From IMG/VR virus record IMGVR_UViG_2703718774_000012: 64,000 nt of DNA. One strand, 5' to 3'. The notes beneath the pieces were generated by a model. That model worked only from the letters and a program-made list of their open reading frames with translations, was not told the origin of the DNA and made no database searches. Both the position numbers and the translations under genes were made by a program. Shown piece after piece: positions 1 through 64,000 of the stretch; positions within the stretch are counted from its first letter, which is position 1, and each line of letters begins with the position of its first letter. Source of the DNA: a virus. Taxonomy: Duplodnaviria > Heunggongvirae > Uroviricota > Caudoviricetes.

Positions 1-106
1 ATTTGCCTGATAATTCCCTTTCCGCCCGTGCCAGCATTCCTTTTAGACTCGCATTCTCTTTTTCAAGAATCTCTATGCGCGCCTGTAACTCAGCTTTCGT
101 TGGCAT
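1..106 (-). CDS. hypothetical coiled-coil protein, N-terminal part only (gene runs off the window start)
   Basis: ATG at 104-106 (minus) opens frame MPTKAELQARIEILEKENASLKGMLARAERELSGK that continues past position 1; absent from ORF track because truncated. Confidence 0.3.
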   Translation of the reverse strand, partial: MPTKAELQARIEILEKENASLKGMLARAERELSGK

Positions 107-770
107 GGTCCGCCTCATGCTTTTCAGCCACCAGCGGCAATAAAGCCCTGGCCATCTTATGAACCAACAGAGCATCGATAATGCCAAGCGTATGCCCCGG
201 CTTAATGTTTAATGCCGCCTCAAGGTGACACCTTTCCAGGTCACTTTTCTCGGCTTGTTTATGATGATCTGGCGTAATAACGTCGCCCAAAACACGGCTA
301 ATTCTTTCTCGTAATTGCCGGGTGCCTGCACACTTGATCGCTGTATCGTGGAGACGGTTAACCAGTTCGCGATAAACATGCGGCTTAATGCGGATACGTT
401 CACCGGTGACGCCCTTTCCTGGCGCTGGCACCGAACTATCCGGAATATCCGGATAGTTGCCAGCCTCGTAAGCTACCCGCAGCCAGTGCATGAATGTTTC
501 AGTAGACACACAACCACAGTCCACATCGATTTTTCCGCGTTGCTGTTCCAGCCACTGCTCAAAATTCAATCTACACGTATTACTTTCATGTTGCTCTTTT
601 TGTCTTAAGGCCAGCACCTGTTGGGCCAGTTCCAGAACGATACCGGGTGACGCTAACCTCTCAAATTCCAATAAATAGTTTGCGTCAGGATGACAAGTAG
701 CCTCGCCTGCAAAAAATACCAATTGCTGTAAGTATGCTGTCGTTAGAGTAGTCATTTCTTTTTGCGCCAT
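90..770 (-). CDS. hypothetical protein (226 aa)
   Basis: Long ORF in track; tightly packed in minus-strand operon; no family recognised by eye. Confidence 0.5.
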   Translation of the reverse strand: MAQKEMTTLTTAYLQQLVFFAGEATCHPDANYLLEFERLASPGIVLELAQQVLALRQKEQHESNTCRLNFEQWLEQQRGKIDVDCGCVSTETFMHWLRVAYEAGNYPDIPDSSVPAPGKGVTGERIRIKPHVYRELVNRLHDTAIKCAGTRQLRERISRVLGDVITPDHHKQAEKSDLERCHLEAALNIKPGHTLGIIDALLVHKMARALLPLVAEKHEADHANES

Positions 771-1126
771 TTCTTTTCACATTCCTTAGTCCATTTTTCA
801 ATGTTCATTTTGGCAATATCAGTCATTCCATCACCTAAGAAATACTTTTTCCGGTACGTCTTGCACTTAAACCACACTACAACAGCCACCAGCCAGAAAA
901 TAAAAGGCCATACAGCAATACCAACTCCAGCCGCGATAAAGCCCAATAGCCATAAATGAAGCTCTCCAACTTCTGTTTGCGGCAATATTCTTAAAGAATT
1001 AAACAGCAGGCTGAACGAATGGTCGTATGCATTGGCAGTATAAGACATGCAATCCATATAATTAAAGTCATAGCCTGCGGCTGCCGCCCATAATGGGCGG
1101 TCAAGAAAATGTTTTAGTGTCATCAT
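752..1126 (-). CDS. small membrane protein (2 predicted TM helices), basic C-terminus
   Basis: ORF track; hydrophobic stretches LWLLGFIAAGVGIAVWPFIFWLVAVVVWF; start uncertain. Confidence 0.4.
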   Translation of the reverse strand: MMTLKHFLDRPLWAAAAGYDFNYMDCMSYTANAYDHSFSLLFNSLRILPQTEVGELHLWLLGFIAAGVGIAVWPFIFWLVAVVVWFKCKTYRKKYFLGDGMTDIAKMNIEKWTKECEKKWRKKK

Positions 1127-1132
1127 ATAAAT

Positions 1133-1513
1133 TTAAGGTTCAGACCAGTTATCTTCAATAGCAATGCTTAATCTTTGTAGCCATTCTGCTAATTTCAGCA
1201 TTGCTTCTCTTTCGCTTAAACCACGAGGAAAATCATCAAGCGATATTGTTGGCTTGAAGCCCCCGTAATTATCCATTTCAACGGTCAGATTTTGCTCCAG
1301 TACGGTATTCCTTACGCGGCTATTGTGGCGAAGCAAATATACTGAACGTGATTTATTGGTTTTGTGGTCGAGCTGATATTCGGTAAGTATCATCTGGCTT
1401 TTTCCATGACTATTACCTCTCCACATACTTACCCCACTTAATAAAACAACTCCATACGTAGTTGATGATTTTTCCCCACGTAATATAAATATGCACTCCA
1501 GCAGAAAAACCAA
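1133..1513 (-). CDS. hypothetical protein (126 aa)
   Basis: ORF track; operon context only. Confidence 0.4.
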   Translation of the reverse strand: MVFLLECIFILRGEKSSTTYGVVLLSGVSMWRGNSHGKSQMILTEYQLDHKTNKSRSVYLLRHNSRVRNTVLEQNLTVEMDNYGGFKPTISLDDFPRGLSEREAMLKLAEWLQRLSIAIEDNWSEP

Positions 1514-1604
1514 AACCTACAATTACTGAAAAAATCAAAACATTTACTTTTGACATTATAAAACTTCTCTCTGTGTCGTAGGTGATAGAACCATAATTGA
1601 TAAT

Positions 1605-1856
1605 TTAGTGAGTTAGCAGTTCCATTTTTTTGATGATTTCCGCATGAGCATCATCGTTATCAACACTTAGCTCGTTTAATGCTTCTCGCACTACATCAAC
1701 TTCTTCTGGTTGGAAGAAATCATCTCGGTAGTCACCAAATAGAACCGAAACAAGCCTGCCACCGGCAACATCAAGATTGGCGCTAACAGGTGGCTCTTTA
1801 CCATCCTCAAATTCGACTACAAAAGTTATTTTTCCCATCGTTACCACCAGCGACAA
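1605..1856 (-). CDS. hypothetical protein (83 aa, acidic)
   Basis: ORF track; operon context. Confidence 0.4.
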   Translation of the reverse strand: MSLVVTMGKITFVVEFEDGKEPPVSANLDVAGGRLVSVLFGDYRDDFFQPEEVDVVREALNELSVDNDDAHAEIIKKMELLTH

Positions 1857-1920
1857 ATTGAATACAAACCCAGTGCTGCCGCCATCACAATTCCTACCGT
1901 GGTGAATGCTTCAGGCCAGG

Positions 1921-2265
1921 TCATCGTAAAACATCCTCTGCGCTTATCAGTCCGTTTCGCTTCAGGTAGTCCATCGCCTTACCCGGCAATTTACAGTCCG
2001 GCTTCGTTTTCCTCAGTTGCCAGGTTAACTGCTTTACCAGCATGGTTAACTCGTCGACCAGACGCTGATGTCCCACTGGTTTGTATTCATGCAATTTACC
2101 GGCTGGCTCTGCTGCCAGCGATGCCAGTGCGATTTCCAGAACAGCAATATCCATCTTATATGTGCGGATGATGTCATGGTCGATTGTGCCCGGTATACAC
2201 AGTCTCTGTGCTTCAATAGTCTCCTCTGCGTGAGCTATTAACTGCTCTCTGGTAATAGTGGTCAT
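1921..2265 (-). CDS. hypothetical protein (114 aa)
   Basis: ORF track; stop/start overlap with downstream gene at 2262-2265. Confidence 0.45.
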
Positions 2266-2777
2266 GCCGCGTTTCCTTCTTTCTTATTAACAATTACACC
2301 GTCATATATTTCATTAAGGTGCCCTCTCAACTCCATGCGCCTTAATGCAGACAACATGTAATCGCATTCAACCTGCTTATTTCCAGTAAATGGCTTATCG
2401 TCAGGATTACCCCAACAGCAATTACCCTTGGGCCACCCATGTACTTTCCGTACTCTTCCGTTAACAACGTGAAGTAATCCCCAGCCAGGTGGTAAATCCT
2501 CAACTGAAATAATTCCCGGCTCACTAATAAAGAATCGCCAGTCGCCCATGCCAAGTGAGGGATTTTTACGGAAACGCTTTTTTCTATCTGCCAACAAGTC
2601 AGCACGAGAACATTTCGCCTCTATCAGGCATGATGCTGAATTTCTGAATCCCATAGCATCTGGCTGTTCTCCGGTACTGGTTACAGCTATAAAGCGGTCA
2701 TGAAAACAAACCTTGAACCCGTTGCGCTTAAGGAACTTGTACGCAATCTGACAGAGTTCGCGGTGTGTTAACGCCAT
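2262..2777 (-). CDS. hypothetical protein with PD-(D/E)xK-nuclease-like signature
   Basis: Start re-placed at ATG 2775-2777 (MALTHREL...) preceded by AAGGAG 8 nt upstream; motif ...PDAMG...CLIEAKCS resembles D...(E)xK nuclease core; inference from motif only. Confidence 0.45.
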
Positions 2778-2778
2778 A

Positions 2779-3663
2779 TCACTCTCCTTTGATGCGAATG
2801 CCAGCAAGCCAGTTTCTTATGCCGATATATTCAGCGTTCCTGAAACCGCCATTTACATATATAAATGGCAAGCGAAGATTGTGACCATTGACTGCCAGGT
2901 AGTCTTTACAACCCTGTTCGGTGAAACAGCAGGTAACGAATTCATCAATATCTTTCACAGCAACGCGCCGCCATTTTTCTGGTGGCTCTCGAAAGTTTTC
3001 GTGAAGTAGTTCGAGACGACGACTTTGGCGTTTATTGGCTTCATTGCCATCTTCATCAACCCAGACAATCCGGTCATAGTCATAATCAGCATCAACAACG
3101 ATTTCGCGCTTTTGATACACACAAAACATAGGGTCTGACGTTATTCGATTATCCTGTGTTCGAATATTTTCACCGATGATGCCAAACGAATCTGGTGCAG
3201 ATTTTGTCTGCAACTCTTCGATACGTTCAGCCATCGCAGCACACTCTTCAAAGTTGCTTAATGCTTTTCGCTCCCATTCGGCGCATTGTTTTTCCAGTTC
3301 TGCTATGCGCTTACTTCCATCCGCTATTACTCCCTCGTAATATTCACGCTGCTCGTTGAGTTTTGATTTTGCTGCTTCAAGCTCAACGCGCAGCTTCCCT
3401 ACCGTTAGCGCAATATCCTCGTTCTCCTGGTCGCGGCGTTTGATGTATTGCTGGTTTCTTTCCCGTTCATCCAGTAGTGCCAGCACGGTTTCTGGTCCGG
3501 CCAGAAATTTGAAGGCGTTGAGCGCATCAATATCCACACCGTAATCTTTAAGTTCCTGTTCACTTAACAAATCATCATCAGCTGGCAACATTAACAGGCG
3601 TTCCATTGCTGGAATTGCACGTTCCGCCGCCTCACGCAGTGCCTGATAGTCAATCTTGCTCAC
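2779..3663 (-). CDS. Ea22/ead-like prophage protein (294 aa)
   Basis: N-terminus MSKIDYQALREAAERA and coiled-coil region typical of ead/Ea22-like family; paralogous to adjacent gene. Confidence 0.55.
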   Translation of the reverse strand: MSKIDYQALREAAERAIPAMERLLMLPADDDLLSEQELKDYGVDIDALNAFKFLAGPETVLALLDERERNQQYIKRRDQENEDIALTVGKLRVELEAAKSKLNEQREYYEGVIADGSKRIAELEKQCAEWERKALSNFEECAAMAERIEELQTKSAPDSFGIIGENIRTQDNRITSDPMFCVYQKREIVVDADYDYDRIVWVDEDGNEANKRQSRRLELLHENFREPPEKWRRVAVKDIDEFVTCCFTEQGCKDYLAVNGHNLRLPFIYVNGGFRNAEYIGIRNWLAGIRIKGE

Positions 3664-4361
3664 TGGTTGCCTCCTTTTCGAAGCTGGGCGGCGATATCTT
3701 CGAGAACGCCATCAGAGAATGAGCGGTCAAAATCGCCTTCCGGCGCATTAGCCATAAACTCAGTAGAGGTAAGAATCATCCGGGCAATATCCGCGGCGTT
3801 CTTCGCAGTATCATCAATAAAACCAGCTTCCCAGGCAGCCAGCATTCTGTTCGCCACAAAATAAGCGCCTTCCTTGCGTGCTTCAGTCTTCACTTCAGCT
3901 AGAAAAGCATCGGTAGCTGGAGTTTCGCTGTGGTGCAGGGCATCGTTGATAATCATTGCAGCAACTCCGGCCTGCCCTGCATCCGTGACCGACACATGCT
4001 CAAGAGTTACGGCCATTGCGTGTTTCAGCCCGGCGTTCTCTGCCACCAGCGCCGCGAGATTAGTCTCAAGCTCTGCAATTCGACACATAGCATCAATATT
4101 TGTGTCCTCCAGGCACTTAATTTCACCAAGCAGCTCCAGTGCAACCTTTGGGTTGAACGCGGCAACATGACGAGCGTTGTTCTCTGCATTTTTCTGTCCA
4201 TCAAAGCCGGTCCATTTGATAACGTCTTCACATCGTTCATCACCGGGCGTGTGCACCGCATAAGTACCAGTATCCGTCGAAATAAATGCGACCCATTCGT
4301 CTGGTGTTGCCTTTTCTGCCGCCTCACGCAGTACCTGATAGTCAATTGTCATTCTCGCCAT
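3660..4361 (-). CDS. Ea22/ead-like prophage protein (233 aa)
   Basis: N-terminus MTIDYQVLREAAEKA and C-terminus ...AAQLRKGGNQ shared with paralogs; ATGA overlap with next gene. Confidence 0.55.
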   Translation of the reverse strand: MARMTIDYQVLREAAEKATPDEWVAFISTDTGTYAVHTPGDERCEDVIKWTGFDGQKNAENNARHVAAFNPKVALELLGEIKCLEDTNIDAMCRIAELETNLAALVAENAGLKHAMAVTLEHVSVTDAGQAGVAAMIINDALHHSETPATDAFLAEVKTEARKEGAYFVANRMLAAWEAGFIDDTAKNAADIARMILTSTEFMANAPEGDFDRSFSDGVLEDIAAQLRKGGNQ

Positions 4362-4975
4362 CCTTCACAGTTGTAATCACTACAGCCTTCAAAATCATAT
4401 GGGCTGTACTGCCAGGTTATTTTTCCGCAATGCGGACAATTCCAACGCACCTTCCCGCTTCGCGACTTCTTTCTTCTGTTCTGCTCTTCCAACCAGTCAG
4501 GCATGACCAAACCTGCGCCCTGAACCATTGTTCTGCGGTTAAAGTTATTGATATTGAACGTCCGACGCTTTGCTGCATCAGCAATGGAAAATGGCAACCA
4601 AACTATTCCTGGTTCGTTTTTGTTGGCGACGCTAAAGATGGTCGCTTTACTGAAGTCATCTGTTGGCAATCCACCGTGTTGAAGCCAGTAAACATCGTTG
4701 CCGTTCCAGCTACCTTTTTTGTAGGCCACATACGCAGTGCAATCTGACTCAATCAGGCTTTCTGTAGGGATGTACTGGCAATCAACGTGCCACACAGCCA
4801 TTGCATCCACACTATCGGCACAAACAGGCTGATCGATATCTCGACCACAATTCCAGGCTTTTTGGGCTTCTTCCTGCGTGTAAACATGTGCTCGATCGAT
4901 ATCAGAACTGTAACCATTGCCGTTATGGCAATGGAATGAGGCGTTATTACCCACAGTTTCACGCAAGCACATCAT
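4349..4975 (-). CDS. hypothetical protein with C-terminal Cys-rich (CPHCG...C..C) zinc-ribbon-like region
   Basis: ORF track 4349..5029; start moved to in-frame MM at 4975/4972 because upstream part overlaps preceding gene; start uncertain. Confidence 0.4.
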   Translation of the reverse strand: MMCLRETVGNNASFHCHNGNGYSSDIDRAHVYTQEEAQKAWNCGRDIDQPVCADSVDAMAVWHVDCQYIPTESLIESDCTAYVAYKKGSWNGNDVYWLQHGGLPTDDFSKATIFSVANKNEPGIVWLPFSIADAAKRRTFNINNFNRRTMVQGAGLVMPDWLEEQNRRKKSRSGKVRWNCPHCGKITWQYSPYDFEGCSDYNCEGWRE

Positions 4976-4989
4976 GTAAAAACGGTTAC

Positions 4990-5229
4990 TCACTGGTTGC
5001 CTCCTTGGCGGAGTTGCGCTGCGATGCACGAAAAAAAAGACTCCCGAGTGTGACAGTTAAGAGCTGGTGCGAACGCCGCGTTAAGAACGGCGGAATCACA
5101 GCCGTCATCAATATAGAGCGCAATTTTTTTCTCCAGGCGCGCTTTGGCTTCCTGCAACTGCATACCCCGGCACGCACGCGGGATATAATCAGCAATTTGA
5201 GCGATAGCTTTTTCGTTCTGTTTAAACAT
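4990..5229 (-). CDS. truncated Ea22-like paralog (79 aa, C-terminal homology only)
   Basis: Ends ...CIAAQLRQGGNQ like the 233-aa paralog; same junction sequence tcactggttgcctcc follows both genes; contains an A8/T8 homopolymer. Confidence 0.4.
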   Translation of the reverse strand: MFKQNEKAIAQIADYIPRACRGMQLQEAKARLEKKIALYIDDGCDSAVLNAAFAPALNCHTRESFFSCIAAQLRQGGNQ

Positions 5230-5425
5230 GCTTCACCTCGATAGGCTTGATGGTGTCTAACAGCAGTCGGCGGCGCGTATTTTCTGCAAAATGGCGGCGT
5301 CCAGTTTCTTTGTGGTAAAACTCGTTTTTGCCAACGACCCACATCCGCTCTGTTTGGTGCAGTTTTTTTACCTTCGGGCCATCTTTGGTGATCACGGTAC
5401 CGGTATGGGTTTTTACGATTGTCAT
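5222..5425 (-). CDS. small hypothetical protein (67 aa)
   Basis: ORF track; 4-nt overlaps with both neighbours. Confidence 0.4.
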   Translation of the reverse strand: MTIVKTHTGTVITKDGPKVKKLHQTERMWVVGKNEFYHKETGRRHFAENTRRRLLLDTIKPIEVKHV

Positions 5426-6300
5426 TCCACTACCTCTTCGAATTTCAACTCCGATTGGTCACCCCAGATTTCACATGATTCGGAACACGAACCAGTATCA
5501 AACCGCTTGGCCAGCACCATCGCCTGATACAAATTTCTGTAGTCACTGTCGGCATACATTCTGGCAATCCCGTCAAGCGTCAGGTGGCCACGGTACATAA
5601 CGTCTTTACCTGTTCTGCGATGACCATCCCTGACGTGTTTGCCTGTAACCAGTTCATTAAAAACCCGCATCAGACCTGGTTCGTCTTTACATGCAAGCCC
5701 CAGCTTTTGCGTTGACTTTTTGATGCAAAAAACACAGTTCCCGAGGTGCTCCGGGATTTGCAAATCAAAAGGTTGTTTTCGCCACCACCGGATAACATCC
5801 GACTTATCAAAATCTGACAGTTCGGCAAGATACCGGACGCCCGGTTTCGGTTTCAGCCTACGGGGTTCGTCCGCACGAATACCGAGCCATGTGATGTAAT
5901 TCCCTCGCCCAAAATGGTCATCGCAATATTTCGTGAAAGGGGTGAGTTTTAGCCTGTCGGTACAGAACGCGCCGCCGATGTATGGCGTACCGTACTTTTT
6001 AACCATGTCCATAAACGGTTTAAGCACCGGCATTCGCGTCTGAATATCCTTTGGTTCCCATTCCGTATAACCATTTGGCTGCCCAAGTTCTGGATTTATA
6101 TCGACCTGCAACACCGTTAGCGGTACGTTCCAGAACTTCACAACCTCACGAATAAAGCGATACGTCAGAGGATGTTCACAGCCGGTATCCATAAAAATGA
6201 AATGGACGCTAGCGCCAGCTTTTCGCTGTGCTTCCATCAGATGAACGAGATAAGCCGATGTTCGTCCACCTGAAAAGCTGACGACTTGATGCATACTCAC
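5422..6300 (-). CDS. phosphoadenosine-phosphosulfate (PAPS) reductase family / PP-loop protein
   Basis: N-terminal PP-loop-like SFSGGRTSA and overall similarity to PAPS reductase-like phage proteins (recalled family pattern). Confidence 0.65.
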   Translation of the reverse strand: MSMHQVVSFSGGRTSAYLVHLMEAQRKAGASVHFIFMDTGCEHPLTYRFIREVVKFWNVPLTVLQVDINPELGQPNGYTEWEPKDIQTRMPVLKPFMDMVKKYGTPYIGGAFCTDRLKLTPFTKYCDDHFGRGNYITWLGIRADEPRRLKPKPGVRYLAELSDFDKSDVIRWWRKQPFDLQIPEHLGNCVFCIKKSTQKLGLACKDEPGLMRVFNELVTGKHVRDGHRRTGKDVMYRGHLTLDGIARMYADSDYRNLYQAMVLAKRFDTGSCSESCEIWGDQSELKFEEVVE

Positions 6301-6303
6301 GGT

Positions 6304-6882
6304 TTATTCCTGAATGCGCTTAAACTCGATTACCCATACCAACGGGTTAGATAGCCAGTTATCCTGCCCGTAAATACTGCGCCAGATATCACCAAAACCA
6401 ACGCGATAAACAGCTTCAGATGGCGTAATCTTGTACGTCGCCGGAGTTGCGCCTTCTGCTTTAGCATCTGCCTCGCTCATGTCATGCAGCCGTTCCACAC
6501 GCACGTCGGTAATTTCCAGAAGAATGCGCGATGCCCAGCGCGGCATGTGAATTGATGGCGTCCACTTTTCTGATACTGGTTTATTACAAACCTCGACCGG
6601 AACCCGGTGCGTTTGTTCTGTCCAGGAGTTACGCACGCTTGCGCGATAAACCAGCGTTGCGACGTCCGTCGCTTTGCCATGTACCCGGTAGGTTTCGCGA
6701 ACCCAAATACGATCGCCCGGTTGACCATATGGACAATGCTTAGCAAGCAACTCTGCGGCCACTGCCCGTCCATAGAATTTTTCTTCAACAATCCTGCGAG
6801 TCTGTGTTTTATTCCCGCCAAGAATTGCCCGGACCATCTCATCGTTGAAAATCATGCCGCGCTCTTTCACTTCGCCTTTCAT
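6304..6882 (-). CDS. ASCH-domain-like protein
   Basis: N-terminal MIFNDEMVRAILGGNKTQTRR resembles ASCH G-x-K-T-x-T-x-R motif; recalled pattern. Confidence 0.5.
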   Translation of the reverse strand: MKGEVKERGMIFNDEMVRAILGGNKTQTRRIVEEKFYGRAVAAELLAKHCPYGQPGDRIWVRETYRVHGKATDVATLVYRASVRNSWTEQTHRVPVEVCNKPVSEKWTPSIHMPRWASRILLEITDVRVERLHDMSEADAKAEGATPATYKITPSEAVYRVGFGDIWRSIYGQDNWLSNPLVWVIEFKRIQE

Positions 6883-6891
6883 GCATCCCCC

Positions 6892-6978
6892 TTACCCATG
6901 CGCGACGATGCCGCCAAAAGTGATAGAGAACAGCCAGAAATAGATCGCGGCCATAATGATTTTGAATGCCGTGTTCAT
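6892..6978 (-). CDS. small hydrophobic peptide (28 aa, MNTAFKIIMAAIYFWLFSITFGGIVAHG)
   Basis: Not in track (too short); ATG preceded by AGGAG with 8-nt spacer; first gene downstream of an operator/promoter; single predicted TM helix. Confidence 0.35.
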   Translation of the reverse strand: MNTAFKIIMAAIYFWLFSITFGGIVAHG

Positions 6979-7060
6979 ATTTTCAGCTCCTGTGATTGAT
7001 TGGATACATGCCGCGCCTTGCGGCATGTTTTTATTTTCACTTTCTCTATTTTAAAAATCA

Positions 7061-7077
7061 AGATTTATTAGAGCAAT
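7061..7077 (-). promoter_or_regulatory. C1-repressor-type operator (minus strand reads ATTGCTCTAATAAATCT), overlapping candidate -35 TTGCTC / -10 TAAAAT promoter
   Basis: 16/17 match to recalled P1 C1 operator consensus ATTGCTCTAATAAATTT; overlaps stop codon of HAD gene. Confidence 0.5.
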
Positions 7078-7583
7078 TATTGTTGGTGGAGAAGCGCGTT
7101 TTCATACTCCCTGACCATTAACGTAAGTACGCCGTGACTCCTGAAAACACGCGCCACTTCAATCTTATCTTCCAGCGCGAACGCAATTTTACTTAGACCA
7201 ATTTTCTTCAGGAGATCAATCTTTGCTGGACCATCATTTCTGTCATCGGTGGCAGGACGCATAGATAGCAAAGGCTCAGCCCCGTTTGTTACGTACTTCC
7301 GCAGCCAGGCTCGTGTTTTATCCCTTGCGATCTCACAGCGCCCGGTTACAAACCAGACCGTGTAAACGTTAAATAACTGGCGCACCATATCAATAACCGG
7401 AGTGATGGGAGTATCGGTGTCACAGGCGAGATTAAACTCGTTCCAGTCCTTTGTTAATGCACCTTTACCTGGTGGCGGAAGCAAATGCAGTCTGTCTTCA
7501 GTTGCCTCTGATATTGTTCCATCAATATCGACTATGACGATATACGGACGTTCCTGGTGTGCGTGTTTATTGAAAATACTCAA
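7077..7583 (-). CDS. HAD-superfamily hydrolase-like protein
   Basis: Motif I DIDGT near N-terminus (IVIVDIDGTIS), later TGR and DD motifs; ORF track. Confidence 0.5.
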   Translation of the reverse strand: MSIFNKHAHQERPYIVIVDIDGTISEATEDRLHLLPPPGKGALTKDWNEFNLACDTDTPITPVIDMVRQLFNVYTVWFVTGRCEIARDKTRAWLRKYVTNGAEPLLSMRPATDDRNDGPAKIDLLKKIGLSKIAFALEDKIEVARVFRSHGVLTLMVREYENALLHQQ

Positions 7584-7655
7584 ATGCCCTCCTCATTGGA
7601 CGAAAAAAATGCTGGTGGGCGCACTCCACCAGCATTAAAAGTGACGCTGTAACTA

Positions 7656-8918
7656 TCAGCGGACGTAAATAGTGCCGCCGTTCTCTTTTTCCCATGCATC
7701 GCTACGTGCATAGCAAACATCGAGAAGTCTTCTTGCCGCTGTTTCCTCTAAACCCAATTCGACAACCAACTGCTCATGACGGCGGGTAACCACATCAAAC
7801 AGGGTATGCAACCCTTTAGTTGCCAGATCATCAATGAATTCCGGTTCGAACGGCAGCTCTGTATCTGCCAACATAACCTCTTGCGCCCACTCAACTCGAC
7901 GGACCAATTCCGGGCGGCGGCTTTCCATCTCTTTACAGATCAATTCATGGAAGAACTCTACCCAACCTTCCGGCTGGAACTCGCGGAAAATTGCCAACGG
8001 CTGGAAGTTTGGCATCAACCATTCGTTGATACGGATATCAATGGCATAGCCCATGTCGCAGCAGAACTGATAAGCAAAGTCCAGCTTAGAAACGATATAA
8101 GGACGCTCGTTATTGAACTCTTTAGGCGATGAGATCCCATAAGCCAGGAGGCGCGGGAAGAAGGAGATTTGCCCTAACGTCGGATGAAGTTTGCTTGCAG
8201 GGAAACGGCGCTCAGTAATGCCATACATTTCCTTCTTGAGCGTCGCAAATTTGGCATTCTCATTAACCAGCGCGGTAACCTCTGCTTTTTTATTAGCAAA
8301 TGCCACGCGCGCTTCGCTTGCATCTTTAATAGTTTTTTTGAGCTGTTGGTTAAGGTCGGCGACCTGCTTACGCAGTTCCTGTCGCTCGCTTTTAGCTTTG
8401 TTATAGCGTTTCTCAAGGTTAAAAGGATCAAGTTTCATGATCTCTTTATATTGAGATTTTAGCGTTGAAATCTGTGAGTTCCGCAGTTCAACCATCGCGG
8501 TCATTTCATTGAGTTTTGTTTCCAGCTCAATGCTTATACGTTCGGCATTATCAGCACGCTGGTTGGCGTCATGCGTCGCATCGTCGATCGCGTCCTGTTG
8601 CTGGCGTTTCAAATGTTCAATTTGTAGCTGAAGCTCTTCAATTTCTTTACCCTTCAGACCGAGATCCAACTGCATATTTTCAGCTGCATCTACCAGGGAG
8701 TTATGGCTATCAGCTTCTGCGTTATAAACATCAATAAGCTGTGCGTGAAGCATCTCCGCTGACTGAACCGCATTATCAAAAAAACGCGCTGTGAGGTCAT
8801 CACAACTAACGCGGCGTTGCGCGGCCCGGATGTTCTGGATAATGGCCGGGATACCGGCATTCAGGACGTCAGGGATAGATACATTTTCGATTGATTGGTT
8901 TTGTGCTGAAGTGATCAT
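7656..8918 (-). CDS. large coiled-coil protein (420 aa), function unknown
   Basis: ORF track; long heptad-rich central region (ELQLQIEHLKRQQQD...). Confidence 0.5.
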   Translation of the reverse strand: MITSAQNQSIENVSIPDVLNAGIPAIIQNIRAAQRRVSCDDLTARFFDNAVQSAEMLHAQLIDVYNAEADSHNSLVDAAENMQLDLGLKGKEIEELQLQIEHLKRQQQDAIDDATHDANQRADNAERISIELETKLNEMTAMVELRNSQISTLKSQYKEIMKLDPFNLEKRYNKAKSERQELRKQVADLNQQLKKTIKDASEARVAFANKKAEVTALVNENAKFATLKKEMYGITERRFPASKLHPTLGQISFFPRLLAYGISSPKEFNNERPYIVSKLDFAYQFCCDMGYAIDIRINEWLMPNFQPLAIFREFQPEGWVEFFHELICKEMESRRPELVRRVEWAQEVMLADTELPFEPEFIDDLATKGLHTLFDVVTRRHEQLVVELGLEETAARRLLDVCYARSDAWEKENGGTIYVR

Positions 8919-8919
8919 T

Positions 8920-9138
8920 TCAAAGTTCCGTATTAGCTTGTGCTTCGGTCATTTTTCCTAAGTATGAAGGAGGAAGGACTACGCAATTTGTATCCAGTCC
9001 CTCACCTATGGCAGCCTGTAAAATTCTGGCTAAGGTGAGTCTCTTGTTGCGATACCTGGTGATGACATGCCTGATACCGCCGGTCGGCGTAACAAAGGCG
9101 ATCAGCCAGTAGTGATATTTCCGTCGGAATGGCCACAT
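8920..9138 (-). CDS. hypothetical protein (72 aa)
   Basis: ORF track; AAGGTG RBS upstream of ATG 9136-9138; first gene after operator pair. Confidence 0.45.
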   Translation of the reverse strand: MWPFRRKYHYWLIAFVTPTGGIRHVITRYRNKRLTLARILQAAIGEGLDTNCVVLPPSYLGKMTEAQANTEL

Positions 9139-9152
9139 AGTGCACCTTGTAG

Positions 9153-9218
9153 ATTGCTCTAATAAAAAACGTGATGAGTGTACATCACGTTTTAAAAATA
9201 TGGAATTATTAGAGCAAT
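9153..9218. promoter_or_regulatory. pair of inverted C1-operator-like sites (9153-9169 fwd ATTGCTCTAATAAAAAA; 9202-9218 rev ATTGCTCTAATAATTCC) flanking a 28-bp palindrome
   Basis: Read directly; palindrome AAAACGTGATGagtgtacATCACGTTTT (9166-9193) followed by T-runs on both strands. Confidence 0.5.
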
Positions 9219-9219
9219 A

Positions 9220-22447: not shown

Positions 22448-22534
22448 TGGTGGGGAGTGATGGAGTCGAACCACCCGAGTCGCAATGACAGTAGATTTAC
22501 AGTCTACCCCGCTACCCCTACGGACTAACTCCCC
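22448..22534 (-). tRNA. candidate class-II tRNA, Tyr-like (anticodon GUA), 87 nt
   Basis: Perfect 7-bp acceptor stem, anticodon stem-loop GTAGA-CTGTAAA-TCTAC, long variable arm GTCATTGCGACTCG resembling E. coli tRNA-Tyr, T-arm GGTGG-TTCGACT-CCATC, 3' ACCA; D-arm irregular. Confidence 0.45.
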
Positions 22535-22539
22535 TAAAG

Positions 22540-22614
22540 TGGCGATGGTGGGTGGATTCGAACTACCGACCAGTTGGTTAACAGCCAACTGCTCTACCGC
22601 TGAGCTACACCATC
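22540..22614 (-). tRNA. tRNA-Asn (anticodon GUU)
   Basis: 75-nt cloverleaf GATGGTGTAGCTCAGCGGTAGAGC-A-GTTGG-CTGTTAA-CCAAC...TTCGAAT...CACCATCGCCA on minus strand. Confidence 0.8.
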
Positions 22615-23267
22615 ACTTGCCGGGTACGTCTCCGGCGAGGGCTTCCACCTCCGTATGCTTTTCGGCGCACCGCGCCCTGGCTGCAATTCGGTAACAGGGG
22701 ATGCATAACCCTGGCTTCCAGCGTGATTAGCGCCTTCAGCATGACGGGATATACCCGTAAATTCGTGGAACTGTACCCAAAGTGCTGTTAAGCACCGCTG
22801 TTACGCTGAAAAGAAAACGCAACAGGAAAGGACGCTGACCAACAGATGGCCCCTTCTCGTTCATCTGGTTAATCACACCAGCGCCCTTACCTGTTGTGCC
22901 TCCCCGTTCCCTAATACACAGACGGGGACACTCTGCGGTCGATTTTTTGACGGGGGACGACTCATACCCCATGGCATCTGGCTTCTTAGGCCGCTACCAT
23001 CATCAGATCATCGTTTGCATTTACTTTAATGGTCAGTTTCTAAACCGCCGCAAAGTCGCTAACCATGACGAAAACCCTGAAAAAAACGCCCACCCGAAGA
23101 TGGGCAAACTGGACGCTCGTAACGCACTTCGGCGTTGCCACTTAGGCGCATGGTCAACCTGGCAACTCGGTGGTTTGTCTGGGAGGACTAGGCCCAGCCA
23201 TGCTTACCGCCGCGCCTGTCGCGGCTAACAGCTAAATCGCTCTATAAATCACGATTCATTGAGGTAA

Positions 23268-23296
23268 TATTACACTAATAAATTTATTAGAGCAAT
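23268..23296. promoter_or_regulatory. composite operator: perfect consensus site ATTGCTCTAATAAATTT (minus, 23280-23296) overlapped by inverted partial site; candidate promoter of tRNA-ban operon
   Basis: 17/17 match; TTGCTC -35, 17-bp spacer, TAATAT -10 on minus strand; overlaps the last codons of the methyltransferase gene. Confidence 0.6.
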
Positions 23297-26200
23297 ATAA
23301 CCAAAACGTCATGAGCTACACCTCGAGTGTCCCCCTTACAAGACACAGAACGTCTGGCAAAAAGAGGTTCCACTCTGAAGCCACTGTCATGATAAAGCTC
23401 TCTGATGTTTGGCGCGCCACTGTTAGTAATGAGAACCTTTGCACCTCGACGATGAGCATCCGTCAACAGAGACACCAGGCGTTTTTGCTCTTCAAACTTA
23501 AAGTCATGACCGGAATAGTTCGTGAATCCCTCTGTATTTGGAAGCGGTTCATACGGCGGATCGCAAAAGATGACATCTCCTTCTCCGGCAGCTTCAATCA
23601 CCGCTGCAAAATCACCGCATACAAACTCAGACCGCCCTTCCGCACCGAGGAAGGCTTCCATCTCCTGTAATGGGAAATACGGAGTTTTATACTTCCCATA
23701 ACCGACATTGAACTCACCGGCCTGGTTGTAACGCGTCAATCCGTTAAAACAATGTCGGTTCAGGAACAAAAACGCCGCTGCGCGATGTAAATCATCATAG
23801 ACTTGTTTGTTAAACGCATTCCGTACTGCCAGGTATCCTTCCTGTGTGTTGTAGTCCTGGAAGAAACGATGTGCCAGAGTGATAAGTGAATGCGCCTCGC
23901 GTTGCAGAGTCTTGTAAAAGTTAATCAGGTCAGCATTCACATCATTTAGCAGATTTTCCTGGTATCCGGCATTCATGAAGACAGCTCCGCCACCAACGAA
24001 AGGTTCAATCAGGCGCTTCCCTTCTGGCAAATAGCGAAAGATTTGTTCCAGAACACCAAATTTTCCACCAGCCCATTTGAATATGGACCGTTCGAATTCT
24101 GCCGCTGGTTTAACTTTTCGCTCTTTTGTTTCACTTCCTTCTTTCTGCCGACATACGGCCTTAGTAATCCGATCGCCAATCCAGCGCATTACTGGTATTG
24201 CCATACTATTGCCGATCGCTTTGTAACGCGGTCCGTCAGCTGCAAGCATTGCGGCCTCTTCTTCGCTTAAATCTGGATAGTGATTGTGCAGATATGCCAG
24301 TTCATCTGAATTAACTTTTTTACGCTTTTCCGTAGGGATCAACGTATGCCAATCAGGAAAACCTTGCAGCCTTTCACATTCGACAGGGGTAAGACGGCGC
24401 ATTCTACCGTCGCCGAGCAATACAATTGGTGCTTCATGGTTACATGTCAAAGTTGGTGCCGAATTATCGGTTTTTATCTCAGCCCCTCCTTGCCCATGTG
24501 CCATGGCAATTATGTTTGTATCATCGCAAGTTCTGATAGCGATGTTTGAAGTATATCTGGTAGTTTCCTTCCCCTCGCCTCTGCTCGGCGCAATATTCCG
24601 GCGCACGCCTTCGAACTCAAAAAGTACCGTTGCGGGATCGAGATCTGTTCGAGCACTTGCGACAACAAACACGCGTCGGCGTCGTTGTGCCACTCCGAAG
24701 TATTGGGCATCAAGGATTCTCCAGGCCACTTTTCGCTGCGGTCCATAAATACAACCACACTGCGGCCACTTTGGAACATGGCAACCGGTTTTGCCATCCC
24801 ACCGCCAGAACGCGTTGCTTTTTCCTGATTCAGGTCGATCACCTGGTTCAAATGGCACATCTTCTCCAGCCAATCCGGCAAGGAAACATCCGAAGGCGTT
24901 ATCTGCCGATGACAAGACTCCTGGGACATTTTCCCAGACGATAACGGCTGGTTTGAGAAATGACTCAGCCCGTTTGTCGTCAATTGCATTTGCAAGCTCC
25001 ACATACTTTAAAGTTAGCGCGCCACGCTCATCATCAAGCCCACCACGTAATCCCGCGATACTGAATGCCTGACAGTTATGGACCACCGCACCATTGAGGA
25101 TATAGGAATGATCACCTTCGACTTCTATGTTGTATACAGTATCTAGGCCTACCGATTTAAACTCTTTGACTGTTCGTAAAAGCATTCCATGAGCCAATCT
25201 TGATTTACGTGACAATTTCTGCGGGCAGATTGTTACCTGATAATAATTCCGTTGATTTACCACGCGATCCTCGATCACTTTTTTGGGCTCAACTTCAATA
25301 AAGCTGACCGAAGAAACATAACCACAAGTCTGTGACAACCCCGCAACGCCCCAAGCAAGCGCAGAACTAACACTATTAATTCTAAATCCCGCTTTACCAC
25401 TTGGTGTCCCATCAGTATCAAGATAGCCTTGTAAAAACACATGACGCAATGGATGCGACATCACCCATGCAGGGATACGCTTAGCATGGCTTAACTCGCC
25501 AAAATGTTCATTAAGCCAATTGGCATAACACGTATCATTCAAGGTTACTTTGATGCTCCCTCGGATTTCGCTTGCCACGGAAAATATGTTTTCTGGTATG
25601 CGGCAATGAAACTTTCTCAATTTCTGGCAATTTATGCCAAAAACAACCGCCTTCTTAGATTTACCTCTCCATCTCCTAATATATCCATCGCCAACATAAG
25701 CGCCCGCAAGATACATAGCCTGTTCTTCAGACAAGAACCGAGAACAAATATCTGGAAATGCAATATTGAAATTAGTTAGAGCGCACCATTGATATCCCGG
25801 CATATCACATGCTGCTCGCCATTCCGGTTCAGACAACAACTCTCTCTTAAAATATGTGCCATTTTTCCGGGTGTTTTGGGCTTTCCACCGAACAGCCAGG
25901 AAGGGATGGTCATTGGTTGTTCTTATACCTAAAGGCTGCCCAACGGCATTAAGTAACCCCGTATTAGCTATTTTTGAACCAACTCTTTTTACTTGTTGTA
26001 ACCGCCCGAGATGACTGACTACGTAATCACCAGGGCAAACATTTTCTATTGGTTTATAGCCATTTTTACAAAGAACCATATGCCCCGCGGTAAAACATGG
26101 TGTTCCCCCGACGAGCACGTCAGGGGATTCGATTTCCCCAGCCAAGACTTTTTTGGCAAGTTTTTTCATGTCGCCAAGGTTGGCAACATGGGGCCAGCGG

Positions 26201-26328
26201 AGCGCAAGAACGGCCGATGGAAAAGGCTCGATTTCAGCAAACCACGCCGGACGCATACCCAACGGTTCCCAGGCAATACTCGCGGCTTCAATTCCACTGC
26301 AAACAGATCCATAGCACAGCTCTTTCAC
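23287..26328 (-). CDS. dmt: bifunctional DNA methyltransferase: N-terminal C5-cytosine MTase (intein-interrupted) + C-terminal Dam-like N6-adenine MTase
   Basis: C5-MTase motifs: [10 protein letters not shown] (I), GGTP|...|CQAFSIAG (IV, split), VWENVPGV (ENV), [20 protein letters not shown] (X); Dam-like part [28 protein letters not shown]. Confidence 0.8.
25075..26097 (-). other. intein (341 aa) with LAGLIDADG homing-endonuclease motifs, inserted in C5-MTase motif IV
   Basis: Begins CFTAGHMVL, block B TTNDHPF, two LAGLIDADG-type motifs [10 protein letters not shown] and [11 protein letters not shown], ends [21 protein letters not shown] followed by +1 Cys; removal restores [12 protein letters not shown]. 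Confidence 0.75.
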
Positions 26329-27230
26329 TGCTTAGCCTCTCCGCCAAGGGCATTTACCAGAGCATCAACCAGGCACGAAATTTCACTGGTCAACAGGAAG
26401 AAATCTGCGTCCAGTCGCTGCGCAACATCTTCACTATCAATATCAGAGTTCTGCTCAAGCAATTCATCCGCAAATTTGACGCTGGTAAGGCTGAAGTTAT
26501 GGTCCAGTGTAAATTTAATGCGGTTCTGCCAGTCGAGTGCCAACTTAGTGACGAGCTTGCCAGCTTCCAGGTGTGTGGAAATTTCATCGCTTCCCAAATC
26601 CTGCTTTTTCACTCGGGCAATACCGCCATCCTCAAGCACTGCCTTAAGTTCTGCCGCATCCCCCATTTGAAATCCCTGTGGAGCACTACCATCACGTACC
26701 CAGTCGGTCAGCGTTAATTCAATGGGATTTTCAACACTCAGGGGAACAGCAGGAAGAGAACCCAGAGACTTACGCATAAGCGCGAGCATATCCTCTGCCT
26801 GCCGCGCGCTGGCATTGATATAGATACGTTTAGTTGAACCGTCGTAGATCGCCTGGATAACAGAAAACTTTGAAAAAGCCCGTGGCAGAAGAGAATGCAG
26901 AACTTCGTCTTTCAGGGAGTCCTTCTCTGTTTTCTTCAGTTTACGCGCTTGTTCTTGCTCAAGTTTTTCAATTTTTTCTTGAATAGCTCGCTGGATAACC
27001 GGCGGGGGAAGAATTTTTGTTTCGCGCTTTGCTTCAACAAGGATAAAACCATTTCCATGCATAGCGATAACTTCAGAATTATCACCAAATGGCGATACAA
27101 AACCGAACTTGGCCATATCCTGACTACCGCATGGCGTGAAAAGGATCATTTTCTTTTTATCTTCTAAGTCGGTCAGATCCGCCTCACGAGAAAGTTTATA
27201 AATAGTAATGTTTTTCCAGTGCTTAAACAT
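26325..27230 (-). CDS. rdgC: recombination-associated protein RdgC homolog
   Basis: From [16 protein letters not shown]: [14 protein letters not shown]..., [50 protein letters not shown]-terminal GGEA closely parallel recalled E. coli RdgC; track ORF extended upstream spuriously. Confidence 0.8.
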
Positions 27231-27507
27231 GTTGTAACCCTTGAATATCAACCACAGAAAGCTCGTCTTTGTAGAAAAAGGCCAGGTTGTGGCACCCCCT
27301 CGTTTGAGCGTATGAGCTGGGACCAATTTCGTTCTTCCAGACAAATGGCTTCAAATCCGTACGGCGAAGCATAAAAACGCGATTTATTCCGCTCTGATTC
27401 CCAATGAGGCAAAAGCCTTCTTTCACCTTGATAGCCTGCAAGTTGTCGAGTTCACCGCTGGTTACACGGCTATCGAACTCTTTGCGGCTTATTAGCTCCA
27501 TCTGCAT
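27223..27507 (-). CDS. hypothetical protein (94 aa), first gene of operator-controlled operon
   Basis: Start placed at ATG 27505-27507 ([11 protein letters not shown]) with GGAG 7 nt upstream; track start is a TTG inside the operator. Confidence 0.4.
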
Positions 27508-27578
27508 CTGACGACTCCAAACAAATGCCCATTGAAGGGCGATGGCTGAATGGTACCGAAAATACGACATAAAAAACA

Positions 27579-27595
27579 ATATTTATTAGAGCAAT
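27579..27595 (-). promoter_or_regulatory. C1-type operator (minus strand reads ATTGCTCTAATAAATAT)
   Basis: 16/17 consensus match immediately upstream of the 27223-27507 / rdgC / dmt operon. Confidence 0.55.
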
Positions 27596-27676
27596 TTTGC
27601 GATAAGTAAACGCCATACAGACCACAAATAACCTAAGTTAAAATAACGAAAATCAGAGCAAATAATTGGTGATGGC

Positions 27677-27961
27677 GTGGCAAGCATTGCAACAAAAGAC
27701 AGCATTTGTTCGGGGCACGGAGGATTCCCATCCAGGCCTCCTGTAGAGAGTGAACCACTACTTAAAGTCAACGGAGTCGAAGTGTTAGTTGATGGTAAGC
27801 AATATGCACAGCATACCGATGGAAACAGTACGCACGGTGGGCAAGCTATATCAACCAGGGCATGGTTTACCGTCAATGGTAAAGGGATCGTATGCGTTGG
27901 TGACCCTGTTTCATGCGGATCTACCGTAGCGTCCGGAGACGGCCTGGTTCAGGTAAGTTAG
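27677..27961 (+). CDS. small Gly/Cys-containing protein, possibly PAAR-like spike-tip protein
   Basis: GTG start; pattern CSGHGG...VNG...VNGKGIVCVGDPVSCGSTVASGDG loosely resembles PAAR repeats; weak. Confidence 0.3.
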   Translation: MASIATKDSICSGHGGFPSRPPVESEPLLKVNGVEVLVDGKQYAQHTDGNSTHGGQAISTRAWFTVNGKGIVCVGDPVSCGSTVASGDGLVQVS

Positions 27962-27969
27962 GAGATATC

Positions 27970-28758
27970 ATGCTGGAAAAAGACTACCAGTTATCCGCAT
28001 ATAAAAAATTGGCCGCCGCCGGTGGGATGAAAACACCTGGTGCCATAACATCGGCACGAAACAGTGCTAACACAGCAAAACTGCTTGCAGAAGAATTGAC
28101 CGGATTAATTCTGGATACAATTGTCTATCCCGACACTATTACCAGCTATGTTTCAACGATCAGAACAACCACAACCGGCTTAACGAACATTGGAGAACTG
28201 GCAACTAAGCACGCGGACCTGTTGGCTGGTTATGCAGATCTGTCAATGCTGCTTCAACTCGATATTGGTTGGGATGTTTACTGCCGTGCTAATGAGCGAG
28301 AAGTTTCAGAACTGCCGATCTCTATTGCCATTGGTGATGTGAATATTACTAAATCGCTTGAGGACGCTGTTAACGCGCTTAATACATCAAGTTTAGTCGC
28401 TGCAATGGGGGAGATTAACCAGGCCCTTAACACTGGCTCAGAAAGCTCGTCAGGCTCTGGTTCAGGCGGCGGCACTGCCACTCCCCCACCAGCACTAACA
28501 GAAGAGCAAATTGAATCTCTGAAAGTAGCAACTGAACAGTTTGGGGTTGTTTTCAACCAGACAACAGCACCCACAACTGCGTTACAACAGCAGTATGAAC
28601 GAGCGAATGAAAGCGCCAACGTAGCCATAACTGCTTATAACCATGCTATCGGTACCGCGCTTGCGGAAGCATCAGCAAATAAGGCCAGCACAGCCAGCGC
28701 AGTCGCCGCTTTGGTTCCTGATTCTGTTCTTGATGAATTAAACAAAGCGGCACGGTAA
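27970..28758 (+). CDS. hypothetical protein (262 aa), Thr/Ser/Gly-rich linker
   Basis: Start placed at ATG (MLEKDYQ) with AGGAG 7 nt upstream; track ORF starts earlier at 27913. Confidence 0.45.
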   Translation: MLEKDYQLSAYKKLAAAGGMKTPGAITSARNSANTAKLLAEELTGLILDTIVYPDTITSYVSTIRTTTTGLTNIGELATKHADLLAGYADLSMLLQLDIGWDVYCRANEREVSELPISIAIGDVNITKSLEDAVNALNTSSLVAAMGEINQALNTGSESSSGSGSGGGTATPPPALTEEQIESLKVATEQFGVVFNQTTAPTTALQQQYERANESANVAITAYNHAIGTALAEASANKASTASAVAALVPDSVLDELNKAAR

Positions 28759-28797
28759 CAAAGGACTTCATTGATAATTTTTCTTCAGGAGGAAGAC

Positions 28798-29220
28798 ATG
28801 TCATTCTTTTCTACGTTAAAAACAGCTTTGTCTTTGAAGGAGAAACTTGCTGCTACTGGTGTTCTTGTTCTGATTTGCGCACTTGTTGGTGCTGGGTTTG
28901 CATGGGAACGTCATCAGCTAAAGCAAGCCATGGAGAAAATTGGCAGTCTTGATCAGGCTGTTAAGGAACGTGATAAGTCAATAATGGATCTTAACCAGAC
29001 CATTGAGACGATGAACAAAGCAGAGCAACATTTTCACAGCCAGGAAGTGAAAAATGAATCAGAACAAGCCAAATATGCTGACAGGCAAATGGAACGAAAA
29101 GCTGAAGTTCAGAAACAACTGGTTGCGGCGGGTAATGTTCGCCAGCGCATTCCTGCTGACACTCAGCGGTTGCTCCGGGAGTCGATCAGCGAATTTAACG
29201 CCGACGCCGACAAAGGTTAA
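28798..29220 (+). CDS. putative i-spanin (Rz-like): N-terminal TM anchor + coiled coil
   Basis: Start MSFFSTLK with AGGAGG RBS; TM segment LAATGVLVLICALVGAGFAW then heptad-rich region; contains embedded out-of-frame lipoprotein gene. Confidence 0.45.
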   Translation: MSFFSTLKTALSLKEKLAATGVLVLICALVGAGFAWERHQLKQAMEKIGSLDQAVKERDKSIMDLNQTIETMNKAEQHFHSQEVKNESEQAKYADRQMERKAEVQKQLVAAGNVRQRIPADTQRLLRESISEFNADADKG

Positions 29221-29386
29221 CCACCCTGCCCCCAAAAGTGCGTTTATGTGCAGGATGCCAGAGTTTAGCAGTGAATATTTTGATGATCTGCCAGCGTATA
29301 TCCTCGATACAGAAACGATGCTGATGGGGATTAACAGGAAGAATCGCAACGTTAATGATTACAACCGCGCTATCAGCGGTAACTAA
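29135..29386 (+). CDS. putative o-spanin (Rz1-like) lipoprotein, overlapping i-spanin in +1 frame
   Basis: MFASAFLLTLSGCSG lipobox followed by Pro-rich TPTPTKVNHPAP; starts inside 28798-29220. Confidence 0.4.
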   Translation: MFASAFLLTLSGCSGSRSANLTPTPTKVNHPAPKSAFMCRMPEFSSEYFDDLPAYILDTETMLMGINRKNRNVNDYNRAISGN

Positions 29387-29397
29387 AAGGGATTTTT

Positions 29398-29790
29398 ATG
29401 TCTGATAAAGTAACAGTAAAGCAAACTATCAACAAAGCGACTTCAATTTACAAAATTGAGCACATCACTGTTGGCAAGCCAGGATCTGAACAATACCGTC
29501 ATGCTTTCGAGCTTGCCGATCAGCTTGGTTTAAAACACCCGGATTGCATCGAGCATGTATTTCCGACCTATGCTGATGAGCAATGTACTCATGTTCTTAC
29601 CGAAGAGGATTTTTTCAGCACTGAAGAACGAGAAGGCGTTGATCGCTGCATTGGTGTGATTTGCTCTTCAGTGAGTTATGAGTTATTCCCTAATGTCCAT
29701 GAAAATGGTGGTATTGGATACCAATTCCTGTACGAAGGCGATGAGCTTAAATGTTATGAACATGGTCTTCTTATCGAAAGCGTAGAATAA
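29398..29790 (+). CDS. hypothetical protein (130 aa)
   Basis: ORF track; followed by hairpin aaccggctatgttggccggtt at ~29804-29824. Confidence 0.5.
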   Translation: MSDKVTVKQTINKATSIYKIEHITVGKPGSEQYRHAFELADQLGLKHPDCIEHVFPTYADEQCTHVLTEEDFFSTEEREGVDRCIGVICSSVSYELFPNVHENGGIGYQFLYEGDELKCYEHGLLIESVE

Positions 29791-29943
29791 TACCCTTCCT
29801 TCCAACCGGCTATGTTGGCCGGTTTATTCAACTTATCCACAGCATAGATCCAATAAACAGATCCTAAAGAGAACCCAGGAAGATCCAAAGAAGATCCCGG
29901 ATCGCTGTAAGCCGCGCCATTTCTGGCCTGAAATGGGATCAAC

Positions 29944-30048
29944 ATTGACTATACGCGATTTTATGTTGACTGTGCACGATTTATTGTTGACTGCACGCGA
30001 TTTATTGTTGACTATATGCGACAGAAACATTGACTGTACGCGATTTTA
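29944..30048 (+). repeat. five direct ~19-bp iterons (TTGACTRTRCGCGATTT) upstream of repA: origin / incC-like
   Basis: Read directly: ttgactatacgcgatttta, ttgactgtgcacgatttat, ttgactgcacgcgatttat, ttgactatatgcgacag, ttgactgtacgcgatttta at ~21-bp spacing. Confidence 0.7.
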
Positions 30049-30123
30049 GAGCCTGACTATTCACAGTTGTTGATAACTGCAATCCAGATGACGCCAGGCC
30101 GCGCCACATATGGAGAAACCACG

Positions 30124-31008
30124 ATGCTGGAAGAAAATAAAGGCTTCCTTAGCGTTGAAGAAGTTGCAGGAAATACAGGAGAAATCCACAGCCTGAAACC
30201 CAATAACAATAGCACTATACAACCCATTGCTTTGTTGCGCTTAGGTGTGTTTGTGCCAACCTTAAAATCTACCAATGTGGCACTACGTCGCGGATCGTCA
30301 GTTACTACAAACACAACGAACGCAACCGAAGAACTATCAAGCCTCAAAATTGTTGAGCAGGAAGGCTATGAGGGAATTGAAATTCATGGTCCACGCCTGG
30401 ATATGGATACTGATTTTAAGGTGTGGGTGGGCATAACCTCCGCGTTGTTTGACTACGCACCTGATGATGACGGCATAATCACCCTGCCATTCTCCGAGTT
30501 TGCCGATCGATGCGGCTATCCACGTAAGCGCCTTTCAAAGGCGTTCCGTAAAAGTATTGATGACTCTCTGACACGCATTCAGCAGACAGTTGTCAAATTC
30601 CGCTTCCCGGCGGCAAAAGGTCATCTCAATAACATTAACGTCAACTTGTTGGCATATAGCAGCCTGAATACCGAGCTTGATGTTATCGAGATCCAGCCGC
30701 AGAAACAGCTATCTGAACTTTACTATGTTGACTATAAGCGAATCCTGAAGCTGAAGATGCTGGATAAGCTCGGGCGCAAAGAGACGGCCAAGGTACTGTA
30801 TACATTCTTTGAGGCTCTACCCGCCAACCCGGCACCTGTCAGCATTGAGCGCCTTAGAGCAAGGCTTAATCTCAAATCATCCGTTAGCGTGCAAAATAGC
30901 GTTATCAGAAAAGCCATGAAAGATTTGGAAGCTATTGAATATCTTAAATTTTCAGAGATAAAAAACGGCAGGAAAATCGGCTTTCAGATCCATAAGCGCA
31001 ATCCATAA
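30124..31008 (+). CDS. repA: iteron-binding replication initiator RepA (P1 RepA-like)
   Basis: Start MLEENKG with GGAG RBS; QPIALLRLGVFVP and GPRLDMDTDFKVWVGI match recalled P1 RepA; flanked by iterons on both sides. Confidence 0.8.
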   Translation: MLEENKGFLSVEEVAGNTGEIHSLKPNNNSTIQPIALLRLGVFVPTLKSTNVALRRGSSVTTNTTNATEELSSLKIVEQEGYEGIEIHGPRLDMDTDFKVWVGITSALFDYAPDDDGIITLPFSEFADRCGYPRKRLSKAFRKSIDDSLTRIQQTVVKFRFPAAKGHLNNINVNLLAYSSLNTELDVIEIQPQKQLSELYYVDYKRILKLKMLDKLGRKETAKVLYTFFEALPANPAPVSIERLRARLNLKSSVSVQNSVIRKAMKDLEAIEYLKFSEIKNGRKIGFQIHKRNP

Positions 31009-31016
31009 TATTGACT

Positions 31017-31275
31017 ATATGCGATAGCGAGAAGTTGACTATAGGCGACATTCGTTGACGCTGGTGGATTTTTGCTGGCGTCAATATTCTGCAAGTCGCT
31101 ATTGAGATGGCTTTTAGGGTCATTTCATCGCGTATAGTCAACGTTTCTCCCGACAATATCTTACATAGTCGATCTTTGGTGGAGTTAAATCGACTACAGT
31201 CAACTTTTGACTGTAGTCACATCGCGCATAGTCAACTATTCACATTAACTTTCGCGCATAGTCAACATTTGCGCG
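31017..31275. repeat. downstream iteron cluster in both orientations (incA-like copy-control region)
   Basis: ttgactatatgcgata, ttgactataggcgaca, and inverted cgcg(t/c)atagtcaac copies. Confidence 0.6.
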
Positions 31276-31300
31276 GTTCTCATCAAGCAGTGGTATTGAT

Positions 31301-31636
31301 ATGCAAGAAGAGAAACAACACTACCTCTACGTTCTGGTGCCGGAGAACGGAGATACTTTTAAAATCGGCATTTCATGTGGTCCATTGGCACGGTTTAAAG
31401 GGCTACAAGTGAGTCCCGATTTTGCGCTTTCACGGGTCTATCGTGGTACGCGTTTGGCAATGGTTAATCTTGAGCGGGCTTTACACGCAACCTTTTTCCC
31501 CTGGAATGCGCCGTGGGAGAAAAGCGCCGGTGGCGGGCATACTGAATGGTTTACACGAGAGTGTCTTGATAAGGTTTTGGCTCATATCGAATATCTAAAT
31601 GATATGTGGGGAGGGATTCTCGAGCGCATTAAGTAG
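31301..31636 (+). CDS. hypothetical protein, possibly GIY-YIG/T5orf172-like
   Basis: HYLYVLVPENGDTFKIGIS resembles GIY...YIG-type motif; weak. Confidence 0.4.
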   Translation: MQEEKQHYLYVLVPENGDTFKIGISCGPLARFKGLQVSPDFALSRVYRGTRLAMVNLERALHATFFPWNAPWEKSAGGGHTEWFTRECLDKVLAHIEYLNDMWGGILERIK

Positions 31637-31705
31637 AATGATTTACTTCAGCGTCCAGTAGATGCTGCTCGCTCTTTCGAAAAAGAACTGGATGTTACTT
31701 CTATC

Positions 31706-32110
31706 GTGACTTTCAAAGATGACGCAGGAATGAGGGACGTGGCTTATGTCTCCATATCTGGCTATGAACCGGACGCGATCCGCGCTCAATGTGAATTGCT
31801 GAAAGCAATGTTTATGCTTCGGACTAAATATCCCTGGGAGACAGGGCGGGTGTGCTTCCCTATGGAAGAGTTAACCGCCACCATTGATTCTCAGCTTTAC
31901 CACGATAATCCAGAGAAGTTTTTTAGCCTTTTAGCCGGTAATGGGCTTAACTGTGTGTCCGGGCTGGGGCGAAGTAGAATCCAACATGCCTCGCTCTTCG
32001 GTCCCTTCTTTTACGATCGACACGGGTACTTTGAGGCTGAACTTCCGGCGCTTACGCGTGCTATAGATACTATCGATTTCGAACGATTATTCGCTGCTCT
32101 TAGCAAATAA
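31706..32110 (+). CDS. hypothetical protein (134 aa)
   Basis: ORF track; followed by strong terminator. Confidence 0.45.
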   Translation: MTFKDDAGMRDVAYVSISGYEPDAIRAQCELLKAMFMLRTKYPWETGRVCFPMEELTATIDSQLYHDNPEKFFSLLAGNGLNCVSGLGRSRIQHASLFGPFFYDRHGYFEAELPALTRAIDTIDFERLFAALSK

Positions 32111-32116
32111 CACTGA

Positions 32117-32138
32117 TGCCCCTGAACGGGGCTTTTTT
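32117..32138 (+). terminator. rho-independent terminator
   Basis: GCCCCtgaacGGGGC followed by TTTTTTGT. Confidence 0.6.
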
Positions 32139-32278
32139 GTGCCTTTCTTGTAACTCTCAATCGTGCAAAATGAACAAAACATGCAGAGAATGCCATGTAC
32201 AAGCATCTACGCATACATTATTATTTTATGCAGCATTTTTAATTAAATTCAAAAATACAGCATAAAGGATGACTTTCG

Positions 32279-33475
32279 ATGAGTGATTCCAGCCAGCTTC
32301 ACAAGGTTGCTCAAAGAGCAAACAGAATGCTCAATGTTCTGACTGAACAAGTACAGTTGCAAAAGGATGAGCTACACGCGAACGAGTTTTACCAGGTCTA
32401 TGCGAAAGCGGCACTGGCAAAATTGCCTCTACTGACTCGAGCGAACGTTGACTATGCCGTAAGTGAAATGGAAGAAAAGGGTTATGTTTTCGATAAACGC
32501 CCTGCTGGCTCTTCAATGAAATATGCGATGTCAATTCAGAACATCATTGACATATATGAACATCGCGGAGTGCCAAAATACCGGGATCGCTACAGCGAAG
32601 CGTATGTGATTTTCATCTCCAATCTTAAAGGCGGTGTGTCAAAAACTGTATCGACGGTTTCTCTGGCGCATGCAATGCGTGCTCACCCTCATCTTCTGAT
32701 GGAAGATTTAAGGATTCTGGTTATTGACCTTGATCCGCAATCTTCAGCAACGATGTTTTTAAGCCATAAACACTCTATTGGTATCGTAAACGCAACATCT
32801 GCACAGGCTATGTTGCAGAATGTAAGCCGTGAAGAGCTGTTAGAGGAGTTTATTGTTCCTTCTGTTGTACCTGGGGTTGACGTTATGCCTGCGTCGATTG
32901 ACGATGCCTTTATTGCATCCGATTGGAGAGAGCTGTGCAATGAGCATCTACCGGGTCAGAACATCCATGCTGTCCTGAAAGAAAATGTGATTGATAAGCT
33001 GAAGAGCGATTATGACTTTATCCTCGTTGATAGTGGTCCTCACCTTGACGCCTTCCTGAAAAATGCTTTGGCCTCGGCCAATATACTGTTTACACCTCTG
33101 CCGCCAGCAACTGTCGATTTCCACTCATCGCTTAAATACGTTGCCCGCCTTCCTGAGTTGGTGAAACTCATTTCGGATGAAGGCTGCGAGTGCCAGCTTG
33201 CGACTAACATTGGTTTTATGTCCAAGTTGAGTAACAAGGCAGATCATAAGTATTGCCATAGCCTGGCTAAAGAAGTGTTCGGTGGGGATATGCTCGATGT
33301 CGTCCTCCCTCGCCTTGACGGTTTTGAACGTTGCGGCGAGTCTTTTGACACTGTTATTTCAGCTAACCCGGCAACGTATGTTGGTAGTGCTGATGCATTG
33401 AAGAACGCGCGAATTGCCGCGGAAGATTTTGCTAAAGCAGTTTTTGACCGTATTGAATTTATCAGATCTAACTGA
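32279..33475 (+). CDS. parA: plasmid partition ATPase ParA (type Ia, SopA/P1 ParA-like)
   Basis: Deviant Walker A NLKGGVSKT, long N-terminal HTH-type extension, 398 aa; followed by parB. Confidence 0.85.
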   Translation: MSDSSQLHKVAQRANRMLNVLTEQVQLQKDELHANEFYQVYAKAALAKLPLLTRANVDYAVSEMEEKGYVFDKRPAGSSMKYAMSIQNIIDIYEHRGVPKYRDRYSEAYVIFISNLKGGVSKTVSTVSLAHAMRAHPHLLMEDLRILVIDLDPQSSATMFLSHKHSIGIVNATSAQAMLQNVSREELLEEFIVPSVVPGVDVMPASIDDAFIASDWRELCNEHLPGQNIHAVLKENVIDKLKSDYDFILVDSGPHLDAFLKNALASANILFTPLPPATVDFHSSLKYVARLPELVKLISDEGCECQLATNIGFMSKLSNKADHKYCHSLAKEVFGGDMLDVVLPRLDGFERCGESFDTVISANPATYVGSADALKNARIAAEDFAKAVFDRIEFIRSN

Positions 33476-33491
33476 GGAGTAAGAAACCCCC

Positions 33492-34493
33492 ATGTCAAAG
33501 AAAAACAGACCAACAATTGGGCGAACCCTTAATCCTTCAATATTAAGCGGATTTGATAGTTCTTCAGCCTCTGGCGATCGAGTCGAGCAGGTATTCAAGT
33601 TATCAACTGGTCGCCAGGCCACATTTATTGAAGAGGTAATACCTCCGAACCAGGTAGAAAGCGATACCTTTGTTGATCAGCATAACAACGGGCGTGACCA
33701 GGCATCTCTTACGCCAAAATCATTAAAAAGTATCCGAAGCACTATTAAGCATCAGCAATTTTACCCTGCAATAGGTGTTAGACGGGGTACAGGGAAAATT
33801 GAAATTTTGGATGGTTCCCGGCGTCGAGCTTCTGCCATCTTAGAGAACGTAGGGTTGCGGGTTTTAGTCACGGACCAGGAGATCAGCGTTCAGGAAGCGC
33901 AAAATTTAGCGAAAGACGTTCAGACAGCATTGCAGCACAGCATTCGAGAAATAGGTCTGCGTTTGATGCGAATGAAAAATGATGGGATGAGTCAGAAGGA
34001 TATTGCAGCCAAAGAAGGGCTGTCTCAGGCTAAGGTCACGCGTGCTCTCCAGGCAGCGAGTGCTCCGGAAGAATTAGTCGCCCTTTTCCCTGTGCAGTCG
34101 GAATTAACCTTTTCGGACTACAAAACGCTTTGTGCTGTTGGCGACGAAATGGGGAACAAGAATTTAGAGTTTGATCAGCTTATTCAAAACATATCCCCGG
34201 AAATAAACGACATCTTATCCATTGAAGAAATGGCCGAAGATGAAGTTAAAAATAAAATCCTGCGCTTGATAACAAAGGAAGCCTCACTACTCACGGATAA
34301 AGGTTCTAAAGATAAGTCCGTAGTTACTGAATTATGGAAATTTGAGGACAAGGATCGCTTTGCAAGGAAGCGCGTGAAAGGCCGTGCATTTTCTTATGAG
34401 TTTAATCGACTTTCAAAAGAGCTACAGGAAGAACTCGACAGGATGATTGGGCATATCCTTAGAAAGAGCCTCGATAAAAAGCCGAAGCCTTAA
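33492..34493 (+). CDS. parB: partition protein ParB (centromere-binding)
   Basis: ParB-box-like GVRRGTGKIEILDGSRR; HTH region; 333 aa; 16-nt gap after parA. Confidence 0.8.
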   Translation: MSKKNRPTIGRTLNPSILSGFDSSSASGDRVEQVFKLSTGRQATFIEEVIPPNQVESDTFVDQHNNGRDQASLTPKSLKSIRSTIKHQQFYPAIGVRRGTGKIEILDGSRRRASAILENVGLRVLVTDQEISVQEAQNLAKDVQTALQHSIREIGLRLMRMKNDGMSQKDIAAKEGLSQAKVTRALQAASAPEELVALFPVQSELTFSDYKTLCAVGDEMGNKNLEFDQLIQNISPEINDILSIEEMAEDEVKNKILRLITKEASLLTDKGSKDKSVVTELWKFEDKDRFARKRVKGRAFSYEFNRLSKELQEELDRMIGHILRKSLDKKPKP

Positions 34494-34497
34494 ACTT

Positions 34498-34582
34498 TCG
34501 CCATTCAAATTTCACTATTAACCTACTGTTTTTAAAGTAAATCCATCTAAAATTTCAAGGTGAAATCGCCACGATTTCACCT
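34498..34582 (+). promoter_or_regulatory. parS centromere-like site (heptamer ATTTCAC and hexamer TCGCCA boxes around an AT-rich IHF-like spacer)
   Basis: tcgccattcaaATTTCACtatt...tttttaaagtaaatc...TGAAATcgccacgATTTCACc immediately downstream of parB. Confidence 0.6.
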
Positions 34583-34717
34583 TGGATTTTACCTTCCTCC
34601 CCTACTCCCGAAAAAATAAAAAAATTGCTTGTCACGAGAAAGTCAACAAGTGACTTTCAATAAAATCTCTTCCGAAAAGGGATTCACACAAGTGCCTTGT
34701 GTTTAAGGAAGAGTAAA

Positions 34718-36424
34718 TTGAGTAACTTACGCGAATACCAGAATCGTATTGCAGATATCGCAAAACGCTCTAAAGCTGTGCTTGGCTGGGCAAGCACTGC
34801 GCAGTTCGGTACTGATAACCAATTCATTAAAGATGATGCCGCGCGTGCCGCATCTATCCTTGAAGCTGCACGTAAAGACCCGGTTTTTGCGGGTATCTCT
34901 GATAATGCCACCGCTCAAATCGCTACAGCGTGGGCAAGTGCACTGGCTGACTACGCCGCAGCACATAAATCTATGCCGCGTCCGGAAATTCTGGCCTCCT
35001 GCCACCAGACGCTGGAAAACTGCCTGATTGAGTCCACCCGCAATAGCATGGATGCCACTAATAAAGCGATGCTGGAATCCGTCGCAGCAGAGATGATGAG
35101 CGTTTCTGACGGTGTTATGCGTCTGCCTTTATTCCTCGCGATGATCCTGCCTGTTCAGTTGGGGGCAGCTACCGCTGATGCGTGTACCTTCATTCCGGTT
35201 ACGCGTGACCAGTCCGACATCTATGAAGTCTTTAACGTGGCAGGTTCCTCTTTTGGTTCTTATGCTGCTGGTGATGTTCTGGACATGCAATCCGTTGGTG
35301 TGTACAGCCAGTTACGTCGCCGCTATGTGCTGGTGGCAAGCTCCGATGGCACCAGCAAAACCGCAACCTTCAAGATGGAAGACTTCGAAGGCCAGAATGT
35401 ACCAATCCGAAAAGGTCGCACTAACATCTACGTTAACCGTATTAAGTCTGTTGTTGATAACGGTTCCGGCAGCCTACTTCACTCGTTTACTAATGCTGCT
35501 GGTGAGCAAATCACTGTTACCTGCTCTCTGAACTACAACATTGGTCAGATTGCCCTGTCGTTCTCCAAAGCGCCGGATAAAGGCACTGAGATCGCAATTG
35601 AGACGGAAATCAATATTGAAGCCGCACCTGAGCTGATCCCGCTGATCAACCACGAAATGAAGAAATACACCCTGTTCCCAAGTCAGTTCGTTATCGCGGC
35701 TGAGCACACGGTACAGGCGGCGTATGAAGCACAGCGTGAATTTGGTCTGGACCTGGGTTCCCTACAGTTCCGCACCCTGAAGGAATACCTGTCTCATGAA
35801 CAGGATATGCTGCGTCTTCGCATCATGATCTGGCGTACTCTTGCGACCGACACCTTTGACATCGCTCTGCCGGTTAACCAGTCCTTTAATGTATGGGCAA
35901 CCATCATTCGTGGCAAATTCCAGACTGTATATCGCGACATTATTGAGCGCGTTAAATCTTCTGGTGCGATGGGGATGTTTGCTGGTGCTGATGCAGCATC
36001 TTTCTTCAAACAGTTGCCGAAGGATTTCTTCCAGCCAGCCGAAGACTATATCCAGACTCCGTATGTTCACTACATCGGTACCCTGTTCGGTAACGTGAAA
36101 GTGTACGAAGTACCTGCTGGTATTTGTAAGAACTTAACGACAGAGAACATTCAGTTCAGCTCGATGGATGTGCTGTGCTACGTCCGTGATGAAAATCCGG
36201 GTAAAGCAGGCTTCGTGACTGGTGATGCTGTCCCGGCTATCCCGTTCCAGCATCCGACCACTCCGGCGCTGGTCAACCGTACCACACTGTGGGGTTCGGC
36301 TATCAACGATATGCACCCACGCAACGGCGCTGATTACTTCACTCGTGTAACGCTGACAATGGCCAAAAAAGGCGGGCTTAACTTCATAAGCGGCGACACG
36401 ATTGATGCCGGTGACTCTGAGTAA
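34718..36424 (+). CDS. large virion structural protein, candidate major head protein precursor
   Basis: Start placed at TTG with AAGGAAGAG RBS (track start 34697); ~62 kDa; first gene of sheath/tube operon; assignment by size and context. Confidence 0.35.
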   Translation: MSNLREYQNRIADIAKRSKAVLGWASTAQFGTDNQFIKDDAARAASILEAARKDPVFAGISDNATAQIATAWASALADYAAAHKSMPRPEILASCHQTLENCLIESTRNSMDATNKAMLESVAAEMMSVSDGVMRLPLFLAMILPVQLGAATADACTFIPVTRDQSDIYEVFNVAGSSFGSYAAGDVLDMQSVGVYSQLRRRYVLVASSDGTSKTATFKMEDFEGQNVPIRKGRTNIYVNRIKSVVDNGSGSLLHSFTNAAGEQITVTCSLNYNIGQIALSFSKAPDKGTEIAIETEINIEAAPELIPLINHEMKKYTLFPSQFVIAAEHTVQAAYEAQREFGLDLGSLQFRTLKEYLSHEQDMLRLRIMIWRTLATDTFDIALPVNQSFNVWATIIRGKFQTVYRDIIERVKSSGAMGMFAGADAASFFKQLPKDFFQPAEDYIQTPYVHYIGTLFGNVKVYEVPAGICKNLTTENIQFSSMDVLCYVRDENPGKAGFVTGDAVPAIPFQHPTTPALVNRTTLWGSAINDMHPRNGADYFTRVTLTMAKKGGLNFISGDTIDAGDSE

Positions 36425-36484
36425 TCAGGGGAAGTTCTCCGTTTAACATAGCGCCCCCGTGCGGGGCGCATAACAGGGAAAGTT

Positions 36485-38074
36485 ATGTCTCAATATTCAA
36501 TTCAACAGTCATTAGGTAATGCATCCGGCGTCGCGGTTAGCCCGATCAATGCCGATGCGACGTTATCTACCGGTGTTGCATTAAATAGCAGCTTGTGGGC
36601 TGGTATTGGCGTATTTGCGCGTGGCAAGCCGTTTACTGTTCTTGCGGTTACTGAGTCCAATTACAAAGATGTTCTCGGCGAACCGCTGAAGCCGTCTTCC
36701 GGCTCACAGTTCGAACCAATTCGCCATGTATACGAAGCTATTCAGCAAACGTCAGGTTATGTTGTTCGTGCTGTTCCGGATGATGCGAAGTTCCCGATTA
36801 TTATGTTCGATGAATCAGGCGAACCGGCTTACAGTGCGTTGCCATACGGTTCTGAAATTGAACTTGATAGTGGCGAAGCCTTTGCTATCTACGTTGATGA
36901 TGGTGATCCGTGTATTTCACCTACCCGTGAGTTAACCATCGAAACGGCAACAGCGGACAGCGCGGGTAATGAACGCTTCCTCTTAAAACTGACCCAGACG
37001 ACTTCGCTCGGCGTGGTAACGACCCTGGAGACACACACTGTGTCTTTGGCGGAAGAAGCGAAAGATGACATGGGCCGCTTGTGTTATCTGCCTACGGCTC
37101 TGGAAGCCCGTTCTAAATATCTGCGCGCGGTTGTTAATGAAGAGCTGATTTCGACGGCGAAAGTAACAAATAAAAAATCGCTGGCGTTCACTGGTGGTAC
37201 CAACGGTGATCAGTCGAAAATCTCAACCGCTGCGTACCTGCGTGCGGTTAAGGTGCTGAACAATGCGCCGTACATGTACACCGCTGTTCTCGGCCTGGGT
37301 TGCTATGACAATGCGGCGATCACCGCGTTAGGTAATATCTGTTCTGATCGCCTGATTGATGGCTTCTTTGATGTCAAACCGACATTGACGTATACGGAAG
37401 CGCTCTCTGCTGTTGAAGATACCGGTTTACTTGGTACCGATTATGTAAGCTGTGCTGTCTATCACTACCCGTTCTCCTGCAAAGACAAATGGACCCAATC
37501 CCGTGTGGTCTTTGGTCTGTCTGGCGTGGCGTATGCGGCGAAAGCTCGTGGCGTCAAGAAAAACTCTGATGTCGGCGGTTGGCATTACTCACCGGCTGGT
37601 GAAGAACGTGCCGTCATTGCTCGTGCGTCAATTCAACCGCTGTATCCGGAAGATACCCCGGACGAAGAAGCAATGGTCAAGGGCCGTCTCAATAAAGTAT
37701 CTGTTGGCACCTCTGGCCAGATGATCATCGACGATGCTTTAACTTGCTGCACGCAGGATAACTATCTGCACTTCCAGCACGTCCCATCCCTGATGAATGC
37801 AATCAGCCGTTTCTTTGTCCAGTTAGCCCGACAGATGAAGCATAGCCCGGACGGTATTACTGCGGCTGGCCTGACTAAAGGGATGACCAAACTTTTAGAT
37901 CGCTTTGTCGCCTCCGGCGCTCTGGTGGCTCCTCGTGATCCTGATGCTGACGGTACAGAACCGTATGTGCTGAAAGTTACGCAGGCGGAATTCGATAAAT
38001 GGGAAGTAGTCTGGGCCTGCTGCCCGACTGGCGTAGCCCGTCGTATCCAGGGCGTACCGCTGCTTATTAAGTAA
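36485..38074 (+). CDS. putative contractile tail sheath protein
   Basis: 529 aa; N-terminal region (GIGVFARGKPFTVLAVTESNYKDVLG) resembles sheath-protein N-termini; followed by tube-sized genes. Confidence 0.5.
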   Translation: MSQYSIQQSLGNASGVAVSPINADATLSTGVALNSSLWAGIGVFARGKPFTVLAVTESNYKDVLGEPLKPSSGSQFEPIRHVYEAIQQTSGYVVRAVPDDAKFPIIMFDESGEPAYSALPYGSEIELDSGEAFAIYVDDGDPCISPTRELTIETATADSAGNERFLLKLTQTTSLGVVTTLETHTVSLAEEAKDDMGRLCYLPTALEARSKYLRAVVNEELISTAKVTNKKSLAFTGGTNGDQSKISTAAYLRAVKVLNNAPYMYTAVLGLGCYDNAAITALGNICSDRLIDGFFDVKPTLTYTEALSAVEDTGLLGTDYVSCAVYHYPFSCKDKWTQSRVVFGLSGVAYAAKARGVKKNSDVGGWHYSPAGEERAVIARASIQPLYPEDTPDEEAMVKGRLNKVSVGTSGQMIIDDALTCCTQDNYLHFQHVPSLMNAISRFFVQLARQMKHSPDGITAAGLTKGMTKLLDRFVASGALVAPRDPDADGTEPYVLKVTQAEFDKWEVVWACCPTGVARRIQGVPLLIK

Positions 38075-38083
38075 GGGAATACA

Positions 38084-38899
38084 ATGAGCAAAAACTTTTT
38101 TCAATCCGGGGCATTTTTGGGGAATGGACTGTCTCGTTTCGCTTTGAACTCTGATCCTGTGCAGCTGATGGAGTCTGCCCGAGCAAGCGCCGAACAGCCA
38201 ACAGATCCGGTTATTAATAATAATCCGGAACCGGCGGCACAGACTAACGATAACGTTCCATCTGCCCCGGCTCCTGAGCAAATCCTGGAAGGGAAAGACG
38301 GTAAAGAATGGACCGTCGAACAGGCGCACCAGATGATTCTGGAAGCTGCAAATAGAAGTGCTATGCAGAATGCGTTGAGTGATGCGGCCGACGCCGTTTT
38401 CGCCTGGGCTGATAGCGGTGATCTGACTTTCGACTCCCTTGATGGTTTCGTTCAGGCTATCGCTGGTATCTCTGATGACGACGACTCCGAAGTTACAGAA
38501 GAACAGGACGATGCCTATAACGAAGCATGGGCAAATGTTGCTGACTTCCTCGCAGCATGCGGTGTAGATGATGACCTGATCGAAGCACTGGCTGACGATG
38601 AAGACGACGACGCAGCTGCTGATGTTGGTGCCTCTATCGCTGGTTTAGATAGCGACGACCGTGACGAACTGGAAGCGGCGTTTGTTGTTGCTGGCACTTC
38701 TGATGAAATGCTGACTGAAGCATTTAAGAAGGTTGTTCGTAACGGTGAGATCAAACTCATCCGTAAACGCCTGCGTAAAAAACGTCTGACTGCGGCTCAA
38801 AAATCGGCGCTGAAAAAAGCGCGTCGAAAAGCCCAGACGGGTGCGGCAAAACTTGCCCGCAAAAAGTCAATGAAACTGCGCCGTAAGCGCCTTGGCTAA
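38084..38899 (+). CDS. hypothetical virion protein with acidic core and highly basic C-terminus
   Basis: ORF track; D/E-rich centre, C-terminal KLIRKRLRKKRL...KLRRKRLG. Confidence 0.5.
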   Translation: MSKNFFQSGAFLGNGLSRFALNSDPVQLMESARASAEQPTDPVINNNPEPAAQTNDNVPSAPAPEQILEGKDGKEWTVEQAHQMILEAANRSAMQNALSDAADAVFAWADSGDLTFDSLDGFVQAIAGISDDDDSEVTEEQDDAYNEAWANVADFLAACGVDDDLIEALADDEDDDAAADVGASIAGLDSDDRDELEAAFVVAGTSDEMLTEAFKKVVRNGEIKLIRKRLRKKRLTAAQKSALKKARRKAQTGAAKLARKKSMKLRRKRLG

Positions 38900-38934
38900 A
38901 GGAGGAGGCCGGAGAACTCCGGCCTTTAACTTGA

Positions 38935-39516
38935 ATGGCACCTATACCTTATGGGGTTTACAGCCAGGCTGACGGTGTATCGCCATTTCTGAAAGTTACT
39001 TTAACGAACTCTCAGTACCAGGTTACCGGATATATCAGCCAGGGGGCAGCAATGAACATGGCCCAGAATTGGGAAGCGCCGTTTACCGGTATGTCCATGG
39101 GGTCTGTTGCTGGTGCCTTCAGTGGTTTTGCGCAGGTTGGTACTGAAACAACGTCGGTGGCCCGTTGGAACAGCTTAATGGTTTGGGAGGGGGGAACACC
39201 GCCAACTTTCACGCTGCCAGTAACTTTCATCGCTTTGTTTGATCCATTCACGGAGGTTTCAGGCGCTATCGCCGCATTGTCAGCGATGATTAGCCCGGAA
39301 CTTAAAGATGCCAGTATTGGTGGTCGAATCCCGGAGCGTGTGACGCTAAACATTGGTCGCCAGATCAACATCATTGATGTCGCTATCCAGGACATAAGTT
39401 TCGATCTCGATGCGCCCAGGGACAGCAATGGGCATTTCCTGAAAAACACAGTCAACCTCCAGTTGACCGGTTCTTCGATATATAACAGCTCCGATATTGT
39501 TCGGGCGTTCCAGTAA
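38935..39516 (+). CDS. hypothetical structural protein (193 aa)
   Basis: ORF track; operon context. Confidence 0.5.
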   Translation: MAPIPYGVYSQADGVSPFLKVTLTNSQYQVTGYISQGAAMNMAQNWEAPFTGMSMGSVAGAFSGFAQVGTETTSVARWNSLMVWEGGTPPTFTLPVTFIALFDPFTEVSGAIAALSAMISPELKDASIGGRIPERVTLNIGRQINIIDVAIQDISFDLDAPRDSNGHFLKNTVNLQLTGSSIYNSSDIVRAFQ

Positions 39517-39527
39517 AAGGATTTTAT

Positions 39528-40037
39528 ATGGGGCACAATAACACTAAGGGAAACCGTAAATTTATTAAGGGCCGCTATACTGCCAACGCGGCCAAAGGCG
39601 AACGACTGGTATCTTCTGAATTCCAGCTCACTGTTGCAGGCCATGAAGATATCAGCGTACTGGTTCGCACGTCGCAAATTCCTGAAATGACCCGCGAGGA
39701 TGTGGAGGACTATGGTCCGAATGGTGTGAAGTTCAACCAGCACGGACCAATTCGAAACTCTGGGGAAATCCAGGTCCAGTGCGTGGAGACTATCGAAGGC
39801 GATATTCTTCAGTTCATCAAGGATCGCATTGCGGCGAAGGACTATGTTGATATCACGATGGCTGCTACCCCTGAATCCAAATCTTCCGGGGTTAACGCTG
39901 TGACAAAAGCTGCTACAACAATTGAAATGTTGGACTGCAAAATCTACAGTGATGCAATCGACTTTAGTACCGAAGATGTGACTGCCGCTGTGCGCCCGTC
40001 ACTTCGTATCGTCTACAACTGGATTGAGTGGGATTAA
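39528..40037 (+). CDS. putative tail tube protein
   Basis: 169 aa, follows sheath candidate; context-based. Confidence 0.4.
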   Translation: MGHNNTKGNRKFIKGRYTANAAKGERLVSSEFQLTVAGHEDISVLVRTSQIPEMTREDVEDYGPNGVKFNQHGPIRNSGEIQVQCVETIEGDILQFIKDRIAAKDYVDITMAATPESKSSGVNAVTKAATTIEMLDCKIYSDAIDFSTEDVTAAVRPSLRIVYNWIEWD

Positions 40038-40057
40038 TAGTAATCCCTTGTATTTTA

Positions 40058-40084
40058 AAGCTCCTTCGGGAGCTTTTTTATTTG
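40058..40084 (+). terminator. rho-independent terminator ending the sheath/tube operon
   Basis: aaAGCTCCttcgGGAGCTTTTTTATTT. Confidence 0.65.
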
Positions 40085-40153
40085 GAGAGGAAAGGGTGCA
40101 TTGAGGATACCTGACACACGAAGAGTGGCGGGGATCTCTCCCCGCCAGGTCTC

Positions 40154-40309
40154 TTACCTTTCAGATTCGTAGGCTGTGAAGACAGTGACCTCCGTCTGGC
40201 CGGTTCGGATTCGTACCTCGCAGAGGTCTTTCCTCGTTACCAGTGCCGTCACAATGACGGTTAAACAGATGACGATCAGAGCGATTAACATCGCTTTTTG
40301 CTGCTTCAT
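40154..40309 (-). CDS. hok: Hok/Gef-family type I toxin (51 aa)
   Basis: Translation MKQQKAMLIALIVICLTVIVTALVTRKDLCEVRIRTGQTEVTVFTAYESER nearly collinear with recalled Gef/Hok; not in ORF track (short). Confidence 0.8.
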   Translation of the reverse strand: MKQQKAMLIALIVICLTVIVTALVTRKDLCEVRIRTGQTEVTVFTAYESER

Positions 40310-40367
40310 AGCCTGCTTCTCCTTGACCTTTTGGTCGGTAAGAGGCTAATCTACGTATGCTAAGCAT
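40161..40367 (-). CDS. mok: mok-like overlapping reading frame (modulator of killing)
   Basis: 68-aa ORF overlapping hok out of frame; GAGG RBS upstream of its ATG. Confidence 0.5.
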   Translation of the reverse strand: MLSIRRLASYRPKGQGEAGYEAAKSDVNRSDRHLFNRHCDGTGNEERPLRGTNPNRPDGGHCLHSLRI

Positions 40368-40420
40368 AGATGTGGCCTCAGATTAATGTTAAGCGTCTTG
40401 CAGGACGCGTAATGTTATCT
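40355..40420 (+). ncRNA. candidate Sok-like antisense RNA complementary to mok leader
   Basis: Plus-strand TTGACC (40323-40328) / GCTAAT promoter-like elements facing into the mok translation-initiation region; ends not defined. Confidence 0.3.
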
Positions 40421-40490
40421 GGGGCTTTCTTCTATCTGCTTTTCGGGTAATGCCTGAAGCAGATAGCCTCAAGCACCCGCAACGATTGTA

Positions 40491-40817
40491 TCAATGTCTG
40501 GCTTTTTTTCTATAGAAATCACCTGGAAGGGTGAATATCCACATCAGAAGAAATGTTGCAGCAAACATGATCCCTAATGGCCAGACCGCGCCAAAGAAAA
40601 TCCATACTAAGATCTCCTCTGCTTGTTCTTTGCGGTCGATATCGACAAGCATTTTTCGGCTGATCATGTATACACAGAAGCCAATACAAACATATCCTGC
40701 AAAAGCGATCGCTAACTGTAAAAAATCAGATTGCATCTCCGACCTCAAACTGAAAACGCCAGGTGACTCCAGATTAGAGCAATCTATCACCCTCTGAATC
40801 CTGCCGGTATACCCCAT
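40491..40817 (-). CDS. small membrane protein (start uncertain; possibly 40736)
   Basis: ORF track; 2 TM helices; upstream part overlaps repL-like stop. Confidence 0.4.
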   Translation of the reverse strand: MGYTGRIQRVIDCSNLESPGVFSLRSEMQSDFLQLAIAFAGYVCIGFCVYMISRKMLVDIDRKEQAEEILVWIFFGAVWPLGIMFAATFLLMWIFTLPGDFYRKKARH

Positions 40818-41632
40818 TGTTCGTTATCTTTATTTTTGGCTAAAACCGCATTAAGAGCTTCGTTTACCGTCATGCAATGCGGCAGATTATCGAAGTTTGA
40901 TACCCCGCCAATATCAGGAGAACGCTTGTTCTTCAGGTAAGCATATTTCCGCGCTGCCGCCTCTACTTTCTGCTTGAACTCATGTTTTTGAGCGCGTTTT
41001 TTGGATAACCGCAGATTGTCAGCCTTTGCTTTTGCCTCAGCGATCCATGAAGTCAATTTTTTGAGTTTGGTCGTTCCGGCAGCGCCGGAAACTGATCTTT
41101 TTGTTTTTTTAAATTGTGACTTCTTATTCTTTATTGCCACGTCATCCTGACAGGGGGAGGGGGTATCATTTTGACATGGGGGTGTGGATAAAAAATTAAA
41201 TAAAGCCAATGTCTTAGCGAGAACAGCTTTAACCTTGGTTGCCGCTGAAGAGATCTTTAATTTGCTTTCAATCAGCGCATTTTTTGCTTGTTGTGCGAAG
41301 GCCAAAAAGGATGGTGTAAACCGGTACAGGTTAGCGCGACGTTCACGGTGATCGCCGATAACAATCTCTACTGACAGGATTCCTTTGTTTACAGCTTCAC
41401 GGAATGCACGAACGACGGTTGATTGGCTATAACCAGTTTCTGCCGCGATCAGGCGGTGAGGCTTGTGAATGAAGTATTCACTGGTTGTTGCCGCGAGATT
41501 TGCACATTGCGACAGGATATGCCCGGCGCTACGGGATAGACCGGAGTGTGTTACAAAGCAGGCCAATTCATAGCCAGAAAAAGTAAAATCGCTCATCGTT
41601 ATACAGCTCAGGAAAGTGACTTTAGCCAGCAT
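40787..41632 (-). CDS. repL: RepL-like lytic-replicon protein
   Basis: 281 aa directly downstream of kilA; assignment by size and gene order. Confidence 0.5.
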   Translation of the reverse strand: MLAKVTFLSCITMSDFTFSGYELACFVTHSGLSRSAGHILSQCANLAATTSEYFIHKPHRLIAAETGYSQSTVVRAFREAVNKGILSVEIVIGDHRERRANLYRFTPSFLAFAQQAKNALIESKLKISSAATKVKAVLAKTLALFNFLSTPPCQNDTPSPCQDDVAIKNKKSQFKKTKRSVSGAAGTTKLKKLTSWIAEAKAKADNLRLSKKRAQKHEFKQKVEAAARKYAYLKNKRSPDIGGVSNFDNLPHCMTVNEALNAVLAKNKDNEQWGIPAGFRG

Positions 41633-41661
41633 TACAATGCTGGTGGTTCTTACTACGTCTG

Positions 41662-42462
41662 TTAGCGCGCTGCCGCGACAGGTACCAGCACACCAGCATC
41701 AAGCAATCGCTTCATCAGCCACTGCTGACCTTTGCCGGTTATACGAGTCGTGAAAGAAATCCTGCTTCCATTGCTTGTATCGATCACGGTTTCTTTAAGG
41801 GTGAAATACCCACGGGATATGTATTCTTGTTTGGGGACGTTCCTGCGTTCACCGGTTGCGATCAGAATTCCGTTATCACGCAACCAGGTGAAGAGATAGT
41901 TTTGGCCCAGGCCGAGCACTTTGGCATAGTTGCCGATTAGAACCCCGCTGGCGGTAGCAACGCGTTCGGCGAATTCGACTTTAGGTGCATCCATCAGCAT
42001 TTTTTGCTCCAGCCGTTGCTTTTGCTCTGCCAGGTCGGCAGCCAAACGGAGAGCTTCTGGGAGGCTCTTCGGAATAGCAGGTTGTAATCTTCCAGCTCGA
42101 TAGTCGATAAATGTCTGGTTTACCTTCAGCCGAAACGCGGGAGAAATCCAACCAGCGTACTCCACTGCGAGCAATTCATGAGCAAAAGTGCCGCCGCCAC
42201 GGCCTTCGAACGAAACTATGCAATTCTGCATAGTTTCTTTTTCAAGCTCTTCGATGAGCTGTTTAGCTGACAGCGTTCTTAGCCATTGAGCTGGCGCTTT
42301 ATGGGCACCGAGTCCGCTCGCTCTGTGTAGAGCATTAAGGTTGTAACGGCCAGCGCGGTCGGTCGTAATTTCAACACCACAAATAACGGGCAGAGTGGTT
42401 GAAGGATCGACATTTTGATGAAGGTTTGATATATTCATATCCGCATTGAATGTTTGTTGCAT
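41662..42462 (-). CDS. kilA: KilA (KilA-N domain + KilA-C/antirepressor-C domain)
   Basis: KilA-N-like GRYNLNALHRASG; C-terminal region paralogous to C-terminus of ant (VLIGNYAKVLGL.. vs ILIGNFAKVVGL..). Confidence 0.65.
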   Translation of the reverse strand: MQQTFNADMNISNLHQNVDPSTTLPVICGVEITTDRAGRYNLNALHRASGLGAHKAPAQWLRTLSAKQLIEELEKETMQNCIVSFEGRGGGTFAHELLAVEYAGWISPAFRLKVNQTFIDYRAGRLQPAIPKSLPEALRLAADLAEQKQRLEQKMLMDAPKVEFAERVATASGVLIGNYAKVLGLGQNYLFTWLRDNGILIATGERRNVPKQEYISRGYFTLKETVIDTSNGSRISFTTRITGKGQQWLMKRLLDAGVLVPVAAAR

Positions 42463-42531
42463 TTTTTCTCCAAATTTGCATCAACCTTCAATCACCAGCT
42501 CGAAATGGTGATTCTTTGCACTTAGAAAACG

Positions 42532-42548
42532 AAATTTATTAGAGCAAA
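42532..42548 (-). promoter_or_regulatory. C1-type operator upstream of kilA (minus strand reads TTTGCTCTAATAAATTT)
   Basis: 16/17 consensus match 70 nt upstream of kilA start. Confidence 0.5.
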
Positions 42549-42626
42549 TTTTTCTGACTCGATCCAGATCGGGTTGGTCGATCTGCTCAGAAACCTGCCA
42601 GTTTGCTGGCAGGTTTTTTTCTTTTG

Positions 42627-43670
42627 TTAACCTATTGCTACTGGTTTTAACAAACCAGCATCAAGTAGCTTGCGAGTTAACCACTGCTGGCCTTTACCCG
42701 TTAATTGGGGCGTCAGCCGTATCTGGTAGCCATCTTCATCATCCAGCACCACTTCTTTCACCGTGAAATATCCGGCGTTGATGTACTGTTGGCGCGGTAC
42801 GTTTTTGCGCGCACCAAAAGCCATGAGAATGCCGTTCTGGCGCAACCATGAGAAAAGGGCGTTTTGCTTAAGTCCAACGACCTTTGCAAAGTTCCCGATC
42901 AGGATTCCATTAGCCGCTGATACCCGGTCGGCAAAATCGACTTTAGGGGCTGCGGCCACCAGCTGTTGTTCCAACTGCATTTTCTGTTCTGCCAACTCGG
43001 CAGCCAGGCGTAGAGCTTCTGGTAATGTTTGGGGGATCGATGGGGTAGGGGAGTTTGCCTGCTGCAATTCTTCCAGTTTGTCGATCAGCGAACGGCGGAC
43101 GGCTTTTGATTCGCGTGCGGCGACTCGCAGGGCTTGTTTGTAGGTCATGGTTATGACAACCATAGGCGTACCGCCACCTGGCGGCACGGTTGCACTTTTT
43201 GTGTAACCGTCCTCACCTTCTAATTCGTCGAGTATTTTTTCGATGAATTTGTTGTTCCGAACCTCTGGTTCCCCACATAACTTACGCGCTTCATTGACCA
43301 TCTTTAACAGTGTCTGGCTGTCGATTGTGTCTCCAGTGTTGGAGATAACATTCACAGCTGGTGATGGCGTAGCTGAAGCAACAGGTGCTGTTTTTTCAAC
43401 ATTCAAATTATTACCGGTCATTCTGCGCGCCTCCTTTCTCATTTCTGCTGCCACTGTTGCGTAACGTAGACGTCCTTGTTCAATCAAATAATCCCTGATC
43501 TCGGCTATCAGTAGCCTGTTGATCACAGCCTTATCTGTTCGGGTATAAAAACGTCTGGTTATCATGAAATAGTTGGCAATTGCGCCGGGGATCTCCCGTG
43601 TCGGCATACAGGTTGTATGCAAAGCGATCGCTTCGGCTATTTCATTACGGGTGACGAGAGGTTTTTTCAT
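42627..43670 (-). CDS. ant: antirepressor Ant (347 aa)
   Basis: C-terminal antirepressor domain shared with KilA; translationally coupled to icd (ATGA overlap); downstream of c4-like RNA. Confidence 0.6.
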   Translation of the reverse strand: MKKPLVTRNEIAEAIALHTTCMPTREIPGAIANYFMITRRFYTRTDKAVINRLLIAEIRDYLIEQGRLRYATVAAEMRKEARRMTGNNLNVEKTAPVASATPSPAVNVISNTGDTIDSQTLLKMVNEARKLCGEPEVRNNKFIEKILDELEGEDGYTKSATVPPGGGTPMVVITMTYKQALRVAARESKAVRRSLIDKLEELQQANSPTPSIPQTLPEALRLAAELAEQKMQLEQQLVAAAPKVDFADRVSAANGILIGNFAKVVGLKQNALFSWLRQNGILMAFGARKNVPRQQYINAGYFTVKEVVLDDEDGYQIRLTPQLTGKGQQWLTRKLLDAGLLKPVAIG

Positions 43671-43888
43671 AAAACCCCCTGAACGTCGGCAGAGAAGGGG
43701 AGGTTCCAGTAACTAAGTGAATTGCGCGAGTTAGTTGAAAAACGGGCAGTGAAAATGCAGGGGCCATCAGGCAATTGAGAGCGTGCTTCGTCTTCTGTTG
43801 CTGCGATAACGAAGTGATAGTGGTGTTTTTTACAGGAATAGAAACGCCAGATGAATTCTTGGCGTGCGCAAGGATTGGCATTAACCAT
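43667..43888 (-). CDS. icd: Icd-like small protein overlapping ant start
   Basis: 73-aa ORF whose RBS/start region carries the c4 target repeats. Confidence 0.5.
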   Translation of the reverse strand: MVNANPCARQEFIWRFYSCKKHHYHFVIAATEDEARSQLPDGPCIFTARFSTNSRNSLSYWNLPFSADVQGVL

Positions 43889-43938
43889 AGTTACGGCCTC
43901 ACAATCAGGTTTAACAACCTGCTACCCGCTGTCAAACA

Positions 43939-44016
43939 GGTGGCAGGACGTGACAGGGTTGACAGACTGGCGATTGTGAAACCAGCAGGCCGAAGCCTCC
44001 CCATCACGCCCCACCA
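43939..44016 (-). ncRNA. c4: c4-like antisense repressor RNA of immI (~78 nt)
   Basis: Minus strand GGTGGGGCG...CACAATC...CTGTCAAC...CCTGCCACC: loops complementary to TTGACAG and GATTGTG repeats found upstream (~44085-44105) and at the icd RBS (~43895-43935); closing stem GGTGG/CCACC. Confidence 0.5.
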
Positions 44017-44202
44017 TAATTTGGGCGTAACGCGGTTTAACGGACACAAAAATACCGCAATATCGGAAATCTGCGGTTGTCCGCACAATCATTCAGGCTG
44101 TCAAACCTGGTCGCAGAATTTGCTACGACGGCGGAACTATAAGCCTGAACGATTAAAAGGTCAATATGATGCGAAAAGATAGCATTCGCGACTTAAAAAT
44201 AC

Positions 44203-44219
44203 AAATTTATTAGAGCATT
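44203..44219 (-). promoter_or_regulatory. C1-type operator (AATGCTCTAATAAATTT) with TTGACC-N17-TATAGT promoter for c4-icd-ant
   Basis: 16/17 consensus match; strong sigma70-like promoter immediately downstream on minus strand. Confidence 0.5.
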
Positions 44220-44315
44220 GCTTGTTTAATAAATGCACAATTGGATCTAATAACCTCTTTTTTTTAAAGGCGAAAATATGTACCCTAAATGAGTTATAAG
44301 GCAGGTGAGGTTATA

Positions 44316-44807
44316 ATGAGAAAACTATTACTACCGTTATTATTTATGGCTGGGACTGTTAATGCAGCATCAAGCGTGAAGGAGATTTGTACCGATTATA
44401 CGAAATACCTTGGGCACGTTTACGGCTTTGCTGTCAGTCAAGACGAATCCATGCGCAAGAAGTTACTGTCAGATATGAAACGTCTTAAACTTTCTGAAGC
44501 GATGGTGCAGCAAGAACTATATAAAGTCGCAACCAACGAAAATGCTAAATATCAATATTCTCGCCTATTAAATCCCGACGCAAACGAGATCAATCGAAGC
44601 ACTTTCGATTATATGGTAAAGGCATGCGAAACCGCTCCTGATTTTGCTATCCCTAGCTGGGGTGTGCTGGTGGCGAGCAATGCCGTTAATAAAGAAGATG
44701 TTGGAAGAAATGGCATTGACTCAATAAGAAATGCCCCAGGAATGCGCCATCAAAACGTACAGGGTACGCTTGAAGAACGAGCCAGGGGGCCGGGTGTAGC
44801 CCCATAA
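44316..44807 (+). CDS. secreted protein of unknown function (signal peptide)
   Basis: Start MRKLLLPLLFMAGTVNAAS with GGTGAGG RBS; AT-rich gene; C-terminus carries PGMR..VQGTLEERARG motif also present in the tape-measure protein. Confidence 0.45.
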   Translation: MRKLLLPLLFMAGTVNAASSVKEICTDYTKYLGHVYGFAVSQDESMRKKLLSDMKRLKLSEAMVQQELYKVATNENAKYQYSRLLNPDANEINRSTFDYMVKACETAPDFAIPSWGVLVASNAVNKEDVGRNGIDSIRNAPGMRHQNVQGTLEERARGPGVAP

Positions 44808-44895
44808 TTTAATAAATAATATTAAATTCTCTGGGCATAGTGGATCTAACAATATGGACTATGCCTATAATATCTAAAAACAAAAGGATAAAAAT

Positions 44896-45402
44896 ATGAA
44901 ATTGTATAAGTCATTGTATAGCTTTTTATTAATGTTCTCTTTTCTGCCATTATCAGCAATGGCAGGTTCTACCGTTTGGACGGTAGGAGGTGAGCAAGGG
45001 TGGAGAGAAATCTCTGCAACCAATGACGATGGTTACACAATTAACTTTTCCTGTGATGCTGGAGCAAGGGAAGGTTCAGAAGATCATATCGCTGGAAGAA
45101 ATTTGTATGTAAGCGGAGGAAAAGAGAATGCCGATTTTTCTACACGCGACACAATATCACGTAAAGCAGATGTAATTACTTTAATTGTTGGCCCGGATAG
45201 TTTTAATATTGGCACGCAAAACACTGCTCCTAATCGTAGGGAATGGTATTCATTTTGGAAGGCAGTGTCATCTACAAATGAAAAAAAAATAGATGTATAT
45301 ATCGGTTCGAGTCGAATCACATCATTCACTCTGGATGGTATTTCCAGTATTTATACAGAAGCTAAAAATGACGGGTGTTTAAAACAAGATGACGGTGAAT
45401 AA
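44896..45402 (+). CDS. secreted protein of unknown function (signal peptide)
   Basis: MKLYKSLYSFLLMFSFLPLSAMAGS; contains A9 homopolymer in coding sequence. Confidence 0.5.
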   Translation: MKLYKSLYSFLLMFSFLPLSAMAGSTVWTVGGEQGWREISATNDDGYTINFSCDAGAREGSEDHIAGRNLYVSGGKENADFSTRDTISRKADVITLIVGPDSFNIGTQNTAPNRREWYSFWKAVSSTNEKKIDVYIGSSRITSFTLDGISSIYTEAKNDGCLKQDDGE

Positions 45403-46573
45403 AGTGAAGGATATTAAAAAACTTGCACTTGGCTCAGTAAGCGATCTCTATAATAGAGATTCAAATATTACCTGGCGTGATAATTTAAGTAAAATCAAAA
45501 TGCCAGGATATACATCGGCAAGTGATTTATTAAAATCAGAATATGCTTCTAATAATTTGGTTAGACAGTTGGCAGAACTGCAAAAAAACGCAATCATTCC
45601 ATCGTATAGAGAACATATGGCAAACTTGCAAGAACAGTTAAGAATAGGGCGGCTAGCTCAAGAACAAATAGCAAGATTGAATTTGCAATCGTTACTTAGT
45701 GATTCTGTTAAAAAACAGCTTGCGAACATGACGAGCTTGAGAAGAATAAATAGCAAGCATCGTGAATTTCTTGAAATTCTACAGAAACAGGCCAAGGTTT
45801 ATCCCCCGCATGATGCAAATAAATACATTCAAATGCTAAGGAAGCAGGCAGAAATTGCTATGCCGTTACGAAACCAGTTCGAGATGCTTAATAAGCAAGC
45901 TGGTTTAAATAACATGCAAGCAATACTTAATGAATTGCGACAAAATGTAAGTCATAAGATAGATTTAAACAATGAAATAAAAGAATCATTAAAACAATAT
46001 ACCCTAGCGCAAAAGGCTTCATTACATCAAATAATGGAGCAAAGTCTTTCATCAATTGCACAGGCTTATGTCGAAGGTGCTATTGAAACATCTCACAACG
46101 AAAGTGATGTTCAAGACAAAGGATTAAATAAATCCAGTCCGACGTTCATTGATTCATTTAAGTCGCTCCCTCACCCGCTTCAGTTTATTATTATGTGGCT
46201 TTTAACAGAAGTGGTGCTTGGCGCTATTGCTGATTATGCAAAAGAACAAATCTTATCGCAAATACACAAGACAGAATCATATTCTGTATCCCTATATGAG
46301 GATGCACCAATATCAAAACAAAAATTAATTAAAGAAAACACAGAAATTAAGTGGGAAGATCTCAATGGTTTTAGGTTTATAACTGGTGATAACGTAAGAT
46401 TACATGTCAGTCCTTCTTTAAATAGTGAAGTGATTGAATGCATTGGCAAAAACACAATTGTTGCTATTTTAGATAAGAAAGATCGTCAATGGCTTTACGT
46501 GCAGGTTAAATCAGGGGATGAGTTTATTACTGGTTGGATTACACGAACATACACAAAGCCTCTTAAGGCTTGA
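45389..46573 (+). CDS. membrane-anchored protein with coiled-coil region and C-terminal SH3-like domain
   Basis: Internal TM LQFIIMWLLTEVVLGAIADY; C-terminus ...VRLHVSPSLNSEVIECIGKNTIVAILDKKDRQWLYVQV..GWI resembles bacterial SH3. Confidence 0.45.
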   Translation: MTVNKVKDIKKLALGSVSDLYNRDSNITWRDNLSKIKMPGYTSASDLLKSEYASNNLVRQLAELQKNAIIPSYREHMANLQEQLRIGRLAQEQIARLNLQSLLSDSVKKQLANMTSLRRINSKHREFLEILQKQAKVYPPHDANKYIQMLRKQAEIAMPLRNQFEMLNKQAGLNNMQAILNELRQNVSHKIDLNNEIKESLKQYTLAQKASLHQIMEQSLSSIAQAYVEGAIETSHNESDVQDKGLNKSSPTFIDSFKSLPHPLQFIIMWLLTEVVLGAIADYAKEQILSQIHKTESYSVSLYEDAPISKQKLIKENTEIKWEDLNGFRFITGDNVRLHVSPSLNSEVIECIGKNTIVAILDKKDRQWLYVQVKSGDEFITGWITRTYTKPLKA

Positions 46574-46703
46574 ATTTTATCTCCGCATCTTCGGATTGGG
46601 TGTTGATGACGATGTGCTACTTGAAGCACTTGAGTTGTTTTAACGTAGTATCTGAAATGTGTAGACTGACCGGTAACAAATGACAACTCGTAGAATCGGT
46701 TAA

Positions 46704-47294
<591 letters not shown>

Positions 47295-47304
47295 GGTCGT
47301 TGAT

Positions 47305-47916
47305 ATGGGACTTAATGTTGCATCAGTAAAGTCTTATATATCTTCGGCATTAACGACGACATTATTTGGCTCCGGCGTTGGTGAGCGGGAAGTTGGTAAG
47401 CTGACGTCAATCATCATGAACAAAATGCTGTTCGCGCAAGGATGGCAGTTCTCTGTCGAAGTTGATGGGCTGGAGGGGGCAGACTTCTTTGCCAAAGACA
47501 TTACCTACCACGATTACAGCATCGAATATGAAACGATTAAAATCGGCGGAGGGAATATCCTTCAGCCAACGGAGCGTTCGCCTGGGCAGATAACAATGAT
47601 GGTCAGGGATACCGGTGATGGCCTCGTTTTGGACTGGTTTAAGACGGCAAAAAGTCGGGTGATCAATCCTGACGGCACCGTGAACATACCGTCTAAATAT
47701 TTGCTCAATGTGCGTATTTATCGGTTGCTGTCTTCCGGTTTAACCAAACTGGAAAATGAGATGACGGTATTCCCGGTTACTACCGGCGATGTCACCTATG
47801 CGCGGGATCAGGTTACGGAATTTAAGTCATTCCCAATGACCTTCGCATTGCACAGCACGTTTAACCAATCCTCAAGTTCTTTGGCTTCCCTTCTGGGCTT
47901 TAGCTTTTCTCTTTGA
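47305..47916 (+). CDS. hypothetical tail-module protein (203 aa)
   Basis: ORF track; operon context. Confidence 0.5.
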   Translation: MGLNVASVKSYISSALTTTLFGSGVGEREVGKLTSIIMNKMLFAQGWQFSVEVDGLEGADFFAKDITYHDYSIEYETIKIGGGNILQPTERSPGQITMMVRDTGDGLVLDWFKTAKSRVINPDGTVNIPSKYLLNVRIYRLLSSGLTKLENEMTVFPVTTGDVTYARDQVTEFKSFPMTFALHSTFNQSSSSLASLLGFSFSL

Positions 47917-47930
47917 ATTAAGGAGCAAGG

Positions 47931-48812
47931 ATGCTTTTACCTCTTTTCCCGCTACCATCGCGGCCAACTGAATTGATCCAGTTCCGTCAGCCAAATATTG
48001 CTGATGCGATGCGTTTCAACTCGATAACACCGGAGGAACAAGAACAACAGACAACGGCGTATTTAAAAGCCTTGCTGGCTGAACCCGCGAAATATGATCC
48101 CCTGACATGGACGGCGCAGGACCGGATTACCGCGTTATGGTGGATATTTACTGGCTCCCGTGAAACACCGGTCGAGACATTCACCTACACCTGTAAACAT
48201 TGCGGTAAAGAGCATTATTACGATTGTGATATGAATGCTCTGGCTGAAGATATCCAGGTCCTGGAAGTGGAACCTTTCATTGACGATATTGAGGTGTCTG
48301 TAGAGGGAGTACCTTATCAATGGCGTATCGTGCCGCTTGATGGTTGGGCAATGGAAATGCTGGAGATGCGCCGTGCAGCATTGCCACCTGAAGACGACGC
48401 GGAATTCAAAGAAGCGATCGTTGATTTGCGTTTTTGGGAATTCGCTTATCAGTGTGAGCTTTATAACGATGTTAGTGGTACTCGTGAAGATCAGGCTGAG
48501 CGTCGTTATGAAACGATCAAACGGATGGCCATTGATACTGAATTTATGAAGCTGGCGGCACACATCCGGCTGGCTCATGAAAAGCTCGAACATGGTTTAC
48601 CGTGCTACATCGATAAAGGCGAAATGCGTCTTCGTCTCCCGCCGCACAAATGCCCAAACCAGGATACAAAGGAGTCCACAGAGGGTGCGTACACCCGTCT
48701 GTGGGTGCCCTTTCGGGCTACCGACTTCATTCCACAGGTGGGGATTGAAAAGCTATCAGACCTTAGTGTCCAACCTGGTTTTGTATGGGGGTATACCGAT
48801 TCAGGACGCTGA
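47931..48812 (+). CDS. hypothetical tail-module protein (293 aa), Cys-containing
   Basis: ORF track; immediately upstream of tape-measure gene. Confidence 0.5.
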   Translation: MLLPLFPLPSRPTELIQFRQPNIADAMRFNSITPEEQEQQTTAYLKALLAEPAKYDPLTWTAQDRITALWWIFTGSRETPVETFTYTCKHCGKEHYYDCDMNALAEDIQVLEVEPFIDDIEVSVEGVPYQWRIVPLDGWAMEMLEMRRAALPPEDDAEFKEAIVDLRFWEFAYQCELYNDVSGTREDQAERRYETIKRMAIDTEFMKLAAHIRLAHEKLEHGLPCYIDKGEMRLRLPPHKCPNQDTKESTEGAYTRLWVPFRATDFIPQVGIEKLSDLSVQPGFVWGYTDSGR

Positions 48813-48893
48813 AAGGCTTACTGAATCCTATGCGTTTTTCCTGTTGGAGAAACTGGAAGAAAAACTTAAACCGAAACGGTAGGCGATAAGATC

Positions 48894-51800
48894 ATGGAAA
48901 GAAAAAACGCCAATATTGACGATGTTATAAGGACAGTTGAAACCGCCAGCGCGAAAGAGCTGGAAGAGCTTGCAGGTATTCGGGAAGCTGTTGAAGATTT
49001 GAAAGGGGAACGAGTTGCAACTGTTGATCCTGTCTCTCGCAGTGTGTCGGCATTAAATCGCACAATCGAAAATTCCCGGCCAGACTTTGTGGCCAATGCG
49101 CCATCAGTAGACCCTATTGTTGACGCAATGAAACGGCTTAATTTAGGGGACGTTTCTCGTGTAGTTCAGGAGGATGTTGATCTACAGGAACCGCAGGCCA
49201 AATCAACTACGCGAAAGGGTAAAAAACGACGCAAGAAGGCTATAACAGAAGATGTAAAGGCGCAACGGACCGAAGCAGCCGAACACGCTCGCGAAATGTT
49301 CGGTCAAAAAGGCGGTGCGCAAAAAAGCCAAAACCAACGCGATGCGCGTGGTCGTTTTATTGGAAAGTCAGGGAGTAAGGCCGCAGCGGAAGATGCCCGT
49401 GCTGAACGTGCTGAAAAGGCCTGGCGCAAAGAGGATGATGAGCGTCTAAATGCTGAATCAGGTTTATTAAAAAAACTGTCAAAAGTAGCTGAAGGCATAG
49501 GTAACCCTTCAGAGACTCGTGCCGTCGATGCGTTAGGTTATGCCGTTGCTGGTCCATTGTGGGCAGCAGGGAAGGAGCTTGGCGGGATATCAAAAGAAGT
49601 TGGTGGATCGCTTAATGGTGCCAGAAAGTCTATTGCCGATGTGATTCGTGGCAATGACGATAACAGCCGTAGAAAAGGTTTTTTTAGGCGTAAATCGCAA
49701 AATAGTGCCGATGTCGTTCAGGTTAACACCCAAAAACGGACGGTTCAGGAACTTCAGGAGCAGACCAGCGAAATTAAAGAGGGCAATGACAAGATTCTCC
49801 GTGCCCTTGATCAGATAGCCAAAAACACCGGTAAAAAGAAGGGCGGCTTGCTGTCCAAACTATTTAGCCTGTTAGGGAAGGGGGCCGGTGGCGTCGCGTC
49901 GTTGTTAATGGGGCGTGGCATGCTGAAAAAAGCTGGAGCACTCGCTTTTGGCGCTCTGGGGGCAAAGAAACTTGTAGGAATGCTACGCGGTGGTGGCAAG
50001 AAGACTCTCGCTCATGAAGGCGGAGATTTGGCTGCCCGGGCAGCAGGTAAACTTGGATTAAAGGCAGTTGGTAAAGGGGCGTTACGCGCAATTCCCCTAG
50101 TCGGCACAGTGGCTGGAGGTATTTATGGTGCGGTAACCGGTTGGAATGATACAGAAGCGCAACGTCGAGCGTTTGGGCTTAAATCAGGACAAGATCCATC
50201 ATTCCAGCAAAAAGCCGCTTATACGTTAGCTAATGTTCTTGATATGGGGGGACTGGTATCTGGTATTAGCAGCGCCATTGGTGAGGTTCTCAAATCACTT
50301 GGATTTGAGGATATCGGCAATATGTTGCAATCATTTTCGACGGAAAGTATTGCCCTGGCCATTGATAGTGGGATTACCAACTTAGAAACATATATTTCTA
50401 ACCTTGGCGACACCATTTCTACCAAGTTCGATGATTACACAGCAAAGATTGGTGATGCTGTTTCAGCATGGTTTAGCGATACATCTAATAAGCTGCTTGA
50501 AAAGCTGGATGCCATCAAAGACTTCTTTACTGTCGATAACCTGAAACAGGTTTTCAGTGATGCAATTGATAGTGCAATTGATTTCATTAAGAACCCAGGG
50601 AAACACATTAAAGAGGCGGCTGGTAATATTTGGGATGGGGTTAAAAATTTACCAGGTAAAGCATTAGATGCAGCGGTTGATGCCGTTAAAAATACCCCTG
50701 CGGCAATGATTGTATCAAAAATACCCAATCCGATCGGCGAGGCTAATGCGAAAGAAATCACTCCAGAGTCAAAAGTTCCGGTTAATAGCCACCAGGGGAC
50801 ATCTGATTCTAAAACTGAATCCGATGCCAAACAGACTAATATTGCTGCCCGCGTGATATATGCGGCCCTGGATATGGCGAAAGATAGCAATAAAACAGTT
50901 AAAGAAACTGCTAATCAGATTATCAATGCAAATGCCGTAGAAACAGGAAATAAAGCAGCACAAACAATTGATGCTGCCTTGGGCCAGTCTGCTACAGGTA
51001 AGGAGGAAGCATTAAGTGCATATGAGATAGATAAACGTCGATTTAACAATGGCAAGGATGTTTCTTTGCCAAAATTAAATGCTGCCGGATACCAATGGAT
51101 TTCTGACAATGCCGATTATTTTGATGAGCTTGAACGTAAGTATGGGCTTGAAAAAGGGATTCTGTCAGCAGTTGCATCCGCAGAGTCTAGTGCAGGCCAG
51201 AGAACTGGAAATCCAGTAGACAAAAACGGGAACAAACTTTCATCTGCCCTTGGGGCTTTTCAGATCACTAAAGGTACAAGGGAGGATCTTGGACTCAGCG
51301 ATGCTGATGCCATGGATACACGAAAAGCAGCTGATGGTGCCGCCAGATACCTAAGTATGCTGATGAACCGTTATAACGGTGACCAGGGTCGTGCAATAGC
51401 TGCCTATCATGCTGGTATGGGGCATGTTGATAAGGGGAGAGTAGTCGCAGGTACCGGCGAATATGTTACTCGTGTCAGAGGGTATCAGCAGATGCTCAAT
51501 AATGGTGCCGTTTATGGCTCTAAGGTAGATCATAGCGCACCAGCAATTTACGAAAAGATACCTGATAACGCCGTTATCGATCAGTCTACTGGCCTGGCGT
51601 TTACCCCTGGTGATAGCCCGTTTGAGAAAGGCGGTCTGGTCGACAAAATCGGCAATGCTGTTGGCGTTAACGATCTGGTCAACAAATTCATGAATGGCCG
51701 GGGGATGCGTCGGGAAGTCGTTCAGGGAACGCTAGAAGAACGTGCACGAGGGAAGGGGACCGCAACAGCAGCTGGCAATGTGTATGTTGATACTCCGATG

Positions 51801-52268
51801 CCAGTTGAAGAGGCGCGTCCGGTGGCCAACAACTCAAGTTACTTTGACCATCTCGGCGCACAAATGGGGATTGATGGACTATTCGATAAACTCCGCAACT
51901 CGCCGGGGATGCGGAAAAATAATGCGCCTGAACCAGCCTCCACGTCCCAGGTGACGACTGCCGCCAACGATTTGCAGCAACCAACCGGTCGTATGCAGAT
52001 AGACGGGCAGGTTATTAGTGACCTTGGCGGTTCCGGTGCCAAGCCGACAATGCAGTTGGCTGATAATACCGTTTCACTTGATGGTGAAACGAAGCGGCTG
52101 TTTGCGCAGATGACCTCATTGCTTGCCAGGATTGAAGAGCACACTAAAGACTCGGCGAAAGGCCAGGGAACTGTCGTAAAGGTCAGCACGCCTCAGCCGG
52201 GCGTTATGCGCACGGTACCACTGTCAATTGATGATCCGTTGATGAATGACTACGCGAGAGTTGATTGA
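48894..52268 (+). CDS. tape-measure / injection protein with lytic transglycosylase (SLT) domain (P1 Sit-like)
   Basis: 1124 aa; Gly/Lys-rich N-terminal third; SLT signature AVASAESSAGQ...GAFQITKGT...AAYHAGMGHV. Confidence 0.7.
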   Translation: MERKNANIDDVIRTVETASAKELEELAGIREAVEDLKGERVATVDPVSRSVSALNRTIENSRPDFVANAPSVDPIVDAMKRLNLGDVSRVVQEDVDLQEPQAKSTTRKGKKRRKKAITEDVKAQRTEAAEHAREMFGQKGGAQKSQNQRDARGRFIGKSGSKAAAEDARAERAEKAWRKEDDERLNAESGLLKKLSKVAEGIGNPSETRAVDALGYAVAGPLWAAGKELGGISKEVGGSLNGARKSIADVIRGNDDNSRRKGFFRRKSQNSADVVQVNTQKRTVQELQEQTSEIKEGNDKILRALDQIAKNTGKKKGGLLSKLFSLLGKGAGGVASLLMGRGMLKKAGALAFGALGAKKLVGMLRGGGKKTLAHEGGDLAARAAGKLGLKAVGKGALRAIPLVGTVAGGIYGAVTGWNDTEAQRRAFGLKSGQDPSFQQKAAYTLANVLDMGGLVSGISSAIGEVLKSLGFEDIGNMLQSFSTESIALAIDSGITNLETYISNLGDTISTKFDDYTAKIGDAVSAWFSDTSNKLLEKLDAIKDFFTVDNLKQVFSDAIDSAIDFIKNPGKHIKEAAGNIWDGVKNLPGKALDAAVDAVKNTPAAMIVSKIPNPIGEANAKEITPESKVPVNSHQGTSDSKTESDAKQTNIAARVIYAALDMAKDSNKTVKETANQIINANAVETGNKAAQTIDAALGQSATGKEEALSAYEIDKRRFNNGKDVSLPKLNAAGYQWISDNADYFDELERKYGLEKGILSAVASAESSAGQRTGNPVDKNGNKLSSALGAFQITKGTREDLGLSDADAMDTRKAADGAARYLSMLMNRYNGDQGRAIAAYHAGMGHVDKGRVVAGTGEYVTRVRGYQQMLNNGAVYGSKVDHSAPAIYEKIPDNAVIDQSTGLAFTPGDSPFEKGGLVDKIGNAVGVNDLVNKFMNGRGMRREVVQGTLEERARGKGTATAAGNVYVDTPMPVEEARPVANNSSYFDHLGAQMGIDGLFDKLRNSPGMRKNNAPEPASTSQVTTAANDLQQPTGRMQIDGQVISDLGGSGAKPTMQLADNTVSLDGETKRLFAQMTSLLARIEEHTKDSAKGQGTVVKVSTPQPGVMRTVPLSIDDPLMNDYARVD

Positions 52269-52624
52269 TGGCCAACAATAACGAAATTGATCCTTTGCTG
52301 ACGCTGGAGTTATCCGGCGTAAAAACGTATGAGTCCCAGGAGGAGGCCTGGGGCGCTCGTTTATATGAGTGGCTAAACACTTATCAGGGTGAGGTATACG
52401 GAGATCCGTCATGGGGCAATGTTTTACCGCAGTTTAAACACGAACCGACCAACTTGTCGCATGTTCAAATTGCGGTTGAGGCAATGCTGTTGCAAAAACT
52501 GACGGTAGATTTACCTGACATACCGATTTCTGGCTTGTCAGTAGCCGAGGGAGATGCTTTTGATAAGTTGAAAATATCCATTCGTATCAGGGATATAACT
52601 ATCACACAGGACGTGGTGCTATGA
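52265..52624 (+). CDS. baseplate wedge protein (gp25/gpW-like)
   Basis: 119 aa directly between tape-measure and J-like genes; size and position. Confidence 0.45.
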   Translation: MMANNNEIDPLLTLELSGVKTYESQEEAWGARLYEWLNTYQGEVYGDPSWGNVLPQFKHEPTNLSHVQIAVEAMLLQKLTVDLPDIPISGLSVAEGDAFDKLKISIRIRDITITQDVVL

Positions 52625-54054
52625 GTAAAACAACACCGACTAAAGACAGTATTCGTGCAGAGTTTGAAGAGCTTGTCGAGAAAGATTCATTCTGGTCGAA
52701 GTTTGTCGGCTCTCAATTTGTCTCGATGCTGACATTGTTTATTACCCAGATTGTCTACAGGTGCTTTCAGTATGCCGATGCGGCGCTGGCTGAAGGCTTT
52801 ATATCGACCGCGACGCGGCGTTCCTCTATCCTGGCAGCGGCAGAAACGAATAGTTACGTTGGTACCAAGCCAACACCGTCATCGGGGATGATTGAGATCA
52901 CCGCCACAAGTGAAGATGCCCCAGCGGTAATCCCCAAAAACATGCCTTTAATATCTGACGACCAGTACCCTTACATGACTATGGATGTATGCAGGTTGGT
53001 TGACGGCACCGGTACGGTAGAAGTGGCACAGTTGGAAATCCAGGAGGTGACATATACCGTTACGGCAGCCAAAGAATTTCTGGAAGTCGTGTTATCAAAG
53101 GCTCTCACTGCTGTCTGCTATAAGCTGGAAGTATTCGTGACGACCGATGGTAAGACCACGCAGTGGTCTTCCAGCACTATGTTCCGGTTAGCCGGTAGTA
53201 AAAGCCAAGTCTACGTTGAGTTTTATAAACCATCCGAGCAGTTGGGGGTTCGATTCGGTGATGGGCTAATTGGGCAAATACCGCCAGAAGGCTCGACCAT
53301 TACACTTAAGGTATGGTGCACCAACGGAGATATAACCTTGGTTGCTGGCCAAAATCTGACGCCTGTCGATTCTGCGGCTAATTTAGCTAATTTGATTTCA
53401 GTTAAGACAACGACACCCATAACCGCAGGTACCGATGCCGAAACAACGGAGATCACACGTAATCGTGCACAATATTACCTTGCCTATGATGATCAGGTCG
53501 TATGGGGCGGGGACTATACGTATTTTCTGGTGCGTAACATCCCGGGACTGTCATGGGTAAAGGCATGGGGCGAAGGCCAGCAAGAGAAATTAGATGGTGC
53601 TTATAATGTTCGGAATATCAATAAGATATTTATTTCAGGGTGGCATCCAAATAAAAGCCAGTCAGAGCTTGAAGAAATGATCCTGGCTGCCTTTAAGAAG
53701 GTGCCGAATGAGTTGAACAAGAAATTCTCGTATAAAGAGGTCAGAAAACTACCATTTAAGATAACCATCACCGGACGGATATCGGCAAGCCTGACCATTG
53801 AGAATGTGACCGATGAGCTGAAGTCGGCACTGGAAACAAAATTTGGGCGCGACTCAACTTTCTTTGATCCGAACCGCGTCGGGAAGTACATCCTGATTAA
53901 GAAAAAAGACGTTTGGGCGTTTATCGAAACGCTGGGTTATTTCCGCGACTTTTATCTGGAATTTGTCGAGTGGAATGAGTCCAACGGCTTTTACGATTTC
54001 GTTTATCTGGATACAGAAAACTCCACCTTTAATATTTCGTATGAGGAGGAGTGA
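52621..54054 (+). CDS. baseplate J-like protein
   Basis: 477 aa; gene order W-J-I-fibre; context-based. Confidence 0.45.
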   Translation: MSKTTPTKDSIRAEFEELVEKDSFWSKFVGSQFVSMLTLFITQIVYRCFQYADAALAEGFISTATRRSSILAAAETNSYVGTKPTPSSGMIEITATSEDAPAVIPKNMPLISDDQYPYMTMDVCRLVDGTGTVEVAQLEIQEVTYTVTAAKEFLEVVLSKALTAVCYKLEVFVTTDGKTTQWSSSTMFRLAGSKSQVYVEFYKPSEQLGVRFGDGLIGQIPPEGSTITLKVWCTNGDITLVAGQNLTPVDSAANLANLISVKTTTPITAGTDAETTEITRNRAQYYLAYDDQVVWGGDYTYFLVRNIPGLSWVKAWGEGQQEKLDGAYNVRNINKIFISGWHPNKSQSELEEMILAAFKKVPNELNKKFSYKEVRKLPFKITITGRISASLTIENVTDELKSALETKFGRDSTFFDPNRVGKYILIKKKDVWAFIETLGYFRDFYLEFVEWNESNGFYDFVYLDTENSTFNISYEEE

Positions 54055-54890
54055 TGCAGCGTTCCTGGTTTAATAACCGGCTTACATCAGCTAAGCAAAA
54101 GTCATTGCTCTATAAATCATTGGCTGATTTGGTTCAGTCAATGATGGACACCTTTGTTGACCCATGGTTGGAGCGAATTACCAACCGGAAGTCTATTTTC
54201 TCCATGAGCAAGGAGGATCTGGAGACCAGGACAAATGAACTTGGCCAGTTCTTTACTATCAGAACCTCGGACTCATCTTCCGTTCCGATGTTGTTACAAC
54301 AGCGGCTTGATGAGATCCACTTTAAGGGAACTGAACGTCCTATAAACCAGACAATTTACCGCGAATTTAACGGTATTTCTGTTTTATGGGATCCGATATA
54401 TGCACCGGTGGACCTTGAGCGTCATCCCTATGGCACAGTTCTAATACCAGAAAGCACATTGGAGACTACCGGCGGCACATTCGGCGAGATGTTTCTGACT
54501 TCCAGAGGGATGATCAGTATTCCCATAAACGACCTGGCCCGGACAATGGGTATTACTGGCACGATAGATCAGTCCGCAATTACAGAAGAAATTCTCAGAA
54601 AGTTTAATCAGTTCGTAAAGCCTCTACTGCCACTGCATATAGTGTTTGATGGGCTTACGCTCTATTTGTCGGTTGTTGTAAATGAACAGGCCGACATGAT
54701 CACTTTGAACGAGATTTCTGATACCGAAAAAGCATTCTGCTGGTTTGAAACTTCGGATACAACTTCGCTTACTGGAGTTACGTCGATTAGCGCCCCGATC
54801 ACCGCAACGCCTGGTGGCACTATTGTGAAAGCGACACCTACGTTTGATCGCACCCGCGCAGATGATTTGTTGCTGGATAGCGACGCCTGA
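54051..54890 (+). CDS. baseplate/tail-fibre attachment protein (gpI-like position)
   Basis: ORF track; operon context. Confidence 0.4.
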   Translation: MMQRSWFNNRLTSAKQKSLLYKSLADLVQSMMDTFVDPWLERITNRKSIFSMSKEDLETRTNELGQFFTIRTSDSSSVPMLLQQRLDEIHFKGTERPINQTIYREFNGISVLWDPIYAPVDLERHPYGTVLIPESTLETTGGTFGEMFLTSRGMISIPINDLARTMGITGTIDQSAITEEILRKFNQFVKPLLPLHIVFDGLTLYLSVVVNEQADMITLNEISDTEKAFCWFETSDTTSLTGVTSISAPITATPGGTIVKATPTFDRTRADDLLLDSDA

Positions 54891-54968
54891 CAATCACCCC
54901 GTCCGCAGGGCGGGGTGACAAGTTACTTCTCTTACAATGAGGCTTCACAACAGTGATTAGGGAAAATC

Positions 54969-55403
54969 ATGTCTGACGTCTCAACAAACCTCTATAAGAG
55001 TCAGTTGTTGGACTATTACTATCAGCGGCGCGCTGAATCGTCCATTAACAAAGGCTCTCGATTTTTAATCAGCAAGGCCGTTTTCGGTACCAGTTCTCTG
55101 GTTACTAAGAAAGGAGATGGCACTTATGAGATTGGAGAACTGCCAAAGGCTTTCGATCTGGCAGAACTGACCAGCCAATTTTGTACCATCAACCTCGTGC
55201 CAACCTACTCAGGTGGGATAATTACTGTCCGAATGGACCTTGATCAAAGCCAGTTGCAGGAAGGGAAAAACTACCCATTCAACACTCTGGTTGTTCTGGA
55301 TAACGAGAACAAGCCAATCGCCATTATTTGTGTCCAGGAAGACTCGTTGTATGTGGGCAAAACATATACCGCAGTTATGGCCATAAACACGACAACAGCA
55401 TAA
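54969..55403 (+). CDS. small tail-fibre-associated protein (P1 R-like position)
   Basis: 144 aa immediately upstream of tail fibre gene. Confidence 0.4.
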
Positions 55404-55414
55404 GGATATGCTTG

Positions 55415-58264
55415 ATGAATGACGTTACAGTTGTTACATCAGTTACTTACCCATCACCCGAGTCGTTGGCTCTGGTGGCTGATGTGCAATACCACGAACC
55501 ATATCTGTCAGCCGCGCTAAACCGAAAATTCAGGGGGATTGTTGACCCGGGATTTTATGCCGGTTTCTTACCTAAGCCTGGCGGTGGGATGAACCTGTTA
55601 ATCACCTCTGTGGATGGTGATAAAACTGCTGGCGCAGCGTCAGTGGATATTGGTGAATTCTACCAGGTAACTATTCAGCAACGTACGGATATTCCTCTTG
55701 CACTTAGTGCAGGCAAGAAATATGCAATTGTGCTGAAGGGAAGATACCTCCTTGGAGAGGATACCTATCAGGTTAATACCGCGTCACATATTCATGCGGC
55801 TGAATTTGTTACCAGAACCTATACCGATTCATATCAGTTAGGAGATGGGGAGCTGCTTGTTTGTACGGTGAATATCCCTGCTGGAGTATCAGCCATTACC
55901 CAGGAGATGATTGATACATCCGAGCGTATTAACCGCACGATCGGCATTGATATTTCAGACTCTGTAACCAGTAGCAGAAGTGATGTTGCTGCAAGTTCGC
56001 TGGCAGTTAAAAAAGCCTACGATCTGGCGAACAGTAAGTATACGGCGCAGGATGCAAGCACAACGCAAAAGGGATTAGTTCAGCTCAGTAGCGAAACTAA
56101 CAGCGACAGCGAAACAATGGCGGCTACCCCTAAAGCCGTTAAGTCTGTAAAAGATCTTGCTGATACCAAAGCGCCAATAGAAAGCCCGAGTCTGACAGGA
56201 ACGCCAACCGCGCCGACGGCAGCGCAAGGTACAAATAGCACGCAGATCGCAAATACAGCCTTTGTTAAGGCAGCTATAACGGCACTTATCAACGGTGCAC
56301 CTGGCACACTGGATACGCTTAAAGAAATAGCTGCTGCGATCAATAACGACCCGAATTTCAGCACAACTATCAACAATGCTCTGGCTCTTAAAGCTCCTTT
56401 AGCAAGTCCTGCATTAACGGGAATACCTACTGCGCCTACCGCTGCACAGGGTACGAATAACACGCAGATTGCTACGACCGCTTATGTAAGAGCTGCCATA
56501 TCCGCATTGGTTGGTTCATCACCAGAAGCTCTTGATACCCTGAATGAGCTTGCCGCAGCACTTGGTAATGACCCGAACTTTGCGACAACAATGACAAATG
56601 CGCTGGCAGGCAAACAGCCTCTGGATGCAACTTTAACCGCGCTTGCTGGTCTTGCTACAGGCGCAAATAAATTGCCGTACTTTACCGGTACAGACACTAT
56701 TTCTCAGACTGACTTAACGTCAGTCGGTCGCGATATTCTGGCCAAAACAAGCGTCCTTGCTGTTATCCAATACCTTGATTTAAGAGAACTTGGCACAAGC
56801 GGTGAAAAGATCCCCCTGTTGAGCACGGCTAACAAATGGAGTGCACGCCAGACTTTCAACGGTGGGATCACCGGGGCGCTGACAGGGAACGCCGACACCG
56901 CGACGAAATTAAAAACAGCCATAAACATTAATGGCGTCAGATTCGATGGTTCGGCTGACATTAATATCAATACTCTGGTATCTCGCGGTCGCGTAACGGC
57001 CCTAGAGGCGAATGCACAGGGAACATCCGGGATTCAGCTGTATGAGGCATACAACAATGGCTACCCTTCCCCCTATGGCAATGTGCTTCACCTTAAAGGT
57101 GCCACCGCTGCTGGCGAAGGTGAGTTATTCATTGGCTGGAGTGGCACGAGCGGTGACCATGCGCCCGTACATATCCGTTCGCGGCGTGATACTGATTCTG
57201 CCAACTGGTCTGAATGGGCGCAGGTCTATACGTCAAAAGATTCAATTCCCGGCGTCAATGCCAAAGGGGATCAGGACACCTCTGGTAATGCGGCTACAGC
57301 GACCAAGTTGCAGACAGCATGTACTATCAATGGCGTCTCGTTTGATGGTTCTACTGATATCACTTTAACCGCTGCGCATGTTGCTGCTTTTGCCAGAAGA
57401 GCAACGGATACGTATGCCGATGCGGATGGGGGCGTTCCCTGGAATGCCGAATCAGGCGCTTACAATGTCATTCGCTCTGCCGACAGCTATATTCTGGTTA
57501 ACTTCTATACCGGAGTCGGAAGTTGCCCGACCTTGCAGATGAAGGCGCATTACAGAAATGGTGGTCTGTTCTACCGTTCTTCAAGAGACGGTTATGGTTT
57601 TGAGGAAGACTGGGCAGAAGTTTATACCTCGAAAAATCTTCCACCAGAAAGCTACCCAGTCGGCGCACCAATCCCGTGGCCATCAGATACCGTTCCGTCT
57701 GGTTATGCCCTGATGCAGGGGCAGACTTTTGACAAATCTGCATACCCGAAACTTGCAGCGGCTTATCCGTCAGGCGTTATTCCTGATATGCGTGGCTGGA
57801 CGATTAAGGGCAAGCCCGGCAGTGGTCGTGCCGTATTGTCTCAGGAACAGGACGGCATTAAATCGCACACCCACAGCGCCAGCGCATCCAGTACGGATTT
57901 GGGGACGAAAACCACATCGTCGTTTGATTACGGTACTAAAACGACCAGTTCATTTGATTACGGCACAAAAACTACGAATAGCGCTGGAAATCATTCACAC
58001 AATATACCTGTTGGTCACACTGGCGCGGGGAATGGTGTATCAGCCGGTTTTAACGCTGCGTTAGGTACTGGTACCACGTCGAGCGCAGGCGGGCATGCTC
58101 ACAATGTATATATCGGTGCCCATAACCACACTATCGGCATTGGTGCTCATGCCCATTCTGTCATTATTGGTCCCCACGGACACACCATCACCGTTAACGC
58201 TACGGGTAACGAAGAAAACACCGTAAAAAACATCGCATTTAACTATATTGTGAGGCTTGCATAA
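55415..58264 (+). CDS. tail fibre protein (949 aa) with collar-like repeats and C-terminal His-rich HxH repeats
   Basis: Start MNDVTVV with AAGGA RBS (track starts earlier at 55328); repeats [23 protein letters not shown] / [23 protein letters not shown]; C-terminal [34 protein letters not shown]. Confidence 0.8.
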
Positions 58265-58842
58265 TGACATTCAGAATGAGTGAACAATCACGGACCATAA
58301 AAATTTATAATCTACTGGCTGGAACCAATGAGTTTATTGGTGAAGGTGATGCATACATTCCACCTCATACAGGTCTGCCTGCAAACAGTACCGATATTGC
58401 CCCGCCAGATATTCCGGCTGGCTTCGTGGCCGTTTTCAACAGTGATGAGGCATCGTGGAATCTCGTTGAAGACCATCGGGGAAAAACCGTCTATGACGTG
58501 GCTTCCGGCGACGCGTTATTTATTTCTGAACTTGGCCCATTACCGGAAAATGTCACCTGGTTATCCCCGGAAGGGGAGTTTCAGAAGTGGAACGGCACAG
58601 CCTGGGTGAAAGATGCAGAAGCAGAAAAACTGTTCCGGATCCGGAAGGCGGAAGAAACAAAAAACAGCCTGATGCAGATGGCCAGTGAGCATATTGCGCC
58701 ACTTCAGGATGCCGTAGATTTGGATATTGCGACGGAGGAAGAGGCATCGTTACTGACTGCATGGAAGACATATCGGGTATTGTTGAATCGTGTTGATACA
58801 ACAGTAGCATCGGATGTTGAGTGGCCAGTCGCCCCGCAATAA
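58264..58842 (+). CDS. tail fibre assembly chaperone (Tfa/U-like)
   Basis: 192 aa; start overlaps fibre stop (TAATG); pattern ...[15 protein letters not shown]...[19 protein letters not shown] typical of Tfa. Confidence 0.75.
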
Positions 58843-58885
58843 AAGGATAAAGCCATCGATAGAAATATTGATGGCTTCATGTACT

Positions 58886-59458
58886 CTATTTATACAATAC
58901 AACACCGCTCTTTTTTGTTATATATGTGCAGTTCGATGGTATATCTTTATTTATAAAAGACATTGCACCTATTTTTACATTATCCCCAATTTTACGTGAT
59001 AATCCAATGATGCAACAATTAGCTCCGATATCAACGTTATTACCAATTTTTACTCTTGAACCAGGCATGTCACCATCTACCTGTCCAATGGTAGTATTCT
59101 GTCGCAAAACCAGATTTTCACCAGCATCAACAGCAAAATGAACAACAATTCCAGTATGATGGGGAATTGTTAAACCTTTTCCAATATTTGCGCCCAATCC
59201 AATTTCGCAACCAAATCTGTTAATTATATTATTGTTTAACTTTCTGGCTGCTTTCTTATGTAATTTATTGCCATTAATATACATTTCATTAGCCAGTCTC
59301 CACCAGAAAAGGAAATTCCGATTGCGCTGCTTCTTCTCTCTTAATAGTCGCCAAACATCCATTTTTTCACGCCTGATGATTTCAGCCATCCAATAGCTCA
59401 ATAGAGCTTTTGAATTCCCGAAGATGACAAAGTGAATAGCTATTAAGTAACATAACAT
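58886..59458 (-). CDS. hexapeptide-repeat (left-handed beta-helix) acetyltransferase
   Basis: Repeats GLGANIGKG, IVVHFAVDAGENLVLRQNTTIG, VKIGNNVDIGANCCIIG; AT-rich gene convergent with tail fibre operon. Confidence 0.65.
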   Translation of the reverse strand: MLCYLIAIHFVIFGNSKALLSYWMAEIIRREKMDVWRLLREKKQRNRNFLFWWRLANEMYINGNKLHKKAARKLNNNIINRFGCEIGLGANIGKGLTIPHHTGIVVHFAVDAGENLVLRQNTTIGQVDGDMPGSRVKIGNNVDIGANCCIIGLSRKIGDNVKIGAMSFINKDIPSNCTYITKKSGVVLYK

Positions 59459-59948
59459 ATTGCAACTGCCTATATTTTTTGGTTTCTATGGTTATATATT
59501 GACATTATAATTAAAACAATAATCATCAGTGTGTTACTGCGTTCCTGCTAAACTAAATCAACGCACAATGTAAACACAAATGTTAATTTTAAACTGAGCG
59601 CTAAAGGGATGTCAATATTGTATTGATAATGAGTTGCAAGATTGCCAACACTTTCTATATTTTTGGATGTAATAATTTATATTTTATCTATTTAGTGTTT
59701 CTTTAGACTTATTAAGGATGTCATTATTAATTTATGGCTTGCCATTTCTATACATATCTGTTAAAAATTTTGACTTGTTTGTTGAAAATAGATTTAATTG
59801 ATTGGTTTATTTTTTACATGACGCTCTTTAATATAGCTTCAGGTATATATAAGCACAATGCATTATTTCCAGAGGAAATTAACAAAATTGTTAGCTCTTA
59901 TTTGTTGAGCTTATAGATATTAATTAAGGCCCGATTCCGGGCCTTTCC

Positions 59949-60185
59949 TCATTCCGGCTTTTCGGGAAACGTTACTGGAAGGATGGAGGTATCCGTGGAT
60001 TCGACTTTCTGCGCATAGAGAATCCACTCGGTTAATTTTTGTTTACCCTGAACGGAAATAATGCCTAGCCGTAACTGTGAGTCCCAGAGCTGAGTTTTAT
60101 CCCTGACGAGCTGTAGCAGGCTTTGCTTTTCTTTTTCCGCTTGTTGTCTTTGCATGACCGGTTGAGAAGTTACTTTGCATACCAT
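59949..60185 (-). CDS. hypothetical small protein (78 aa)
   Basis: ATG with AGGAGGTA RBS; divergent from holin-like gene; track ORF longer (to 60446). Confidence 0.3.
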   Translation of the reverse strand: MVCKVTSQPVMQRQQAEKEKQSLLQLVRDKTQLWDSQLRLGIISVQGKQKLTEWILYAQKVESTDTSILPVTFPEKPE

Positions 60186-60213
60186 TACCTCCTGACAACG
60201 TAGGAGGGAACTT

Positions 60214-60543
60214 GTGCTTGACACACAGGAATTAGCTCCAGTTGCTATTGCGCTCCTGCTTTCAGTAATTGGTGGGATAGGCACGTTCCTGATGGATGTC
60301 CGAGACGGTCGCCAGTCTGGCAATTTGTTGGGATTGGTTACGGAGATCTTTGTTGCAGTGACAGCTGGCGCGGTGGCGTACCTATTGGGGCAACACGAGG
60401 GCTGGGAGTTATCAATTACGTACTTAATGGTAACGATAGCCAGCAATAACGGTCATGAGGTGATTTCAGGGATGAAACGAGTGAATATCGATAGCATTCT
60501 GAATGTTCTTACAAGTTTGGTGAAAAAGGGAGGTGGGAAATGA
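60214..60543 (+). CDS. putative holin (LydA-like), 109 aa
   Basis: GTG start with TAGGAGGGA RBS; 2-3 TM helices, charged C-terminus; first gene of late operon containing DarA-like gene. Confidence 0.45.
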   Translation: MLDTQELAPVAIALLLSVIGGIGTFLMDVRDGRQSGNLLGLVTEIFVAVTAGAVAYLLGQHEGWELSITYLMVTIASNNGHEVISGMKRVNIDSILNVLTSLVKKGGGK

Positions 60544-60983
60544 TTGGCTGGGGTGTATGCGCTCTTGCGTTAGCCTTAGCCGATCGCTATTTGCTAAAAC
60601 GCAAGGACATCACGCATTTAGAACTTGGTGATGTGGAAATTAAACCGGGTTTCATCCGGGTGCCGTTCAAATACCGGTCTAAATTCCCGTTTTTGCGTGG
60701 CGCAACGGTCAGATATTGGATCCGCGATGTTCAGAAGCCAACGACAGTGATTGAAGGCGAACAACGTTGTCTGACGTCGGCTGAACAGGGCGAAAACAGT
60801 GAATGGTTGTACATACCCACTGAATATATGGGTAAAGGAGAACGGCTGTGGCATTTCAACGTCATGGTTACGCATGGCGACTCGTTCATTAACCCGTTGT
60901 ATCGGATTTTCCCTGTTACTCAGCAAATCCGCAGAAGTTACGTAATAAATCTCGCACAGGATGTGTCAGATGACGAAAAATAA
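60540..60983 (+). CDS. putative antiholin/lysis accessory protein (LydB-like position)
   Basis: 147 aa, N-terminal signal-anchor; ATGA overlap with holin gene. Confidence 0.4.
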   Translation: MIGWGVCALALALADRYLLKRKDITHLELGDVEIKPGFIRVPFKYRSKFPFLRGATVRYWIRDVQKPTTVIEGEQRCLTSAEQGENSEWLYIPTEYMGKGERLWHFNVMVTHGDSFINPLYRIFPVTQQIRRSYVINLAQDVSDDEK

Positions 60984-61572
60984 GTATGCAACGGTCGATT
61001 TTGACCAGGTTAATGAAAAGGGGCTGAAATCCCTTATCGCGGCGATCAATAAAACCGGTGTTACGGTAATTGAGGTTGACTCCAGCAACCGCGCAACAAC
61101 GAAAGATGGCGTTAAAGTTAAAACCGCAAAGCTGGTTCTTAACGACGGACAAATTCTTGCCATACAGGTAAACGATACTGGCGATATATCGTCTGTGAGG
61201 CTGAATGGAAAAGCTATTCCTAACGCTCAATCGCCGGATATCAAGACGCTTGGTACCGTCATGGGGCAGGCGGCCCGCAAAAACTCCGCAAAATTCCAGA
61301 AATCACTGATCGCCAAAGCGAAACGTGTTGCCAATCCGGTAGACAAGAAACCGGCAGTAAAATCCAACTTTCAGCGCCTGCAAGAGGCAAAACAGCGGAA
61401 TGCTCAGGTGGTTGCCGCTTATAAATCAGCGCAGAACTCGGTGTCTTTCAATCAACAGCAGATCACTGATTTGCGGGCGAAGCTGGATAAGGAGACAGGC
61501 CGACTCAATAACGAAAAGGCCCGAAATGGCGAACTCAAACGCCGTCTTAAGCAACTGAAAGCAGGAAATTAA
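60961..61572 (+). CDS. hypothetical protein (203 aa), basic coiled-coil C-terminus
   Basis: ORF track; operon context. Confidence 0.5.
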   Translation: MCQMTKNKYATVDFDQVNEKGLKSLIAAINKTGVTVIEVDSSNRATTKDGVKVKTAKLVLNDGQILAIQVNDTGDISSVRLNGKAIPNAQSPDIKTLGTVMGQAARKNSAKFQKSLIAKAKRVANPVDKKPAVKSNFQRLQEAKQRNAQVVAAYKSAQNSVSFNQQQITDLRAKLDKETGRLNNEKARNGELKRRLKQLKAGN

Positions 61573-61573
61573 C

Positions 61574-63493
61574 ATGGAACAGTTCAATATCAATAAAGGG
61601 GTGACGATCAAGCCTGGGCTTGACGTGCTTCCCCCGCCAGTGACTGATGATGAATATCGCGCATTAATGGCCGGTGAGGACCGCTATCTGATGACGGAAT
61701 CCAACACCCTGGAGGAAATCGAGGCTACGTTCTTCTATGACACGCCGATCCACTGGTGTGCTACGGATTTACTGGAGGCGATTAGTTCTACTCGTTTGCA
61801 GTTACACCGGACCATGCAGGCATTTGTCCGGGCATTGAACCAGAAGCTGAATGGTACCGGAATCTCTGCGGGGAGTGATAAAACGGGGGATGTGGCCCAG
61901 AGCGGCGCGCGCGCGATCGGCGGAGCTGAAATTGGTCGGGCACGTAACGTTAACGGGTTGTCGGTCCTGCCAGCCATTATTCCGCTCAGTGATGGTCAGA
62001 CTATCAGCATTTTGTTTCATAGCCCGACAGCGGAAAACCGGATCACCAATAGCGATACGCTGGTTGCTTTCCAGTTCTTACTGAATAAAAAAGACGTTAC
62101 TCACACCGTTGCTCCGATGAGTGGACGTGATATGACGCTGGCGCAGGTCACCATGAAACTTGCCAACCTTGCAGAGAAAAACTCGGCAAAATTTCAGCGT
62201 GCGCAGAAGAAGAAAAAAGCCCTTGTTGATGAAATAACCCAACTACAGGCTGACAGTGACCAGAAAGAGGATGCCATGAGCGACCTCGTGGATCAGGTGG
62301 CAGCGGTAGAAGGGCAGAAGGTAGATCTGGAGCAGAAAATTAACGCTGTTGCATCGGAAGCGGATTCTCTTTATGAAGAGAATGAGCGTTTGCAGACGGA
62401 GATTGATCAGCTCAATCGAACTGGTGGGCGCGAAACCATTGCTCCTGCGGGGATGACTGGTGGACACTCTCGCGCGATGACGGATCGCCTTGCAAGTATC
62501 AAAAATCGTATGCATATGAACGGGGAAGTGACGCTCAGTAATGGTGCATCAATGAAGCAATTCATTGAGGACGGTGAAGGGTATATCCAGTTAACCGATT
62601 CGGATGGCAGCGTGTACATGATCAAGGCTAAATCCATACAGGGTGTGGACATGGCAGATGCGATCGGCAAGCTGTTTAAAGCCTATAAAGCGGGTAATGT
62701 ATCGGAATACCTGGTCCAACCAGAAGAACATAAACCGGAAAACGTCGAACCTGAACCAGCGGAGGATACCGGTAGCTCTTCGCCTGAACCAGAAGTCTCT
62801 GTAGGTGCATATCGATATGCCCTGCAAATGCGTCCGGCGGCCCCTGGCGCAATACCTGAAGGTAACAAAGCAATTCTGCCGCGCCCTGATGAAGGTGACC
62901 CGTATTATGAATATGCACGCTACGGCATTGCTACTTACGATACCCCGCTTTCTGATCAGCAAATGAGTGAGTACGACCTGAAGTTATTGCCTCGCGAGGA
63001 TTCTTTCGACTTCCTGGCGAAGACACTTACTAATGGTCCGTTTGGCAAATATGCACAAAAAGCTCTGGAGCTGGCCACCAGCTCACCAGACGAGTTCCGC
63101 GTAATGCTGAAAACTCAGTTTCAAAAAACTTTCCCCAATATTGCGTATCCGGGGGGCGCTGGCACCGAGAAAATGGTGCAGAGCATGATCAATGCATTGC
63201 AGGCCGAAGTCGGTGAGATTACTCAGCCAGAACCTGCCCCGGCACAGCCTGATGAAACGGTTAGCGAAGCAGATGCAGAGGCTAATAAAGCCATTGAATA
63301 TCTCAATAACGTGATGGATATGCAAAGCACTGACATGGCGGAGATCCGTAACGCCCGGGGTAATGTCCGGGAAGCGATTGCAGCCCTTCAGGCTGCCGGG
63401 CGTTTTGAGGAAAACGAAGAGCTGGTTAATGGCGCTGCTCGCCACCTGGCTGATCTGCTGGTAGCAATCCAGAAAGCGGGGGTAGCGGCATGA
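61574..63493 (+). CDS. DarA-like virion antirestriction/head-associated protein (639 aa)
   Basis: Size (~70 kDa) and position after holin/antiholin genes match the P1 darA operon as I recall it; no motif-level proof. Confidence 0.4.
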   Translation: MEQFNINKGVTIKPGLDVLPPPVTDDEYRALMAGEDRYLMTESNTLEEIEATFFYDTPIHWCATDLLEAISSTRLQLHRTMQAFVRALNQKLNGTGISAGSDKTGDVAQSGARAIGGAEIGRARNVNGLSVLPAIIPLSDGQTISILFHSPTAENRITNSDTLVAFQFLLNKKDVTHTVAPMSGRDMTLAQVTMKLANLAEKNSAKFQRAQKKKKALVDEITQLQADSDQKEDAMSDLVDQVAAVEGQKVDLEQKINAVASEADSLYEENERLQTEIDQLNRTGGRETIAPAGMTGGHSRAMTDRLASIKNRMHMNGEVTLSNGASMKQFIEDGEGYIQLTDSDGSVYMIKAKSIQGVDMADAIGKLFKAYKAGNVSEYLVQPEEHKPENVEPEPAEDTGSSSPEPEVSVGAYRYALQMRPAAPGAIPEGNKAILPRPDEGDPYYEYARYGIATYDTPLSDQQMSEYDLKLLPREDSFDFLAKTLTNGPFGKYAQKALELATSSPDEFRVMLKTQFQKTFPNIAYPGGAGTEKMVQSMINALQAEVGEITQPEPAPAQPDETVSEADAEANKAIEYLNNVMDMQSTDMAEIRNARGNVREAIAALQAAGRFEENEELVNGAARHLADLLVAIQKAGVAA

Positions 63494-63855
63494 CACTATC
63501 AGCTATTGAGTTAATGGATCTCAGCGATAAGTTGGATGCTCTGATGTCCAAAGCGGCTACCGCGAGTGGCATGGAGTTGCTGGATATCAGCGATGAAATT
63601 GACCAGATCATGCAACAGATGGGGTACGGCGTGTCCGGCGGCAGTAGTGACGAGGAAAAACAACCTTCGGAACATGATGGTGTGCCAAAACTGATTGCTG
63701 ATTTCCTGGCTGATAAATTCGTCGATCAGAGCACTGATGCATTTATCGGTACGTTACAGGACTTGAGTCAATATGTTGGCACATACATCGACCTGGACCA
63801 AGTTAAACAGCACACGGCGGCATGGATAGCCGCCAACATTAAAGAGGCAGCGTGA
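63490..63855 (+). CDS. hypothetical acidic protein (121 aa)
   Basis: ORF track; ATGA overlap with upstream gene; followed by GC hairpin ccacgcccttcggggcgtgg. Confidence 0.5.
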   Translation: MTLSAIELMDLSDKLDALMSKAATASGMELLDISDEIDQIMQQMGYGVSGGSSDEEKQPSEHDGVPKLIADFLADKFVDQSTDAFIGTLQDLSQYVGTYIDLDQVKQHTAAWIAANIKEAA

Positions 63856-64000
63856 CATCCTCCACGCCCTTCGGGGCGTGGATTCCTGCTACGTTCAGGC
63901 TGTCGCCTGAATCATTTCGGTGGGTTCCTGCTTCAACGGGCGGCCTGACTGCACCATCCCTCCACAGGCAAGTACGGCGTGCCCCGCCGCTAAAATGTTA

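Follow-up and report, generated by a model that had tools for sequence, protein, structure and literature searches.

Introduction

The founding member of the type I toxin-antitoxin class is the hok/mok/sok (parB) locus of plasmid R1. Among chromosomal hok loci many are inactive, including most of those in E. coli K-12. Toxicity of Hok, neutralisation by Sok and activation of the mRNA by 3' processing have been reported for R1 (PMC9841398) and for hokW/sokW (PMC8621323). The latter locus belongs to the Stx2 prophage Sp5 of E. coli O157:H7 Sakai and was found experimentally to encode a toxin and an RNA antitoxin (PMC8621323). In R1, expression of hok requires translation of the mok leader frame, and the published coordinates place the mok Shine-Dalgarno (SD) sequence GAGG at a position that includes G105 and A106, the mok ATG at 116-118 and the hok ATG at 174-176 (PMC9841398).

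Here we describe a member of this family in a 64,000-nucleotide stretch of viral DNA, referred to hereafter as the window, which its sequence identifies as a P1-like phage-plasmid of E. coli. Positions 40094-40512, about 420 bp from the -35 hexamer of the hok promoter to the fbi element, very probably hold a hok/mok/sok type I toxin-antitoxin cassette that is intact and belongs to the hokD/hokW subgroup; it is inserted between the tail gene bplB and repL, a gene of the lytic replicon. The elements of the cassette are recognised from sequence and from structure models; by analogy with the R1 family, its likeliest role would be to stabilise the low-copy plasmid prophage together with ParAB, and help with lysis may be a second role. 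A first-pass annotation had placed the feature at 40154-40420. That interval does fall within the module but understates its extent, which is approximately 40094-40512. The family of the cassette, its mechanism, its subgroup and its location in P1-like elements are already on record, and we claim no substantive novelty for them.

The toxin gene and the mok leader frame

The hok gene is a minus-strand reading frame at 40154-40309 (51 aa and a stop codon; product MKQQKAMLIALIVICLTVIVTALVTRKDLCEVRIRTGQTEVTVFTAYESER). The frame had been called Hok/Gef-like at first pass, with a comparison to the Hok/Gef model PF01848 proposed as a check. The comparison bears the call out: the product matches the full HOK_GEF model (1-42 of 42, E=2.4e-22, 78.7 bits against a cut-off of 22) and also matches PHROG 251, 'MokW-like host killing' (E=4.9e-32). 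Together with the Rfam match to the leader described below, these scores exclude a chance open reading frame. The RefSeq entry for the product is WP_001313475.1, 'HokD'. The gene had also been said to escape the ORF track, and it does, because it is shorter than 60 aa; this holds for that track only, RefSeq having annotated the gene as hokD. Two NCBIfam Hok models scored below their curated cut-offs (NF007279, a Hok family subfamily model, 49.5 bits against 73; NF007290, the HokA equivalog, 38.1 bits against 89). We set these scores aside as uninformative; membership by Pfam and Rfam is unaffected, and the RefSeq name 'hokD' must therefore stem from another rule. The hok SD sequence, GGAG (40319-40322, minus strand), lies within CAAGGAGAAG, an invariant block that is also kept in the R1-type locus.

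The mok leader frame (40161-40367, minus strand; 68 codons and a stop codon) is read in another frame than hok. Its ATG, which precedes that of hok by 58 nt, is invariant (60/60 distinct homologues), and the frame ends 7 nt before the hok stop codon. An equally invariant SD sequence, GAGG (40376-40379, minus strand; G100 A101 G102 G103), precedes the mok ATG by 8 nt. The overlap of the 68-aa frame with the toxin gene had been described as the arrangement expected of hok/mok, and rightly. The published R1 coordinates give an identical out-of-frame offset of 58 nt (PMC9841398), so the arrangement in the window is canonical and we dismiss the idea that it is an anomaly. The 68-aa product had no match in Pfam or NCBIfam, and its sole match was to PHROG 37205 (E=8.3e-21), where function is unassigned; we do not regard it as a protein in its own right. 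By analogy with R1, the absent domain matches are consistent with the translation of mok itself, rather than its product, being what is important (PMC9841398).

The predicted hok mRNA and its fold

A promoter for the hok/mok mRNA is predicted on the minus strand at 40485-40512. It has a -35 hexamer TAGAAA (40512-40507), a 16-nt spacer and an extended -10 TGnTACAAT (TG at 40493-92, TACAAT at 40490-40485), and the promoter scan gave 9/12 matches plus the TG. Seven nt past the -10 is G40478, the first base both of the conserved module and of the Rfam model RF01794 ('sok'), which matches from 40478 to 40304 over its whole length (model 1-157 of 157; 114.8 bits against a gathering score of 59, E=1e-26). 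No other such match occurs in the 64-kb window. The match follows the hok-sense (minus) strand up to the hok AUG and therefore marks the hok leader and the Sok target, the Sok gene being its complement. We discarded a second 'sok' match (plus strand, 40421-40569) whose 21 bits fall far under the gathering score, together with Rfam matches to ceN48, CRISPR-DR46 and sbrA.

The core of the predicted full-length hok mRNA, from tac to fbi, is 385 nt long (40094-40478, minus strand). The locus is homologous to hok modules from unrelated phage contexts over a stretch that starts at 40490 or 40480 and stops at 40094. The 5' end of the mRNA is the tac element, GGGUGCUUGAGG (40467-40478, minus strand), which is essentially invariant across 60 distinct homologues and aligns with GGCGCUUGAGG of the R1-type locus. 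The fbi element, CCUCAAUGCACCC (40094-40106, minus strand), is complementary to tac. All three alternative partners of tac that the R1 model demands are present in silico, with duplex energies of -19.4 kcal/mol for fbi, -16.2 kcal/mol for the metastable partner just downstream and -10.7 kcal/mol for ucb.

Beside tac is a leader hairpin (40432-40466, minus strand) with arms at 40466-40457 and 40441-40432, the counterpart of which in the R1-type locus has the stem CUUUCUGCC/GGCAGAAAG. The arms are the inverted repeats (CTATCTGCTT at 40432-41 and AAGCAGATAG at 40457-66) that the first-pass annotation had likened, at approximately 40432-40470, to the fold-back elements of hok mRNA. The repeats are there, but they form the leader hairpin, and the fold-back element is fbi at 40094-40106. 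Further downstream, the ucb or anti-SD box GCCCC (40421-40425, minus strand) pairs with GAGGC in helix 5 of the minimum free energy (MFE) fold. By analogy with R1 (PMC9841398), we infer that this box would hide the mok SD sequence in the closed form of the mRNA and pair with tac in the truncated form.

The unconstrained MFE fold of 40478 to 40094 pairs nt 1-12 (tac) with nt 373-385 (fbi), sequesters the mok SD sequence (40379-76) with GCCCC (40425-21) and buries the mok start region against the 3' UTR. Its energy is -156.5 kcal/mol, compared to -107.6 ± 5.5 kcal/mol for shuffled sequences (z=-8.9). When the tac/ucb stem was enforced on a 3'-truncated RNA, the structure lay within 2.9 kcal/mol of the MFE, and the mok SD/GCCUC stem formed.

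Helix 16 of the fold is a G+C-rich hairpin in the 3' UTR, GGCGGGG-AGAGAU-CCCCGCC (40127-40146, minus strand), which is likely to protect the truncated mRNA as its 3' stem. The loop of this hairpin, GGATCTCTCC, has been reported as the target of IS186B in pSvP1 (PMC6906374), and in three related P1-like loci (L010, L013 and L019) homology is interrupted at the hairpin. Beyond fbi, the transcript probably extends to a hairpin of the P1 backbone, AAAGCTCC-TTCG-GGAGCTTT (40057-40076), which can form on both strands. The terminator scan picks out this hairpin on the plus strand, where it terminates the bplB tail operon. Read on the minus strand, the hairpin has only UUUAAAAU, a poor U-tract, after it, and it is the probable, weaker terminator of the hok mRNA. 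The 3' end of the hok mRNA is uncertain because the module's own terminator has been lost and the backbone hairpin, with its poor U-tract, would be used.

The predicted Sok antisense gene

A Sok promoter is predicted on the plus strand at 40323-40352, convergent with that of hok. It had been proposed earlier as TTGACC...GCTAAT, and both hexamers are found in the window, the -35 TTGACC at 40323-40328 and GCTAAT at 40345-40350, following a 16-nt spacer. The choice of GCTAAT as the -10 did not hold up: it is without an A at position 2 and was missed by the scan, and homology favours TAATCT (40347-40352; 18-nt spacer). Judged by sequence, the Sok -10 is probably TAATCT, 2 nt downstream of GCTAAT, and the hexamer is weak either way; neither was reported by the generic promoter scan. 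In a comparison with the R1-type locus and 59 homologues, the promoter aligns with the R1-type TTGCGC-17-TATCCT and the lambdoid TTGCCT-17-TAACCT.

The predicted Sok RNA (40359-40433, plus strand) is about 70 nt long, its ends having been placed from the position of the promoter and the U-tail. Its single-stranded 5' tail of approximately 12-15 nt (~40359-40373, with a start near 40359-62) would complement the mok start codon and be followed by a long hairpin (40374-40426) and then by the U-rich tail UUCUUCU (40427-40433). The energy of the predicted fold is -29.9 kcal/mol, compared to -15.6 ± 2.7 kcal/mol for shuffled sequences (z=-5.3). As modelled, this combination of 5' tail, hairpin and U-tail at the homologous place is the architecture of Sok. 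The earlier suggestion that the elements are positioned to make a Sok-like antisense RNA agrees with the convergent promoter-like hexamers, the predicted hairpin and the U-tail.

Comparative test of the fold

Searching IMG/VR with the Hok protein yielded 80 loci, and an alignment was made of 60 distinct module sequences, that of the window among them. In helix 1 (tac-fbi, 12 pairs), 720/720 cells were paired in the 60 distinct sequences; all changes were from G-C to G-U, and the position that commonly varies (C, T or A) is the one base that bulges. The leader hairpin (helix 2) was paired in 97.8% of cells and showed two compensatory pairs (A-U to G-C, n=8; C-G to U-A, n=10), while the G+C-rich 3' hairpin (helix 16) was paired in 92% of cells and showed one. 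Compensatory changes were also present in the Sok-target hairpin and in the helix between the mok region and the 3' end. Over all helices, 93.2% of cells were paired compared to 36-43% when the partners were slid. The aligned sequences are closely related and one of them supplied the structure, so these counts support the fold without proving it. The conserved blocks that are common to the R1-type locus are tac, the mok SD and ATG, UAGCCUCUUACC, the hok SD and ATG, and fbi.

Comparison with plasmid R1 and with prophage modules

In R1 and in the window the elements follow the same order: tac, leader hairpin, ucb/anti-SD box, mok SD and ATG, UAGCCUCUUACC, hok SD and ATG, 3' G+C hairpin and fbi. 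The R1 landmarks are each numbered exactly 4 nt larger than those of the window (mok SD 100-103, mok ATG 112-114, hok ATG 170-172), the offset from mok to hok is 58 nt in both, and the mok SD motif and its spacing are alike. The predicted Sok promoter of the window is convergent and sits where that of the R1-type locus does, the distance from tac to fbi is 385 nt and 391 nt respectively, and the topology of the closed fold is predicted to be alike for the window and the R1-type IncFII locus. In contrast, the Hok proteins of the window and R1 share only 42% identity, mok has 68 codons in the window and 70 in R1, the Sok hairpin is longer in the window (~53 nt) and the promoter hexamers are unlike those of R1. 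The carriers also differ, a phage-plasmid in the case of the window and a conjugative IncFII plasmid in the case of R1. In the IncFII R1-type variant that was fetched for comparison, the upstream ATG is in frame with hok.

The hokD/hokW modules of lambdoid, Rac and Stx prophages are approximately 87-91% identical in DNA to the window over the whole 397-nt module, and the copies in Stx2-converting phages, the type that carries hokW/sokW, are approximately 88% identical. Hok of the window differs from prophage Hok at about 1-3 of 51 residues (3/51 relative to the commonest prophage variant), and tac and fbi are identical between the window and the prophage modules. P1-like copies have a 1-nt insertion (GGTCAAGG, compared to GG-CAAGG in the prophage copies) that shifts mok out of frame with hok, as in R1, whereas the upstream ATG is in frame with hok in 50/50 prophage-type copies and would give a 70-aa extended Hok. 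The Sok-recognition patch around the mok start of the window is likewise unlike that of the prophage modules. Lambdoid homologues have a different hok promoter at the same place (TTGCGG/TTGGCG-17-TAGAAT) and their own terminator right after fbi, which the P1-like copy lacks.

The coding region of hokD (relF) in the Qin prophage of E. coli K-12, the gene whose name RefSeq gives to that of the window, is approximately 91% identical. For hokD in the listed O16:H48 and laboratory-strain genomes, the match is confined to positions 168-397 of the query (58% of the module). The hokD of these listed genomes is without the leader and has no tac, ucb, mok start, Sok promoter or Sok RNA, whereas the copy in the window is complete.

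The locus in the P1-like replicon

The first-pass annotation had put the locus between the tail operon terminator and the repL-like gene. It is indeed bounded by the bplB terminator (40057-40076) and repL (40787-41632), with an additional 81-aa ORF (40491-40736) between hok and repL. The flanking genes are those of P1 (22, 21, pmgG and bplB on one side; repL, kilA, ant and icd on the other), and ParA, ParB and a RepB-type initiator are encoded approximately 6-10 kb from the locus. Over the 1-kb region, identity reaches 100% with E. coli O111:H- plasmid pO111_2 and with phage vB_EcoM-Ro157c2YLVW, and it is 99.3-99.5% with several 'P1' records. The window and pO111_2 are collinear over ~31 kb at 99.5% identity.

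Reference P1 carries rlfA, rlfB and pmgF in the corresponding interval. Because homology to P1 stops within the C1 operator just after repL and restarts at the hairpin after bplB, the ~690 bp that hold the 81-aa ORF and hok/sok take the place of ~1.8 kb of P1. The breakpoint falls inside the operator, and for this reason only the left half of it (ATTGCTCTAAT) survives after repL, where no C1 operator was found at up to 3 mismatches. We considered control by C1 at this repL-proximal site and regard it as unproven. A C1 operator match at 42532-42548 belongs to the kilA-repL operon. The hok/sok interval is a published variable region (region 5) of P1-like phage-plasmids (PMC9603915), and Venturini et al. 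reported '2 orfs including antibacterial toxin' in place of rlfA-rlfB-pmgF (PMC6906374). For hok/sok in P1-like elements, the literature gave indirect mentions only (PMC6906374, PMC9603915) and no explicit account.

At 99% identity or more, the module is present in 231 PLSDB plasmids, and the whole arrangement in at least 216. The 397-nt module was matched in 4739/5426 complete E. coli genomes, at a median of 2 places per genome and a maximum of 9.

Discussion

Since the elements of this locus match those of R1 one to one, its molecular mechanism can be inferred with high confidence. The minus-strand promoter would give rise to a stable hok mRNA of approximately 385-430 nt, in which the 5' tac pairs with the 3' fbi and the anti-SD box hides the ribosome-binding site of mok. 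With tac and fbi closed and that site hidden, the full-length mRNA would be neither translated nor bound by Sok. Slow trimming of the 3' end would take off fbi and let tac move to the anti-SD box (ucb), making mok translatable; ribosomes on mok would open the hok start, and Hok, a 51-aa membrane toxin, would be made. For as long as the plasmid prophage is present, the convergent plus-strand promoter would produce a short-lived Sok RNA of ~70 nt. On the trimmed mRNA, the mok start region would be bound by the free 5' tail of Sok, leading to a block of translation and to cleavage by RNase III. Upon loss of the plasmid prophage, or a stop in Sok synthesis, Sok would be depleted first and the cell would be killed.

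Post-segregational killing of this kind suits a low-copy plasmid prophage and, by analogy with the R1 family, may be what the cassette adds to ParAB in the P1-like element, as the first-pass annotation had stated it does. This role is less certain than the mechanism: the closest tested relative, hokW/sokW, was instead reported to aid phage release on induction (PMC8621323). The same device may have its main role in lysis: induction would remove Sok, and Hok would damage the inner membrane, advance or assist lysis and increase phage release. We treat this as a tentative alternative. It is the role reported for hokW/sokW of the Stx2 prophage Sp5, and the window module is ~88% identical to the Stx-phage copies, but the effect in Sp5 was only two-fold (PMC8621323). 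The position of the cassette also fits a lytic role. The kilA-repL lytic operon, which has the C1 operator match at 42532-42548, runs in the same direction and is immediately upstream of the cassette; only the 81-aa ORF, and no strong terminator, lies between them, and read-through from the operon would counter Sok transcription. On the other hand, P1 has its own holin and endolysin system, and the benefit of post-segregational killing to a low-copy plasmid prophage is plain. One role does not preclude the other; killing, lysis and exclusion are all compatible with one another.

A more specific version of read-through strikes us as rather improbable. On induction, transcription from the C1-repressed kilA-repL-orf81 operon might silence the convergent Sok promoter by collision and yield 5'-extended hok transcripts, and the P1-specific 1-nt insertion, which gives the R1-like mok frame and improves the Sok -35 to TTGACC, might be an adaptation to this setting. 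If this coupling were true, the release of Hok would be tied to the lysis-lysogeny switch, and a single cassette would be an addiction module for the plasmid during lysogeny and a lysis or abortive timer during lytic growth.

It is unlikely that the cassette acts mainly in abortive infection or phage exclusion, where an invader would shut down host transcription, Sok would decay and Hok would kill the cell before the invader matures. Defence cargo is common in the variable regions of prophages and phage-plasmids (PMC9603915), and by the account cited in PMC8621323, R1 hok/sok on a high-copy plasmid cut the plating efficiency of T4 by 42% and plaque size by ~85%. The reported T4 effect is weak, however, and comes from a high-copy plasmid. 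Very unlikely, because all elements are intact in the window, is an inactive relic that persists by hitch-hiking, like most chromosomal hok loci of E. coli K-12: the loss of the whole leader from hokD in the listed O16:H48 and laboratory-strain genomes, the 3' UTR homology broken at the G+C hairpin in three related P1-like loci, and the exchange of the module's terminator and promoter -35 on entry into the P1 backbone could be read that way, but the window has every R1-defined element and no IS, its hok and mok reading frames are both open, the changes among homologues keep pairing, and the arrangement is conserved at 99% or more in over 200 plasmids.

In our preferred reading, that of a cassette whose likeliest role would be in plasmid stability, a P1-like element carries a complete type I toxin-antitoxin cassette beside ParAB. 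The non-coding parts of such a cassette (Sok RNA, tac and fbi) escape gene callers and ORF tracks. The cassette may help explain the stable persistence of P1-like phage-plasmids, which often carry resistance genes.

Frame and variability of the hok module

A single-nucleotide insertion at window position 40326 (minus-strand GGTCAAGG) distinguishes all 10 P1-like copies from the 50 prophage-type copies in alignment A1, which comprises 60 distinct hok module sequences (columns 145-156). Owing to this insertion, the mok ATG and hok are offset by 58 nt in the P1-like copies and are out of frame, as is also the case for R1. In contrast, the offset is 57 nt in the prophage-type copies of the alignment, where mok is in frame with hok and yields a 70-aa N-extended Hok. 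The upstream ATG of an IncFII R1-type variant (L084) is likewise in frame with hok. Because of the inserted base, the -35 element of Sok reads TTGACC in the P1-like copies, which also gain a small GACC-AAAA-GGUC stem.

The variability of the module is highest in the mok SD-to-start region (window 40350-40380; about columns 105-132 of A1), the stretch targeted by the 5' tail of Sok, while the remainder is highly conserved. Mean entropy in this region was 0.73 bits, compared to about 0-0.1 in the hok coding sequence, and 20 variants were present among the 60 aligned sequences. Genomes carry up to nine copies of the module, and the variable target, judged from the alignment, fits a diversification of Sok specificity among them. 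Chromosomal Sok RNAs are reported not to silence R1 hok (PMC9841398).

Replacement of the rlfA-rlfB-pmgF region

The hok/sok cassette arrived jointly with an 81-aa ORF (40491-40736, minus strand) that lies between repL and hok, and together they replaced rlfA-rlfB-pmgF of reference P1. The longest form of the ORF reaches 40817. Its product appears hydrophobic by eye and matches PHROG 3772, a family of unknown function (E=7.9e-54); searches of Pfam and NCBIfam returned no match. The 3' end of the ORF contains both the hok -35 element and a weak terminator-like hairpin (40534-40519). The recombination breakpoint relative to reference P1 is inside the C1 operator Orlf, of which only the left half (ATTGCTCTAAT) is left directly past the repL stop (40768-40784, minus strand). 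Nine matches to the C1 operator (≤3 mismatches) are scattered through the window, compared to 0.33 expected by chance.

Prophage copies at lambdoid-type loci (for example, L041 and L042) have their own terminator (AACCCGC-TTCG-GCGGGTTTTT) directly after fbi, the 3' fold-back element, and a promoter, TTGCGG/TTGGCG-17-TAGAAT, before +1. In the P1-like copies, by contrast, both signals are swapped for backbone or flanking sequence.

Relation to pO111_2 and interrupted loci

Because collinearity with pO111_2 is broken at 44795-46667 and 50952-51559, and the segment between the breaks (46667-50952) is only 97.9% identical, compared to about 99.3-99.5% elsewhere, the window and this plasmid are close relatives but separate elements. 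C4, the antisense RNA of P1 immunity, is also present in the window along with its targets a1/b1, and there are four tRNA genes compared to three annotated in reference P1; these features lie at 43936-44021, 44090-44142 and 20350-22614, all on the minus strand. Rfam IS009 (RF02111) matched 58607-58805 on the plus strand with 192.4 bits (gathering score 117).

In three related P1-like loci (L010, L013 and L019), homology stops within the G+C hairpin of the hok 3'-UTR (about 1679 onward), corresponding to window 40131-40142. The sequence beyond the breakpoint, ...TTAAGGGTTGAACCATCTGAAGAATGCGACGCC, resembles an IS186 end. The interruption agrees with a description of IS186B inserted in pSvP1 with target repeats GGATCTCTCC (PMC6906374). 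An IS186-type insertion in this hairpin would part hok from fbi.

Follow-up and report, generated by a model that had tools for sequence, protein, structure and literature searches.

A c4 antisense RNA combining a P1-type and a P7-type recognition loop in the predicted immI operon of a P1-family phage-plasmid

The c4 antisense RNA switch has long been known from phages P1 and P7, and the system that we describe here is not a new one. In P1, the 5' end of c4 is made by RNase P. Biere, Citron, and Schuster are said to have described, in 1992, a Rho-dependent polarity that follows icd repression; from that work and from work by Heinrich and coworkers in 1994, ant reportedly needs icd translation, an untranslated icd leading to premature termination of transcription. 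The heteroimmunity of P1 and P7 goes back to c4 RNA, which acts at the ribosome site of the ant mRNA and prevents its translation (PMC12197685, citing Citron & Schuster 1990). Silencing of ant needs both C1 and C4 (PMC8198154), with C1 repression and c4 together keeping the anti-repressor off (PMC8198154, PMC8546580). C4 is a substrate of RNase P (PMC5499578, citing Hartmann et al. 1995), the enzymology coming from P1 and P7 only.

Two other antisense systems of phages are similar in part. The CI RNA of satellite phage P4 is likewise a small RNA processed out of the leader of the operon under its control, and it pairs with repeated targets on the same transcript. It acts through transcription termination and is not known to occlude a ribosome site or to have its targets at an icd-type gene. 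The sequence of CI RNA is unrelated to that of c4, and it has no Rfam match in the window (by which we mean the whole 64,000-nt stretch of DNA that was analyzed); it too is a substrate of RNase P (PMC5499578). The sar RNA of the immI region of phage P22 resembles c4 in that it is an antisense RNA and keeps an anti-repressor from being made (PMC12197685). c4 differs from sar in lying upstream of its target on the same strand and in pairing through two short loops, and this is the arrangement found in the window, where c4 is on the strand of icd and ant, upstream of both, and is not a cis-antisense RNA of the sar type. The sar RNA comes from the strand opposite to its target, to which it is fully complementary.

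Identity and layout of the operon

We are highly confident that positions 42627 to 44219 (minus strand) hold the immI operon, with c4 antisense control of icd and ant, of a phage-plasmid of Escherichia coli that belongs to the P1 family. Over a 2-kb region around it, identity is 95.7% with P1 and, for the part in common, 97% with P7, and 24 kb of the window are 99.9% identical to pTX376-2, a P1-like plasmid of E. coli O157:H7 (NZ_CP038288). In an Rfam scan that covered the whole 64-kb window, the C4 antisense RNA model RF01695 matched over its full length (1 to 87 of 87) at 43936 to 44021 on the minus strand, scoring 68.4 bits against a gathering threshold of 45, and the c4-a1b1 model RF03163 matched at 44090 to 44142 on the same strand with 56.0 bits (gathering threshold, 46.7). 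When the immI annotation of P1 (NC_005856) was carried onto the window by alignment, every annotated P1 immI feature mapped base for base. The earlier note had proposed immI-type c4 antisense control from the letters of this DNA, and the proposal is borne out by both Rfam models above their gathering thresholds, by the identity to P1 and P7, by the mapping of the P1 features, and by the compensatory loop-target changes described below. It had neither named P1 nor noticed the mixture of a P1 a-loop with a P7 b-loop.

The wider window agrees with this assignment. It contains nine sites that resemble the C1 operator, against 0.33 expected, including Op51 of this operon and Op53 (42548 to 42532) in front of kilA-repL, as expected of a P1-type genome. 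The c4 module is single, as judged from the whole-window Rfam scan and from tblastn. No second c4/icd module was found by tblastn with Icd and Ant over the window, which returned the known genes and KilA only, and an Rfam search of 15500 to 16800 at a permissive E-value gave no match. The control region and the genes are laid out as follows.

44203 to 44219, minus strand: C1 repressor operator Op51 (Oc4), AATGCTCTAATAAATTT, identical to the annotated P1 operator
44176 to 44205, minus strand: predicted promoter P51a (P2c4), mapped from P1, with both hexamers as in P1 and a -35 hexamer that overlaps Op51 by 3 nt
44136 to 44164, minus strand: predicted promoter P51b (P1c4), TTGACC-17-TATAGT, with 10 of 12 consensus matches, the same as the annotated P1 promoter
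43667 to 43888, minus strand: icd, an open reading frame of 73 aa, 96% identical to P1 Icd; predicted cell-division inhibitor and directly repressed cistron
42627 to 43670, minus strand: ant1, an open reading frame of 347 aa, 93% identical to P1 Ant1 and 90% identical to P7 Ant1
43421, minus strand: predicted and conserved in-frame start of ant2 at codon 84 of ant1, preceded by GGAG and placed by its offset in the P1 annotation
42589 to 42618, no strand assigned: GC-rich hairpin after ant, AAACCTGCCAG/CTGGCAGGTTT, scored on the plus strand by the terminator scan

By sequence comparison, neither the promoter hexamers nor the operator differ from those annotated experimentally in P1. No other site in the region matches sigma-70 as well as P51b, which lies outside Op51. 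The earlier statement that an operator overlaps the promoter thus holds for the -35 hexamer of the upstream P51a and does not hold for the better-matching P51b downstream. At the other end of the operon, the ATG of ant1 overlaps the stop codon of icd as ATGA (43670 to 43667); the overlap of icd and ant had been noted before and is found in the coordinates of the reading frames. The hairpin at 42589 to 42618 is likely the terminator of the operon, although its T run is short on the minus strand.

Compared with the immI region of P1 (c4-icd-ant1/2; NC_005856, 48140 to 49731), all parts occur in the same order and with the same spacing; Op51, the hexamers of P51a and P51b, and the a sites are identical, and Ant1 has 347 aa and overlaps icd through the same ATGA. 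The differences from P1 include a stretch of about 20 residues within Ant and the divergent neighbor, a 172-aa gene like upf50.5 of P7 in place of simABC. The immI region of P7 (NC_050152, 50853 to 52448) has the same architecture, b sites, b' loop, and lipoprotein-like divergent neighbor, and it differs in one stem pair (G-U in the window, G-C in P7) and in the length of Ant1, which is 348 aa in P7. The remaining differences, three b sites from P1 and three a sites from P7, are the subject of the sections that follow.

The c4 RNA and its paired targets

The c4 gene lies between two pairs of target sites, one in the leader and one at the start of icd. Its elements, in the order of transcription, are the following.

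44090 to 44142, minus strand: c4-a1b1 leader motif (RF03163), two hairpins with a1 in the loop of the second
44098 to 44104, minus strand: target copy a1, TTGACAG, P1-type, covarying with a'
44083 to 44090, minus strand: target copy b1, GATTGTGC, P7-type, with GATTGTG at 44090 to 44084, covarying with b'
43939 to 44015, minus strand: c4 antisense RNA gene, 77 nt, placed by RF01695, by its fold, and by mapping of the P1 misc_RNA feature
43972 to 43978, minus strand: loop b', CACAATC, P7-type, within the 9-nt hairpin loop UUCACAAUC
43959 to 43965, minus strand: segment a', CTGTCAA, P1-type, in a 7-nt unpaired joint
43929 to 43935, minus strand: target a2, TTGACAG, 100% paired with a' across relatives, with two compensatory positions
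43897 to 43906, minus strand: target b2, GATTGTGA, fused to the Shine-Dalgarno sequence GAGG of icd; nine pairs with the b' loop, six compensatory and none broken; the P1 annotation, carried over by alignment, puts b2 at 43906 to 43899

The c4 sequence differs from that of P1 by 2 nt, both in loop b', the backbone being otherwise identical, and the sequence around both ends of c4 is identical to P1. Structure prediction of 43939 to 44016, a check that had been proposed beforehand, gave a minimum free energy of -42.4 kcal/mol (z = -4.7), and none of 200 shuffled sequences folded as well. The predicted fold leaves both recognition elements unpaired, with CACAAUC falling within the 9-nt loop of a hairpin and CUGUCAA within the joint. 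The complements that the earlier note had placed in the segment between the two copies of the motifs, closed by GGTGG and CCACC, are present on the minus strand; the match of a' is 7 nt long (CTGTCAA) where 8 had been given, and the small RNA, structured as supposed, has a predicted size of 77 nt (44015 to 43939) by homology to P1 instead of 78. Across 23 close relatives the internal stems of c4 are invariant and thus uninformative on covariation, so that the case for the fold is made by the folding energy and the Rfam model.

The same note had drawn attention to TTGACAG and GATTGTG as each occurring twice on the mRNA strand, and they do so, at 44104 to 44098 and 44090 to 44084 in the leader and at 43935 to 43929 and 43906 to 43900 at the ribosome-binding site of icd. 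The downstream GATTGTG runs directly into GAGG (43900 to 43897), 8 nt before the ATG of icd at 43888. Taken singly, both 7-mers occur in the window at chance frequency. The composite pattern TTGACAG-N5-30-GATTGTG has three matches in the 64 kb, all at this locus (two sense and one antisense, the latter in the closed segment), against an expectation of 0.02 and none in 100 shuffles. The significance therefore belongs to the arrangement and not to the words.

The pairing of c4 with its targets is conserved. Seven contiguous pairs can form with a2 and nine with b2, and in a covariation alignment of 23 distinct relatives the c4 loops and these targets are paired in 100% of cells. Compensatory changes occur at eight loop-target pairs and in 58 cells with no pair broken, a result that none of 500 shuffles reached, and control sites slid along the sequence pair in only 25 to 50%. 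The leader copies a1 and b1, which the P1 annotation labels "putative", are likewise 100% paired with the c4 loops and covary with them. Among the matches listed, the loops find an exact complement at every one of the four targets in 131 of the 133 loci whose flanks are complete.

Might the segment between the repeats encode a small protein repressor instead, with the repeats as its DNA- or RNA-binding sites? Open reading frames of 56 and 65 aa do overlap the c4 segment (43922 to 44092 and 43891 to 44088), and coding annotations persist in public records, including "c4: CDS" in X15639, "transcriptional regulator C4" in RCS47, and gp42 in JL22. Single-base insertions and deletions fall inside these frames among close relatives, however (GTTAAACC in the window, GT-AAACC in P1, and GTAAAACC in P7), and there is thus no conserved reading frame. 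Variation in the segment is confined to the loops and is mirrored in the targets by Watson-Crick complements, a pattern that marks RNA-RNA pairing, and the segment matches an Rfam structure model. On the frame-breaking changes and the Watson-Crick type of variation, we reject a protein-coding c4 and give it next to no credence. In 1990, Citron and Schuster reportedly found that frameshift and nonsense mutants of the reading frame that preserve the structure of P1 c4 RNA still give immunity. The c4 RNA is unannotated or annotated as a coding sequence in JL22, pTX376-2, and related plasmid records; the RefSeq record of pTX376-2, which is nearly identical to the window, has no c4 annotation.

A second alternative accepts the RNA and moves its main role into cis. 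Here a1 and b1, or the spacer between a2 and b2, would form pairs with c4 or among themselves within the primary transcript that direct its folding or processing, and repression in trans would be secondary. Such a role might account for a1 and b1 being as strictly complementary to the loops as a2 and b2 are, yet having no ribosome site to block. The minimum-free-energy structure of the 250-nt leader contains a 16-bp helix in which the a1 hairpin pairs with the a2-b2 spacer and encloses c4, and this helix is 96% pairable across relatives. It shows no compensatory change, however, and two local hairpins fit equally well. P1 c4 is trans-acting and complements in trans (PMC8546580, PMC12197685), and b2 overlaps the Shine-Dalgarno sequence in every allele among the aligned relatives. 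We consider a mainly cis-acting complementarity unlikely, and we retain trans-acting antisense control as the preferred reading of the locus.

A mosaic of P1 and P7 recognition sites

The departure from the textbook system is, in sequence terms, the combination of the P1 recognition loop a with the P7 loop b. The target sites of P1 are TTGACAG (a) and GTTAGTG (b), and those of P7 are TTAGCAG (a) and GATTGTG (b). The window has TTGACAG together with GATTGTG, coherently at a1, a', and a2 and at b1, b', and b2. Its sequence falls outside the P1 specificity class, in that a matches and b is GATTGTG (all three b sites read GATTGTG/CACAATC in the window and GTTAGTG/CACTAAC in P1), and also outside the P7 class, in that b matches and TTAGCAG is replaced by TTGACAG (all three a sites read TTGACAG/CTGTCAA in the window and TTAGCAG/CTGCTAA in P7). 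On the RNA the sites follow one another as a1, b1, b', a', a2, b2, an order from which a single crossover between P1 and P7 cannot yield the mosaic. The single-base differences in the flanking sequence are alternately P1-like and P7-like, in patches of 10 to 30 nt.

The allele is common. A first pattern scan of IMG/VR gave a set of 80 c4 genes (77 contigs plus P1, P7, and the window), comprising 35 of the P7 type, 18 of the P1 type, 13 of the type of the window (12 contigs and the window), and 14 of the reciprocal type, with targets coherent with the loops at every locus. At least 30 plasmids of PLSDB, from several hosts, have the 216-nt core with 100% identity, from which we take the allele to be common; 61 plasmids reach at least 99%, and phage JL22 (ON018986) is 99.5% identical. 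JL22, pTX376-2, and at least 30 other P1-like plasmids thus carry the same aP1/bP7 allele with a core that is 99.5 to 100% identical, and at least 14 other c4 genes, JL22 included, belong to the allele class of the window. A related region is present in 536 of 5,426 complete E. coli genomes (about 10%), and the matches number about 575 in PLSDB and about 550 in RefSeq.

Such a mixture could also be a decayed, non-functional recombinant in a defective plasmid prophage, and P1-like plasmids do often have damaged immI regions (PMC6906374). Decay does not, however, fit six sites that are all mutually coherent, nor the cognate loop-target duplex energy of about -17.5 kcal/mol, which is the value of every class, P1 and P7 included. 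icd, ant1, ant2, the promoters, and the operator are intact, and both the recurrence of the allele class in other c4 genes and the identity of the core in plasmids of several hosts, as counted above, argue against it. We consider decay very improbable and take the mosaic to be probably functional.

The set of alleles extends beyond P1 and P7. Additional b alleles are ACTTACG in D6, SJ46, and MH422554 and ACGAATG in 813R1 and 673R5. A wider scan, in which six loop positions were left free and the results were pooled with the other loci, gave at least 142 c4 genes with at least two a-alleles, at least seven b-alleles, and at least 12 combinations of the two. In the open-text literature that was searched, we found no description of more than two immI specificities.

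What the mosaic may mean for immunity depends on how much a single mismatched loop matters. With P1 sites at every a position and P7 sites at every b position, the immI specificity of the window is expected to be distinct from that of P1 or of P7, and perhaps from both. Between P1 and P7, the known heteroimmune pair, the duplex energy is -6.4 to -7.7 kcal/mol. The c4 RNA of the window gives -12.5 kcal/mol with the P1 target and -13.0 kcal/mol with the P7 target, and these values are intermediate, so that cross-immunity with P1 and P7 is not predictable from energy alone. Genomes with several modules offer another view of the question. Two to four c4 genes are present on each of nine IMG/VR contigs and on pTX376-2 (which has three c4-icd-ant modules, two more than the single one of the window), and on none of these do co-resident copies share both loops. 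Several of the co-resident pairs differ only in b, and one differs only in a. This fits, but does not prove, the idea that one mismatched loop insulates two co-resident modules. A broader proposal, which we put forward tentatively and rate as somewhat short of probable, is that the c4 loops are independent, freely reassorting recognition "digits" and that the window represents a distinct class, heteroimmune to both P1 and P7 if a single-loop mismatch abolishes repression.

Predicted mechanism and significance

With the sequence elements, the predicted fold of c4, and the conserved loop-target pairs shown here, and with expression, processing, and repression modeled on P1 and P7, the operon would work as follows. 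One transcript, starting both at P51a, which C1 would control by way of Op51, and at P51b, would contain a1/b1, c4, a2/b2, icd, and ant1/ant2 in that order. The 77-nt c4 RNA would be excised from this transcript and would act in trans, a' (CUGUCAA) pairing with a2 (UUGACAG) and the b' loop (UUCACAAUC) with b2 and the Shine-Dalgarno sequence (GAUUGUGAG). This pairing, by analogy with P1 and P7, would block translation of icd. As the start of ant1 lies within the stop of icd (ATGA), ant1 would depend on icd translation; repression of icd would then leave ant1 untranslated and the Ant1/Ant2 anti-repressor unmade, C1 would stay active, and lysogeny would be kept.

As a regulator, the locus is a correct rediscovery of a textbook system and adds little that is new. 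It is of some value for annotation, since the RefSeq and GenBank entries for many P1-like plasmids lack c4 or mislabel it as a protein. The point of interest is the possibility that the aP1/bP7 allele, together with the other loop combinations, defines extra immunity classes. Reassortment of a and b alleles with matched targets bears on which P1-like phage-plasmids coexist or superinfect, and many of these phage-plasmids carry resistance genes. If the loops are indeed reassorting digits, P1-like plasmids would carry a combinatorial RNA immunity code that reaches far beyond the pair of P1 and P7.

Loop alleles of c4 in P1-like elements

The c4 RNA has two short loops, and both vary among relatives. 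Comparison of window positions 43899-44104 with loci L003-L143 and phage records revealed, among the loci listed for P1-like elements, two a-alleles and at least seven b-alleles (CACTAAC, CACAATC, CGTAAGT, CATTCGT, CATGTAC, CACAAGT and CTTGAAC), which combine in at least 12 ways. The window carries the aP1/bP7 combination. At 131 of the 133 listed loci with complete flanks, the target sites a1, b1, a2 and b2 match their loops exactly. One of the two imperfect sets is that of phage vB_EcoM-673R5, where a 2-nt insertion breaks b1 (ACGGGAATG versus ACGAATG); b' and b2 remain matched despite the split site.

Some replicons carry more than one c4 module. Plasmid pTX376-2 (NZ_CP038288), which matches a portion of the window at 99.9% identity, encodes three C4 RNAs, each with an icd-ant pair downstream:
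L087:14455-14540, C4 RNA of pTX376-2
L088:36387-36472, C4 RNA of pTX376-2
L088:9371-9458, C4 RNA of pTX376-2

The second copy has loop a in common with the window allele but GTACATG at b, and the third is diverged, adjoining c1 and placed after an isrK match. IMG/VR contigs carry up to four c4 copies. On pTX376-2 and these contigs, no pair of co-resident copies has both loops in common.

Public records treat c4 in several ways. Among those examined (JL22, 813R1, RCS47 and X15639; spans inspected were L085:419-589 in JL22, L083:422-838 in 813R1 and 14408-14834 in pTX376-2), several enter it as protein, the labels being "hypothetical protein gp42", an Icd ORF lengthened to 417 nt, and "transcriptional regulator C4". 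RefSeq entries for P1-like plasmids have no c4 annotation.

Predicted fold of the leader

The minimum free energy structure of the 250-nt leader (43880-44129, minus strand) contains a predicted 16-bp long-range helix, in which the a1 hairpin (CAGGUUUGACAGCCUG) would pair with the a2-b2 spacer (CAGGUUGUUAAACCUG) and enclose c4. Across relatives, 96% of cells in this predicted helix are pairable and no compensatory changes in it were found; local hairpins fit equally well.

C1 operators and RNA family matches elsewhere in the window

A second C1 operator, Op53, precedes kilA and repL, as it does in P1:
42532-42548, minus strand, Op53 (TTTGCTCTAATAAATTT)
41662-42462, minus strand, kilA (266 aa)
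40787-41632, minus strand, repL (281 aa)

The C-terminal halves of KilA and Ant1 are 64% identical, and RefSeq labels repL on pTX376-2 a "MarR family transcriptional regulator." Further C1-operator-like sites lie at 23269-23296, 9153-9218, 7061-7077, 12817-12833 and 27579-27595, and among them are two bivalent operators, in which the paired sites overlap or are inverted. Counted together, the C1-operator-like sites of the 64-kb window number nine, versus 0.33 expected.

Other RNA features are as follows:
40304-40478, minus strand, Rfam sok antitoxin match (114.8 bits), directly downstream of repL
58607-58805, plus strand, Rfam IS009 match (192 bits)
20350-22614, minus strand, four tRNA genes spanning ~2.3 kb, three of them adjacent

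At the position equivalent to the sok match, pTX376-2 has an annotated hokD; reference P1 is not known to have a hok/sok module. The IS009 "sRNA" family probably matches coding sequence in the window, because the equivalent stretch of pTX376-2 lies within a tail fibre assembly protein gene. The tRNA genes are annotated on pTX376-2 as Ile, Thr, Tyr and Asn.

Divergence from P1 in Ant1 and the neighbouring gene

Ant1 differs from its P1 counterpart in one block (window 43150-43215, ant1 codons ~153-172), which reads EGEDGYTKSATVPPGGGTPMVV in the window against EGEFYTKSAKSHGTRAGRSFEV in P1, the rest of the sequence being ~97% identical. The block appears to reflect two frameshifts that compensate for each other. 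In P7 Ant1 it takes a third form.

The gene divergent from immI also resembles P1 only partially:
44289-44807, plus strand, gene for a 172-aa protein whose start resembles a signal peptide

Over the first ~45 residues this protein is the same as P1 SimA, whereas the remainder is unrelated to P1. At this position, P7 has a lipoprotein gene, upf50.5, equal in size to the window gene. Set against these two genes, P1 simA therefore looks like an N-terminal remnant, left after the sim genes replaced the remainder.

What the first reader, a model, noticed from the sequence alone, without database searches (positions are those of the whole stretch)
44731..44807. Short motif PGMR-x3-VQGTLEERARG shared by an island protein C-terminus and the tape-measure protein
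The secreted island protein ends ...RNAPGMRHQNVQGTLEERARGPGVAP. The tape-measure protein contains ...NGRGMRREVVQGTLEERARGKGTATAAG at ~51692-51752, plus a second SPGMR shortly after. The DNA is diverged, so this is not a recent duplication. It could be a processing/targeting signal, a recombination scar, or a shared interaction peptide.
Basis: seen in the sequence. Interest (0 to 1): 0.55.

Follow-up and report, generated by a model that had tools for sequence, protein, structure and literature searches.

The report
Exported prophage protein copies tape-measure peptide
In a P1-type phage-plasmid, a small exported protein encoded beside the immunity region carries a conserved copy of a roughly 35-residue peptide from the phage's own tail tape-measure/injection protein, which suggests (untested) that lysogens block incoming P1-like phages by mimicking that peptide.

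Summary
The window is a P1-like phage-plasmid. The "island protein" (44316-44807) is a full-length relative of P1 SimA, which in P1 is only a 52-aa remnant. The "tape-measure protein" is Sit (48894-52268).

The two share about 40 homologous columns (hhalign E 1.7e-10), including an exact 11-mer, VQGTLEERARG. Six of those 11 codons differ synonymously. dS between the copies is saturated and dN is 0.16-0.43.

A profile search of 1.84 billion representative proteins found the motif only in these two P1-group families. It is conserved in every Sit examined, and its N..GMR.Q core in every intact SimA-like allele. In both AlphaFold models it lies in a low-confidence, flexible segment. It does not track the swappable SLT domain. 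Own-genome pairs are slightly more alike than cross-genome pairs (p = 0.03-0.06), including in a divergent phage where the two genes lie 18 kb apart.

Best reading, inferred and not shown: a periplasmic superinfection-exclusion protein that mimics a linear Sit motif and so competes for Sit's partner during genome entry. No paper in the searchable library mentions the motif or a full-length SimA family, so I count it as a new variant of a known kind of system.

The parts
44316..44807 (+). SimA-like gene: a 163-aa precursor (an upstream in-frame ATG at 44289 would give 172 aa). It is the full-length relative of the 52-aa P1 SimA remnant.
   Evidence: phrog_3933 E = 2e-114. Identical to P1 SimA over the first 45 residues. 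P1 DNA homology ends at about 44455. Shine-Dalgarno AGGTGAGG lies before 44316. This allele, ending ERARGPGVAP*, occurs in about 15-16 of 69 IMG/VR loci.
44316..44366 (+). Sec-type signal peptide MRKLLLPLLFMAGTVNA|ASS. It has no lipobox Cys, so the protein is predicted to be soluble in the periplasm.
   Evidence: Read from the sequence. Hydropathy peak at residues 3-22. The N-A-x-S cleavage region is invariant across the family.
44370..44678 (+). Conserved all-helical domain with two invariant cysteines and no recognisable relatives.
44712..44795 (+). The shared motif in the SimA-like protein: GIDSIR-NAPGMRHQ-NVQGTLEERARG-PG. Half A is N..GMR.Q and half B is V(Q/E)G(T/S)L..RA.G.
   Evidence: pLDDT is below 50 over almost all of the motif in the model. 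DNA homology with the 215-aa allele ends at 44795, immediately after the motif.
48894..52268 (+). sit: the tape-measure / structural injection transglycosylase, 1124 aa.
   Evidence: phrog_2533 matches end to end. P1 synteny pmgC-tub-pmgB-sit-pmgA-bplA. Sit was detected in virions and assigned as the tape measure (PMC9024508). It is essential by CRISPRi (PMC10695390).
50079..50291 (+). Glycine-rich hydrophobic segments of Sit (residues 396-417 and 444-466), which are candidate membrane-insertion elements.
   Evidence: Kyte-Doolittle scan. The analogy with the transmembrane segment of T4 gp29 is an inference.
51117..51434 (+). SLT lytic transglycosylase domain of Sit (residues 742-847). This is an exchangeable module.
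   Evidence: Pfam PF01464 E = 2e-14. pLDDT 70-89. It is 68% identical to a D6-type Sit but only about 40% to the P1/Ro157 type, although the motif equals the P1 type.
51660..51782 (+). The shared motif in Sit, full copy: VGVNDLVNKFM-NGRGMRRE-VVQGTLEERARG-KGTATAAGNV (residues 923-963).
   Evidence: There are 14 invariant residues across nine divergent Sits. The motif residues have pLDDT below 50; only the helix just upstream of them is above that.
51867..51914 (+). Second, half-A-only copy in Sit: GIDGLFDKLRNSPGMR (residues 992-1007). It lies inside an insertion of about 65 residues found only in P1-type Sits.
   Evidence: (E = 0.006).
43936..44142 (-). Context: the C4 antisense RNA and its a1/b1 targets (immI immunity control region), transcribed divergently from the SimA-like gene.
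   Evidence: Rfam RF01695 at 68.4 bits and RF03163 at 56 bits.
44896..46573 (+). Island companions. One is a 168-aa exported protein (a YfjT/PF27224-type protein occupies the equivalent position in other loci). The other is a 394-aa protein with one transmembrane helix and a C-terminal SH3 domain. Both genes are low in GC (38% and 35%).
   Evidence: A YfjT-family gene follows the SimA-like gene in loci L009-L016.

Best explanation
The small protein is the intact form of P1 'SimA'. It is an exported, periplasmic protein encoded in the variable sim (superimmunity) slot beside the immI region of P1-like phage-plasmids. Its helical domain is followed by a flexible tail carrying a homologous copy of a short linear motif from Sit, the phage's tape-measure/injection protein. 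The motif consensus is h..h.N..GMR.(Q/E).V(Q/E)G(T/S)(L/M)..RA.G.G. During infection the C-terminal part of Sit (SLT domain, motif, C-terminus) is expelled into the periplasm. I propose that the Sit motif docks there onto a partner needed for genome entry. The partner could be a host envelope protein, or Sit itself during channel assembly. The resident SimA-like protein would display the same peptide in the same compartment. It would then act as a competitive decoy or dominant-negative, excluding superinfecting P1-group phages after adsorption. Shown: homology of the motif, its restriction to the two families, purifying selection on both copies, predicted disorder, the export signal, the genomic position, and independence from the SLT module. 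Inferred: the exclusion function, the compartment in which the two meet, the competition mechanism, and the identity of the partner.
For: 1. Identity of the genes: P1 synteny and annotation, SimA N-terminal identity, and the C4 RNA next door. 2. Real homology limited to about 40 columns: hhalign 96.9%, E = 1.7e-10, BLASTP 1e-7. 3. Exclusivity: the motif profile searched against 1.84e9 representative proteins returns only Sit-like and SimA-like proteins plus four repeat artefacts. The Sit C-terminus occurs only in P1-group phages. The SimA-like family occurs almost only on non-mobilizable plasmids of about 72-128 kb, the P1 size range. 4. Selection: dS is saturated and dN is 0.16-0.43 between the paralogous copies. 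One SimA-like motif (L089) differs from a D6-type Sit motif by dN 0.16, less than Sit orthologues differ from each other (0.20). 5. Conservation: 14 invariant motif residues in nine divergent Sits. N..GMR.Q is near-invariant in the SimA-like family. 6. The window allele and the 179-aa alleles end just after the motif, while other tails vary, so the helical domain plus the motif is the constant unit. 7. Both models put the motif in low-pLDDT flexible segments with the same helix / GMR loop / short helix pattern. 8. Co-variation: exact permutation p = 0.031 for six full-motif lineages. A unique L->M change is present in both proteins of IMGVR_UViG_2871745582_000001, where the genes are 18 kb apart on opposite strands. 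9. Compartment: a signal peptide on the small protein and hydrophobic segments N-terminal to SLT and motif in Sit. 10. Precedents: P1 Sim blocks DNA entry (references cited in PMC8546580), and T4 Imm binds the T4 tape measure (bioRxiv 10.64898/2026.03.06.709160).
Against: There is no functional data for any full-length SimA-like protein. The protein shown to confer superimmunity in P1 is SimC, which is unrelated and lacks the motif, so the exclusion role rests on gene position and export alone. Co-variation is weak: p = 0.062 for all nine lineages, p = 0.079 before the divergent lineage was added, and n is small. SimA-like alleles keep RARG where D6-type Sits have RAYG. Some alleles (L014-L016) have lost half B entirely. 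The disorder calls come from shallow alignments (17-18 sequences) and monomer models. No partner has been identified. A lysogen that makes the decoy also makes Sit during its own lytic growth, although that happens in the cytoplasm.
Confidence: 0.42

Rival explanations
1. Spackle-like inhibitor of the tail peptidoglycan hydrolase. In Sit the motif acts in cis on the adjacent SLT domain as a regulatory or groove-binding peptide. The periplasmic SimA-like protein uses the same peptide in trans to inhibit the SLT domain of incoming phages, stopping cell-wall penetration.
Confidence: 0.13
2. Shared partner, but not exclusion. Both proteins bind the same envelope component, for example peptidoglycan or a periplasmic chaperone. 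The SimA-like protein would be a moron serving the host or the prophage in some other way, such as envelope remodelling or lysis timing.
For: The selection, exclusivity and flexibility evidence is the same as for the main explanation. The island genes are low-GC accessory cargo, accompanied by other exported or membrane proteins (PMC9603915).
Against: The family is restricted to P1-group elements that carry the matching Sit. That is expected for a function aimed at P1-type phages and not for a generic envelope-binding function. The gene occupies the slot that holds simBC in P1.
Confidence: 0.15
3. Common processing or recognition signal. The motif is a site recognised by one protease or modification enzyme, so that both Sit and the SimA-like protein are cleaved or modified there.
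For: The motif is flexible, exposed and rich in basic residues and glycine. Tape-measure proteins of some phages are processed (my own recollection, for example lambda gpH).
Against: Sit matures in the cytoplasm and is used in the periplasm, while the SimA-like protein is exported, so a shared phage protease is unlikely. The dibasic RR in P1-type Sit is not conserved (RH, RQ). The P1 virion proteome paper reports no Sit processing in the passages read.
Confidence: 0.08
4. Evolutionary relic. An ancient capture of a sit fragment by the sim-locus gene (a recombination scar) persists without any functional link between the two copies.
For: The copies are homologous. The sim slot is a recombination hot spot with breakpoints beside the motif. 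Sit itself contains a partial internal duplication of the motif.
Against: dS is saturated while the peptide is held (dN/dS well below 1), even between paralogous copies. The motif is kept in lineages only about 50% identical elsewhere in the protein. It is kept when the gene has moved 18 kb away. Within-genome similarity is slightly raised.
Confidence: 0.1
5. Chance or low-complexity match.
For: The segment is short and rich in G, R and E.
Against: About 2e-7 exact 11-mer matches are expected. Profile cross-hits and hhalign E = 1.7e-10. Positional conservation holds in all homologues.
Confidence: 0.01

Closest known systems
P1 sim (superimmunity) operon simABC; SimC is the active protein
   Same: The genomic slot is the same, between c4/icd and pmgC. 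The first 45 residues are identical to P1 SimA, including the signal peptide. The protein is exported. P1 Sim is reported to block superinfection after adsorption (references 56 and 57 in PMC8546580).
   Different: P1 SimA is a 52-aa stump. The active P1 protein, SimC, has no sequence similarity to this protein and lacks the motif. No phenotype is known for the full-length SimA-like family.
T4 Imm, which binds the T4 tape-measure protein gp29
   Same: It is a phage-encoded exclusion protein acting directly on the tape-measure-dependent genome-entry step (bioRxiv 10.64898/2026.03.06.709160).
   Different: Imm is an inner-membrane multi-helix protein that binds a folded tape-measure domain, and it shares no peptide with gp29. 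The protein here is predicted to be soluble and periplasmic, and it copies a linear tape-measure motif.
T4 Spackle (gp61.3), inhibitor of the gp5 tail lysozyme
   Same: A small exported helical protein that excludes phages by neutralising the tail-borne cell-wall hydrolase. P1's equivalent hydrolase is the SLT domain of Sit (PMC9024508).
HK97 gp15 and TP-J34 Ltp, exclusion proteins whose target is the tape-measure protein (titles seen; mechanisms recalled from memory)
   Same: Prophage morons that block DNA entry in a tape-measure-dependent way.
   Different: One is a membrane protein and the other a lipoprotein. Neither has reported sequence mimicry of the tape-measure protein.
Short-linear-motif mimicry by viral proteins (a general concept)
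   Same: A short, disordered, selectively maintained peptide copied between a target protein and a competitor.
   Different: Classic cases copy host motifs. Here a phage would copy its own, and its relatives', virion protein in order to exclude them.

Membership tests
SimA-domain family (phrog_3933; 'simA domain protein' in RefSeq and UniRef) | Sequence match to the family profile over the signal peptide and the helical domain | tested here: met
   phrog_3933 E = 2.1e-114, residues 10-171 against profile positions 1-162 of 213. The protein is 58-99% identical to 25 family members.
SimA-domain family (phrog_3933; 'simA domain protein' in RefSeq and UniRef) | Location in a P1-group element, typically between the immI region (c4/icd) and pmgC | tested here: met
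   One divergent phage carries the gene elsewhere, next to hrdC/dmt.
P1 Sim (SimC) superimmunity protein | Homology to SimC | tested here: not met
   The P1 SimC sequence (264 aa) shows no visible resemblance to this protein and lacks both motif halves. No SimC-type family appeared in the PHROG hits for the window protein.
P1 Sim (SimC) superimmunity protein | Confers exclusion of P1 after adsorption | not testable with these tools
   This needs plating and DNA-entry assays.
Sit / P1-type tape-measure protein with an SLT domain | Full-length profile match, an SLT domain, and synteny pmgB-sit-pmgA | tested here: met
   phrog_2533 matches 1-1124 against 1-1130. PF01464 at 53.6 bits. Synteny with P1.
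Tape-measure-binding membrane exclusion proteins (T4 Imm type) | Integral inner-membrane helices | tested here: not met
   The only hydrophobic segment is the cleavable signal peptide.
Tape-measure-binding membrane exclusion proteins (T4 Imm type) | Physical binding to the tape-measure protein | not testable with these tools
   No multimer prediction or binding assay was available.
T4 Spackle-type periplasmic inhibitor of a tail hydrolase | Fold similarity to Spackle | tested here: not met
PTP-like phytase (PF14566) | Score above the gathering threshold and a catalytic CX5R P-loop | tested here: not met
   26.8 bits against a cut-off of 27, covering only profile positions 46-132 of 158. The sequence around the invariant Cys is CETAPDF, with no Arg. 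The model is all-helical.
Short linear motif (SLiM) used in mimicry | Short, in a disordered region, conserved more than its flanks, present in otherwise unrelated proteins | tested here: met
   Homology covers only 40 columns. pLDDT is below 50 over the motif in both models. The motif is a conservation island between variable linkers.
Short linear motif (SLiM) used in mimicry | Both copies bind the same partner competitively | not testable with these tools
   The partner is unknown, and the motif profile hits no solved structure.

The most novel reading that the evidence does not exclude
P1-group prophages exclude their own kind with a periplasmic decoy that displays a copy of a linear docking peptide from the invading phage's tape-measure protein. 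That would be self-mimicry as a superinfection-exclusion mechanism. It would also identify Sit residues about 923-963 as a previously unknown functional element of genome delivery by a contractile-tailed phage, and give a handle for finding its envelope partner.
Probability: 0.35. Interest if true: 0.78.

Novelty: new variant of a known kind. Interest (0 to 1): 0.6.

Why it matters
How the tape-measure protein of a contractile-tailed phage crosses the periplasm and opens the inner membrane is still largely unknown. P1 is a workhorse of E. coli genetics and the prototype of a widespread family of phage-plasmids that carry resistance genes. A conserved linear motif that appears only in Sit and in an exported protein at the superimmunity locus offers three testable things. 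First, a candidate function for an abundant 'hypothetical protein', present on at least 118 of the 267 plasmids that carry some form of the gene. Second, a defined 40-residue element of Sit to mutate. Third, a peptide bait for finding the host or phage partner required for P1 DNA entry. If the decoy model holds, it adds peptide self-mimicry to the known exclusion strategies. It would also help explain which P1-like plasmids can coexist with or displace one another.

Tried and rejected
1. Chance or low complexity: rejected.
2. Recent duplication or gene conversion: rejected, because dS is saturated and nucleotide identity is 55-68% in every pair.
3. Motif present in host or other phage proteins: the profile search of 1.84e9 representatives found none. 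The PDB sequence search found none. tblastn of the Sit C-terminus finds only P1-group phages.
4. The search for homologous proteins with a 76-aa Sit fragment scored only 6 candidates and was uninformative.
5. The genome-contig scan gave only 4 loci. The metagenome scan for P0039 gave none.
7. The PTP-like phytase Pfam hit is sub-threshold and incompatible with the sequence and the model.
8. NCBIfam and PADLOC returned no hits for the three island proteins.
9. SLT domain as the motif's partner: made unlikely by SLT module swapping without any motif change.
10. The P1 genome paper (Lobocka et al. 2004) could not be retrieved, so I cannot exclude that it remarks on the similarity.
11. My first co-variation script matched the wrong 'SMR' site. 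It was corrected, and one search should be ignored.

Full report
**What the window is.** The region around the finding has P1 gene order: ant (42627-43670, minus strand), icd, the C4 antisense RNA and its targets (Rfam RF01695 at 43936-44021 and RF03163 at 44090-44142, minus strand), then on the plus strand a three-gene island, then pmgC, tub, pmgB, sit, pmgA, bplA, 16, R, S and U. Megablast gives 96% identity to P1 across icd/c4, but that identity stops at about window 44455, inside the first island ORF. The 1124-aa ORF (48894-52268) is Sit. It matches phrog_2533 end to end and has a Pfam SLT domain at residues 742-847. Gonzales et al. detected Sit in P1 virions and assign it as the tape-measure protein (PMC9024508). 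It is essential by CRISPRi, whereas simA, simB and simC are not (PMC10695390).

**The observation.** BLASTP aligns 41 residues with 21 identities (E = 1e-7) and separately aligns the second SPGMR site (E = 0.006). PHROG profiles of each family hit the other protein at the motif. Profile-profile comparison of the two family alignments gives 96.9% probability, E = 1.7e-10, over 40 columns and nothing outside them. From window composition, about 2e-7 exact 11-mer matches are expected anywhere in the window, and neither motif half occurs in any other frame. Six of the 11 identical codons differ, nucleotide identity is 49/78 over 26 codons, and dS is 1.6 against dN 0.20.

**What the small protein is.** P1 SimA (52 aa) is identical to this ORF for 45 residues and then terminates, so P1 simA is a stump of the gene that is intact here. 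P1 then carries simB and simC. SimC, the protein associated with superimmunity, is unrelated and lacks the motif. The family is phrog_3933 (E = 2e-114).
- It has 28 clusters at 90% identity in the large protein collection, some named 'simA domain protein'.
- It occurs in 267 PLSDB plasmids, 263 of them non-mobilizable and about 72-128 kb. Of these, 84 carry the full 215-aa form, and the 158 below 90% identity are mostly the 48-aa remnant.
- It occurs in 69 IMG/VR loci.
- The window allele ends ERARGPGVAP*, three residues after the motif. It is an established variant, found in about 15-16 of the 69 viral loci. Its DNA diverges from the 215-aa allele at 44795, immediately after the motif.
- A Shine-Dalgarno sequence precedes ATG 44316, so the product is probably 163 aa.
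- It begins with a classic signal peptide (MRKLLLPLLFMAGTVNA|ASS) with no lipobox.

**Anatomy of Sit around the motif.** Nine divergent Sits (57-80% identical to the window over the C-terminal third) share a conserved block after the SLT domain: GLVDKIG..VGVNDLV.KFMN.RGMR..VVQGTL.ERA.G.GT.T..GNV. It has 14 invariant residues within the motif and variable linkers on both sides. P1-type Sits, including this one, carry an extra insertion of about 65 residues that duplicates the first half (YFD.LGAQMGIDGLFDKLRNSPGMR). The AlphaFold model folds the SLT domain (pLDDT 70-89) but leaves the motif residues below 50. Their pattern is helix, GMR loop, short LEERA helix, as in the SimA-like model, and the motif is not docked on the SLT domain. 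Glycine-rich hydrophobic segments at 396-417 and 444-466 lie N-terminal to all of this. By analogy with T4 gp29, I infer that the SLT-motif-C-terminus part operates in the periplasm.

**Exclusivity.** A 35-position profile built from motif copies of both families was searched against 1.84 billion representative proteins. It returned 13 hits at E <= 0.001. These were Sit-like proteins (1081-1124 aa), SimA-like proteins (176-222 aa), fragments of them, and four tandem-repeat artefacts. tblastn of the Sit C-terminal 264 residues against 50,697 phage genomes finds only the P1 group.

**Selection and co-variation.** In seven lineages with the full motif, the two proteins share 13-17 of 26 motif residues, and most identical residues use different codons. 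Over 22-33 codons, dN is 0.16-0.43 with saturated dS. A divergent SimA-like allele (P0028/L089) reads LAERAYGKGTSTAMGNL. That is 27/35 identical to a D6-type Sit at only 64% nucleotide identity, and its dN of 0.16 is lower than the 0.20 between Sit orthologues.

The most divergent representatives found, P0039 (SimA-like) and P0038 (Sit), have close relatives (90% and 99% identical) on one 94.4-kb viral contig. There the two genes are about 18 kb apart on opposite strands, and the SimA-like gene sits beside hrdC/dmt and not beside immI. Both carry NAPGMRHQ and a GSM in place of GTL. The L->M change is unique to that genome and present in both proteins, with 68% nucleotide identity and dS 2.5. 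An exact permutation test of own-genome against cross-genome motif identity gives p = 0.031 for the six full-motif lineages (14.7 against 13.4 of 22) and p = 0.062 for all nine lineages. Before the divergent genome was added it gave p = 0.079. This signal is suggestive, not decisive.

**Independence from the SLT domain.** The window's SLT domain is 68% identical to that of a D6-like Sit but only about 40% identical to the P1/Ro157 type. Its motif is 100% identical to the P1/Ro157 motif. D6-type motifs likewise occur with both SLT types. This argues against the SLT domain as the motif's specific partner.

**Interpretation.** The data show a selectively maintained linear peptide, homologous in the two proteins and found only in them. 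One is the phage's tape-measure/injection protein. The other is an exported protein that occupies the superimmunity slot in P1-group elements. Both copies should be in the periplasm when a second phage injects. The most economical mechanism is exclusion by mimicry: the resident protein competes with incoming Sit for whatever the motif binds, either a host envelope factor or Sit itself during channel assembly. I put this at about 0.4.

Precedents exist for exclusion proteins that act on the tape-measure step. T4 Imm binds gp29. HK97 gp15 and TP-J34 Ltp do the same kind of thing (titles; mechanisms from memory). P1 Sim is reported to block DNA entry. To my knowledge none of them copies a tape-measure peptide. 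The rivals are a Spackle-like SLT inhibitor, a shared envelope partner without exclusion, a common processing site, and a functionless relic. They are listed with their tests. Chance is excluded.

**Limits.** No experiment exists for any full-length SimA-like protein, and the partner is unknown. The structure models rest on shallow alignments and single chains. The co-variation sample is small. The P1 genome paper could not be read. No accessible paper mentions the motif.

Noticed in passing
window 44289-44455; L001 (P1) 9413-9571: P1 'simA' (52 aa) is a truncated remnant of a 163-246-aa exported protein that is intact in many P1-like plasmids. The annotation 'putative superimmunity accessory function' rests on a stump.
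   Followed up: yes
window 51051-51560 (Sit residues about 720-890): The SLT domain inside the tape-measure gene is a mosaic module. The window's version is 68% identical to a D6-like Sit but only about 40% to P1/Ro157, while the flanks are P1-type. Two SLT types are shuffled among P1-group phages.
   Followed up: partly
window 51783-51980 (Sit residues about 964-1029): P1-type Sits carry an insertion of about 65 residues, absent from D6/SJ46-type Sits, that partially duplicates the helix and GMR half of the motif.
   Followed up: partly
window 44896-45402; L009-L016 just downstream of the SimA-like gene: A second exported protein (PF27224 YfjT family in the precomputed annotations) follows the SimA-like gene in L009-L016, and a similar-looking exported protein (phrog_3429, no Pfam hit) does so in the window. 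The two may work as a pair.
   Followed up: no
window 45389-46573: A 394-aa protein with one transmembrane helix (residues 259-285) and a C-terminal SH3_3 domain (sub-threshold, 26 bits against a cut-off of 27). Its gene has very low GC (35%). It matches phrog_7086 and also occurs in L007. Function unknown.
   Followed up: no
window 44825-44872: A perfect 8-bp inverted repeat (GGCATAGT, 16 nt, ACTATGCC) followed at once by TATAAT, between the SimA-like stop codon and the next gene. It could be an operator, promoter or terminator element.
   Followed up: no
L090 10001-10531 and L091 7601-10993 (IMGVR_UViG_2871745582_000001): A very divergent P1-like phage (its Sit is 36% identical to the window's over the C-terminal 405 residues) carries the SimA-like gene next to hrdC (RdgC) and dmt and not at immI, with no C4 RNA nearby. 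The gene therefore moves as an independent moron yet keeps the Sit-like motif.
   Followed up: partly
window 44289-44804: The Pfam PTP-like phytase model (PF14566) scores 26.8 bits against a cut-off of 27 on this helical domain, and the precomputed annotations assign it to many family members. This is probably a false family assignment spreading through databases.
   Followed up: partly
P0002, P0004, P0007, P0008, P0017: Several 205-aa 'variants' from Logan assemblies are frameshifted within or just before the motif. They are probably assembly errors or pseudogenes and not real alleles.
   Followed up: no

Follow-up and report, generated by a model that had tools for sequence, protein, structure and literature searches.

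Does the tail-fiber module of the virus record IMGVR_UViG_2703718774_000012 descend from one that never had an invertible host-range switch, or is it what remains after such a switch was lost? The DNA analyzed here, referred to as the window, is a stretch of 64,000 nt with a GC content of 47.2%. A preliminary description had proposed a fiber module without an invertible segment, in which a convergent acetyltransferase gene stands where alternative fiber genes would be expected. By nucleotide similarity, the window is assigned to the P1-like phage-plasmids (Punavirus): the R-Sc and lydA-darA regions share 95 to 99% identity with P1, P7, JL22, and vB_EcoM-Ro157c2YLVW, and a Pfam search matched the LydA, LydB, and DarA families, supporting a P1-like gene order. 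The closest complete plasmid used for comparison was NZ_CP058684.1 (89.6 kb), which is 99.6% identical to the window over positions 51559 to 64000; about 26 kb of the window's own replicon lies outside the 64-kb window. To judge from its remnants, the region descends from the invertible host-range switch of P1, the C-segment, in decayed form, and is not a module that never had one. The account as a whole, in which the C-segment decayed by deletion and the acetyltransferase is accessory, is probably correct.

Organization of the fiber locus

The locus follows the gene order of the P1 C-segment/Cin system (NC_005856), which is similar to Mu G/Gin and p15B Min, namely, sit-pmgA-bplA-16-R-S at the left and lydA-lydB-hdf-darA at the right. 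Gene R (54969 to 55403, plus strand), the first gene of the P1 tail-fiber operon, is 98 to 100% identical to R of P1, JL22, and Ro157c2YLVW. The fiber gene S (55415 to 58264, plus strand; 949 amino acids [aa]; Pfam Phage_fibre_2, Collar, and gp37_C) is chimeric: the P1 constant part, Sc (55415 to 56764), is followed by the proximal part of P1 Sv, which forms the repeat arm, and then by a distal tip of the lambda/Rac Stf type (approximately 57354 to 58264). Homology to P1 within S stops at 57353, and homology to lambdoid stf/tfa begins at about 57295. Tfa, a tail-fiber assembly chaperone of the lambda/P2-like type, is encoded at 58264 to 58842 (plus strand; 192 aa; Pfam Caudo_TAP, E value of 8e-43) by a gene that is 92 to 95% identical at the nucleotide level to its counterparts in lambdoid and P2-like prophages. 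The expressed arm thus carries a lambda/Rac Stf-type tip and Tfa in place of the Sv and U of P1.

Convergent to tfa lies the gene for a 190-aa hexapeptide-repeat acetyltransferase (58886 to 59458, minus strand; 34.9% GC), followed by a spacer of 463 bp (59459 to 59921) with a GC content of only 26.8%. The preliminary description had placed all of these genes correctly, along with the convergent acetyltransferase and a very AT-rich stretch of about 500 bp. Where P1 has a 28-bp gap between its two chaperone genes, the window has the acetyltransferase gene and the spacer. On the minus strand, the spacer contains a sigma-70-like promoter (TTGACA-18-TAAAAT, 59615 to 59586), and directly 3' of the acetyltransferase stop codon lies a hairpin with a U-rich tract (58847 to 58880, minus strand; −16.6 kcal/mol, z = −4.87 against shuffled sequences) that presumably acts as a terminator. 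The spacer harbors only short, noncredible open reading frames (ORFs) and has no counterpart of the Hok-like gene found upstream of one acetyltransferase homolog elsewhere. Among E. coli genomes, its sequence is confined to P1-like plasmids with the tip-tfa-acetyltransferase cassette. An Rfam search of 58.7 to 60.3 kb returned an IS009 match, located within tfa, and otherwise only matches at chance level.

Remnants of the C-segment and the deletion junction

Several parts of the P1 switch are still recognizable. A relic of the cixR crossover site at 56766 to 56785 differs from P1 cixR by a single base, with A in place of G (TTGGTTT to TTGATTT) at a conserved half-site position; in S, the change replaces Gly by Asp. 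The site lies in the sole remaining inverted-repeat arm of the C-segment (56765 to 57353, plus strand; 589 bp), which is 96 to 98% identical to both arms of P1 and JL22. Homology to P1 restarts at 59922, immediately beyond the spacer, with the 3' part of the alternative chaperone gene U', of which 232 bp are left (59922 to 60153, minus strand). This relic is 86 to 87% identical to U' of P1 and JL22 and matches phrog_3792, a tail assembly chaperone family (E value of 2e-32). A GC-rich hairpin at 59926 to 59945 (−14.6 to −16 kcal/mol) corresponds to the P1 intergenic hairpin between U and U'. Elsewhere, the U' relic has been annotated as a 78-aa ORF (59949 to 60185). Sc, the cixR position, the 0.6-kb repeat arm, the U/U' hairpin, and the late promoter LPdar are accordingly common to P1 and the window, whereas the window, unlike P1, lacks cin, cixL, Sv', most of U', and lydC.

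For cin, a tblastn search with P1 Cin gave nothing beyond chance matches (E > 0.6) in either the window or the complete plasmid NZ_CP058684.1. In the same two sequences, a search for cix-like 20-mers with up to four mismatches retrieved the site at 56766 to 56785 alone. The second repeat arm, Sv', the 5' part of U', cin, and lydC have no copy anywhere in the window. A Din-family switch is characterized by two inverted cix sites inside 0.6-kb inverted repeats and by two opposed Sv/U gene sets; the window has one site and one arm, and the opposed gene sets are found in JL22 and p15648-1 but not in the window. The preliminary description was therefore right that an invertase is missing. Its statement that no inverted alternative copies follow the module holds for full copies and for Sv' within the window but overlooks the inverted U' relic after the spacer. 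Likewise, the switch is indeed absent, yet the cixR relic, the repeat arm, and the U' relic of a decayed C-segment remain. The invertase and inverted fiber copies that the preliminary description had allowed for just outside the window are missing not only from the window but also from the whole of NZ_CP058684.1.

The undeleted form of the locus is preserved in relatives. JL22 (ON018986), p15648-1, pC21-4, and pECY44-3 share with the window the Stf-type tip, tfa, the acetyltransferase gene (“sacF”), and the AT-rich spacer at 94 to 99% identity but retain U', Sv', cixL, cin, and lydC; their U' allele differs from that of the window (87% identity). The JL22-type segment is found both ways around, with p15648-1 and pLH09-a-D flipped relative to JL22 and pC21-4. 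Since these relatives are undeleted and both orientations occur, the acetyltransferase gene sits midway in a working invertible segment. The proposal that it takes the place of alternative fiber genes does not survive this comparison, because JL22, p15648-1, and pC21-4 have it alongside U', Sv', cixL, and cin.

Relative to JL22, 2,877 bp are missing from the window, comprising the 5' part of U', Sv', cixL, cin, and lydC. At the junction (60153 to 60154), the U' relic is fused to the late-promoter region of lydA, with no more than 1 bp of microhomology and no insertion sequence (IS) at the deletion. LPdar (60167 to 60185, plus strand), located by mapping of the P1 annotation, is intact and identical in sequence to that of P1. 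It is followed by the holin gene lydA (60214 to 60543, plus strand; Pfam Phage_holin_3_3, with LydB and DarA_N/C matches thereafter), the first gene of the lydA-lydB-hdf-darA-ddrA operon. In the lineage of the window, the switch was lost through a separate, secondary illegitimate deletion that brought what is left of U' to within 13 bp of LPdar, on its upstream side. A Cin-mediated deletion was considered and ruled out, as cixL lies inside the lost stretch and not at its edge and the microhomology does not exceed 1 bp.

Of 5,426 complete E. coli genomes, 49 share exactly this junction, most of them from Shiga toxin-producing E. coli (STEC), and it is therefore no assembly artifact; it is also carried by the isolated phage vB_EcoM-Ro157c2YLVW. 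Where the site was covered, cixR is mutated in all six deletion-type loci, while all five undeleted loci have the canonical site, so that the mutation (6/6 versus 0/5) appears linked to the deletion lineage. Loci of the type found in Ro157c2YLVW (NC_050153) and pO111_2 (NC_013370) have the same junction and the mutated cixR, are 98.7 to 100% identical to the window locus, and show essentially no difference from it; elsewhere, the backbones are mosaic. A literature search on the name Ro157c2YLVW found no paper.

These data leave little room for a module that never had, or is cleanly without, an invertible segment and whose acetyltransferase gene fills the alternative-fiber slot. Such a module would account for the missing cin and for the lack of any full alternative fiber or chaperone gene in the window, but it is highly improbable given the three relics, the undeleted relatives that combine the acetyltransferase with Sv', U', and cin, and a junction that maps exactly as a 2,877-bp deletion. 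Din invertases are interchangeable and cixR is still recognizable, but use of the switch in trans through a host Din-family invertase, such as Pin of e14, is scarcely credible, as the window and the complete related plasmid each have a single cix-like site, that site is altered at a conserved half-site position, and neither the second repeat arm nor Sv' remains.

On the reading that we prefer, a C-segment decayed by deletion, the fiber is locked with the Stf-type tip “on,” as there is no invertase and only a single, mutated cix site. Phages of this locked type apparently remain functional, because the same locus is present in Ro157c2YLVW, whose database record gives STEC O157 as the host and non-fecal compost as the source. 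Among the P1-like plasmids of complete E. coli genomes, about 1 in 10, chiefly from O111, O26, O157, and O103 STEC, have lost the switch via this one identical deletion. Such plasmids are fixed on a borrowed lambda/Rac-type tip, which bears on the range of hosts open to them as transducing elements.

In pJIE250-3, pSvP1, and pTZ20_1P, cin and the C-segment have likewise been described as lost or truncated, and host range is presumably restricted as a result (Venturini et al. 2019, PMC6906374). The window resembles these plasmids in having a degenerate Cin/C-segment. However, their losses have other endpoints and involve IS-mediated rearrangement in two of the three and a remodeled locus of the p15B Min type in pJIE250-3, whereas in the window 2,877 bp were cleanly removed, with hardly any microhomology, if any, and without an IS.

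Source and distribution of the cassette

Comparison shows that, prior to the deletion, a cassette of about 2.6 kb containing the Stf-type tip, tfa, the convergent low-GC acetyltransferase gene, and the AT-rich spacer took the place of the distal Sv and U on one fiber arm of an ancestor. This replacement left the acetyltransferase gene in the middle of the C-segment, between two convergent chaperone genes, in a segment that still inverts in JL22-type plasmids. The presence of the acetyltransferase gene beside tfa is already known from the JL22 paper, whose authors noted that U and part of S had given way to sacF and tfa and stated that they did not know why an acetyltransferase is there (PMC9603915).

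The tip-tfa-acetyltransferase unit is 90 to 95% identical to one that P2-like prophages on STEC chromosomes carry at their G/FI (Z/fun) accessory-gene hotspot; in alignments extending through the acetyltransferase gene, nucleotide identity to the P2-like prophages of H19 and O157:H7 is 89.6%. The acetyltransferase gene arrived together with the borrowed fiber tip. At a threshold of at least ∼85% nucleotide identity, it is present in 530 of 5,426 complete E. coli genomes (∼10%), at 533 chromosomal and 66 plasmid places. Convergent pairing with tfa was found in 64 of 80 IMG/VR loci, within 90 bp and down to 42% acetyltransferase identity, and also in phiNP, yong2, and 613R2. Homologs away from fiber genes occur on EAF/bfp plasmids, at a prophage end beside zntA, and on an Orbus chromosome, and Stf/Tfa of the same type (∼92% identity) very often has no acetyltransferase beside it, as in Rac stfR/tfaR.

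The acetyltransferase and its putative role

The acetyltransferase belongs to the left-handed beta-helix (hexapeptide) acyltransferase superfamily. Its Pfam Hexapep score of 24.6 bits falls slightly below the gathering score of 27, and SATase_N is not matched. The PHROG 2154 profile (function unknown) aligns at positions 23 to 181 of 185 with residues 1 to 158 of the short form of the protein (E value of 1.1e-77). An AlphaFold2 model (pLDDT of 92.4) consists of five helices followed by the beta-helix and ends at residue 190, describing a short, serine acetyltransferase (SAT)-like enzyme; the N-terminal extension is kept throughout the family. The catalytic His is retained, the Asp is replaced by Glu, and the His of a “PHHTG” motif is conserved in at least 90% of the family. 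Values of dN/dS between 0.07 and 0.23 indicate purifying selection on the gene, and the enzyme looks functional from its sequence and model. The published work retrieved on the family mentions its presence only (the JL22 paper and, as “fitness” cargo, C. rodentium phiNP) and offers no functional data. A PHROG 2154 enzyme that is widespread, under purifying selection, and persistently paired with tfa would make a cheap, well-defined target for studies of lysogenic conversion or exclusion.

Lysogenic conversion or receptor modification, as the preliminary description had suggested, is plausible, and the conserved pairing of the acetyltransferase with tail-fiber chaperone genes lends it contextual support. 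More specifically, the gene would be transcribed independently, from its own sigma-70-like promoter to its own putative terminator, and expressed in the lysogen. With acetyl-CoA as donor, the enzyme would O-acetylate an envelope-glycan precursor in the cytoplasm (for LPS, O-unit, enterobacterial common antigen, colanic acid, or capsule), changing surface antigenicity or phage adsorption, by analogy with the phage-borne hexapeptide enzyme NeuO. We regard this proposal as tentative, with chances a little short of even. Among the genomic contexts of homologs examined, no polysaccharide gene cluster was found, and the EpsC (77.9 versus a cutoff of 150) and WcaB (57 versus 196) models scored well below their cutoffs. 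Hosts that carry the gene span the O-antigens O111, O26, O157, and O103, a diversity that makes an O-antigen-specific target unlikely.

NeuO of prophage CUS-3 O-acetylates the K1 capsule, and its gene lies near the tailspike gene. NeuO and the window enzyme are both single cytoplasmic left-handed beta-helix enzymes on temperate phages, but a sequence relation is undetectable beyond the fold class (NeuO was absent from the PDB sequence matches at E ≤ 0.01), and the window gene is without the phase-variable tandem repeat, no tandem repeat of the NeuO heptanucleotide kind being present in 55400 to 60200. NeuO-dependent acetylation protects against K1 phage (PMC13001214).

A non-glycan target, whether in anti-phage defense or counter-defense or in the acetylation of a small molecule or protein, is somewhat unlikely but is the strongest competitor. 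Adjacency to tfa would then reflect a permissive hotspot, and the pairing could arise simply because insertions are tolerated beyond the last late gene. Consistent with this, the cassette also occupies the Z/fun position of P2-like phages, a documented mixed hotspot for defense cargo, fiber swaps, and invertases (bioRxiv 10.1101/2024.10.15.618418), virulence plasmids and prophage ends that have no fiber genes also carry homologs, and the host O-antigens are diverse. However, the PADLOC-DB v2 defense models gave no match to the acetyltransferase at E ≤ 0.01, and convergent pairing with tfa down to 42% identity across P1-like, P2-like, and other phages exceeds the usual linkage of a random hotspot occupant.

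A stronger version of glycan acetylation, in which tip, Tfa, and acetyltransferase form one cotransferred module to bind the receptor and mask the receptor, is doubtful. Receptor-binding genes do adjoin receptor-blocking genes in T5 (pb5 and llp) and in phi80 and N15 (fiber genes and cor). As in the window, these are small, independently transcribed genes beside a receptor-binding module, often in the opposite orientation, but their products are lipoproteins that block FhuA, whereas the window encodes an enzyme. Lambda-type Stf tips use the protein OmpC as a receptor, which the acetyltransferase would not acetylate, and this counts against glycan masking. If the module existed, the enzyme would acetylate a glycan used for adsorption by the neighboring fiber or by competing phages, giving the lysogen superinfection exclusion and sparing progeny adsorption to lysogens. 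In switch-competent relatives, the acetyltransferase gene is convergent to late transcription when the Stf-type fiber is on and codirectional behind U' when the other is on, so that masking would depend on which way the host-range switch is set.

A true serine O-acetyltransferase, that is, a metabolic accessory gene that boosts O-acetylserine and cysteine synthesis in the host, is very unlikely, even though PGAP annotates the protein as “serine O-acetyltransferase” and the catalytic His and an acidic partner are retained. The fold search with the model returned SATs alone (TMq of 0.68 to 0.75, probability of 1.00), with no pointer to the acceptor substrate. Scores nevertheless fall far below the cutoffs of TIGR01172 (66 bits versus 210.65) and PRK11132 (42.7 versus 397); the protein is evidently not a CysE ortholog, and the housekeeping CysE that the preliminary description had allowed for is not what the window encodes. 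E. coli CysE has about 273 aa, and the matched SAT chains have 241 to 309 resolved residues, compared with 190 aa here; the model shows a shortened helical domain and no C-terminal tail. In N. gonorrhoeae SAT chain 6wye, “ldHatg” and “gdRHpk” align to PHH and RV of the acetyltransferase, where the SAT motifs DH and RH have become PH and RV, and the residues that we take to bind serine in SATs, Asp157 and His193 (E. coli numbering), are Pro and Val.

The fibre locus is a frozen host-range switch

On sequence grounds, the window region is that of a P1-like phage-plasmid (Punavirus). Gene order matches P1 through sit (48894-52268), pmgA, bplA, gene 16, R (54969-55403), and S, and then lydA, lydB, hdf, darA, and ddrA (60214-63855), with 95 to 99% identity to P1, P7, JL22, and vB_EcoM-Ro157c2YLVW. 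The nearest complete replicon among those compared, the 89.6-kb plasmid NZ_CP058684.1, is 99.6% identical over 51559-64000 and mosaic elsewhere. At 1-6800 and 42965-46676, the otherwise near-identical sequences diverge (93 to 98% identity, or no match), which indicates mosaic exchange in regions flanking the conserved backbone. In NZ_CP058684.1, ddrA and ddrB are separated by an inserted InsQ/TnpB-family gene (56867-58075), and the window end (~63895-64000) covers ~100 bp of that stretch. Four tRNA genes lie on the minus strand at 20347-22614: Met-type CAT (annotated as tRNA-Ile in the related plasmid), Thr, Tyr, and Asn. P1 has three tRNA genes and is not known to carry a tRNA-Tyr.

As in the preliminary description, a fibre gene and Tfa chaperone are followed by a convergent hexapeptide-repeat acetyltransferase gene and roughly 500 bp of very AT-rich DNA. 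S (55415-58264; 949 aa) contains the Pfam domains Phage_fibre_2, Collar, and gp37_C, Tfa matches Caudo_TAP (E 8e-43), the acetyltransferase gene (58886-59458, minus strand) encodes 190 aa, and the spacer measures 463 bp. GC content is 34.9% in the acetyltransferase gene and 26.8% in the spacer, versus 47.2% for the whole window. The reported lack of an invertase was borne out, as a P1 Cin query matched neither the window nor the complete related plasmid NZ_CP058684.1. The reported lack of inverted fibre and chaperone copies is correct for the full alternative arm, but pieces of the P1 invertible C-segment remain. The cixR site (56766-56785) still lies inside S, a single inverted-repeat arm (56765-57353, 589 bp) matches both arms of P1 and of JL22, and the P1 U/U' intergenic hairpin (59926-45) directly follows the spacer. 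A 232-bp 3' remnant of the alternative chaperone gene U' also survives (59922-60153, minus strand; phrog_3792, E 2e-32), fused at 60153/60154 to sequence located 13 bp upstream of the lydA late promoter LPdar in P1 and JL22. This relic is 86 to 87% identical to P1, JL22, and every other full-length U' found (chromosomal prophages), versus 94 to 99% for its flanks; the U'/Sv' allele of the undeleted ancestor is therefore absent from the collections searched. Separately, Rfam IS009 (RF02111) matches in full length at 58607-58805 (plus strand; 192 bits, above the gathering score of 117). Since the match lies wholly within the 3' coding part of tfa, this "sRNA" family appears to have been built from the coding sequence of prophage tfa genes.

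JL22 (L002) carries R, S with the same Stf-type (lambda/Rac-like) tip, tfa, the acetyltransferase gene (minus strand), the same AT-rich spacer, a full U' (minus strand), Sv' (minus strand), cixL, cin (minus strand), lydC, and lydA. Exactly 2,877 bp present in JL22 are missing from the window: Sv', cixL, cin, and lydC, together with the 5' part of U'. A Cin-mediated deletion is ruled out, because cixL falls within the lost stretch and microhomology at the junction is at most 1 bp; the event was thus illegitimate. With cin, cixL, and the alternative arm gone, the switch at this locus is frozen with the Stf-type fibre on. A 7-bp inverted match at the endpoints (TTGTTGC on the U' side, 60141-60148; GCAACAA on the lydA side, in the JL22 lydC-lydA spacer at L002 ~12192-12199) could have brought the ends together, or may be chance.

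Contrary to the suggestion that the acetyltransferase gene stands where alternative fibre genes would be expected, undeleted relatives carry it alongside U', Sv', and cin. Sc is joined to the Stf-type arm in undeleted pC21-4 and JL22; the whole segment is flipped in undeleted p15648-1 and pLH09-a-D, so that Sc runs into Sv' and the Stf/tfa/acetyltransferase part lies beside cin. Given both orientations, the acetyltransferase-bearing segment inverts in nature. As judged from these arrangements, the gene is a passenger at the centre of the invertible segment, not a substitute for alternative fibre genes. The JL22 paper describes replacement of U and part of S by tfa and sacF, its name for the acetyltransferase gene, and calls the reason for the latter unknown (PMC9603915); no papers searched stated the passenger position inside a working invertible segment. 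The pLH09-a-D copy (NZ_CP100548.1, L027 7172-7748; 89% identity) reads frameshifted at the coordinates used, the PLSDB table has no gene at this position, and it is possibly a pseudogene.

Spread of the deletion

The identical junction occurs in 49 of 5,426 complete E. coli genomes, always on plasmids (72 to 108 kb) and mostly in STEC (O111:H8/H11/H2/H-, O26, O157:H7, and O103:H2). Spacer and U' together were found in ~65 complete E. coli genomes, leaving ~16 undeleted. Among 496 P1-like matches in PLSDB, 20 plasmids are deletion-type and 13 undeleted. Phage Ro157c2YLVW (recorded host, STEC O157; source, non-fecal compost) has the same junction, and the locked form is therefore apparently still functional as a phage. 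All six deletion-type loci covering cixR read TTGATTT (Gly-to-Asp in S), versus the canonical TTGGTTT in all five undeleted loci, a distribution that fits a single origin of the deletion type; the change is possibly decay of a site no longer used. Loss of Cin and the C-segment has been described for other P1-like plasmids (PMC6906374), and the present arrangement is already in dozens of public records. The papers searched contained no statement of the precise deletion or its spread in STEC.

Predicted function of the acetyltransferase

The 190-aa length is supported by alignment of the first 32 residues with a conserved N-terminal segment of distant family members. Independent transcription is suggested by two signals, a sigma-70-like promoter close to consensus (TTGACA-18-TAAAAT, 59615-59586, minus strand) and a terminator-like hairpin past the stop codon (z = -4.87). 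Between alleles, dN/dS is 0.07 to 0.23. The AlphaFold2 model is confident (pLDDT 92.4), with five helices and a left-handed beta-helix.

Our tentative reading, held at slightly less than even confidence, is that this accessory gene would be expressed in the lysogen and its product would O-acetylate an envelope glycan at the stage of its cytoplasmic precursor and so change antigenicity or phage adsorption. The enzyme would thereby resemble NeuO, a phage-borne hexapeptide enzyme that O-acetylates the K1 capsule (PMC13001214), the envelope target being predicted here. A target outside the envelope, or a role in defence, is somewhat less likely. The protein matches PHROG 2154 (E 1e-77), a phage family of unknown function in PHROG, and no PADLOC model matched it. 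True serine acetyltransferase activity is very unlikely: serine acetyltransferases are the closest solved structures (TMq 0.68 to 0.75, 20 to 29% identity) and the catalytic His is retained, but in the alignment its partner Asp is Glu, and two residues that bind serine in those enzymes are replaced by Pro and Val. The preliminary description had raised a housekeeping CysE ortholog, an identity rejected because scores fall far below the curated cutoffs of the CysE, EpsC, and WcaB models and Pfam detected no SATase_N domain. Other functions account for the remaining probability.

Origin and genomic contexts of the cassette

P1 homology in S ends at 57353, and homology to lambdoid and Rac stf/tfa (~92%) runs from ~57295 to ~58830. 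P2-like prophages on STEC chromosomes (H19, O157:H7) contain a unit 90 to 95% identical to this tip-tfa-acetyltransferase unit, after fibre genes H and G at the position of the Z/fun hotspot. That hotspot is described as a mixed site where invertases, exchanged fibre genes, and other cargo occur (bioRxiv 10.1101/2024.10.15.618418). The match to the P2-like copy stops at the acetyltransferase start codon, and the AT-rich spacer was seen only in P1-like plasmids. Of 5,426 complete genomes, 530 contain the acetyltransferase gene itself; its copies occupy 533 chromosomal and 66 plasmid sites.

In 64 of 80 IMG/VR loci, a convergent tail-fibre chaperone gene lies 19 to 90 bp downstream of the acetyltransferase gene. 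The pairing extends to loci with acetyltransferases 42 to 67% and Tfa proteins 34 to 80% identical, and annotations of Citrobacter phiNP, Hafnia yong2, and E. coli 613R2 show it too; S. thermophilus phages have the acetyltransferase gene after the tailspike gene. None of the papers searched states this conserved pairing. It hints at a connection to the receptor-binding module, and could also reflect an inherited permissive insertion site.

Exceptions are a prophage end by zntA, EAF/bfp plasmids, and an Orbus chromosome. In the zntA-adjacent E. coli chromosomes (L014-L017), a homolog with 55% identity (P0031; 594 index blocks of the assembly collection list it) ends a P2/HP1-like tail-fibre cluster, ~200 bp behind a small Hok/Gef-like gene on the same strand. 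In EPEC EAF-type plasmids (L018-L021, e.g., CP042948.1), the bfp pilus operon is followed ~2.3 kb downstream by a 56%-identical homolog (P0039), which comes after a 157-aa gene without a Pfam match in an IS-rich context unrelated to tail fibres.
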